Positions 1 to 24,918 of a stretch of DNA of 24,918 nucleotides are shown one piece after another (position 1 is the first letter of the stretch; every line of letters begins with the position of its first letter). The notes beneath the pieces are model-generated. The model was given only the letters and a program-made list of their open reading frames with translations, had not been told where the DNA came from and did not search any database. A program made the position numbers and the translations under genes. Origin of the DNA: Planctomycetota bacterium (GTDB taxonomy: Bacteria; Planctomycetota; B15-G4; JADJEK01); NCBI GenBank assembly GCA_043802345.1, contig JAZDLC010000067.1, positions 1 through 24,918 on the forward strand. Reading direction: 5' to 3'.

Positions 1-1
1 T

Positions 2-247
2 GACCTGCGCCATGCCTTCGGCTCCCAGCTCGCCGCCGCCGGCGTCCCACTGACGCACATCCAGCGGCTCATGGGCCACAAGGCGATCGCCACCACGATG
101 CGCTACGCGAAGCACCAGCCAGACGATGCCGGCCGTCTCGCAATCGCCCGACTCGAACAGGCCCGCCATTCGAACAGTTCGGCGTCGACCGAAGGCGACG
201 TTGCACATGCACCCGACCGCTCGAACCCCTGGAGAGAGAGCCCATGA
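2..247 (+). CDS. Tyrosine recombinase (phage-type integrase), C-terminal fragment; the 5' end lies outside the window
   Basis: The frame starting at nt 2 has no Met and translates to DLRHAFGSQLAAAGVPLTHIQRLMGHKAIATTMRYAKHQPDD... up to a TGA at 245-247. This matches the tyrosine recombinase C-terminal box (R-H...LLGH..I.TT..Y), including the catalytic RY tyrosine. The ORF track misses it because it has no in-window start. Confidence 0.7.
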   Translation, partial: DLRHAFGSQLAAAGVPLTHIQRLMGHKAIATTMRYAKHQPDDAGRLAIARLEQARHSNSSASTEGDVAHAPDRSNPWRESP

Positions 248-275
248 CAAGAGACAAGAGGGAGGATTCTAGAAC

Positions 276-605
276 ATGATGTGGAAGGCAGTGCAGCAGC
301 GAGAATGCATGGAATGTGGAAAAACCGCGTCCATTGAGGTGACCGTCCAAGATGGCCCCATTCCCAGGATCGGCGAGACCATCGTCGTGAATCCAAGCCC
401 TGGCCTGGTCTTGTACGTCGATGAAGCTCCCTACCGGTGCACTTCCGATCGGGTCGGGACAGTCATCGGCGCCGTGGTGGAAAACGTGGTCTACTGGCTG
501 ACCCCACCGGAGGGGGAGGTTCTGCTGGAACTCTCCGAGGAAAAAGGGTCTTGTCCTCGGTGTGACCCGTTTATGGAGCCGATTCCAACCAATCCGGCAC
601 CGTGA
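276..605 (+). CDS. Hypothetical small protein with two CxxC pairs (putative zinc ribbon)
   Basis: A strong Shine-Dalgarno (SD) motif GAGGGAGGA sits 6 nt upstream of ATG 276. CMEC is at residues 11-14 and CPRC at 93-96. The composition is protein-like. It lies between the integrase fragment and the TAC-like cassette. Confidence 0.5.
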   Translation: MMWKAVQQRECMECGKTASIEVTVQDGPIPRIGETIVVNPSPGLVLYVDEAPYRCTSDRVGTVIGAVVENVVYWLTPPEGEVLLELSEEKGSCPRCDPFMEPIPTNPAP

Positions 606-616
606 CGAGAGGATCT

Positions 617-1033
617 CTACTTGGGAGTTCTAGGAACCGTGAAGTTCATCGGCGGAAGGATGACCTGAATCAACCCGGCTCGGCGACAGAGATCGCTGAT
701 CGCCTCTCGCGCGAAGCCGTAGAGGAACGCTGGAGCATGCACCCTCTGGACCGACTCGATATCCACGTCGCTTTCATTCTCGACGAGGAATCTCGCTGAG
801 AAAGTTGCAGCAGCCTTCCAAAGATCCTTCTTCTCATCGACAGTTCCGCTGACAACCACAGTGAGCCGGTGCTCCATGCCGACATCCCTCTGAATCGGCG
901 CGTGCGTCTGGATCTGAAAACTGACCCTGTTCGTCGTCTCTTTCGTTGGGTCTTCAATGGTCCAAGCAAAACTCATCTCAACTAGGTTGACCTGAGTGAC
1001 TGAATAGCCCTTCGTTGGTACTGGATCGGTCAT
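617..1033 (-). CDS. SecB-like export chaperone (solitary SecB homologue, TAC-type)
   Basis: The 138-aa product resembles E. coli SecB. FQIQTHAPIQRDVGME aligns with FQIQRIYTKDISFE, RLTVVVSGTV with VVLRVTVTA, and AFLYGFAREAISDLCRRAGLIQVILPPMNF with [29 protein letters not shown]. Its start overlaps the upstream gene's stop as ATGA at 1030-1033. Confidence 0.8.
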   Translation of the reverse strand: MTDPVPTKGYSVTQVNLVEMSFAWTIEDPTKETTNRVSFQIQTHAPIQRDVGMEHRLTVVVSGTVDEKKDLWKAAATFSARFLVENESDVDIESVQRVHAPAFLYGFAREAISDLCRRAGLIQVILPPMNFTVPRTPK

Positions 1034-1605
1034 GCCGCCTCCGCCATCTCCTCCGCTTCCTCACGTTCGTACTCGGGAGGAGGGCCCACGATGCACTCGA
1101 AATTGACCGAGCCTGCGTTGAGATTTCCAATTGGTGTCCAGTCACCGTGAGGACAACTAGCACCTGACACCAGGCCGAAATCCGGAACTACCAACCTCCC
1201 TCCGGCAATCTCCTTGAACCGTGCATCGAGGTGAACGGGCAACGACGGGGGGAGCACCGAAATGGTGAAGGACCGAGCAACGGTTGGAGTGTACGCGTCG
1301 AAAACGACGCCAAAAGCAGCTCTCACATCCTCCTCGGTCCGAACATGCCCCTCGCGAGGATGCGCCCAGACGATCGATGCCCCAGCGCCATCCACCGCGA
1401 ATTCGCGAGATACGATCTTTCGCAGCAGCTTTCGCTGGAGATCTCGGGCATCTCGACCAAGTGCACCAACCACATTGTACTGCAGTACCATCCCCTCGTC
1501 GGCACCCGCGCATCGCGTCACGAAGACCGGGTACGGAAACACCTGATCGCGTAGCTCCCTCAGCACCTCTCGAGCTATCTGCATATCTGGAGCAACGTCG
1601 CTCAT
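1030..1605 (-). CDS. Hypothetical protein with acidic C-terminal tail (candidate antitoxin of a TAC module)
   Basis: The 191-aa ORF is translationally coupled on both sides (ATGA at 1602-1605 and 1030-1033). I recognise no known domain. A hydrophobic patch SVNFECIVG is followed by the acidic tail PPPEYEREEAEEMAEAA, which could be a chaperone-addiction segment. The antisense ORFs are low-complexity. Confidence 0.55.
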   Translation of the reverse strand: MSDVAPDMQIAREVLRELRDQVFPYPVFVTRCAGADEGMVLQYNVVGALGRDARDLQRKLLRKIVSREFAVDGAGASIVWAHPREGHVRTEEDVRAAFGVVFDAYTPTVARSFTISVLPPSLPVHLDARFKEIAGGRLVVPDFGLVSGASCPHGDWTPIGNLNAGSVNFECIVGPPPEYEREEAEEMAEAA

Positions 1606-2015
1606 GGATTCACACCTAGTCCTTCGAGAAGTGCCCTCAGCTCTCTGAGATCTTCCAATACGTGGGTGCGTTTGGGGCTTCCTGGACCGTAGTCTGCCTC
1701 GATTCGCCTCTGTTTCAGATCCGCGTAGCGCACCGAGTTCTCCGTGGCATCCTGCCGATTCCAGCCACTCCCAAGAAAAGCGGCCCGGGCGTTGCTTTGG
1801 ACCCGTCCATGGTCCCAGTTTCCTCTTTCGTTCTTCAGAGCCTCTGGGTTTAGCCCCCTCGCGAGCAATCTCGCGATAACCGCCTGGAACAGGGCGTAGT
1901 AGTTCCTTGTCGCTGCTGGCCGGTGGTGCTCTCCAGGAGGTTGAAAACCCATCAGAACTTCGGACGCGCGATAGTTTGCTCGGGATCGATCTCGGAACTC
2001 CTCGGGCGACGACAT
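1602..2015 (-). CDS. HEPN-domain protein (candidate RNase toxin)
   Basis: The 137-aa product contains NYYALFQAVIARLLARGLNPEALKNERGNWDHGRVQSNARAAFL. This is the hallmark HEPN helix (AYYAxFHAAxALL) followed by an Rx4HG motif. It is the first gene of the coupled cassette. AAGAGGGA lies about 12 nt upstream of the ATG. Confidence 0.6.
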   Translation of the reverse strand: MSSPEEFRDRSRANYRASEVLMGFQPPGEHHRPAATRNYYALFQAVIARLLARGLNPEALKNERGNWDHGRVQSNARAAFLGSGWNRQDATENSVRYADLKQRRIEADYGPGSPKRTHVLEDLRELRALLEGLGVNP

Positions 2016-2150
2016 GGGTTGCTATCCCTCTTCTTGCTTTCAGTAGCAGAATACCGCACCACCGGCCGCCGCCACATCACTTTCGCTGTTGCGGCTCAGA
2101 GAGAGCTTTTCTCGCTCGCCGGTACTGTTCTGTGGCGGTGGCGGACCAGT

Positions 2151-2176
2151 GCACAAGGGCACACGTAAGGGCACAT
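2151..2176. repeat. GCACA x3 / AAGGGCACA x2 direct repeats with 12-bp spacing
   Basis: The sequence reads gcacaagggcacacgtaagggcacatg. It lies between the cassette promoter region and the tRNA fragment. Confidence 0.4.
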
Positions 2177-2251
2177 GACCGAAACTCCATGCATTCAATC
2201 CTCCGTAATACGATTACAGCAAATGGGTTGCAGCATCCTCACGGTACATCC

Positions 2252-2312
2252 GCGCCAGATTTAGGATCTGGTGCCGAAAGGCGTGGGGGTTCGAGTCCCC
2301 CCTCTCGCACCA
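2252..2312 (+). other. Truncated tRNA-Leu(UAG) 3' portion (anticodon arm, long variable arm, T-arm, acceptor 3' strand, CCA); putative att-site remnant
   Basis: CCAGA-TTTAGGA-TCTGG forms an anticodon stem-loop with anticodon TAG, U33 and G37. TGCCGAAAGGCG is a type-II variable arm. GGGGGTTCGAGTCCCCC is the T-arm. CTCTCGC-A-CCA is the acceptor 3' strand, very close to the E. coli tRNA-Leu 3' end. No D-arm and no matching 5' acceptor strand (GCGAGAG) is present upstream, so this is not a complete tRNA. Confidence 0.55.
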
Positions 2313-2435
2313 TGCGGCCCTTGACGGGATGGCCGGGGAATCCACCCTCCACCGGAGCGCCCTCCCGGGTAACCGGGCGCCCTTCGCTTCGTCCTCGTTC
2401 CCGAACCGAGGCTCGGCGCTGGAGGGCATGGCGAC

Positions 2436-3380
2436 TTGGAACAGAGAGACTACCCGCGCGACGATTTCGACGGCCCCTGGAAGGAAGCGCTGGAGATCTA
2501 CTTCGAGGACGCTCTCCGCCTCCTGATTCCGGACCTTCATGCCGCCATCGACTGGAATCAGGAGGTCGCATTCCTCGACAAGGAGCTGCAGAGTTTCTTC
2601 CCGGATGAAGGCAGCGGCAAGGGAATCGTCGATCTGCTTGCGCGGGTCATGACGCAGAAAGGCACACCCGCCCGGATTCTGCTCCATGTCGAAGTCCAGG
2701 GGAATGTGGATCGATCGTTCGCCCTGCGCATGTACCAGTATCAGTACAAGGCGTTCGACCACTCCGGACTCCCGGTCGAGAGCGTCGCCATTCTCGCCGA
2801 CCTCAGCCCGTCCTTCCGCCCGGACCATTTCGAACAGGTCGCACTGCATACTCGGATCCGATTCGACTTCACGACCGTCAAGCTGCTCGACTTCGAGGAC
2901 CGCGTCGACGAACTGGGAACCAGCGACAACCCGTTCGCCATGTTCGTGCTGGCGTATCTCCGCGCGCGGCGGAATCGGGATGGCGAGAGGCGGTACCGGT
3001 ACAAGATCGAGCTGGTGCGCCTCCTGTACGACAGAGATTTCGACCGCGTGGACGTGGTACAATTGCTGCGGTTGCTCGACAAGGTCATCGGGCTGCCGCA
3101 CGACCTCAGAAGACCGTTCCAGCATGCCGTCACGCAGATCGAGGAGGATCGGACGATGACCAGTTACGGGAGCCTCGAGGAGTTGGCGATGGAGAAGTAC
3201 TCTCGCAGAGCGATCCTGACCGTGATGGAAACGCGGTTCGGGACCCTGCCTCCAGAGCTCAGTGCGGCCCTGGAGCAAATCGAGTACCTCGACATCCTGG
3301 ACGGACTTGTCCGCCAGGCGGTGCTGGTCGAGGACGTCGAAACCTACCTCACAGCCGTGAGAAAGCACGTCCCCTCCTGA
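2436..3380 (+). CDS. Putative Rpn/YhgA-like PD-(D/E)XK nuclease or transposase, DUF4351-type C-terminus
   Basis: The N-terminal DGPWKEALEIYFEDALRLLIPDL, the core motif GIVDLLARV...ILLHVEVQ (D...E-V-Q) and the C-terminal TVMETRFGTLPPELSAALEQIEYLDILDGL all match this family (recognition from memory, no search run). The antisense 410-aa ORF 2214..3446 is an artefact. Confidence 0.8.
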   Translation: MEQRDYPRDDFDGPWKEALEIYFEDALRLLIPDLHAAIDWNQEVAFLDKELQSFFPDEGSGKGIVDLLARVMTQKGTPARILLHVEVQGNVDRSFALRMYQYQYKAFDHSGLPVESVAILADLSPSFRPDHFEQVALHTRIRFDFTTVKLLDFEDRVDELGTSDNPFAMFVLAYLRARRNRDGERRYRYKIELVRLLYDRDFDRVDVVQLLRLLDKVIGLPHDLRRPFQHAVTQIEEDRTMTSYGSLEELAMEKYSRRAILTVMETRFGTLPPELSAALEQIEYLDILDGLVRQAVLVEDVETYLTAVRKHVPS

Positions 3381-3434
3381 GGGCCAGTCCGATTCTCCGG
3401 TGGCCCGGCGAGCAAGTCGGGAGCGCTCTCCCCT

Positions 3435-3470
3435 GGCCGCAGCCACCGGCCCCCTTCGTGCTCTTCGTGC
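3435..3470. repeat. About 35-nt imperfect direct repeat, copy 1 (GCAGCCACCGGCCCCCTTCGTGCTCTTCGTGC)
   Basis: It is about 85% identical to copy 2 at 3626..3660. The two copies flank the small EYEY ORF. Confidence 0.5.
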
Positions 3471-3667
3471 TACTTGCCTCGAACTTCTTCGCGGCGCGCG
3501 TAGATCTTTCCATACTCGTACTCAGCGAAGCGGTACTCGTACTCGAACCCCCCACGCGGGTCGGCCTTCGACGATTCGAGTGCGCGTACGAGTACGGGAT
3601 CGATGCCCGGCACCTCTCTCTTTGGTTGCGGCCACCGCCCCCCCCTCATGCTCTTCATGCCCTTCAT
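3470..3667 (-). CDS. Candidate small protein (65 aa) with EYEY repeats; uncertain
   Basis: The ORF reads MKGMKSMRGG...GGFEYEYRFAEYEYGKIYARREEVRGK and starts 14 nt after the flotillin stop. The EYEY repeats account for the nucleotide-level ACTCGTACTC repeats. The SD is weak. It could instead be a non-coding structured region. Confidence 0.2.
   Translation of the reverse strand: MKGMKSMRGGRWPQPKREVPGIDPVLVRALESSKADPRGGFEYEYRFAEYEYGKIYARREEVRGK
3626..3660. repeat. About 35-nt imperfect direct repeat, copy 2 (GCGGCCACCGCCCCCCCCTCATGCTCTTCATGC)
   Basis: It is paired with copy 1 at 3435..3470. Confidence 0.5.
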
Positions 3668-3683
3668 GGTTCAGCTCTGACGA

Positions 3684-5291
3684 TCAGCCGTCCTGCCCCT
3701 TCTTCTCGGCTCCTTCCTTGGCCTCCGGCTTGGCCGCGTCTTTCTTGCTCTCCTTGGCCGGAGCGGGCTCCTCCTGCTTCACGAGCCTGCCGAAGAACTC
3801 CGGCATCTCGACGCCGCCGACGTCCTTCATGATCTGCATCATCGGCGGGATGGCTCCGCCCAGGCTCTTCAGGAAGCCCGAGGTGGCGCTGCCGTTCCCG
3901 CCGGCGTTGCCGCCGTCCCAGACGATGACCTTGTCGAACTTGATGTTGGAGATCGCCTTTGCCGCGGTCTCCGAGAGATGATCGAGGTGCTCCAGCATCA
4001 GCATCTGGAACGCCTCGTGCGACCCGCCACACGCCTGGACGATGCTGCGCAGACCTTCGCCCTTCTTCGCCAGGATCTCGTACTGGCCCCGGGCCGTTGC
4101 GTCGAGCCTCGCGAAGATGGCCGACGCCTCGCCTTCCGCCTCGATCCGCCGCCTTTCGGCCACGGCCTCCGCGTCGACGATCACCTTCGCCTTTTGTGCC
4201 TTGGCCACCGCCTCCAGCTCGGCCCTTTTTTCCGCCTCCTGCTTGGCGGCCATCGCCAGGGCCGCCTTGGTCTCCGCGTGGTACTGCGCCTCGAGCACTC
4301 CGGCCTCCGCCTCGCGCTTTCGCGTCTCGCCGATTTGGTACGCCTCCGCTTCCTTGACCTTCAGGGTGGCATTCACGTCGGCGATCTGCGCCTTCGATAG
4401 GTTCTCGCCGGTGACCGCCTTGGCGTTGGCGCTTGCCACCTGGATGCGCATCTCCCTTTCCGCATCCTTGATCATCGACTCCTGCTCGAAGCGGGCCGTC
4501 TCCTCGCCGACCGCCTTTTCCTTCTCCAGCACGGCGAGCCTCACCGCCTGCTCCCGTTCCGCCTCCTTGGTGCCGATGCTCTGGAACTTGACCGCGTTTG
4601 CAACCTGGATCTGCCGTTCCCGCTGGTTCTCCGCCACACCGATGGCGCCCTTCTTCTCCTGCACCGCCACGTCCACCAGCGCCTGCTGGATCGCCTCGGA
4701 CGCCGCCTTGCGGCCGATCGCCTCGATATACCCAGACTCGTCGGTGATGTCGGTGATATTGACGTTGATCAGCACCAGCCCGATCTTCTCGAGTTCCGGC
4801 TCCAGAGAGCGCTGGATGCTCTCCAGGAACTTCTCGCGGTCCCGGTTGATGTCCTCGATCAGCATCGACGCGATCACCTGACGCAACTGGCCGAAGATGA
4901 TGTCCTCGGCCTGCTTCATGATCTCGGACGTGGAAAGCCCGAGCAGACGAATCGCCGCGTTCTGCATGGTGGGGCCCTGGGTCCCCACCGCCACCGTGAA
5001 CACGCTCGGAACATTGACCCGGATGTTCTCGATGGAGAGCGCGCCTTTCAGCGGAATCTCGATCTGGATCGGATCCAGGCCGATGTACGCGTAGTCCTGG
5101 ATCAGAGGCCAGATGAACGCGCCGCCGCCATGTAAGCACTTGGCGGACTGGCCGGAGGCGACCTTGCCGTACACCACGAGCACGCGGTTGCTGGGGCAGC
5201 GCTTGTAGCGCGTGACCACCATCATCAGCATCAGGAAGGCGACGAACAGCGCCGCCACGATGATTCCAATTGTGTACGGATTGTCAGGCAT
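3684..5291 (-). CDS. Flotillin-family SPFH-domain protein (YqiK/FloT-like)
   Basis: An N-terminal TM segment is followed by the SPFH region VLVVYGKV...GGGAFIWPLIQDYAYIGLDPIQIEIPLKGALSIENIRVNV. There is a long Ala/Glu/Lys coiled-coil region and a charged tail. The start overlaps the nfeD stop as TGATG. Confidence 0.9.
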   Translation of the reverse strand: MPDNPYTIGIIVAALFVAFLMLMMVVTRYKRCPSNRVLVVYGKVASGQSAKCLHGGGAFIWPLIQDYAYIGLDPIQIEIPLKGALSIENIRVNVPSVFTVAVGTQGPTMQNAAIRLLGLSTSEIMKQAEDIIFGQLRQVIASMLIEDINRDREKFLESIQRSLEPELEKIGLVLINVNITDITDESGYIEAIGRKAASEAIQQALVDVAVQEKKGAIGVAENQRERQIQVANAVKFQSIGTKEAEREQAVRLAVLEKEKAVGEETARFEQESMIKDAEREMRIQVASANAKAVTGENLSKAQIADVNATLKVKEAEAYQIGETRKREAEAGVLEAQYHAETKAALAMAAKQEAEKRAELEAVAKAQKAKVIVDAEAVAERRRIEAEGEASAIFARLDATARGQYEILAKKGEGLRSIVQACGGSHEAFQMLMLEHLDHLSETAAKAISNIKFDKVIVWDGGNAGGNGSATSGFLKSLGGAIPPMMQIMKDVGGVEMPEFFGRLVKQEEPAPAKESKKDAAKPEAKEGAEKKGQDG

Positions 5292-5911
5292 CAGTTGGCT
5301 CCCTCGTCCAGAGACACGACTTCCAGGGTGTCGTCCGCGGGTACGCCGACGATCCTGACCATTGAACCAGTCTTCAATTCCTTGCCGGCCGTCACCGCCT
5401 TGGCCTCGACCGTGCGGCCCTGAACGGCCACGGTCACCTTCCCCCTCCCCTGGTGATTCCCGGGGATGCTCAGGTAGACCTTCGCGGCGGAGCCGATCGA
5501 GTTGCGCAGGTCGACGTTCCCCGAGGACTGCAGCTTCGAGAGGCCGGCCATCAGCCAGGCCACGATGTAGAGCGCAGCCGAACCGGAGGCGACCGAGATC
5601 ATCAGCGTCGGCACCGCCGAGACGCCGCCGCGGGTGGAGGCCATGCCGGAGAGGCCGAAGAAGGTCACGAACGCGACCAGCGTCTTGAACGTCAGCACCT
5701 TGAAGAACGCGTCGGCGGCGTCGGCGTGCGCCTCGGCTCCCCCATCCATGTCCAGGTCACCGTCCAGGTCGGCGTCGGTGTCGCTGAATCCGATCAGCAC
5801 CATGATCACCTGCAAGGCGAGGATCCCGCCGCCGATGATCGAGCAGTAGAAGTAGACAGTTTCCATGATTCGACGCGTCCCGAAAAACCAGCCCGTGGTA
5901 GCTGGAGACAC
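5291..5911 (-). CDS. NfeD-family membrane protein (YqiJ-like flotillin partner)
   Basis: N-terminal TM helices are followed by a C-terminal OB-fold-like KVTVAVQGRTVEAKAV...MVRIVGV. It is coupled to the flotillin gene. The start is GTG at 5911 (GGTGGAG upstream) or possibly ATG at 5866. Confidence 0.75.
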   Translation of the reverse strand: MSPATTGWFFGTRRIMETVYFYCSIIGGGILALQVIMVLIGFSDTDADLDGDLDMDGGAEAHADAADAFFKVLTFKTLVAFVTFFGLSGMASTRGGVSAVPTLMISVASGSAALYIVAWLMAGLSKLQSSGNVDLRNSIGSAAKVYLSIPGNHQGRGKVTVAVQGRTVEAKAVTAGKELKTGSMVRIVGVPADDTLEVVSLDEGAN

Positions 5912-6023
5912 CTGCCGGGCTCCACCTACCCGCCACGTCGGGGATTATTCTAGGGAGGTGCGTTGCCGGGCACCACCGCAAACGGGGACCCGGCCGGCGG
6001 CCGGATCCCCGTTCGACACGTCT

Positions 6024-6053
6024 CACTTCCCTATGGCTTTCTCAAGGGAAGTG
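6024..6053. promoter_or_regulatory. Perfect 9-bp inverted repeat (CACTTCCCT-N12-AGGGAAGTG) spanning the stop codon of the secreted-protein gene
   Basis: Seen directly in the sequence. No U-tract follows on the minus strand, so it is not a canonical intrinsic terminator. Confidence 0.3.
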
Positions 6054-7418
6054 GATCATGGACGGAGCCCCCAACTGCGCGGGCAGGCCGAACAGGGTGC
6101 TGCCGAAGTCGTACGGCTGCGCCAGGAGGATCCAACCACTCAGGGGATGGCCGAGCGGTCCGCCGATCACGGCCACTCCGTTGAAGTCCGCGGGAACCTG
6201 GGCCACGCCGTAGGTCGGGACCGCGTAGAACTGAGGGAACCAGCGGCCGTGGATCGTCGAGCCGATCGGCTGGTACCCGGGGATCGCCGGTTGCAGGCTG
6301 AAGAAGAGCGCGATCGACTGTCCGGGAGTGCAGTTCCCGATGTCGAATTCGACCCAGTTCTCGCTCGGGTAGTTCACTTCGCCATCCACCACGTCCGTGA
6401 CCAGGGCGCGGCCGGTCTCCGGCTGCACCGTCAGGGCTCCGATTCCTCCGCTCATCGAGCCGAGCCCGAAGTGTCCCAGATTCGGCACCGCGGCGCCCAG
6501 GGGCGGACCGGAACCGGTCGTGGCGAACTCGCCGTTGTTCTTCGTGGTCAGCACCACGGGACCCAGACTCTCGCCGGAGAAGTACAGGTTCGGATGGGGC
6601 TGTCCATCCAGTCCGATGAAGGTCTGCGCATTGGCGTCAATGGCCAGACAGGTGAGATCGCCGATCGTGGAGGAAGTGGTCAGCCCGGTGTTCGCCACCA
6701 TGGCATCCACGTCCGCCTCGTTCAGCAGCAGCACGGCGGAACCAGATGTGACGGTGAGCACTACACCGGAGCCGGCGAAGGTCATCGCCGCGGCCGGGAT
6801 CATCACCACTCCGCCGTCGCCCACCAGCGTGCCATTCACCATCTCGTCATCCGCGAAGGAGAGGTAGATGTTCCCGGCCACATCCTGGGTGAAGGCGTTG
6901 GTGTCGAGGGCGTCGACCCCGGAAGTCTGGCCCACCGCCGACAGGATCTGACTCTCCAGCAGCACGCTCTGTACGAAGTCGCCGCCGGACGCTCCGGGAA
7001 CAAACCGGAAGACCGAACCCTTGGAGACGCCGCCGAACGACTCGCTGGTCGAGAAGACGAACGAAAAGACGTTTCGGATCTCGAGGGGAGGCGCCGGAAC
7101 CTTCAGGATGTCGATGGCGTCGAAGCTGCCGATGAAGTTCTCCGCAAAGACCCCGTCCGCATCGTGATCCCCGAGGATCGTATCGATCGTGACGTTGGTC
7201 AGGATCTTCTCGCAAGAGAAGGTGAAGACCGGCTGGAAGCTCACGACATCAGTCGGTCCGAGGTTGGCCAGGACCGTCCCGCTCGAGCCGGAGGCCGTGG
7301 TGCCGCTGCCGTTCAGGACAAAGATGGCTGCGTCGGGGCCCGGGACAATCTGCGCCGAGGCGCTCAATCCGAGTACGGAGATCAGGAACAGGGTGCACGG
7401 GGTTCTGCGGATCATCAT
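6042..7418 (-). CDS. Hypothetical secreted Ser/Gly/Thr-rich protein with N-terminal signal peptide
   Basis: Good SD (GGAGAAGTGAGG) precedes the ATGATG at 7418/7415. The signal peptide is MMIRRTPCTLFLISVLGLSASA|Q. The track start at 7463 adds 15 residues with no SD. The antisense 528-aa ORF 5865..7451 is Arg/Gly/His-rich and an artefact. Confidence 0.6.
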   Translation of the reverse strand: MMIRRTPCTLFLISVLGLSASAQIVPGPDAAIFVLNGSGTTASGSSGTVLANLGPTDVVSFQPVFTFSCEKILTNVTIDTILGDHDADGVFAENFIGSFDAIDILKVPAPPLEIRNVFSFVFSTSESFGGVSKGSVFRFVPGASGGDFVQSVLLESQILSAVGQTSGVDALDTNAFTQDVAGNIYLSFADDEMVNGTLVGDGGVVMIPAAAMTFAGSGVVLTVTSGSAVLLLNEADVDAMVANTGLTTSSTIGDLTCLAIDANAQTFIGLDGQPHPNLYFSGESLGPVVLTTKNNGEFATTGSGPPLGAAVPNLGHFGLGSMSGGIGALTVQPETGRALVTDVVDGEVNYPSENWVEFDIGNCTPGQSIALFFSLQPAIPGYQPIGSTIHGRWFPQFYAVPTYGVAQVPADFNGVAVIGGPLGHPLSGWILLAQPYDFGSTLFGLPAQLGAPSMIHFP

Positions 7419-7635
7419 CCTCACTTCTCCAGGTGTCCAGAAAGTAGGTAGTGTGGTTCCCATTCGGAAGACGCCAACCGCCTGGCGAGCAACCTCCGCC
7501 GGACCGTCACGATCACTGGGGGCAATGTCGTCAGATTTGGACGAACTGCCACCTTGATTGGTTCAGATCCGAAAAAAAAACTATCAGTCCGACCAAATTC
7601 TGGATGTCTTTGCCTGGAATCGGCCCGTTCCCCGG

Positions 7636-8469
7636 CTATCCCAGCTGCCCGATCCTCTCCACCACGTCATGAATCAACTCGTCCGGAGTGGAAGCGCCCG
7701 CGGACACGCCGACCGACGAGGCGTCCTTGAACCAGTCAGGTTCCAGGTCGCCCGCCGTTCCGACCTGGTAGGTTCTGGGATTCAGACTCTTCCCGATGGC
7801 CGTCAGTCGCTTGGAGTTGGCGCTCGTGAAGGAGCCGACGACGATCACCACGTCATGCCGCTTGGCCAGCTCACGGATCTCCTCCTGATTCCTGCGGGTC
7901 GGAAAGCAGACCGTGTTGATGAAACGAAGGTCGGCCGCCTTGCGGGCCAGGACCGACAGCACGGCGATGATGTTCTCGATCATCTGGGTCGACTGGGACA
8001 CGACTCCGCAGCGCCGCATGTAGGGCAATTCCTCCGCCTCCTCCGGGCCGCTGACCACCAACGGGTTTTCCACCTGACTCGCGATCCCATCCACCTCCTC
8101 GTGGCCATGATCCCCGATGACCACCACCGTGCGCCCCTCTCTCTGCAGTTCCCTCACTTCCGAGTGGATCTTCGAGACCAGCTTGCAGGTGCCGTCCAGG
8201 ACATTCAGGCCGCTCTCCTCCGCGGCTTTCCAGACGTCCGTGGTGGTCCCGTGGGCGCGAAAAAGCAGGGGAGCATCCTTCGCTTCTTCCAGCGACGTAA
8301 CGACTCGAACTCCCGCTTCCGCGAGCTGCCCCACCACAACCTCGTTATGGACGATATCCCCCAGCATGTAGACCGTGCCATGCCTCTTCGCGCTCTCCTT
8401 GGCCAGCTTCACGGCGTCCCTGACGCCAAAGCAGTAGCCCGCGTGCTTCGCCAGTTCAATCCGCATCAT
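7636..8469 (-). CDS. ispH: 4-hydroxy-3-methylbut-2-enyl diphosphate reductase
   Basis: MMRIELAKHAGYCFGVRDAVKLA... matches the IspH/LytB N-terminus (E. coli MQILLANPRGFCAGVDRAI), including the conserved Cys ligands. The track ORF start at 8694 is an upstream in-frame extension (MLAVHPDAPFPQ...). The true start is ATGATG at 8469/8466. Confidence 0.9.
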   Translation of the reverse strand: MMRIELAKHAGYCFGVRDAVKLAKESAKRHGTVYMLGDIVHNEVVVGQLAEAGVRVVTSLEEAKDAPLLFRAHGTTTDVWKAAEESGLNVLDGTCKLVSKIHSEVRELQREGRTVVVIGDHGHEEVDGIASQVENPLVVSGPEEAEELPYMRRCGVVSQSTQMIENIIAVLSVLARKAADLRFINTVCFPTRRNQEEIRELAKRHDVVIVVGSFTSANSKRLTAIGKSLNPRTYQVGTAGDLEPDWFKDASSVGVSAGASTPDELIHDVVERIGQLG

Positions 8470-8535
8470 CCGATCGTTCCGGGGGTGAAAGGGGGATTGG
8501 CAGGGAGTCGACCGGGCATGGTATAGAATGCCTCC
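8470..8535. promoter_or_regulatory. Divergent promoter region between ispH (-) and the RluA-family gene (+)
   Basis: A 66-nt gap separates divergently oriented genes. Inferred from position only. Confidence 0.3.
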
Positions 8536-9543
8536 TTGGAGGATAGCTTGCGGCGAAAACAAAGCTGGGTCGTTCCGCCCGAACTGAAGAACCTGAGCCC
8601 GTACCGGTTTCTCTGCCGGTCGCTGGAGGAGGTCCGCCCCGGAATGCTGCGGCAGCTTCTGCGGGAAGGGGGCGTCCGGGTGGACGGCGAGCAAAAGGCC
8701 CTGAACCGGCCGCTGAAGGTGGGCGCCCTGGTCGACGTCGTCTGGCCGGACGAGCTGTACCAGCGGGCCTCGAGGAAGCAGGTCTGCGAGTCACTGGTGA
8801 TGCTTTATCAGGACGACCAGATCCTGGTGATCGACAAGCCGGCGGGCATCCCGGTGGTGCCGGACCGCCACCGGAACTCACCCACCGTCTTCGACCTGCT
8901 GCCGAAAGGCGTGGCGCGGCATCCGGATTCCGGCATGACACCGAAGCTGGCCCACCGGCTCGACAAGCACACCAGTGGCGCGCTGCTGATCGCCAGGGAC
9001 CGGGACGCCAAGCGTGACCTGACGCGGGCGTTTCAGGAACACCTGGTCCACAAGGAGTATCTGGCCCTGGTCCGGGGAGTCGTCCGGCAGGAGGATCAGA
9101 CGGTGGAGGCGGCGATCGGCAAGGACCGCAGGCATGCGGTCCGGATGGTGATCGACCAGGAGCATGGCAAGCCGGCCGTCACCAGGATCCGGGTGGAAGA
9201 GACCTTCGACGGCTTCACTCTCCTCAGAGTTTCGCCGATCACCGGCCGCACGCACCAGATTCGCGTCCACCTGGCGCACATCGGTTTTCCGATCCTGGGA
9301 GACGGCCTGTACGGCGGCCGGCCCCAGCTGTTTCTTTCCGATCTGAAGCGCTCCTTCCGGCCAAAGGCTGGCCGAGAACTGAAACCAGTGCTCGACCGCC
9401 AGGCGCTTCACTGCGAGATCCTCGAGTTCGACACGATGGACGGGGTCCGCCAGCGGGTCAGGTCCGAGCTTCCGTCTGATCTCCAGATCCTGCTCAAGCA
9501 CCTGCGCCGCTACCGACCGGCGAGAGAGCTTGAGAATCAATAG
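8536..9543 (+). CDS. RluA-family 23S rRNA pseudouridine synthase (RluD-like, S4 plus catalytic domain)
   Basis: The catalytic motif HRLDKHTSGALLIA is present, with an S4-like N-terminal region and a conserved C-terminal TGRTHQIRVHLA. The start is uncertain: TTG at 8536, or TTG at 8548 preceded by GGAGGA. Confidence 0.85.
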   Translation: MEDSLRRKQSWVVPPELKNLSPYRFLCRSLEEVRPGMLRQLLREGGVRVDGEQKALNRPLKVGALVDVVWPDELYQRASRKQVCESLVMLYQDDQILVIDKPAGIPVVPDRHRNSPTVFDLLPKGVARHPDSGMTPKLAHRLDKHTSGALLIARDRDAKRDLTRAFQEHLVHKEYLALVRGVVRQEDQTVEAAIGKDRRHAVRMVIDQEHGKPAVTRIRVEETFDGFTLLRVSPITGRTHQIRVHLAHIGFPILGDGLYGGRPQLFLSDLKRSFRPKAGRELKPVLDRQALHCEILEFDTMDGVRQRVRSELPSDLQILLKHLRRYRPARELENQ

Positions 9544-9633
9544 GCACCCCGGTAGACTGCCCGGCTTCCCAGCTTCGCGAGGGTCCTCGAAAGTCCCCCT
9601 CGATGGTCCCTAAGGTACTGGAAAAAAAACGAG

Positions 9634-9768
9634 ATGAAACTGAAACGCCGCAGCTCCAATTCAAAGCGGGCTCGCATGACCGGTTTTCGGTACCGCAGGA
9701 AGACCCAGGGCGGGCGAAGCGTCATTCGGCGCCGCAGGGCGCGGGGCCGCCGCCTCATGCCCAAGTGA
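9634..9768 (+). CDS. rpmH: 50S ribosomal protein L34
   Basis: The 44-aa product MKLKRRSSNSKRARMTGFRYRRKTQGGRSVIRRRRARGRRRLMPK matches the L34 consensus (M K.......KR.R.HGFR.RM.T..GR.V..RRR.KGRK.L) at identical spacing. It is absent from the ORF track because it is under 60 aa. Confidence 0.8.
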   Translation: MKLKRRSSNSKRARMTGFRYRRKTQGGRSVIRRRRARGRRLMPK

Positions 9769-9807
9769 TCCGTCAGGCCGTCACGAAGAGGCTTGACCCC
9801 TTCTCTC

Positions 9808-10407
9808 TCAACGGCCTGCCACCGCCGTCACATCCCCTGCGACCGCCCTGCCCAGCTCTCCCAGCAGCCCGCTCAGACAAGCCACCACGGCCGGGATCCC
9901 CTCCCCTGACGCTCTTCCGGTGAAACGGGAGCGGCGCCGCCGCAGCGCCTCATCTCCTTTCCCCGAAATCACCCACTCCGCGCTCAGCATGCAGTCGCCC
10001 TGCTCCGTGCCCTCGAACCTGATGATCTCCACTCCGATGCGGAGGTCGATCTCGCTCGGATGGCGATACGGCGCGCGCAGCACTCGCTTCGCTCCCGTCA
10101 GCACCAGGAGGTCGTCCGCAAGAACCCGCTCCAGATTCGACTGCAGCGGCTCGGCCCACTGATGGAAGACCTCCAGCCGAACCTGATTCCCCTCGAGCCG
10201 GGTCACCAGCTGCGGACGGTCCAGATAGCGCGGGATCACGACAGATCCCAGGCCGAGCGTCAGCCCATCGTCTCCTGGCGCCACGGCATCTCCGTCACCG
10301 GACGGAACCAGATGGTAGAGAGTTGTTTCCTGCTGCGGAGTGAAGCAGGCCAGCGGCGTGAGGGCCGCCGCCAGGAACAGAAGCCCCGCGACCGCAACTC
10401 GTCTCAC
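9808..10407 (-). CDS. pqiC: PqiC/YmbA-family lipoprotein (Pqi transport-system auxiliary component)
   Basis: A lipoprotein signal ends in the lipobox LTPLAC. It aligns along its length with E. coli YmbA: LYHLVP vs YYQLP, VVIPRYLDRPQLVTR vs VTVPDYLAGNGVVYQ, and EIIRFEG...SAEWVI vs TVTEFNG...SGEWLL. The GTG start overlaps the pqiB stop as GTGA. Confidence 0.8.
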   Translation of the reverse strand: MRRVAVAGLLFLAAALTPLACFTPQQETTLYHLVPSGDGDAVAPGDDGLTLGLGSVVIPRYLDRPQLVTRLEGNQVRLEVFHQWAEPLQSNLERVLADDLLVLTGAKRVLRAPYRHPSEIDLRIGVEIIRFEGTEQGDCMLSAEWVISGKGDEALRRRRSRFTGRASGEGIPAVVACLSGLLGELGRAVAGDVTAVAGR

Positions 10408-12098
10408 TTCGAACCTCCCGCCGGCTTCTTGCCGAAGATCAGTGCGTTCGGATCGCGCTCCAGGGTATCGGCCAATCCGCGGATCGAGCGCGTCGCCCCG
10501 TGAATTTCCGCCAGGACCCGGTCGATCTCGAACCGCAGCGGGGACTCATCCCCGACCGACTCGCGCATCTGCGTCAGGAAGGCCCTGGCATCCTCCAGGG
10601 TCGAGGACGCCCGGAGGGCAACCTGTTCCATGCTCCCGGCGAGAAGGTCGACCTTGCCGTCAATCCGCACGGCAAGGTCTCCGACCTTCACGAGAGTCTC
10701 GTTCAGGCTCTTCACGGAGGAGATCATGTCCGGGCTGGAAACCAGGTTGTCGAAGTCTGCCAGCGCCTTCTGCCCGGTTTCGGCCAACTCCTTGAGCGGC
10801 AGGGCCCTCAGCCTATCGAACGTGTCCATGGCGACGGCCTGGAACCGGTCCAATTGCGACTCGACCGTGGGGAAGGTCGGGTACGGAACGGTTGGCACAA
10901 TGCTCGCAGCCGGCGCGTCCCGATAGAAGTCGAGGTCGACGTACTGCTGGCCGGTGACGATGTAGCCGGACCTGAGCTGAGCACGCATTCCCTTCCCCAC
11001 CAGCGACTCGATGACCTCTTCGTCGGAGACGTCGCAGGGTTCGAACTCATGCAGCCGCTCCAGTTCCAGGTCGACCAGGACCGGAATCCGAATTTCGCCT
11101 CTCTGACGATCCAGCACGGCGCCCACATCCTTCACCTTGCCGATCTGCATCCCCTGGTACTCCACCGGCGCCCCGGCCTTCAGCCCCCGAGGACTGCTCT
11201 TGAAGGTCATCAGGTAGGTGATGCTGGAGGTGATCTTCGGCTGACCGACGTCAGCACGCTTCCCGTAGAGGTGGAACTGGTGGCCGCTCTTGCACCGGTC
11301 TCCCGGATTCCCATCATCGGTGTCGAAGGCGATGGCGCCGCCCAGGATGGCCGCCAGCGATTCTGCCTTCAGGCTCAGCCCATCTGAGCCCACTTTGACC
11401 TCCACTCCGCTGGCGTTCCAGAATCTTGAACTGGTGCGCACGAGGTCGGAGTAGCCGTCCTGGATGAACAGGTCGACCTTCACTCTCCGATTGTCCTCGA
11501 GAATCTCGTACGCCTCCACCTCGCCGACCTCGAAGTCGAGGTAGCGGACCGGCGAACCAACTCGCAATGAACCGAGCCGATCAGCGAGCAGCACCAGTCT
11601 CAGTCCCCGGTCCGCATGCGATGATGGCACCGGCCGGTCCAGCCCCTCGAACAACCGGGATGGAGCTCCCGGAGCCGGATCGATCGCCAGGTAGGTCCCC
11701 GAAAGGTACGTCTCCAGGTCAGAGATCCCCGCGGTGCCAAAGCGCGGCCGGGCAACCCAGAATTTCGTATTGGTCGTCAAGTGAGGCTCGAAGCTCCGGT
11801 CGATCTCCGCCTCCACCACGATCTCCCGCAGATCGTCCTGCAGCCGGACCGTCTTCACCAGGCCCACTTCCAGCGACCGGAACTTGACCCTGGTCTTGCC
11901 CGCCTCCAGCCCACGTGCGTCGGCGAAGGTGATCGAGACGGTGACGCCACGCGCGCTCACGCTCTGATAGAGGAGCCACAGGCCGATCCCCACCGCCACC
12001 AGCGGAACCAGCCACACGATGGAGATCCCACGCCTTGCCCGCACCACCACCTTCGGCAACTCCCCGGGGCTGGGGGGAGCTGGATTGGATGAGTTCAT
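10404..12098 (-). CDS. pqiB: PqiB-like multi-MCE-domain envelope-spanning protein
   Basis: The true start is ATG at 12098 (MNSSNPAPPSPGELPKVVVRARRGISIVWLVPLVAVGIGLWLL...), in an ATGA overlap with the upstream pqiA stop. There is an N-terminal TM segment followed by repeated MCE-like segments. Residues 1-176 of the track's 740-aa ORF are read-through in a non-coding frame. Confidence 0.85.
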   Translation of the reverse strand: MNSSNPAPPSPGELPKVVVRARRGISIVWLVPLVAVGIGLWLLYQSVSARGVTVSITFADARGLEAGKTRVKFRSLEVGLVKTVRLQDDLREIVVEAEIDRSFEPHLTTNTKFWVARPRFGTAGISDLETYLSGTYLAIDPAPGAPSRLFEGLDRPVPSSHADRGLRLVLLADRLGSLRVGSPVRYLDFEVGEVEAYEILEDNRRVKVDLFIQDGYSDLVRTSSRFWNASGVEVKVGSDGLSLKAESLAAILGGAIAFDTDDGNPGDRCKSGHQFHLYGKRADVGQPKITSSITYLMTFKSSPRGLKAGAPVEYQGMQIGKVKDVGAVLDRQRGEIRIPVLVDLELERLHEFEPCDVSDEEVIESLVGKGMRAQLRSGYIVTGQQYVDLDFYRDAPAASIVPTVPYPTFPTVESQLDRFQAVAMDTFDRLRALPLKELAETGQKALADFDNLVSSPDMISSVKSLNETLVKVGDLAVRIDGKVDLLAGSMEQVALRASSTLEDARAFLTQMRESVGDESPLRFEIDRVLAEIHGATRSIRGLADTLERDPNALIFGKKPAGGSK

Positions 12099-12724
12099 TC
12101 GTTCTTCTCCAGAGCGTCGAAGATGAGACGCGGATCGAAATTCCGGGTGGCGAGCATCGTCATCACCACCACCACACCGAAGGCGACGGCTCCCCCGTTG
12201 GGTGTGACCGAAGCGAGCGGGTCCACCTTGACCAGCGCGATCAGGATCGCGATGACGAAGATGTCCAGCATCGACCAGCGGCCGATCAACTCGAGGATCC
12301 GGTAGAGCCTGACCCGGTCCTTCGGCCTCCATTCCCAGCGGCCATGGACGGAGAGCAGCAGGAACAGCAGGCCCAGGATCTTCACACAGGGAACCACCAC
12401 GCTGGCAATCAACACCACCGCCGCCAGCACGTACTGTCCCCCTTCCATCAACTGGCGCACCCCCTCGAGGATCGTGCTCGAGTTGGCGCCGCGCAAGGTC
12501 TCCACCGTCATGACCGGATAGAGGTTCGCGGGAAGCAACAGCGCGACCGCCGCCAGGAGGAAGGCCCAGGTCCGCTGCATACTGCCCGGCTTGCGCGAGT
12601 GGAGCGTGGCATGACAACGGGGACACTGGCCGTGCCGTCCGAAACGCGCGGTCGGCTCGCGGCAGAGCCGGCCGCAGATCAGGCAGGTCAGGAGGCCGGA
12701 GCGGATCGCGCGGTTGCCGATCAT
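12095..12724 (-). CDS. pqiA: PqiA-family integral membrane protein, half-size (second copy)
   Basis: It starts at ATG 12724 (MIGNRAIRSGLLTCLICGRLC...HGQCPRCHA) with a CxxC...CxxC zinc ribbon followed by TM helices. ATGA overlaps occur at both ends. The track's 380-aa ORF carries a spurious upstream extension. Confidence 0.75.
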   Translation of the reverse strand: MIGNRAIRSGLLTCLICGRLCREPTARFGRHGQCPRCHATLHSRKPGSMQRTWAFLLAAVALLLPANLYPVMTVETLRGANSSTILEGVRQLMEGGQYVLAAVVLIASVVVPCVKILGLLFLLLSVHGRWEWRPKDRVRLYRILELIGRWSMLDIFVIAILIALVKVDPLASVTPNGGAVAFGVVVVMTMLATRNFDPRLIFDALEKNE

Positions 12725-13386
12725 CGCCCGGTCTCCAACCGTTCGAACAGCCGCTCGGAATCGAGCGACGCCGTGGCCCACGCGGTCAGGAGGACGAGCG
12801 CAAGGAGAGCCCAGAAGGCCGGTTCCAGCTTCAGCGCGGCCATTTCCCCCAGCTTCACCAGCGCCACCAGGCTGCCCAGCAGGTAGACCTCGAGCATGGC
12901 CCAGGGTCTGAGCCGCTCGCTCGCCTGAAGCACCCGCGCCTGCAGCGGCAGCCGCAGACCGAGTCGCAGTGGAAGCAGGACGTAGAGCAGGCCGAGGTAG
13001 ATTGAGAGCGGCGCAATGAAGATGACCAGCAGCAGCAATGCGCCCAGCATGAAGAACTGGGCGTCGAACAGCTCCAAGACCCCGGAGAGGATCGAGCCGG
13101 CCTGGCTCCGCCCCTCCATGGTGAAAGTCATGAAGGAACCGCAGTGGGCCATCACGAACAGCACCAGGCCCGCCAGGGTCAGCGCGAGGGTCTGGTCCAG
13201 GGCGTCCTTGCGGTGCTCGTAGAGAACCGCCCCACACCGGGAACAGCAGGCCCGTTGCCCGGAGCCAAGCGGCTCTCGCCGCAGCAGAAGATCACATTCG
13301 TGACAGGCGACCCAGCCACTCTGTTCAGCCCGGGAACCCAATCCAACCACCCCTGTAGAGAAGACCGGCGACGCATGTTCGTCCAC
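12721..13386 (-). CDS. pqiA: PqiA-family integral membrane protein, half-size (first copy)
   Basis: It has a CHECD...CCSRCG zinc ribbon plus hydrophobic helices. The GTG start at 13386 is uncertain and may be an internal GTG. Its stop overlaps the next pqiA start as ATGA. Confidence 0.7.
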   Translation of the reverse strand: MDEHASPVFSTGVVGLGSRAEQSGWVACHECDLLLRREPLGSGQRACCSRCGAVLYEHRKDALDQTLALTLAGLVLFVMAHCGSFMTFTMEGRSQAGSILSGVLELFDAQFFMLGALLLLVIFIAPLSIYLGLLYVLLPLRLGLRLPLQARVLQASERLRPWAMLEVYLLGSLVALVKLGEMAALKLEPAFWALLALVLLTAWATASLDSERLFERLETGR

Positions 13387-13469
13387 TGCGGGCGTTTTCG
13401 ACCCGCAAGGATCCGTTCTACCAGACGATCGGAGGCGGTTGAAGGAATCGGGGTCGGGGTCGATCTGTT

Positions 13470-14681
13470 CTACGCTTGGTTCGGAAGGTCGACCCCTTGC
13501 CGGAAGAGCCGCCGGACATGCTGCTCGCGCTCCTTCTCGATCGCGCGCAGCCTCGAGACGAGTTTCCAGGCTTGCTCCCAGATCTGCTCCCGCTCGTCGG
13601 CCCCGTCCGGAATAAGCTCCTCCTCGATGCAGGCCAGGCCCCGTTCAAGGCGGGTCAACTGGCTCCGAAGCGCCTGCTGCAGCCGTTCCGACGCGGGAAT
13701 GATCTCCTCTCTGATCCAGCGCGCCCGCGCGCGCGCCGACGACGGAGGAGACCTCCTCTTCAAGGCCAGCCAGCGAGCATCCAGCGTCGCCAGGCGCAGG
13801 CCTCCTCGCCGGACCAGATTCTCGCCGCGCAACCGGCCCGGACGGCATGCCGCTCCTGGAGTGGCCGCCAGAGGCGGCGGCCTGAGAACCGCCCGCGCCT
13901 CTTCCGCTTCAGGGGTCTTCGCGGCCGCCGCCTTCCGGCCAGTCCCGGGGCATAGCATCCGGGCGAGCAGTTCGCAGCAACCGCAAGCCGGACGCGCCCC
14001 ACAGATCGGCTTGCTGCCGGCAATAAACTCGGCCACCCCGACCCGCGCATGGAGGAGTTCGCGGCCGGTGGCGGAATCCTCGGGGCAACCGACTCGACCG
14101 AGAAACCGGACCACCTCTCCCCTGGCCACGAACCCCCTGGGCCGGAAGGCCCTGCGGAATTCACCGAGCGCGCCTGCTTCAAGGAACGGAGGCGCGTCCT
14201 GAGGGAGTCTGCTGAAGAACGCCTCCAGCTTTCCCGCCTCATGGGCAGCCCGCAGCGCGGAGGCGAACGGCAACCCGACGGCCCGCTTGTACGACAGGAT
14301 CCTCCGGGCGTGGTCGCGCAGACGGATGAGCCGATCGACCAGGCCGGGCTGGGAACGCCGGCGGCGGGTCAACCGCCTGGCCGTCTCCCGAATCTCGGGC
14401 ATGCTGGCGGTGGCCAGAAGCTCGGGATGGAAGCCGAACATCTCGGCGGCGATCGGCGAGTTGGAGAGCAGGGCCCCGGAGAGGGCCGCGAGCGCTTCCC
14501 GATCATCCCGAGGCAGGCCGTCCTCGCTGAGCCGGTCAACCTTGAGCCTCCAGCGAGGCCGTTGATGATCCAGGCAGGCAGCCACCGCCTCCAGCACTGC
14601 CGCCGCTCTCGGATCGTCCGACTGCGAAGCTCCGTCCATCACGCCCCCGGCCGATCTGCGCCTCAGCCGGCCGAACACCAT
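13470..14681 (-). CDS. Hypothetical protein with Cys cluster (C-x5-C-x-C-C-x8-C), unknown function
   Basis: The 403-aa ORF has protein-like composition with Leu/Glu/Arg-rich helices. It contains GCPED...ICGARPACGCCELLARMLCPG. It lies between the helicase and the pqi operon on the same strand. The antisense ORFs are Arg/Pro/Ser low-complexity. Confidence 0.5.
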   Translation of the reverse strand: MVFGRLRRRSAGGVMDGASQSDDPRAAAVLEAVAACLDHQRPRWRLKVDRLSEDGLPRDDREALAALSGALLSNSPIAAEMFGFHPELLATASMPEIRETARRLTRRRRSQPGLVDRLIRLRDHARRILSYKRAVGLPFASALRAAHEAGKLEAFFSRLPQDAPPFLEAGALGEFRRAFRPRGFVARGEVVRFLGRVGCPEDSATGRELLHARVGVAEFIAGSKPICGARPACGCCELLARMLCPGTGRKAAAAKTPEAEEARAVLRPPPLAATPGAACRPGRLRGENLVRRGGLRLATLDARWLALKRRSPPSSARARARWIREEIIPASERLQQALRSQLTRLERGLACIEEELIPDGADEREQIWEQAWKLVSRLRAIEKEREQHVRRLFRQGVDLPNQA

Positions 14682-14936
14682 TCTCCCGCGCGTCCTGGTT
14701 TAGTGGAAATCGGGCTCTTGCGCCATGTTTTCTCCACGGCTTGCCCTCCCCACAATCCCGCGGCATTCATGATCTGAAACATGCCGGGAAACGTGCGGCT
14801 GACTGCAAGGAACCAACCAGGCCGCGATCAGGGCGCGCAGGACGCCGCGGATCAGCGGATGCCGTGAGTTCTGAAGGACGCGACGATCGGCCACGGGGGC
14901 CTGACCAGGTGCCGCACGTCTTCTTCTGACGGCCGT

Positions 14937-17768
14937 CTAGGACTCGGACCTCCCGAGAAGGTCATCGGTAAAGGACGCGAGGAGAGACTCCGGATTTTCC
15001 ACCCCCGGCACCAGGAACTCCGCCATGCGCCGGAAGAACGCCTGGTAGATCACCGCTTCCGGCCCGATCTCGCACTCCGCGGGAAGCGACCGCAGGACTC
15101 GCGCGCTGTAGCGTGGACTGGTCGCCACTCGCGGATCGAGCAGCAGCACGGCTCCTCGATCCTGTTCGCTCCGCACGACCCTTCCCGAGCCCTGCAGCAA
15201 GCGCACCATGGCCCGCGGCAGGGAGTACTCCAGGAATCCGTCCCGGCCCTCGCTCCGCAGTTGCTCCGCGCGGGCCAGATGGATCGGATCGGTCGGTGGC
15301 TCGAACGGGATTCTCTCCAGGATGGTGCAAAGCAGACCGGAGCCGCGCACATCCACTCCCTCGAAGAAAGCCCGCGCCCCGAGCAGCACGCAGCGGCCTT
15401 CCTGGCGAAAGCTCTCCAGCACTCGCGCCGCGCTGCCGTCAGGACCGGGACACAGGAGACGGACGGAACGTGCGGCCAGTCTTGCCTTCAGCAGATCCGC
15501 GACTCGCAACATGCGCGCCTTCGAGTTGAACAGCACCAGCGTGCGCCCGTTCAGCGCGCAGGCCACGACGAAGACCGACCTGGCCACGGCGCGGGCGGCG
15601 ATGCGCGGATCGCGCGCGAGCACGTTGCCGCCGCCCAGCGGCACGTAGAACCGGAGCGAGCGCTGGTAGTCGAACGGAGAGCCGAAAGCCAGCGGCTCGA
15701 TCCGCCGCTCCGGGTCGAGCCGGAAGAAGCCGGTCTGCGTCCCGAAGAACTCGAAGTTGTCCGCCACCCGCAGAGTGGCGGAAGTCAACACCGCAGAGAA
15801 GCAGGGCTCCAGCAGGCGAAGATGCAGCTCCTTCCCGACGTCCACGAAGGCCGCCCGCAGCGACCAGTGCGCCGGCCGCTTCGAGCCGGCCGGCCGCCAC
15901 TCGACCCATGTCACGAGACCGTCCGCGCCGTCGAGAATCTCATCCAGGACGGCGACGATCTCGTCAACGCGGTCAGCAATCCCGCTCAGCTCGCCGCGAA
16001 GTTCTCCCTGCGGAGGAAGGCCCGCCGCCAGCTTCGCCACTCCCGCGGCCAGTTCCCGGCACCTCGACCCGAACCGGGCAAAGAGGTTCCTGAGCGTGTC
16101 GAACTCCGGGTCTTCCCGAACCTGGCGGCCCAGCGCCAGCACCTGCCGGTCCTCTCCGTCGGCGGGCGCGGGGGCCGGGCACGCGCGCAGCAACCGTTCC
16201 ACGGCAAGGGTCAGGCCCGGCAGGGACTGAAGCAGCAGTTCGGCGCTCTCTTCCAGAATCCCCTCCAGCCGTTCCGAAACAGTCTCCCGGAACACTCCCT
16301 CTTCCATCTCCAGCGCGTCCGCGCGGCGCATCACGGCGCGGACGGAAGTGGCGGAATCGTCGCGATCGAGACGCGACAGGACGCCGCGAATCCCCGCCAG
16401 GGAGAGTTCCCTGCCGAATGCGTCGGTCGCGGTGTCGACCAGGTCGTGAGCCTCGTCGACGATCACGATCTCCGGTCGCTTGTGGGCCCGCGGCCAGTTG
16501 AGGAGCAAGGCGTGATTGGCGATCAGCAGGTGGGCTCCTCGCGCGCGCCGCCAGACCCTGGCGAAGAAGCAGCGCCCTCCATGGGAGCAGCTCCTCGCCG
16601 TCGGGGCATGCTCGCAGCGCAGCCTCTCGAGGAACCTGCGGGCGGGAGGAAGGCGGGACACGATCCAGGCCGAGATCTGCTCCAGATCGCCGTCCCCGCT
16701 CCGCTCGGCGAAGCGCCGGAAGAATGCCAGGGCCAGGAACTCCCGGGAATCGCCTCGCTCCTGGACGCTCCTGCTCAGACTCTCGAGACGGCGCAGGCAG
16801 AGGTAGTCTCCGCGCCCCTTGACCAGCGCGGCCCGGAACGAGAGTCCGAGGGCCTCCTTGAGGAGTGGCAGTTCCCGGCCGAAGAGCTGCGCCTGGAGAT
16901 TCTTGGTCTTCGTCGCGACCAGGGCGGGCAGCCCGTTTCTCACCGCGTAGAGCAGGACCGGCACCAGATACCCCAGCGACTTGCCGACGCCGGTGCCCAC
17001 CTCCGCCATGAGCGACCTGCCTTCATTCAGCGCGCTGGCCACTGACCGGGCCAGGGAGAGCTGCGCTTCCCTGCGCGCGTATCCCGGCACGGCGCGAGCG
17101 ATCGGACCATCCGGTGAGAACAGGTCGAGCAGCTCCTGGTCGAGCACCGGTTGCCGGAACGGTCTTTCATCGCCCCTTTCCTCGCCCAGCAGCGGATCCT
17201 CCGGCACCGCCTGCCGGGGTGTTGCGAGCGGCAGGTCCTCGAGCAGTCCGGCCAGCGGGCTTTCCGCCCGCCCAAGGTCGTACTTCAGCGCGAGCACCCC
17301 CTCCGGGTCGCGCTCCGCCGACAGGTCGGACCGCAGCGCCTCCACGAGGCCAAGCAGCGCCCGCGCCGTCGGGGCGGAACCTGTCTGGTCCGGACGGCCT
17401 TCCGGAGCGAGATCGAAGCGGCGGCGGAGCGCGGATGCCGAGTGATCGAACCACTCCGGGTGCACCAGATGGGAGAAGAGACGGATTTCCGCGGCGCCCG
17501 CCAGGGAAGGGAGCAGGCTGCGTTCCGCGCCCGGGGCGGACAGGAGCGGTTCGAGCCACTCGAGATCGAACACCAGCACGGGCCGGCCACGCACGAACCC
17601 CTCCAGCGCGAGCAGCCCTTCCATCGGATTGACCGCCTCAAGCGTGGTTTCAAACAGCTCGCCGCCCGCTCGGCCTCGGGTGCCACCGAGACAGGCACCA
17701 ATCCGCAGCCGCCATGAGCCCGGACCATCAGAGGCGCCTTCTCCCGGCGCCACTACCGCGAAGGCCAT
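14937..17768 (-). CDS. DinG/XPD-family ATP-dependent DNA helicase with about 225-aa N-terminal extension
   Basis: Walker A is GTGVGKSLGYLVP and the DEAH box is VIVDEAHDL. Four Cys (YLCLRRL, LRCEH, RSCSH, GRCFF) sit between Walker A and B, as in DinG/XPD 4Fe-4S helicases. The N-terminal extension keeps an FDLE motif that may be a degenerate DnaQ-like Exo I. The start overlaps the GT2 stop as TGATG. Confidence 0.85.
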   Translation of the reverse strand: MAFAVVAPGEGASDGPGSWRLRIGACLGGTRGRAGGELFETTLEAVNPMEGLLALEGFVRGRPVLVFDLEWLEPLLSAPGAERSLLPSLAGAAEIRLFSHLVHPEWFDHSASALRRRFDLAPEGRPDQTGSAPTARALLGLVEALRSDLSAERDPEGVLALKYDLGRAESPLAGLLEDLPLATPRQAVPEDPLLGEERGDERPFRQPVLDQELLDLFSPDGPIARAVPGYARREAQLSLARSVASALNEGRSLMAEVGTGVGKSLGYLVPVLLYAVRNGLPALVATKTKNLQAQLFGRELPLLKEALGLSFRAALVKGRGDYLCLRRLESLSRSVQERGDSREFLALAFFRRFAERSGDGDLEQISAWIVSRLPPARRFLERLRCEHAPTARSCSHGGRCFFARVWRRARGAHLLIANHALLLNWPRAHKRPEIVIVDEAHDLVDTATDAFGRELSLAGIRGVLSRLDRDDSATSVRAVMRRADALEMEEGVFRETVSERLEGILEESAELLLQSLPGLTLAVERLLRACPAPAPADGEDRQVLALGRQVREDPEFDTLRNLFARFGSRCRELAAGVAKLAAGLPPQGELRGELSGIADRVDEIVAVLDEILDGADGLVTWVEWRPAGSKRPAHWSLRAAFVDVGKELHLRLLEPCFSAVLTSATLRVADNFEFFGTQTGFFRLDPERRIEPLAFGSPFDYQRSLRFYVPLGGGNVLARDPRIAARAVARSVFVVACALNGRTLVLFNSKARMLRVADLLKARLAARSVRLLCPGPDGSAARVLESFRQEGRCVLLGARAFFEGVDVRGSGLLCTILERIPFEPPTDPIHLARAEQLRSEGRDGFLEYSLPRAMVRLLQGSGRVVRSEQDRGAVLLLDPRVATSPRYSARVLRSLPAECEIGPEAVIYQAFFRRMAEFLVPGVENPESLLASFTDDLLGRSES

Positions 17769-18526
17769 CAGTCCTTCTGCCCCGCCTTCGGTCGGCGCTC
17801 CCAGAGCTTGGCGTACTTCATGAAGACGTAGACCGCGCCCATCCAGGCCACGATGAAACCTCGCACCCCATCCAGGAAGCCGGCCTTCAGGAGGTACATC
17901 TTCAGGAACCGCAGCGGTGGCCGTGTGACCAGTCGGAAGAGGGAGCAGCGCTCGCCCGCCGCCACTCTCCGCTCCGCGATGATCGAGGTGTAGGAGTCGA
18001 TCTTCCGCAGGTGATGCGAGAGGTCCCGGTAGTTGTAGTGGGTCAGCTCTCCTGAGAGCCGCTCGACCGTTCCCTCCACACGGACGTGATCATGAGGGTC
18101 GGTTCCGGTCCAGCACCCCTGCCGGCGGTCGAACAGCCGCAGCCGCCACTCCGGCCACCAGCCACCATGGTCGATGTACCGGCCCAGATAGAAGGTGTGC
18201 CGGGCAACTTCGTATCCGGCGGCCCGGGGAGCCGCCAGCACGCGGGCGATCTCCAGAGCCAGCTGGGAGGACGCGCGCTCGTCCGCGTCGATGCAGAAGA
18301 CCCAGTCATGGGATGCCCGATCCACGGCCAGTTGTTTCTGTTGCACATGCCCCAGGAACTCCTGCTCGATCACCCTGGCCCCCGCCTTCCTCGCCAGTTC
18401 GACGGTCCTGTCAGTGGAGAGGGAATCGACGACGAGGATCTCGTCCGCGAACCCCAGCGTTTCGATGCACTCCGTGATGTGAGCCGCCTCGTTCCTCGCG
18501 ATGATGCATGCGCTGACCCGATTCAT
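17768..18526 (-). CDS. Family 2 glycosyltransferase (WaaE/KdtX-like, LPS-core type)
   Basis: The true start is ATG 18526 (MNRVSACIIARNEAAHITECIETLGFADEILVVDSLSTDRT...CIDADE). It is 252 aa and forms an ATGA overlap with the glcF stop. The first 240 residues of the track's 492-aa ORF are an Arg/Gly-rich read-through artefact. Confidence 0.8.
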   Translation of the reverse strand: MNRVSACIIARNEAAHITECIETLGFADEILVVDSLSTDRTVELARKAGARVIEQEFLGHVQQKQLAVDRASHDWVFCIDADERASSQLALEIARVLAAPRAAGYEVARHTFYLGRYIDHGGWWPEWRLRLFDRRQGCWTGTDPHDHVRVEGTVERLSGELTHYNYRDLSHHLRKIDSYTSIIAERRVAAGERCSLFRLVTRPPLRFLKMYLLKAGFLDGVRGFIVAWMGAVYVFMKYAKLWERRPKAGQKD

Positions 18527-19848
18527 CGCGGCCCCGTCGCGCGATCGAGCAGTTCCACGGGATGCAGGACTTCCACGTCCAGCCCGGCCCGCTGAATGCC
18601 GGCGCGCCACTGGAGGTTGCAGCCGGGATTGGCCGTGGCCAGGACCTTCGCGCCGCTCCTCTTCAGGTCGGCGATCCTCTGCTCGAGCAGCATGCCTGCT
18701 TCGCGAGGATGGAGGACGTTGAAGAGTCCGCCTGCTCCGCAGCAACGGTCGGGGCGATCCAGCGCGACCAGTCGCACCCCGGGAATCGCTGCCAGCATCT
18801 CCCTGGGCGCCGCGCGCACTCCCTGGGCGTGAGCCAGATGGCAGGCGTCCGCGTACGCCACGGTGAGCTCGCGGACCGATCCCGGCGGCCGAATGCCCTG
18901 CTCGACCAGAAACTCGGTCACGTCCTTGACCTTGCTGCCGAAATTGACGGCGCCCTGCACCTCTCCCTCGCTGATGCCGGACCCCTCTTCCAGCAGGCGT
19001 CCGTACTCCTTCATGGCGGCGCCGCACCCGGCCGAGTTGACCAGCACCGCGTCCACCGGGCCAAGTTCCGTGAAGGCGGAGATCGTCTTCCTGGCCAGGG
19101 AGCGGGCCCGGTCGAGAGCACCGAAGTGGGCCTGGAGGGCGCCGCAGCAGGTGCGTTTCCTTGGGATGACAACTTCGAAACCTTGATTCGCCAGAACCCG
19201 GACGGTGGCGCGGTTGATCCCGCCCAGCAGGAGCGGCGCCACACATCCTTCCAGCAGCGCGACCCGCCCCCTTCTGGTGCTCACCGCCTGCGTGACCGCC
19301 GGGAGGCGCCGTCGTTCCCTCCCTCCCGGAATCTCCGGCATCAGCGCGTCTCTCTGGTGGAGATCCTCCGAGACGTATTTCAGCACTCCGTACCGCCGCA
19401 GGATCCGGCGCAGCCCGGAGCGCTGGTAGAACGAAACCAGACGGGCCAGGGTGGAGAGCAGGAGCGGCCTGTGCACCACCTCCGAAAGCAGCAGCCGCCG
19501 GATCTTGCTTCCCATCGTGCTGGGCCGCGCTGGCTCCAGCACCTCCGACCGCACGAACTCCATCATCTCGCCGAAGCGCACGCCGGAGGGACAGACCGGC
19601 TCGCAGGCCCGGCAGACCAGGCAGAGGTCCAGGTCGCGAATCGCGCTCTGAGTCGGCTGTACCTCTCCCTCCGCGAGGCCGCGCATGAGGTAGACCCGTC
19701 CCCTCGGCCCGGCAGACTCCCTCGAGAGCAGCTCGTACGTCGGGCAGGCCGGCAAGCAGAGACCACAGTGCACGCAGTCCAGCGTCCTCTGGTACTGAAT
19801 CAGATCGGAAGCGGTCCGGATCGGCTTGCCCATCTCGGGAGCGCTCAT
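18523..19848 (-). CDS. glcF: Glycolate oxidase iron-sulfur subunit (GlcF-like, 2x[4Fe-4S] plus CCG domains)
   Basis: CVHCGLCLPACP and CLVCRACEPVCP ferredoxin motifs are followed by CCG-domain cysteines (CCGA, CHLAHA, CCGAGG). Its start overlaps the glcE stop. Confidence 0.8.
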   Translation of the reverse strand: MSAPEMGKPIRTASDLIQYQRTLDCVHCGLCLPACPTYELLSRESAGPRGRVYLMRGLAEGEVQPTQSAIRDLDLCLVCRACEPVCPSGVRFGEMMEFVRSEVLEPARPSTMGSKIRRLLLSEVVHRPLLLSTLARLVSFYQRSGLRRILRRYGVLKYVSEDLHQRDALMPEIPGGRERRRLPAVTQAVSTRRGRVALLEGCVAPLLLGGINRATVRVLANQGFEVVIPRKRTCCGALQAHFGALDRARSLARKTISAFTELGPVDAVLVNSAGCGAAMKEYGRLLEEGSGISEGEVQGAVNFGSKVKDVTEFLVEQGIRPPGSVRELTVAYADACHLAHAQGVRAAPREMLAAIPGVRLVALDRPDRCCGAGGLFNVLHPREAGMLLEQRIADLKRSGAKVLATANPGCNLQWRAGIQRAGLDVEVLHPVELLDRATGPR

Positions 19849-21191
19849 TCAGCCCCTCCGAAGAAGAGCCGCCCGGGGCTGAGCAGGTCGTCTGGATCGA
19901 GGGCCCGCTTTACCTCGCGGGCCGGCCCCTCCGCCTTGACATGACCGAAGAAGACATCCAGGTGACGCCGCCACTCGGGTGGAGCCGATTCCAGCTGCAG
20001 CCGGCGCGGACCGTTCACGCCCGCGAACCGGGTCAGCTCGCGCAGGAGCGTCTCCTCGGGAGGACGCGAGAAGCCCAGCCGCACCAGCCCCTGCAGCGGC
20101 TCCACAGAAACCACGGTCTCCTGGCCCGCTCCCGCGGCGAGGGCCACCAGCGACTCGATCGTTCCTCCCAAAACCGAACAGTCGCCCTGAAACGGCAGCA
20201 TCGCCAGCTGAATCACCGCGCCCTGGCGCTTCTCGTCGCACCCCGGGAGCAACTCCCGAATCCCGGTCCAGGCCAGCGACGCCTCATTCTGTTCCAGCTG
20301 GAGATCGAAGGTCCGTTCACACGATTCGAGCAGTCCCAGGCACTGCTTCAACGAAACCGCCACGCTCCTCTCGGTGCCATGGAAGCGGAGCGCCGCGACA
20401 AACTGCCCATCCGGATCTCCAGGCGCGAGCGGAACCTTCTGCCGGACCAGCGAGGCAGCATCGGCCAGGTGGAAGGAAACGGCGCTGGCGCCCGACCGGC
20501 GGAACAGAACCAGGAAGCGGTCGAACGGTTCCAGGTCGTCGAACCCCACCAGCAGGGTGGCATCTTTCTCCGGCAGGGGCCTGAGTCGGAGGTTGACCTC
20601 GCACAGCACGGCCAGGGCTCCCAGGCTTCCGTGGTACAGGCGGTGCAGATCGAACCCGGTGACGTTCTTGACCAGCCTCCCCCCGGACCGGCTCAGCCGC
20701 CCGTCCGGGTGGGCCGCGAGGGTTCCCAGCAGGAAGTCCTTCGCCCTGCCGTAGCCGACTCTCAGCGGCCCGGTCACTCCCGCGGCCACCACGCCGCCGA
20801 TGGTCGCCCGAGAGGTTCCGGCCGGGTCGAGCGGCAGCAACTGTCCCTGGTCGCGGACCGTCCCGATCAGATCCCTGAGCGGCGTTCCGGCCCGGGCCAC
20901 GAGCGTCTGATCGGCCACGTCATGCGCCACCACACCCTGCATCCTGGTCGTGATCAGCACCAGATCCACGGGCCGCGGCACATTGCCGAGGCGCTGGTGC
21001 TGGCCGCCGCCCCAGGGAATCACCTTCAGCCGCCGCTCGCGGGCCTGCCGCAGCAAGGCCGCGCACTGCTGTTCGTCCGCCGGCGCCACCGCGACCGCGG
21101 ATGACACTCCTAGCTCCCGGGCGATCTCGCCGTCCGCTCCCACCTCCCAGGCGGACTCAGCGCCGAGCAGTCGTTGAAAGAGCTCGATCAC
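19845..21191 (-). CDS. glcE: Glycolate oxidase FAD-binding subunit (GlcE-like)
   Basis: It has an FAD_binding_4-like N-terminal region (VIPWGGGQHQRLGN...) and sits between glcD and glcF with ATGA overlaps. The start may be internal to the called ORF. Confidence 0.7.
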   Translation of the reverse strand: MIELFQRLLGAESAWEVGADGEIARELGVSSAVAVAPADEQQCAALLRQARERRLKVIPWGGGQHQRLGNVPRPVDLVLITTRMQGVVAHDVADQTLVARAGTPLRDLIGTVRDQGQLLPLDPAGTSRATIGGVVAAGVTGPLRVGYGRAKDFLLGTLAAHPDGRLSRSGGRLVKNVTGFDLHRLYHGSLGALAVLCEVNLRLRPLPEKDATLLVGFDDLEPFDRFLVLFRRSGASAVSFHLADAASLVRQKVPLAPGDPDGQFVAALRFHGTERSVAVSLKQCLGLLESCERTFDLQLEQNEASLAWTGIRELLPGCDEKRQGAVIQLAMLPFQGDCSVLGGTIESLVALAAGAGQETVVSVEPLQGLVRLGFSRPPEETLLRELTRFAGVNGPRRLQLESAPPEWRRHLDVFFGHVKAEGPAREVKRALDPDDLLSPGRLFFGGAE

Positions 21192-22621
21192 GACGGCAAT
21201 GTCTCCCCCTCCGGCGCGGACCCGACCTCGCCCCTGGCGCAGCCGTGGCTCTCGGGCAGGACCTTGTTCGGGTTCAGCAGCGAATCGCGATTGAACGCGT
21301 CCCGCACCGCCCGCATCTTGTCGAGATCATCCTCGCTGAAGACGAGGCGCATGTAGTCCCGCTTCTCCACACCGATGCCATGTTCGCCGGACAGCGAGCC
21401 GCCCGCATCAATGCACACCTTCAGGATCTTGCCGCCCGCCTCGATCACCCGGCCAGTCTCTTCCAGATCGCGGCGGTCGTACGACACGTTGGGATGCAGA
21501 TTGCCGTCCCCCGCGTGGAGGATGTTCGTGAGGCGGATTCCGGCCTCCCGGCCGATCTCGATCACCTTTGCGAGCACCTCCGGCAGCCTGGACCTCGGCA
21601 CCACCGCGTCCTGGACGTAGAGATCTGGCGCCAGTCTCCCCATGGCGCCGAAGGCTCCCTTGCGCCCCTTCCAGAGCCGCAGGCGGTGCGCCTGGTCCCG
21701 GGCCCGCTCGATGGAGAGCGCGTCCAGCTGCCGGCACAACTCCTCGGTCCGGTCGGTCGCCTCGAGCACCTGTTCCTTCTGGCCGTCGAACTCGAGCAGC
21801 AGCACCGCGCCCGCCTCCTGCGGATAGCCGGCGGCAAAGACAGAAGCCTCCACCGCCTCGATGGTCAGCCGGTCGAGGATCTCCATCGTGGCCGGTTCGA
21901 GCCCGCTCGCGATGGTCCGGCAGACCGCCTCGCACGCCCGCGCCACGTCGGGGAAGGCAACGAGAAGGGTCTCCACTTTCTCGGGCAGCGGCGTGAGCAG
22001 CAAGGTCGCTTCCGTGACCACCGCACAGGTCCCTTCCGAGCCGACCAGAAGGCTGACCAGATCGAGCCCTGGCTCATCCGCGAGCGGCGACCCGAGTTCG
22101 ACGATCTCTCCATCCGGGAGCACGGCCTTGAGCGCCAGCACATGCCGTACGGTGGCGCCATACTTGAAGCAGTGCGGCCCACCCGCGTTCTCGGCCACGT
22201 TGCCGCCGATGGTGCAGACAATCTGGGAGGATGGATCGGGAGCAAAATGCAGCCCGGAACTCAAGGCCGCCACGGAGACCGCCGCGTTGCTCACGCCGCA
22301 CTCGACCCGCGCGAATCGATTGAAGGCGTCCACCTCGAGCACCCGGTTCATCCGGGCCGTCTCGATCGTCACGCCGCCGTGCGGGCAGAGCGCCCCGCCC
22401 GAGAGCCCGGTGCCCGCGCCTCTGGCCACGAACGGTATCCGCTCCCGCACCAGCACCTTGACGAGGCGGCTCACCTCATCCGTGGTGCGCGGCAGGACCA
22501 CCGCGGCCGGGCGGCTCCTCGCGTGGGTCAGGCCATCGCACTCGTAGACGAACGTCTCCTCCCTGGTGTGAAGGACATGCTCGGCGCCCACGATCTGCGC
22601 GAATTCAGAAAGAGGAATCAT
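21188..22621 (-). CDS. glcD: Glycolate oxidase subunit GlcD-like (FAD-linked oxidase)
   Basis: The true start is ATG 22621 (MIPLSEFAQIVGAEHVLHTREETFVYECDGLT...ARGAGTGLSGGAL...). It is 478 aa. The first 285 residues of the track's 762-aa ORF are an Arg/Gly/Pro-rich read-through artefact. Confidence 0.85.
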   Translation of the reverse strand: MIPLSEFAQIVGAEHVLHTREETFVYECDGLTHARSRPAAVVLPRTTDEVSRLVKVLVRERIPFVARGAGTGLSGGALCPHGGVTIETARMNRVLEVDAFNRFARVECGVSNAAVSVAALSSGLHFAPDPSSQIVCTIGGNVAENAGGPHCFKYGATVRHVLALKAVLPDGEIVELGSPLADEPGLDLVSLLVGSEGTCAVVTEATLLLTPLPEKVETLLVAFPDVARACEAVCRTIASGLEPATMEILDRLTIEAVEASVFAAGYPQEAGAVLLLEFDGQKEQVLEATDRTEELCRQLDALSIERARDQAHRLRLWKGRKGAFGAMGRLAPDLYVQDAVVPRSRLPEVLAKVIEIGREAGIRLTNILHAGDGNLHPNVSYDRRDLEETGRVIEAGGKILKVCIDAGGSLSGEHGIGVEKRDYMRLVFSEDDLDKMRAVRDAFNRDSLLNPNKVLPESHGCARGEVGSAPEGETLPS

Positions 22622-22644
22622 GCCTTGCGGGAAGCTCCAAGCTG

Positions 22645-24918
<2,274 letters not shown>

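Follow-up and report, generated by a model that had tools for sequence, protein, structure and literature searches.

At its left end the window (the whole stretch of DNA that was analysed, 24,918 nt, which is an entire contig of an NCBI MAG) carries the 3′ end of a tyrosine integrase gene, a small orphan ORF with four cysteines, three minus-strand ORFs (617..2015) joined to one another by 4-nt start/stop overlaps, a non-coding arm and a 3′ piece of a tRNA-Leu(UAG) gene, beyond which lie the chromosomal flank and host-like genes (Table 1). The four-cysteine ORF begins 29 nt past the stop codon of the integrase gene and is on the same strand.

Table 1. Features at the left end of the window, in order, with the parts of the tRNA fragment given separately.
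Feature	Position	Strand	Basis
3′ end of tyrosine integrase gene (81 codons and stop), 5′ part cut by contig end	2..247	+	PF00589
Orphan 109-aa ORF with CxxC pairs C11/C14 and C93/C96	276..605	+	ORF list
SecB-like chaperone gene, third in operon	617..1033	-	PF02556 SecB, 47.8 bits (cut-off 26)
p191, 191-aa middle gene, putative antitoxin	1030..1605	-	ORF list
p137, 137-aa HEPN-family protein, first in operon, putative toxin	1602..2015	-	Homologue profile
Non-coding island-side arm adjoining the att core	2016..2250	.	Repeat scan
3′ piece of tRNA-Leu(UAG), displaced fragment, read as attR core	2251..2312	+	Rfam, blastn, relatives
D-stem 3′ strand and G26	2251-2254	+	Anatomy read from sequence
Anticodon stem	2255-2259 / 2267-2271	+	Anatomy read from sequence
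Anticodon loop (TAG at 2262-2264)	2260-2266	+	Anatomy read from sequence
Variable arm	2272-2284	+	Anatomy read from sequence
T arm	2285-2301	+	Anatomy read from sequence
Acceptor 3′ strand	2302-2308	+	Anatomy read from sequence
Discriminator A	2309	+	Anatomy read from sequence
CCA	2310-2312	+	Anatomy read from sequence
Chromosomal flank right of attR, then host-like genes	2313..2435	.	GC and GC3 back at host level from 2313

The tRNA fragment starts at tRNA position 23/24 and extends through the discriminator and CCA, making it an end fragment and not an internal piece, and all the stems that it retains are intact. Four Planctomycetaceae MAGs have intact tRNA-Leu(UAG) genes whose 3′ part agrees with 2251..2309 at 58 of the 59 bases (blastn, E 1e-22), and a scan of the genome collection with the fragment found one copy of the sequence in each of them. 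Across its full length the fragment is 92% identical to the intact tRNA-Leu of the closest syntenic relative, L009. The Rfam tRNA model also matches here on the plus strand (2248..2309), as a 5′-truncated match covering model positions 20-71 of 71; its score of 26.2 bits falls below the gathering score of 29 bits and its E-value is 4.6e-4 for the 83-nt stretch searched. The similarity to tRNA breaks off abruptly at 2250/2251, and the complete cloverleaf of a functional tRNA gene is absent. Three ORFs overlap the fragment, none of which has a match in Pfam. An Rfam match to sR36 elsewhere in the window (6780..6854) is a chance one, with an E-value of 0.95.

An earlier note made from the sequence had placed a tRNA-Leu(UAG) 3′ fragment here in the same orientation as the integrase, which these searches bear out with coordinates correct to within 1 nt. 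It had described both the 5′ acceptor strand and the D-arm as missing; the first is indeed absent, but the 3′ strand of the D-stem is retained, so the D-arm is not wholly gone. The same note had named the prediction of a full tRNA at this place as an outcome that would speak against its reading. ARAGORN, however, called zero tRNAs anywhere in the 24,918-nt window, and the 5′ acceptor strand (GCGAGRR) does not occur in the 450 nt upstream of the fragment. A diverged but complete tRNA was rejected on these two grounds.

The second key feature is the recombinase. The 81-residue translation at the very start of the window matches Pfam Phage_integrase (PF00589) over profile positions 131-169 of 172 with 40.7 bits (cut-off 27.1), as well as integrase families in PHROG, and it retains the Arg, His and Tyr positions of the catalytic box II region in the string DLRHAF...LMGH...MRYAKH. 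The tyrosine-recombinase C-terminus that had been proposed at this position is thereby confirmed, and the NCBI annotation of the partial protein likewise reads 'site-specific integrase'. The best similarities in NCBIfam are to generic catalytic cores of the Xer, integron or phage type and fall well short of the cut-offs, and a predicted product of 81 residues cannot separate an island integrase from a Xer-like recombinase. The only match in a homologue search with the fragment was the window's own protein, while a metagenome scan returned only distant recombinases with no tRNA nearby. The gene lies upstream of the tRNA fragment on the same strand, on the side expected of an island. Integron cassettes lie 5′ of intI; here it is the 3′ end of the integrase gene that faces the small genes and no attC-like repeats were seen, and an integron was rejected.

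The base composition changes at the tRNA fragment. GC content is 57.3% over 248..2250 against 66.1% over 2313..24918, and GC3 is 0.60-0.67 in the cargo genes against 0.73-0.90 in the host genes. The low-GC stretch is unbroken from just after the integrase gene to the tRNA fragment; the integrase fragment itself has a host-like GC content of 0.675, which counts against an island end. Within the non-coding arm that adjoins the tRNA fragment, a repeat scan found AAGGGCACA twice in direct orientation, at 2155-2163 and at 2167-2175, as well as an inverted repeat (2065-2076 / 2131-2142). They may be arm sites of the integrase or the operator of the divergent operon, though they are short and may have arisen by chance.

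It would therefore seem probable that the left 2.3 kb of the window is the right-hand end of a foreign island that was inserted into a chromosomal tRNA-Leu(UAG) gene. The reading of the fragment as attR at a right boundary, which the earlier note had put forward, is well supported: the fragment is an end fragment, the integrase is on the fitting side and strand, the composition changes where it should, and relatives carry a tRNA-Leu at the corresponding site. It is not proven, as the contig stops within the integrase gene, short of the place where an intact tRNA-Leu with a matching 3′ part would be expected. For the same reason the other end of the island is out of sight, and its visible length of 2.3 kb is a lower bound, so that the island measures at least this much. 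In scans of viral contigs with the tRNA fragment, the non-coding arm, the integrase, p191 and the four-cysteine ORF there was no close match, so that nothing points to the element being a phage.

The contig comes from a metagenome-assembled genome, and the step of 9 GC points across the junction might also be expected if an island-like left part and a chromosomal right part from different genomes had been joined by the assembler at a conserved tRNA. The contig of one relative, L011, does break exactly within tRNA-Leu. A join through a shared full tRNA, however, would yield a full tRNA and not one that is truncated at its 5′ end. For a chimera to have the junction seen here, one of its parents must already have had the fragment beside sequence other than tRNA, and that too would imply an island end. 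We consider such a chimera very improbable.

Comparison with relatives shows what the locus looks like elsewhere. Synteny with L009, L010 and L011 begins at about 3780. L009, L018 and L011, which share the order of genes from flotillin to helicase, have a tRNA-Leu(UAG) downstream of the flotillin gene. Its relative orientation is that of the fragment in the window, the 3′ end being turned towards flotillin. The tRNA is intact in L009 and L018, while the contig of L011 ends inside it. Integrases downstream of tRNA-Leu in L001-L004 were also considered and were rejected, since the sites look unoccupied. L009 has an intact tRNA-Leu, preceded by prmA and tRNA-Lys/Arg/His, and, 2.07 kb away, a 3′ fragment whose start differs by one nucleotide at most from that of the fragment in the window (tRNA position 23/24). 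The DNA between the two in L009 is unrelated cargo. That the start is the same despite the unrelated cargo suggests that the site has been used repeatedly in the same way.

L009 also provides an argument for a different history, in which the fragment would be an old scar or a segmental duplication at a tRNA-Leu locus prone to rearrangement, and the integrase would come from another, possibly tandem, element or be inactive on this junction. There is no integrase between the fragment and the intact gene in L009, and the repeat there extends about 150 nt past the tRNA into the flank and part of a neighbouring gene, so that at least one fragment at this locus did not come from simple recombination confined to the core. 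Moreover, the region from flotillin to tRNA-Leu is different in every relative examined. The position of the integrase is also awkward. Island integrase genes usually adjoin the regenerated tRNA, whereas this one lies about 2 kb from the end of the tRNA fragment and not beside the att site, an arrangement that counts against an island end, as it fits only a very small island of about 3.5 kb or an atypical organisation. On the other hand, the fragment in L009 is decayed, with a changed anticodon, a mismatch in the T-stem and a deletion, whereas that in the window is undecayed, with its stems and all but one of the compared bases as in functional genes. The foreign low-GC DNA is also continuous up to the fragment, and there is no second fragment in the window; for this last reason the idea of tandem islands to the right, each with a tRNA fragment of its own, was likewise rejected. 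On balance an old scar seems unlikely.

Only the 3′ part of the tRNA is visible and no intact copy is present within the window, as would be the case had an insertion or deletion simply removed the 5′ third of the gene and left no regenerated copy at the other end. Since each of the four matching MAGs has just one copy of the sequence, such a loss would leave no tRNA to decode with this anticodon. The breakpoint, furthermore, differs by one nucleotide at most from that in the L009 fragment, which has an intact partner, and the integrase is on the side expected of an island. Destruction of the gene thus appears highly unlikely. Rather, the genome should keep an intact tRNA-Leu(UAG), for which the syntenic place would be just to the left of the island.

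How the preferred arrangement, an island end at tRNA-Leu(UAG), would have come about can be outlined from what is established for tyrosine-integrase islands. The attP of a circular element would have included a copy of part of the tRNA, reaching from the anticodon stem to the 3′ end, and strand exchange by the integrase would have taken place at the anticodon loop, with the crossover presumably in or near 2260-2266. At the left end (attL), beyond the contig, the tRNA gene would now be completed by the copy that the element brought, and the original 3′ part of the gene would have been displaced to the right end, where it forms the 62-nt fragment (attR). The enzyme that made this junction would be the integrase whose 3′ end opens the window. 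The arrangement is an ordinary, well-known signature of integration into a tRNA gene and adds no new principle. It does suggest that tRNA-Leu(UAG) downstream of the flotillin operon is a recurrent insertion point in this uncultured Planctomycetota lineage, an island end would explain where the MAG contig stops, and the precise junction at 2250/2251 could be used for tests of attB and attP.

Between the integrase and the fragment lies the cargo. The four-cysteine ORF has no match in Pfam, NCBIfam, PADLOC or PHROG, and a search of 1.84 billion representatives found no homologue other than itself. It had been called a zinc ribbon; the two CxxC pairs are there, but they are the whole basis for the label, with no homologue to add to them.

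The three-gene operon on the opposite strand is more informative. The family of its first product, p137, comprises about 21 homologues with 32-43% identity, and 18 of the 22 aligned members (p137 and 21 homologues) match Pfam HEPN (PF05168). While direct searches of the PDB with the single proteins found nothing, the profile of the p137 family matches the HEPN proteins 9xbd and 9xbc as well as the UPF0332 protein 2hsb. Residues Y39, H69, R104, A107, D108 and Y109 are invariant in the family. The Rx4-6H active-site motif of HEPN domains of the catalytic RNase type is not seen in p137, where R104 is followed by I-E-A-D-Y-G with no histidine. Single-sequence AlphaFold models were poor for both p137 (pLDDT 53) and p191 (pLDDT 40).

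The second product, p191, has no family match in Pfam, NCBIfam or PADLOC. It consists of a conserved N-terminal part of about 110 residues and a C-terminal extension of about 80 residues with an acidic end, in which aromatic residues recur every 13 positions (F130, F143, W156 and F169). A small overlapping partner gene follows the HEPN homologue in at least two other metagenomic contigs. In L021 the gene following the HEPN homologue, which is cut by the contig end, is 30% identical to p191 over 101 aa and aligns to its first ~110 residues only. Beside another HEPN homologue the partner gene encodes 113 aa, p191 being longer by about 80. The third product matches SecB in Pfam but is below the cut-offs of the SecB equivalogs in NCBIfam; it also shows a weak match to PD-T4-9_C in PADLOC, the chaperone of a defence TAC.

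A SecB-like chaperone is thus encoded in the same operon as a putative TA pair, as is characteristic of TACs, and to this extent the description of the genes as a TAC-like cassette holds. The first gene, however, is a HEPN gene and so outside the described TAC families, and searches of the operon in Pfam, NCBIfam and PADLOC found no member of the TA families known from TACs (HigBA, HicAB, MqsRA and CmdTA). We infer the roles of the three proteins, and judged from its genes the operon would most likely be a putative chaperone-dependent toxin-antitoxin module with a role in stabilising the island or in defence against phage. Going further, the cargo might be a previously undescribed kind of chaperone-dependent TA system, with a HEPN toxin, a tailed antitoxin and a SecB-like protein, carried in Planctomycetota on a mini-island of about 3.5 kb made up of the tRNA, the integrase, four small genes and the tRNA fragment. 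We regard this as possible but tentative. As part of the same tentative reading, the putative antitoxin would belong to an uncharacterised family, seen so far only in two metagenomic gene neighbours, and p191 would have acquired its tail of about 80 residues. If the operon is functional, it would add a fifth toxin family to the chaperone-addicted TA systems, which would be of some interest to the field of TA systems and phage defence.

The island end most resembles the tRNA-gene-integrated islands with tyrosine integrases catalogued in Islander (Hudson et al. 2015, PMC4383910), in which the anticodon-centred att class accounts for 2083 of 3919 islands. Islander calls for an end fragment, a full cognate tDNA in the replicon, and a 3′ fragment downstream of the tDNA on the same strand; for an ORF inside the island that matches PF00589 and is not of the Xer or integron subclass; for no overlap of the fragment with a Pfam domain, as is the case here; and for a length of 2-200 kb (PMC4383910). 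As in the anticodon-centred class, a 3′ tDNA end fragment takes in everything from a point 5′ of the anticodon stem to the 3′ end. A tyrosine integrase upstream on the same strand, a foreign composition and cargo of a TA or defence type are further likenesses to these islands. The differences are that 2 kb separate the integrase from the end of the fragment here, that no full tDNA partner is visible, that the host is an uncultured Planctomycetota, and that the visible part has no phage or conjugation genes.

The operon is most comparable with the TACs, which include HigB1-HigA1-SecB(TA) of M. tuberculosis, the HicAB and MqsRA TACs (Bordes et al. 2016, PMC5105189) and CmdTAC / PD-T4-9 (PMC11618068, PMC9519451). 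It shares with them three genes ending in that for a SecB-like chaperone, along with the weak PADLOC match to the PD-T4-9 chaperone. The extension of p191, with its regularly spaced aromatics, may be likened to the chaperone-addiction (ChAD) elements at the C-terminus of antitoxins (bioRxiv 10.1101/2024.02.24.581848). In contrast to the known TACs, the first gene here is of the HEPN family and not HigB, HicA, MqsR or CmdT, and p191 is without a recognised antitoxin domain. The profile and PDB matches of p137, together with the small overlapping partner gene, also relate the operon to two-gene modules with a HEPN protein of the PF05168 / UPF0332 type. It differs from these in that no MNT nucleotidyltransferase can be recognised in the partner, which moreover has an extension here, and in the addition of a SecB-like gene.

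The earlier note placed a 3′ tRNA-Leu(UAG) fragment in this region, and the claim holds far beyond chance, given a truncated Rfam match and a one-base difference from intact genes. Against 2248..2330 alone the Rfam tRNA model aligned to 2248..2309 as a 5′-truncated match (model positions 20-71, 26.2 bits, E 4.6e-4), while ARAGORN called no tRNA gene, and so no full tRNA, in the whole window. In a scan of a species-representative genome collection, 45 nt of the fragment matched four Planctomycetaceae or Planctomycetota MAGs, each with one intact tRNA-Leu(UAG) gene, and the single mismatch of 2251..2309 to these genes lies at position 32 in the anticodon loop. The 3′ strand of the D-stem, the whole anticodon arm (TAG anticodon at 2262-2264), the variable arm, the T arm, the 3′ acceptor strand and the discriminator are retained, followed by CCA at 2310-2312. 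Since the tRNA likeness ends sharply left of 2251 and no complementary 5′ acceptor strand is found within 450 nt, the observation of a fragment is correct. That a tRNA-Leu gene was plainly destroyed here is unlikely, given that each of the four MAGs holding this tRNA has just one copy, and a chimeric assembly, a further possible origin of the window, would not by itself yield a 5′-truncated tRNA.

The tyrosine-recombinase C-terminus reported at the left end was likewise confirmed. The ORF is open at the window start and stops at 247, the window being the whole contig, whose end cuts off the gene, and its 81 residues match the catalytic C-terminal part of Phage_integrase PF00589 (40.7 bits, Pfam cut-off 27.1) as well as PHROG integrase families. 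The Arg, His and Tyr positions are kept in DLRHAF...LMGH...MRYAKH, and no close relative other than the fragment itself was found in the protein collection. Between integrase and tRNA fragment (248..2250) the GC content is 57.3%, against 66.1% in 2313..24918, and third-position GC is 0.60-0.67 in the four cargo ORFs against 0.73-0.90 in the genes to the right. A foreign block thus ends at the fragment.

Features of the window around the tRNA-Leu fragment
Feature	Position	Strand	Basis or content
Tyrosine integrase C-terminus	2..247	+	PF00589, PHROG integrase families
ORF with two CxxC pairs	276..605	+	Window ORF
SecB-like chaperone	617..1033	-	Pfam SecB above cut-off
Middle protein p191, 191 aa	1030..1605	-	Without family match
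HEPN-family protein p137, 137 aa	1602..2015	-	Homologue matches to Pfam HEPN, profile against PDB
3′ tRNA-Leu(UAG) fragment, candidate attR core	2251..2312	+	Rfam tRNA model, comparison with intact genes
Conserved block genes	3684..17768	-	Flotillin and NfeD-like partner, ispH/LytB, pseudouridine synthase, rpmH, PqiA-PqiA-MlaD-type transport cluster, DinG-like helicase

The integrase gene usually adjoins the regenerated tRNA. If it does so here the island would be only ~3.5 kb long, comprising the tRNA, the integrase, four small genes and the fragment; otherwise it would be larger, with the integrase near its far end. By the Islander definition (PMC4383910) a tDNA island has five features: a complete tDNA, an end fragment of the cognate gene that shares its orientation and lies on the proper side, a tyrosine integrase in between, a fragment free of Pfam-domain overlap and a length of 2-200 kb. 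Its catalogue lists 3760 islands that have a 3′ fragment and 2083 whose att site is anticodon-centred. The window fragment qualifies as such an end fragment, overlaps no Pfam domain and has the integrase on the correct side, and with its start 5′ of the anticodon stem it fits the anticodon-centred class. On these grounds it is quite probably the core of attR, the right-hand junction left by integration, of an island to its left; for the full tDNA, and so for the configuration, relatives would give indirect support at best.

The closest relative at the locus, L009 (JGI contig Ga0326597_10000724), is collinear with window 3780..17048, its flotillin being 84% identical to that encoded at 3684..5291 (-). 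In window orientation its gene order is galK, tRNA-His, tRNA-Arg, tRNA-Lys, prmA, an intact tRNA-Leu(UAG), small genes spanning 2 kb, a tRNA-Leu 3′ fragment, a single gene and then flotillin. Like the window fragment, the intact gene encodes CCA and has T at position 32; both features are therefore native to this lineage, though absent from the four more distant MAGs. CCA follows the discriminator in the window fragment, L009 and the related contig L018; the MAG genes, whose tRNA body is otherwise closest, do not encode it. Between these groups the variable-arm stem shows compensatory differences (GCC/GGC against GGG/CCC).

The window fragment begins at tRNA position 23 and that of L009 at position 24, and the DNA bounded by the two is unrelated. 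That different cargo is bounded by the same breakpoint suggests a site-specific process, which would act at the same place within the tRNA gene. An old scar or a duplication might also leave such a fragment. In L009 the intact gene (16165..16248) and a decayed fragment (14096..14155) lie 2.07 kb apart within 12257..16248, and the DNA separating them contains no integrase; the repeat runs on past the tRNA for ~150 nt (16014..16232 matches 13967..14162), and the interior also holds 370 nt copied from the 5′ part of the adjacent 571-aa gene (15560..15930 matches 12268..12640, 89%). Such a layout resembles a segmental duplication, or else a decayed island with DUF6941 and two small ORFs, so a fragment found here can have had a more complex past. 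The L009 fragment, though, no longer has its anticodon and shows a T-stem mismatch and a deletion, whereas the window fragment is undecayed, which argues against an old scar.

L018 has an intact tRNA-Leu(UAG), likewise oriented relative to flotillin, 9.5 kb downstream of that gene, and the L011 contig (Logan SRR8556129_614) stops within the 3′ end of a tRNA-Leu(UAG) (20553..20581) that lies ~9 kb downstream and is again oriented in this way. The tRNA locus may break assemblies in other samples too, perhaps through island polymorphism. No tRNA-Leu was found beside flotillin in the stretches taken from L019, L020 and L010; for L022 the comparison covered gene content alone. The flotillin neighbours differ among all relatives compared, and the junction is variable. 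Directly right of the fragment stands a 314-aa ORF (2436..3380, +) of host-like GC, which matches the YhgA/Rpn-like putative transposase PF04754 only below threshold (E 0.009); none of the syntenic relatives has it in this place, and it may have reached the variable junction at an earlier time. The rest of the contig, from 3684, is collinear with L009 and L011 and on that ground judged to be a conserved chromosomal block. On the island side, the non-coding arm that separates the start of the HEPN operon from the att core holds a direct repeat AAGGGCACA at 2155 and 2167 (12 nt apart, span 2155..2175) and an inverted repeat GCCGCCGCCACA / TGTGGCGGTGGC at 2065-2076 / 2131-2142, which could be integrase arm sites, an operator or chance.

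The first cargo ORF has its two CxxC pairs, but its suggested identity as a zinc ribbon is only a guess, as no homologue was found among 1.84 billion representative proteins. Overlaps of 4 nt between the three minus-strand ORFs suggest an operon. p137 has ~21 homologues, 18 of the 22 aligned members match Pfam HEPN and the family profile matches HEPN and UPF0332 proteins in the PDB; no canonical Rx4-6H motif follows the invariant R104 of the alignment. The first 110 residues of p191 are 30% identical to the product of a gene which, on another contig, overlaps a HEPN homologue at the latter's end, and a 113-aa gene comes after a second such homologue. p191 therefore resembles a conserved partner to which a C-terminal extension of ~80 aa has been added. 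In the extension F130, F143, W156 and F169 stand exactly 13 residues apart, and an acidic tail, EYEREEAEEMAEAA, closes it. AlphaFold single-sequence models of p137 and p191 were too poor for use.

The SecB-like product weakly matches the chaperone of the PD-T4-9/CmdTAC defence system. Described toxin-antitoxin-chaperone systems (TACs) combine HigBA, HicAB, MqsRA or CmdTA with a SecB-like chaperone (PMC5105189) and rely on an aromatic-rich C-terminal chaperone-addiction element (ChAD) of the antitoxin (bioRxiv 10.1101/2024.02.24.581848). The earlier note named a TAC-like cassette; the operon here has the architecture, but not the toxin-antitoxin families, of described TACs, and would therefore be TAC-like in its working at best and lie outside the described families. 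An island inserted at a tRNA gene is a standard arrangement of a known kind, and the HEPN-type TAC-like cargo is the only, mildly novel, element.

What the first reader, a model, noticed from the sequence alone, without database searches (positions are those of the whole stretch)
3381..3683. Repeat-structured intergenic region with small EYEY-repeat ORF downstream of flotillin
Two imperfect direct repeats of about 35 nt (3435-3470 and 3626-3660; CCACCG[G/C]CCCCC..TTC[G/A]TGCTCTTC[G/A]TGC) bracket a 65-aa minus-strand ORF. Its peptide has EYEY-R-FAEYEY-GKIY repeats, mirrored by ACTCGTACTC nucleotide repeats. The second repeat copy covers the ORF start and the first lies just past its stop. The ORF begins 14 nt after the flotillin stop. 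This could be a small flotillin-associated protein, a mobile miniature element, or a structured RNA.
Basis: seen in the sequence. Interest (0 to 1): 0.5.

Follow-up and report, generated by a model that had tools for sequence, protein, structure and literature searches.

The report
Worn dispersed repeat, not a gene
The 300-base gap after the flotillin gene holds a worn, partly duplicated copy of a short palindromic DNA repeat that is scattered through Planctomycetota genomes. The 65-codon 'EYEY' reading frame is a by-product of the repeat's GAGTAC hexamers, not a partner protein of flotillin.

Summary
Two direct repeats (3426-3470 and 3614-3660, 77% identical over 47 columns, spaced 189-190 nt) bracket a 65-aa minus-strand ORF whose EYEY motifs come from GAGTAC hexamers.

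The ORF is most likely not a gene.
- It has no relative downstream of 70 related flotillin genes.
- Its only hit among 1.84 billion protein representatives is a translation of tandem DNA repeats.
- DNA homology to those repeats continues across a 2-nt indel, so it does not depend on reading frame.

The core (31 nt identical, 3515-3545) belongs to a dispersed, mostly intergenic repeat family. Its exact 21-mer occurs in at least 120 metagenome contigs, some next to Planctomycetota-type genes. The family has inverted (GTACTC)n/(GAGTAC)n arms, variable 9/18/21-nt modules and tandem unit duplications. In 48 of 66 loci its right end faces the 3' end of a gene on the other strand. The window follows that rule with the convergent Rpn-like gene.

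The window's copy is imperfect (fold z about 0) and is the only copy found in 785 kb of this lineage. It is about 1.25 tandem units, which explains the direct repeat.

No Rfam, Pfam, NCBIfam, PADLOC or PDB match, and no paper with the motif. Verdict: a relic of an apparently undescribed MITE/REP/BOX-like repeat. Interest is modest.

The parts
3512..3548 (-). Right arm and core of the repeat: TTCGAGTACGAGTAC-CGCTTCGCT-GAGTACGAGTAT. It includes the 21-mer at 3518-3538 and the 31 nt at 3515-3545 that are identical to both units of L071.
   Evidence: Alignment A1. The exact 21-mer is in at least 120 metagenome contigs. All 313 blastn matches to family contigs pile up on 3513-3548. A family nhmmer profile hits 3502-3570 at E 5e-12.
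3580..3605 (-). Left arm: the inverted, degenerate hexamers GTACTC-GTACGC-GCACTC-GAA.
   Evidence: Inverted repeat I1, 26 nt, 77% complementary to 3523-3548. Aligns with the (GTACTC)n arms of L191, L175 and L161.
3549..3579 (-). Loop of 31 nt between the two arms. It has no counterpart of the roughly 85-nt conserved centre of the main subfamily.
3464..3511 (-). Tail of unit 1. The stretch 3491-3464 (CGAAGAAGTTCGAGGCAAGTAGCACGAA) aligns with the family's right terminus CGACGAAATCCGATGCGAG-GCACGAA.
   Evidence: Local alignment score 20; 1.2% of 500 shuffles reach it. DNA homology to L071 continues here after a 2-nt indel.
3614..3660 (-). Direct-repeat copy A, the start of tandem unit 1. It carries the three ATGs of the ORF.
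   Evidence: Partly aligned with the unit junctions of L071 (GGGC.G..GCCGCAACC.AA).
3426..3470 (-). Direct-repeat copy B, the start of a truncated second unit. The ATGs of copy A are ACG here.
   Evidence: No match in 0.82 Mb of contigs carrying the family.
3470..3667 (-). The 65-aa ORF (GenBank V2A76_02390), judged to be a spurious call.
3381..3449 (+). GC-rich nested palindromes just after the stop of the Rpn-like gene. They are the hairpin 3381-3406, the 8-bp stem CCGGTGGC 3397-3404 with GCCACCGG 3442-3449 (the second half lies inside copy B), and GGGAGCGCTCTCCC 3419-3432. None is followed by a T-run.
   Evidence: Read from the sequence. Fold. No terminator called here.

Best explanation
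The region is non-coding DNA. It holds about 1.25 tandem units (unit 1 = 3471-3660; the start of unit 2 = 3426-3470) of a degenerate copy of a dispersed palindromic repeat family of Planctomycetota.

How the family is built:
- Inverted arms of GTACTC/GAGTAC hexamers.
- Short insertable modules between the hexamers, such as CGCTTCGCT.
- A terminus of the form ...GCACGAA(C).

- GAG-TAC reads as Glu-Tyr and GTA-CTC reads as Val-Leu, and neither contains a stop codon. The element therefore leaves an open frame, and the gene caller reported it as a 65-aa protein.
- The 'direct repeats bracketing the ORF' are the repeated unit boundary of a local partial tandem duplication. Whole-unit duplications of this kind are seen in related contigs.

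What is shown and what is inferred:
- Shown: homology to the family, homology that does not depend on reading frame, lack of a conserved ORF, and tandem-unit behaviour elsewhere.
- Inferred: the copy sits passively in a gap between convergent genes, where such elements are tolerated. At most it contributes an imperfect hairpin to the 3' untranslated ends of the Rpn-like and flotillin transcripts.
- Inferred: family members spread by transposition or by recombination-driven copying. No transposase was identified.
For: Against a gene:
- No relative of the ORF, and none of the DNA, lies downstream of 70 related flotillin genes.
- A full HMMER scan of 1.84 billion representatives gave one non-self hit, P0002 (E 1e-4). 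P0002 is the translation of two tandem units of about 160 nt on contig L071.

For DNA-level homology:
- Window 3670-3426 (minus strand) aligns with both L071 units, with 31 nt identical.
- Homology continues after a 2-nt indel directly behind the core, so it does not depend on reading frame.

For a dispersed family:
- Flanking genes fall into 166 clusters out of 209, so the genomic contexts are diverse.
- DUF1559/N-methyl proteins lie beside some copies.
- Long inverted arms and variable modules are visible in A2 and its consensus.
- The 21-nt module occurs as tandem arrays.
- The right end faces the 3' end of a gene on the other strand in 48 of 66 de-duplicated loci, p = 3e-4. The window obeys this: the Rpn-like stop lies 137 nt from the core end, against a median of 116-136 in the family.
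- Tandem units occur in L071 and L166. L082 and L083 show an insertion polymorphism at an orthologous locus.

For a degenerate, solitary copy:
- Intact members fold strongly (z -5.5 and -7.5), whereas the window copy does not (z 0 and -0.6).
- A family profile finds one copy in the window (E 5e-12) and none in 760 kb of related genomes.

On coding signal:
- Codon-usage score is 0.18 bits per codon. That is the 5.5th percentile of real-gene windows and the 93.5th percentile of wrong frames.
Against: - The minus-strand frame of the ORF is still the best of the six frames, and NCBI's pipeline called it as a gene.
- The right arm is perfectly conserved while the left arm has decayed. A neutral relic would not obviously show that pattern. 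It hints at a sequence-specific constraint on the 31-mer.
- No target-site duplication, no defined element ends and no transposase were shown, so 'mobile' is an inference.
- The 47-nt repeat module has no counterpart in the sampled family contigs. Its link to the family rests on position, on a weak alignment to L071 junctions, and on the GCACGAA terminus (p about 0.012).
- The other contigs of this MAG could not be searched.
- The family contigs were collected through an exact 21-mer, so conservation inside that 21-mer is built in by the search.
Confidence: 0.75

Rival explanations
1. The copy works at the RNA level. It would be a 3'-UTR stabiliser, terminator or small-RNA module transcribed on the plus strand behind the Rpn-like gene, like intact family members. 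The invariant 31-mer would be a binding site for a protein or another RNA.
For: - The orientation bias points to co-transcription with the upstream gene on the strand opposite the core.
- Intact members form very stable hairpins.
- In the main subfamily the elements are flanked by roughly 80-nt hairpin modules that show strong covariation and end in T-runs.
- In the window the right arm is exactly conserved although the left arm has drifted.
Against: - The window copy folds no better than shuffled sequence.
- No terminator or promoter was called in 3381-3683.
- There is no Rfam match.
- The covariance model of the flanking hairpin finds nothing in the window.
- There are no transcription data.
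Confidence: 0.13
2. The ORF is a real, lineage-specific small protein of 65 aa translated downstream of flotillin, possibly co-transcribed with it.
For: - It is an open frame with an ATG 16 nt after the flotillin stop on the same strand.
- It has the best codon score of the six frames.
- It is annotated in GenBank.
Against: - No homologue in 70 flotillin loci.
- No hits in the 5.8-billion and 1.84-billion protein sets apart from a translated repeat.
- No hits in Pfam, NCBIfam, PADLOC or PDB.
- The homologous DNA in L071 differs by indels that are not multiples of three.
- The ATGs lie in a repeat whose other copy reads ACG.
- The same hexamers occur inverted on the same strand, which a coding constraint cannot explain.
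- The codon score lies in the bottom 5.5% of real-gene windows.
Confidence: 0.07
3. The direct repeats are recombination scars, for example att-like sites left by the neighbouring integrase-bearing island or by the rearrangement that replaced the response-regulator/kinase genes found here in the closest relatives.
For: - Synteny with the closest relatives breaks exactly at this region.
- A tyrosine recombinase fragment, a low-GC segment and a tRNA-Leu 3' fragment lie 1-3 kb away.
Against: - The likely att repeat of that island is the tRNA fragment at 2251-2312, not this sequence.
- The repeats are only 190 nt apart and enclose a member of a dispersed repeat family. Tandem unit duplication explains that more simply.
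- There are no integron attC features, meaning no RYYYAAC...GTTRRRY ends (read from the sequence).
Confidence: 0.03

Closest known systems
BOX elements of Streptococcus pneumoniae (boxA-boxB(n)-boxC mosaic repeats; from my own knowledge of the literature)
   Same: Non-coding, intergenic, hairpin-forming and modular. An internal module is present in a variable number of tandem copies: here the 21-nt GAGTAC-CGCTTCGCT-GAGTAC unit and the hexamers. No transposase of its own.
   Different: No sequence similarity, and a different phylum. The arms here are built of a 6-nt microsatellite-like unit. The ends are not defined. An orientation bias towards gene 3' ends was measured here.
REP / BIME / REPIN elements mobilised by RAYT transposases (PMC3733652, which also reports tagged REPs in Planctomycetes)
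   Same: Palindromic repeats that sit between genes, often between convergent 3' ends. They form mosaics with other palindromic units and show compensatory changes in their stems (the flanking hairpin module).
   Different: REP units are 20-40 nt and carry an unpaired GTAG or CGTC tag (PMC3733652). No such tagged unit was recognised here, the element is 150-250 nt, and no RAYT gene was seen or could be searched for.
Bacterial MITEs such as Correia and ERIC elements, and the Porphyromonas gingivalis MITE that contains a minisatellite (PMC4596501, title and abstract only)
   Same: Small (about 150-250 bp) with long imperfect terminal inverted repeats. Many copies in diverse intergenic contexts, and some carry an internal tandem repeat.
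   Different: No target-site duplication, parent insertion sequence or exact ends were shown here. The window's copy is solitary in the sampled lineage.
Rhodopirellula-1 motif (Weinberg et al. 2010, PMC2864571)
   Same: A multi-copy hairpin motif reported from Planctomycetes with a variable terminal loop. It is not in Rfam.
   Different: Its sequences (AACAA..GAUGAAC...GUUAUC..GUU) share nothing with the GAGTAC element. It is described as lying 5' of short hypothetical genes.

Membership tests
GAGTAC-hexamer palindromic repeat family of Planctomycetota (defined here; I found no published description) | Core GAGTAC-CGCTTCGCT-GAGTAC flanked by further GAGTAC hexamers | tested here: met
   Exact 21-mer at 3518-3538, and 31 nt identical to L071. 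Family nhmmer profile E 5e-12.
GAGTAC-hexamer palindromic repeat family of Planctomycetota (defined here; I found no published description) | Inverted (GTACTC)n arm upstream of the core that forms a hairpin with it | tested here: met
   Arms 3580-3605 and 3523-3548, 77% complementary. They are imperfect: fold z 0 and -0.6, against -5.5 and -7.5 in L191 and L175.
GAGTAC-hexamer palindromic repeat family of Planctomycetota (defined here; I found no published description) | Right terminus ...CGACGAAATCCGATGCGAGGCACGAAC | tested here: inconclusive
   3491-3464 aligns with score 20; 1.2% of shuffles reach it.
GAGTAC-hexamer palindromic repeat family of Planctomycetota (defined here; I found no published description) | Intergenic position, with the right end facing the 3' end of a gene on the other strand | tested here: met
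   The Rpn-like gene (plus strand) stops at 3380, 137 nt from the core end. In the family this arrangement holds in 48 of 66 loci, with a median of 116 nt.
GAGTAC-hexamer palindromic repeat family of Planctomycetota (defined here; I found no published description) | Conserved centre of about 85 nt and flanking 80-nt hairpin modules (main freshwater subfamily only) | tested here: not met
   The loop is 31 nt and unrelated. Covariance model R1 of the flanking hairpin finds nothing in the window. Similarity to the flanking hairpin module does not exceed shuffles. The window therefore belongs, at most, to a short-loop subfamily like L071, L191 and L175.
[quoted passage not shown] | Terminal inverted repeats and small size | tested here: met
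   The family consensus runs GTTCGTGC...(GTACTC)n ... (GAGTAC)n...GCACGAAC over about 225 nt. In the window only the inner arms are present.
[quoted passage not shown] | Target-site duplication and a related autonomous insertion sequence | not tested
   No matching empty site was available for the GAGTAC element itself. The one polymorphism found, L082 versus L083, concerns a neighbouring 279-nt block. No transposase search over whole genomes was possible.
REP/REPIN (RAYT-associated) | A 20-40-nt palindrome with an unpaired GTAG or CGTC tag, and a RAYT gene in the genome | tested here: inconclusive
   No tagged unit of that size was recognised by eye in the alignments. GTAG does occur at the unit junction (3474-3471), but there is no adjacent short palindrome. 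A RAYT gene cannot be looked for with these tools.
Protein-coding gene (small flotillin-associated protein) | ORF conserved in relatives, with frame-preserving variation | tested here: not met
   Stop codons and +/-1 frame shifts occur among family copies.
Any Rfam 15 RNA family | Match at the gathering score | tested here: not met
   No hit in the window. None at E up to 10 inside 3381-3683; the only hit in the searched stretch 3300-3760 is a chance snoRNA hit at 3722-3740. No hit in nine contigs that carry the family.
Intrinsic terminator | GC-rich hairpin followed by a T-run | tested here: not met
   None was called in 3381-3683 on either strand.
Integron attC site | RYYYAAC ... GTTRRRY ends around an imperfect palindrome that follows a cassette ORF | tested here: not met
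   Read from the sequence: no GTTRRRY or RYYYAAC pair. The only GTT near a repeat is GTTGCGG (3625-3631), which does not fit.

The most novel reading that the evidence does not exclude
The GAGTAC-hexamer elements and the covarying 80-nt hairpins that flank them are an undescribed class of self-contained RNA or single-stranded-DNA modules of Planctomycetota. The invariant 31-mer would be a specific recognition site for a transposase, an RNA-binding protein or a partner RNA. The window's copy would keep that site because it is still used, for example in the 3' untranslated region of the Rpn-like gene, and would not be a dead relic.
Probability: 0.15. Interest if true: 0.55.

Novelty: new member of a known kind. 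Interest (0 to 1): 0.3.

Why it matters
For this window, it removes a misleading 'hypothetical protein' next to flotillin and explains an odd-looking repeat structure in ordinary terms.

More broadly, the check turned up a widespread repeat family in Planctomycetota that appears to be undescribed. Its features are hexamer-built palindromic arms, expandable 21-nt modules and neighbouring hairpins with clear covariation.

Such families can affect mRNA ends, seed spurious ORF calls in MAG annotation, break assemblies, and mark mobile-DNA activity. Genome regulation and mobile elements are poorly known in this phylum. The family would be worth a proper census, but the copy in this window is a minor, probably inert example.

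Tried and rejected
Protein-level checks on the ORF, all negative:
- Pfam, NCBIfam, PADLOC and PDB.
- The word-indexed search of 5.8 billion proteins found only the ORF itself.

RNA-level checks:
- Rfam at the gathering score and at E up to 10: nothing.
- Folding of the whole region and of the hairpin: no excess stability.
- Terminator and promoter scan: nothing inside the region.

Links that were tested and not found:
- Flotillin: 70 related loci lack both the ORF and the DNA.
- The Rpn-like gene: its 72%-identical relative (L192) has a plain 75-nt gap instead. A partial paralogue in the same MAG (P0008) could not be fetched.
- Viral contigs and plasmids: no match.

Ideas about the family that did not hold up:
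- A small hydrophobic or arginine-rich ORF (type I toxin-like) across the left arm of the main subfamily. Rejected because start codons are inconsistent, some copies carry stop codons, and there are +/-1 indels.
- The window's 47-nt repeat as a diverged copy of the flanking 80-nt hairpin module. Rejected by alignment statistics and by the covariance model.
- Integron attC and the Rhodopirellula-1 motif: the sequences do not fit.

Literature: searches for the motif strings and for Planctomycetes repeats found no description.

Full report
**The observation**

- The direct repeat is 3434-3470 versus 3623-3660 with one 1-nt indel.
- A gapped alignment extends it to 3426-3470 versus 3614-3660. There, 36 of 47 columns are identical and the score is 35. 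Shuffles gave 18.6 +/- 2.8, maximum 30.
- Each copy holds a 9-nt tandem.
- The minus-strand ORF 3470-3667 encodes 65 aa.
- Its EYEY motifs are the hexamer GAGTAC repeated. An inverted copy of the hexamers lies 40-70 nt upstream.
- The ORF starts 16 nt, not 14, after the flotillin stop.

**The surroundings**

- On the minus strand lie a secreted protein (6042-7463), an NfeD-like gene (5291-5911) and flotillin (3684-5291; Band_7, E 1e-25).
- On the plus strand an Rpn/DUF4351-type nuclease gene (2436-3380) runs towards flotillin. The region is therefore a gap between two convergent 3' ends.
- In the two closest relatives (flotillin 77-79% identical), a response regulator and a histidine kinase follow flotillin instead. 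Synteny therefore breaks at the region.
- Further left are a tRNA-Leu 3' fragment, a lower-GC segment and the C-terminus of a tyrosine recombinase.

**Is the ORF a gene?**

The protein has no match in Pfam, NCBIfam, PADLOC or the PDB. It matches only itself among 5.8 billion clustered proteins.

None of 70 related flotillin loci (760 kb) encodes anything like it or carries the DNA.

Codon usage is ambiguous. The frame is the best of six. It scores 0.18 bits per codon, which is the 5.5th percentile of real-gene windows and the 93.5th of wrong frames.

A full HMMER scan of 1.84 billion representatives gave one other hit, P0002 (E 1e-4). P0002 is not a protein family. It is the read-through translation of two tandem DNA units of about 160 nt on a 987-bp metagenome contig, L071.

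At the DNA level the window's minus strand (3670-3426) aligns with both L071 units. Thirty-one nucleotides are identical (CGAGTACGAGTACCGCTTCGCTGAGTACGAG, 3545-3515), and further blocks are shared on both sides. Directly behind the core the two sequences differ by a 2-nt indel, and after it the DNA similarity carries on in a different reading frame. The other gaps are also not multiples of three.

The three ATGs of the ORF lie in the upstream repeat copy, and the downstream copy reads ACG at those positions. The same hexamers also occur inverted on the same strand. A palindrome explains that; a coding constraint does not.

I conclude that the ORF is a by-product of the repeat.

**The family**

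It occurs in no viral contig.

- The contigs have a median of 54% G+C. Some copies lie next to DUF1559/N-methyl proteins, a family I know to be greatly expanded in Planctomycetota.
- Flanking genes are diverse, 166 clusters among 209. Most copies lie outside long ORFs.
- The dominant subfamily is about 225 nt. It reads GTTCGTGC-TTCTTC-(TCGTAC)n...GAAGCG, then a centre of about 85 nt that is more than 90% conserved, then CATC-(GAGTAC)2-CGTTTCACT-GAGTAC-CGCTTCGCT-(GAGTAC)2-GACGAAATCCGATGCGAGGCACGAAC. In other words, it has long imperfect inverted arms.
- The modules between hexamers are 9, 18 or 21 nt and vary in kind and number. The 21-nt unit forms arrays of 4 to about 10 copies in three contigs.
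- Short-loop members (L191, L175) are very stable hairpins, with z of -5.5 and -7.5.
- Whole units occur in tandem in L071 and L166.
- An orthologous locus differs by a 279-nt block inserted at the element's end.
- After collapsing orthologous loci, the right end faces the 3' end of a gene on the other strand in 48 of 66 cases (p = 3e-4). The left end shows no bias, 35 to 32.
- I found no Rfam family, no plasmid match and no paper containing the motif.

**The window's copy**

- It has the exact right arm and core.
- Its left arm carries three substitutions (GTACTC-GTACGC-GCACTC).
- Its loop is 31 nt and unrelated to the main subfamily's centre.
- Its tail aligns weakly but better than chance with the family's right terminus (p about 0.012).
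- It folds no better than shuffled sequence.
- It is the only hit of a family profile in the window and in 760 kb of related genomes.
- It obeys the orientation rule with respect to the Rpn-like gene, whose stop lies 137 nt from the core end.
- It is not linked to that gene. The gene's 72%-identical relative lacks the element, and no flanking gene of the family resembles it.

**The direct repeat**

The 47-nt module has no counterpart in 0.82 Mb of contigs that carry the family. It is not a copy of the 80-nt hairpin that flanks the main subfamily.

It does sit where the unit junctions of the L071 tandem sit, and it partly aligns with them. Its first bases are the family's GCACGAA terminus.

The simplest reading is a local partial tandem duplication. 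Unit 1 is 3471-3660 and the first 45 nt of a second unit are 3426-3470. Both have since diverged to 77% identity. This step is an inference.

**Mechanism and rivals**

The most likely reading (0.75) is inert or nearly inert non-coding DNA: a relic of a MITE/REP/BOX-like repeat sitting in a tolerant gap between convergent genes, with a spurious ORF call.

The main rival (0.13) is that it still acts at the RNA level on the plus strand. In its favour are the family's orientation bias, the stable hairpins of intact members, the covarying and T-tailed flanking hairpins elsewhere, and the unexplained perfect conservation of the right arm. Against it, this copy lacks any stable or terminator-like structure.

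A real orphan protein (0.07) and a recombination scar (0.03) are less likely.

**Comparison with known kinds**

The family behaves like the mosaic intergenic repeats of other bacteria, namely BOX, REP/BIME/REPIN, Correia and ERIC elements and other MITEs.

It cannot be filed under any of them. It shows no GTAG or CGTC-tagged 20-40-nt unit (PMC3733652). No target-site duplication or parent insertion sequence has been shown. It has no similarity to the Rhodopirellula-1 motif (PMC2864571).

I therefore rate it as a new member of a known kind. The copy in this window is of low interest. The family, and especially the flanking hairpins with clear covariation, deserves a separate look.

**Limits**

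- The family sample was drawn through an exact 21-mer.
- Gene contexts rest on simple ORF calls of at least 150 aa (100 aa or more for the flank-gene clustering).
- There are no expression data.

Noticed in passing
L073, L083, L097, L115, L118, L119, L141, L181 and others (alignment A4); not present in the window: A second dispersed module of about 80 nt: AACG-N-[X]-TCACC-n-A-[S]...loop...[S']-TT-n'-GGTGCA-[X']-TTT. It flanks the GAGTAC elements and also occurs alone. It forms an 18-bp interrupted hairpin with strong covariation. 82.8% of cells are paired against 69.5% in shuffles (0 of 500 reach it). There are 90 double-change cells against 31. The covariation score is 0.37, against at most 0.11 when the pairing is slid. 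It has no Rfam match and no hit in the window.
   Followed up: partly
L082 versus L083 (the orthologous locus, reverse strands): The flanks are 98.7% identical, but L082 has an extra block of about 279 nt inserted directly after the element's GCACGAAC end. The same block follows the element in several unrelated contigs. This is an insertion polymorphism of another dispersed module.
   Followed up: partly
L090 1399-1524, L128 6633-6716, L143 5119-5223: The 21-nt unit GAGTAC-CGCTTCGCT-GAGTAC is repeated head to tail 4 to about 10 times. L099 and L157 have long GAGCAC/GAGGAC hexamer runs. This is minisatellite-like expansion inside the right arm.
   Followed up: no
window 2251-2312 (+), with 2-247 (+) and 250-2250: The 3' part of a tRNA-Leu(UAG) is present, from the anticodon arm to CCA, with no 5' half. 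ARAGORN finds no tRNA, and the Rfam tRNA hit is partial at 18.8 bits. A tyrosine recombinase C-terminus sits at the contig start, and a 53-60% G+C segment lies in between. This is probably the end of an integrated island with its att repeat.
   Followed up: partly
window 617-2015 (-): A SecB-like ORF (617-1033; NCBIfam SecB, E 3e-10, well below the curated cut-off) overlaps by a few bases with two ORFs of unknown function (1030-1605 and 1602-2015). This may be a toxin-antitoxin-chaperone set inside the island. There is no PADLOC hit.
   Followed up: no
window 2436-3380 (+): An Rpn/YhgA-like, DUF4351-type nuclease ('putative transposase'). It has a 68%-identical partial paralogue elsewhere in the same MAG (V2A76_14695) and a 72% relative on ENA contigs.
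   Followed up: partly
L001 7757-7850 and L002 7478-7570: In both closest relatives the gap downstream of flotillin contains a stretch that gives the same 30-residue translation (MSQGVSLELGIRERERREAALAGRPLAHVF). It may be a conserved non-coding element. It is absent from the window.
   Followed up: no
L071 875-936: A 31+31-nt palindrome with no spacer, 74% complementary, lies directly after the two tandem units.
   Followed up: no

Follow-up and report, generated by a model that had tools for sequence, protein, structure and literature searches.

Genes for a glycolate oxidase-like enzyme, a family-2 glycosyltransferase (GT2) and a DNA helicase follow one another, joined by overlapping stop and start codons, on a planctomycete contig of 24,918 nucleotides (analysed over its whole length and referred to here as the window), which raises the question of whether such a chain is a functional unit or a row of neighbours. 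An initial annotation had taken it for a coupled and unusual functional grouping. We consider it about 75% probable that the locus joins separable housekeeping modules in a compact and probably co-transcribed array, whose neighbourhood reflects descent and not function. A literature search on glcDEF and Planctomycetes returned nothing on this cluster.

Layout and packing of the array

Matches to Pfam and NCBIfam models place all genes of the array on the minus strand, in the order acnA, a 23-nt spacer, glcD, glcE, glcF, GT2 and a DinG-like helicase. After re-calling of the gene starts the products measured 477 (glcD), 448 (glcE), 441 (glcF), 252 (GT2) and 943 aa (helicase), and these starts were the same as in the NCBI gene calls of this contig (MFH0944036-38, P0001 and P0121). 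The first gene, encoding aconitate hydratase A (acnA, 22645..24918), is cut at its 5' end by the end of the contig; the 757 aa present scored 1176-1207 bits with the NCBIfam aconitase_1/AcnA models, above their cut-offs, and matched Pfam Aconitase and Aconitase_C. Between its TAG stop codon (22647-22645) and the glcD ATG at 22621 lies the spacer (22622..22644, minus strand), which contains GGAG and AAGG and has the length originally given for it. The ATGA overlaps proposed for glcE/glcF (19848-19845) and glcF/GT2 (18526-18523) could likewise be read from the sequence, as could the TGATG between GT2 and the helicase (17770-17766), in which one base is common to the GT2 stop and the helicase ATG. 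The glcD/glcE junction, also described as ATGA, reads GTGA (21191-21188), and a Shine-Dalgarno sequence, AGGGGGAG, is found 9 nt upstream of the glcE GTG start. The span first assigned to the array, 17768-24918, leaves out the 943-aa helicase, located at 14937-17768. A chain of plus-strand ORFs at 18562-23685 was rejected as coding, as it had no Pfam match while all minus-strand ORFs had one, and is read as shadow ORFs of 68% GC DNA.

Several operon-type features are present, namely a common strand, stop/start overlaps, Shine-Dalgarno-like sequences (AGGGGGAG, GGAGGGG and GAAGGA) that precede array starts inside the upstream gene, and junctions free of terminators. Internal terminators, named beforehand as evidence that would separate the genes, were sought with a scan that returned 9 weak sites, all within genes and none at a gene junction, a number not clearly above the 4.6 (sd 2.3) obtained in shuffled sequences; termination within the array is thus not indicated. 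A sigma-70 promoter scan of positions 14000-24918 gave 0 sites (0.5 expected), from a model that says little for Planctomycetota, and neither an Rfam family nor a tRNA was detected anywhere in the window. Across nine assemblies, 38 of the 48 junctions inside the array overlapped (79%) compared with 17 of the 59 junctions between the remaining co-directional genes of these loci (29%), counts that come from related assemblies and are thus not independent; packing inside the array is therefore closer than around it, which is what an operon would show. Overlaps are frequent in other parts of the window as well (1030-1033, 1602-1605, 5291, 10404-10407, 12095-12098 and 12721-12724).

Families of the encoded proteins

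The glcD-like gene (21188..22621, minus strand; same protein as NCBI MFH0944038) encodes an FAD-linked 2-hydroxyacid oxidase/dehydrogenase subunit with the Pfam domains FAD_binding_4 (3.1e-38) and FAD-oxidase_C (1.5e-61). Its nearest solved chains were 9qgz, named 'Glycolate oxidase' (1.8e-73), and LctD (7qh2), a glycolate oxidase and lactate dehydrogenases both being among the close solved relatives. The glcE-like gene (19845..21191, minus strand, GTG start; MFH0944037) encodes an FAD-binding subunit with FAD_binding_4 (4.1e-25) and GlcE as its best NCBIfam match, and the glcF-like gene (18523..19848, minus strand; MFH0944036) an Fe-S subunit with a Fer4 dicluster (Fer4_8 and related Pfam models), two CCG stretches and two CxxCxxCxxxC motifs whose eight cysteines are invariant (C25/C28/C31/C35 and C76/C79/C82/C86). 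The NCBIfam equivalog cut-offs were not reached by GlcD (477 vs 897 bits), GlcE (139 vs 284) or GlcF (248 vs 333), and the NCBI names of the three proteins are generic only. At family level, glcD-glcE-glcF are the genes of a three-subunit FAD/Fe-S 2-hydroxyacid dehydrogenase, which would be of the glycolate or D-lactate type and may act on either of these or on a different 2-hydroxyacid.

The next gene (17768..18526, minus strand; identical to NCBI call P0001) encodes an apparently soluble family-2 glycosyltransferase (Pfam Glycos_transf_2, PF00535, 1.3e-14), in which the DXD-type motif D80-A81-D82-E83 is invariant in 28 homologues. The nearest solved chain was the glycosyltransferase domain of GmaR (E 7e-23, residues 6-183), followed by SunS, which places this protein closest to a protein glycosyltransferase (GmaR) and the SunS/ThuS peptide glycosyltransferases, and no NCBIfam model came near its cut-off (best TIGR04283, 48.6 bits vs 182). 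LPS genes were found neither in the window nor in the contexts examined, and sugar-nucleotide genes were absent from the window. The name 'LPS-core-type' initially given to this protein found no support in these comparisons, made with libraries without a WaaE/LgtF reference.

The last gene of the array (14937..17768, minus strand) encodes a DinG/YoaA-like DNA helicase (Pfam DEAD and Helicase_C_2) with the Walker A motif AGTGVGKS at 257-264, DEAH at 438-441 and a PF13307 (Helicase_C_2) match of 1.2e-34. Its earlier description as an Fe-S helicase agrees with the cysteines between motifs I and II: among 11 sequences C324, C394 and C400 do not vary and 10 have C385, i.e., the four expected for a predicted 4Fe-4S cluster are kept. 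The protein stayed under the equivalog cut-offs of NCBIfam (YoaA 403 vs 680; DinG 370 vs 789 and 277 vs 598), and its nearest solved chains were S. aureus DinG (8zef) and E. coli DinG (6fwr).

The N-terminal 222 residues of the helicase (17103..17768, minus strand) had no Pfam match, RNase_T (PF00929) included, and were modelled with AlphaFold2 (pLDDT 81, pTM 0.72) and compared with the PDB using Foldseek, where a DnaQ domain (8h18, E 4.8e-3), ERI3, Pop2 and S. aureus DinG (TMq 0.53) were the top matches, with TM-scores of 0.4-0.5. In a profile-profile alignment (hhalign) with the RNase_T portions of DnaQ-DinG fusion proteins the motifs fell into the expected register, at P=0.06 only. With regard to the catalytic DEDD residues and their first-strand DxE, no conserved acidic pair was found on strand 1, and D68 and D108 were the sole invariant acidic residues of the domain. 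Because the conserved first-strand DxE is absent, this end of the protein is probably no active exonuclease; the model points to a degenerate, probably dead, DnaQ-like (RNase H-fold) domain.

A hypothetical protein of 403 aa (13470..14681, minus strand; same protein as NCBI MFH0944033), without a Pfam or PADLOC match, is encoded 255 nt downstream of the helicase, and its relatives (30-53% identity) follow the helicase in the assemblies L001, L003 and L091, a frequent but not constant neighbour. Reading the locus as a defence system was rejected, as the PADLOC matches amounted to no more than generic DinG homology with models of the type IV CRISPR protein Csf4; GT2 had no PADLOC match and no cas, CRISPR or other defence genes were found nearby.

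Gene order within and outside the clade

Within one narrow clade, about ten assemblies keep the order acn-glcDEF-...-GT2, and in nine of them the helicase follows GT2. These assemblies were obtained independently, from ENA, JGI, Logan and NCBI, and the comparison of related genomes that had been recommended for this locus thus shows an order that is not unique to the strain. Relatives whose GT2 is 81-82% identical to that of the window (L001/L002 and L092) have the same order, six assemblies at 62-73% identity (L003, L005, L089, L090, L091 and L093) carry a gene for an M61 peptidase between glcF and GT2, and in L009 (74%) that place is taken by 3.4 kb of ORFs, none of which matches Pfam; in L005/L011 no helicase follows GT2, which abuts rpmH. 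Direct contact between glcF and GT2 occurs only in the closest relatives (GT2 identity of at least 81%) and is broken elsewhere by M61 or other ORFs. Limited to these relatives, the glcF/GT2 overlap is therefore probably recent and would have arisen most simply via loss of the M61 gene; on grounds of parsimony, with the phylogeny approximated by GT2 identity, loss is a more likely direction than gain.

The overlaps of the NTGA type join whichever genes adjoin, be it M61/GT2, acn/glcD in L003 or glcF/M61 in L089 and L091. Among relatives the acn/glcD junction ranges from a 4-bp overlap up to +114 nt, and the M61/GT2 and GT2/helicase junctions lie between -11 and +4 nt wherever both genes are present. 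All full-length helicase relatives with an examined context (9 assemblies) lie directly after GT2, eight relatives having a 4-bp overlap, and within the clade the helicase has diverged to 42-44% identity.

For the context outside the clade, species-level genomes were scanned with a GT2 profile and neighbours were sought within 10 kb of the 80 loci obtained. Neither acn, glcDEF nor the helicase was present within this distance in 77 of them, and acn with glcDEF was found near GT2 in three, all with a GT2 identity of at least 62%, the helicase being present in one of these. In more distant Phycisphaerales, GT2 is located between thiF (upstream) and rpmH-rluD (downstream), as in the distant genomes L007, L016, L018 and L022, which have no other genes of the array near it. 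A search for recurrent GT2 partners by clustering of stop-to-stop ORFs from the 80 loci was uninformative, as Arg/Ala-rich shadow ORFs, typical of DNA of high GC content, dominated the result. A metagenome scan with a GlcF profile supplied the outgroup loci, in which the glcD-E-F trio was kept in 36/38, acnA was never found upstream of glcDEF (0/27), and neither GT2, M61 nor a helicase was found downstream (0/37).

Interpretation and comparison with known systems

According to the reading that we favour, the array belongs to an uncultured Phycisphaerae-type planctomycete and would consist of a TCA-cycle aconitase (acnA), the glcD-glcE-glcF genes as the sole part staying together in other lineages, a small soluble family-2 glycosyltransferase, and a DinG-type Fe-S helicase with a putative, probably dead DnaQ-like N-terminal domain. 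The common order of the clade would be acn-glcDEF-M61 peptidase-GT2-helicase, and in the window genome and its nearest relatives a clean deletion between two NTGA stop/start overlaps most likely took out the M61 gene, so that glcF came to lie against GT2 and an overlap was recreated between the remaining genes. The NTGA and TGATG overlaps are the usual junctions of tight operons in this lineage and may allow translational coupling without implying a common pathway. Some selection for co-expression is possible, considering the share of overlaps (79% vs 29%) and an array that is intact despite the divergence of the helicase, and the constant place of the full-length helicase directly after GT2 leaves room for a real link between these two. 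Of the initially proposed coupled functional grouping, the physical chain on one strand therefore stands; the functional unit is not supported, as M61 or other ORFs interrupt it, the helicase is absent in one relative, and GT2 and glcDEF are never neighbours outside the clade. Relatives split the array into a stable glcDEF trio and interchangeable neighbours, and the general caution to be drawn is that runs of overlapping stops and starts in a GC-rich, compact genome are good evidence of co-expression and poor evidence of shared function. Two points are of specialist interest, the clade-specific DinG variant with a predicted N-terminal DnaQ-like domain minus its catalytic motif and the apparently clean removal of the M61 gene; neither opens a long-standing question.

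A true functional module could also be sought in the M61 peptidase, GT2 and helicase (e.g., protein-modifying or DNA-linked), with glcDEF as a mere upstream neighbour and the window as a reduced version without M61. The near or actual overlap of the M61/GT2 and GT2/helicase junctions wherever both genes occur would fit such a module, as would the helicase clade with the degenerate N-terminus, found only directly after GT2, the gaps of 25-82 nt that are found preferentially between glcF and M61 and suggest a unit boundary, and the protein- or peptide-glycosylating enzymes that are nearest to GT2 among solved structures. We nevertheless regard it as unlikely, given that 77 of the 80 species-level loci have a GT2 orthologue but no M61 or helicase, that the window, L001 and L092 do without M61 and L005 without the helicase, and that the matches to defence libraries reflect generic DinG homology only, with no CRISPR or defence genes nearby. 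A related version, in which GT2 and helicase, preceded by M61 in most members, form an undescribed functional unit (e.g., glycosylation controlling the activity or the partners of the helicase), with a reduced, glcDEF-fused form of it in the window, is less likely still.

Slightly lower again we would place maintenance of the array for co-regulation of its Fe-S proteins (aconitase, GlcF and the DinG-like helicase) according to iron or oxidative status: of the six or seven products, three have Fe-S clusters or the corresponding cysteine motifs and the packing is tight, yet neither a regulator gene nor a recognisable regulatory RNA turned up, nothing connects GT2 and M61 with Fe-S clusters, glcDEF outside the clade never adjoins acnA or a DinG homologue, and Fe-S proteins are common enough for three in a row to be possible by chance. 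The pathway implied by the initial annotation, in which GlcDEF and GT2 act together, e.g., by bringing a 2-hydroxyacid-derived product into envelope glycan synthesis, is strongly disfavoured by synteny and very improbable; the glcF/GT2 ATGA overlap of the window, L001/L002 and L092 speaks for it, but only the closest relatives have this contact, which is broken in seven other assemblies, GlcDEF and GT2 are never linked outside the clade, and the window has no sugar-nucleotide or LPS genes. Least probable of all is a chance juxtaposition unique to the strain or an assembly chimera, a concern that a single MAG contig of 24.9 kb naturally raises and that is refuted by the conserved synteny, the same order recurring in the independent ENA, JGI, Logan and NCBI assemblies, and GC content is even along the array.

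Known systems exist for comparison with single parts of the array. E. coli GlcDEF (glcDEFGBA operon) shares with the array three adjoining genes in the order D-E-F, as well as FAD_binding_4 and FAD-oxidase_C in GlcD, FAD_binding_4 in GlcE, and two 4Fe-4S motifs with two CCG stretches in GlcF, whereas the array proteins score far under the NCBIfam equivalog cut-offs, their GlcE exceeds the length of the GlcE model by about 100 aa, and acnA, GT2 and the helicase are their neighbours instead of glcG, glcB and glcA. With GmaR, SunS and ThuS, the GT2 has in common the GT-A family-2 domain, but at only 252 aa it is without the extra domains of GmaR and SunS. S. aureus DinG (8zef; TIGR01407 dinG_rel), the best PDB sequence match of the helicase, has an N-terminal RNase H/DnaQ-like fold followed by the XPD/DinG core and Helicase_C_2, the layout also predicted for the array helicase; to our knowledge it is without the four conserved cysteines, which the array helicase keeps as E. 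coli DinG does. From the DnaQ-DinG fusions the helicase differs by an N-terminus with neither an RNase_T match nor the conserved DxE.

For the array as a whole, mixed-function operons such as rpsU-dnaG-rpoD of E. coli offer a parallel. The array differs in being confined to one narrow planctomycete clade, and resembles such operons in that genes of unrelated processes are packed together and apparently co-expressed, in an order partly conserved within the lineage.

Gene order and junctions

On the complete 24,918-bp contig of this Planctomycetota MAG, the minus strand carries every gene in question, and gene order is given here 5' to 3' on that strand: acnA (24918-22645, truncated at its 5' end by the contig boundary), glcD-like (22621-21188, 477 aa), glcE-like (21191-19845, 448 aa), glcF-like (19848-18523, 441 aa), the family-2 glycosyltransferase gene GT2 (18526-17768, 252 aa) and a DinG/YoaA-like helicase gene (17768-14937, 943 aa), all with the same starts and lengths as in the NCBI gene calls. 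The GC content is even over 17768-24918 (~0.67–0.69), and Pfam and NCBIfam matches were restricted to minus-strand ORFs. Four long plus-strand ORFs (460, 387, 530 and 333 aa; 18562-23685), antisense to glcF-acnA and overlapping each other by 4 to 10 bp, had no Pfam match and were rejected as genes; they were read as shadow ORFs of GC-rich DNA, which could mislead strand assignment.

The initial annotation described these genes as chained, and this largely holds when the junctions are read directly: the acnA stop is followed by 23 nt and the glcD ATG, ATGA overlaps join glcE/glcF and glcF/GT2, and GT2 meets the helicase gene in TGATG. The exceptions are the glcD/glcE junction, which is GTGA rather than ATGA (with a strong AGGGGGAG upstream), and the range assigned to the array (17768-24918), which left out the helicase. 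In the array and its counterparts, 38 of 48 junctions overlapped vs. 17 of 59 among other co-directional neighbours at the same loci, counts that come from related assemblies and are not independent. As overlaps are clearly commoner inside the array, it probably comprises one operon or two, in which translational coupling is plausible. Where gaps exist, they fall at acnA/glcD and at glcF/M61 (an M61 peptidase gene present between glcF and GT2 in six related assemblies), which suggests acnA, glcDEF and M61-GT2-helicase as the units. Overlaps also join adjacent genes of any kind (M61/GT2, glcF/M61, or acn/glcD in the related locus L003) and are common elsewhere in the window, e.g., in a split pqiA-pqiA-mlaD-type cluster.

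A scan with a sigma-70 model, which says little for Planctomycetota, found no sigma-70-like promoters, and the nine terminator-like sites (4.6, sd 2.3, in shuffles) were all weak and all within genes. One such weak hairpin, in the 3' end of glcE (19869-19886, minus strand) about 20 nt ahead of the glcF start, is probably non-functional because its tail is T-poor. Neither Rfam families nor tRNAs were found in the whole window. The helicase gene is followed, after a 255-nt gap, by a gene for a hypothetical protein (13470-14681, minus strand, 403 aa) with a Cys-rich stretch (CGARPACGCC), no Pfam or PADLOC matches, and relatives (30–53% identity) at the equivalent position in several genomes of the clade. 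Further along, the minus strand carries a Pqi/Mla-type envelope lipid-transport cluster (9808-13386), in which PqiA is divided between two genes (12721-13386 and 12095-12724), followed by the genes for an MlaD-domain protein and an ABC_trans_aux lipoprotein. Stop and start codons overlap by 4 bp at each of the three junctions, as ATGA at two of them and with a GTG start at the third.

Conservation of the array in related genomes

The contexts of GT2 homologues formed a graded series by identity to the window GT2. The closest relatives, L092 (81%) and the pair L001/L002 (82%), have the window's gene order with overlaps throughout, while in L009 (74%) ORFs with no Pfam match, 3.4 kb in all, separate glcF from GT2. 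The order acn-glcDEF-M61-GT2-helicase occurs in L090 (72%), L003 (70%), L093 (68%), and L089 and L091 (both 64%); L005 (62%) has acn-glcDEF-M61-GT2 followed by rpmH on the opposite strand, without the helicase. At 57% and below, none of these genes accompanies GT2, which is often still found between thiF and rpmH-rluD. The slot filled by Pfam-less ORFs in L009 (6640-9950) is where other relatives have M61. The genes rluD, rpmH and lytB are a stable anchor, adjoining GT2 or lying a few genes away, whether in the clade or among remoter Phycisphaerales; in the window, the longest rluD and lytB ORFs (8536-9768, plus strand, and 7636-8694, minus strand) overlap head to head by ~160 bp, so their true starts are probably further in.

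On the glcDEF side, a GlcF profile run against metagenomes recovered 79 loci outside the clade (GlcF ≤ 59% identity). Of the 38 whose upstream sequence was long enough, 36 had the intact trio; acnA lay upstream in none of 27, and GT2, M61 or the helicase was present in none of 37. In ten outgroup loci (L106, L111, L123, L127, L142, L147, L151, L155, L168 and L169), an RluD-like pseudouridine-synthase gene (31–40% identity) follows glcDEF on the same strand at a fixed spacing (some +6.2 to +6.9 kb from the glcF start), which hints at a different conserved glcDEF neighbourhood in these lineages.

Because the order recurs in independent assemblies and is not unique to one strain, chance or an assembly chimera is refuted as its origin. 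The unusual functional coupling proposed initially is unsupported, as only glcDEF stays together outside the clade; co-regulation of its Fe-S proteins and a pathway link between GlcDEF and GT2 likewise have no specific support, and a reading as a defence system was rejected. The most serious rival is a real M61-GT2-helicase module, because GT2 and the helicase gene are neighbours throughout the helicase clade: the helicase gene lies directly 3' of GT2 in every helicase context examined, overlapping it by 4 bp in eight relatives and by 1 nt in the window. Against such a module, GT2 is found at many loci that lack the helicase, and some clade members do without M61 or without the helicase. A species-level genome scan found 570 GT2 relatives, spread over several phyla; only three of the 80 best loci had acn and glcDEF (all with GT2 identity of at least 62%), just one of them with the helicase.

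In its conservation, glcDEF alone behaves like a functional unit; the other genes of the array form a neighbourhood whose synteny is limited to one clade, with flanks (thiF; rpmH-rluD-lytB) that are likewise inherited. The array is an ordinary mixed-function, tightly packed one, conserved in a narrow planctomycete lineage. The direct glcF/GT2 overlap is confined to the window and its nearest relatives, and loss of M61, a direction favoured by parsimony, would be its simplest account. In four of the six assemblies that bear M61, its 3' end overlaps GT2 in an NTGA; in L089 and L091 the M61 start overlaps glcF in a GTGA, and its stop lies no more than a few bases from the start of GT2. With such boundaries, clean removal of M61 would again leave an NTGA junction between glcF and GT2.

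Proteins encoded by the array

GlcD, GlcE and GlcF show the domain composition of the GlcDEF family, which in GlcF includes two CxxCxxCxxxC motifs and two CCG stretches. Their scores fall well short of the NCBIfam equivalog cut-offs in all three cases, and the solved structures closest to GlcD are those of a glycolate oxidase (9qgz) and of lactate dehydrogenases; the predicted substrate is therefore given only as some 2-hydroxyacid. GlcE (19845-21191, minus strand) is ~100 aa longer than the NCBIfam model, to which its C-terminal third (residues about 314–448) does not align, a length common to clade relatives (448–459 aa). GT2 has an invariant D-A-D-E motif and, among solved structures, is closest to the glycosyltransferase domain of GmaR; the peptide S-glycosyltransferases SunS and ThuS come next. 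Its earlier label as an LPS-core type found no support in the analysis.

The helicase has a Walker A motif, a DEAH box and Helicase_C_2, with S. aureus and E. coli DinG as best solved matches, and four conserved cysteines at the position of the DinG/XPD cluster agree with its designation as a putative Fe-S helicase. Its poorly conserved N-terminal domain (residues 1–222; 17103-17768, minus strand) had no Pfam match, and full-length relatives that include it formed only 12 protein clusters. The AlphaFold2 model of this domain (pLDDT 81, pTM 0.72) was most like DnaQ-type exonuclease domains and the N-terminus of S. aureus DinG, at modest scores (best E 4.8e−3, TM-scores 0.4–0.5). Unlike in DnaQ-type exonucleases, the first DxE catalytic motif is missing, and the modelled domain looks like a degenerate exonuclease domain. 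Together with the strict helicase-GT2 linkage, this degenerate DnaQ-like domain is one of only two points that are mildly novel; in more distant DinG relatives, an RNase_T or RadC domain takes this N-terminal position.
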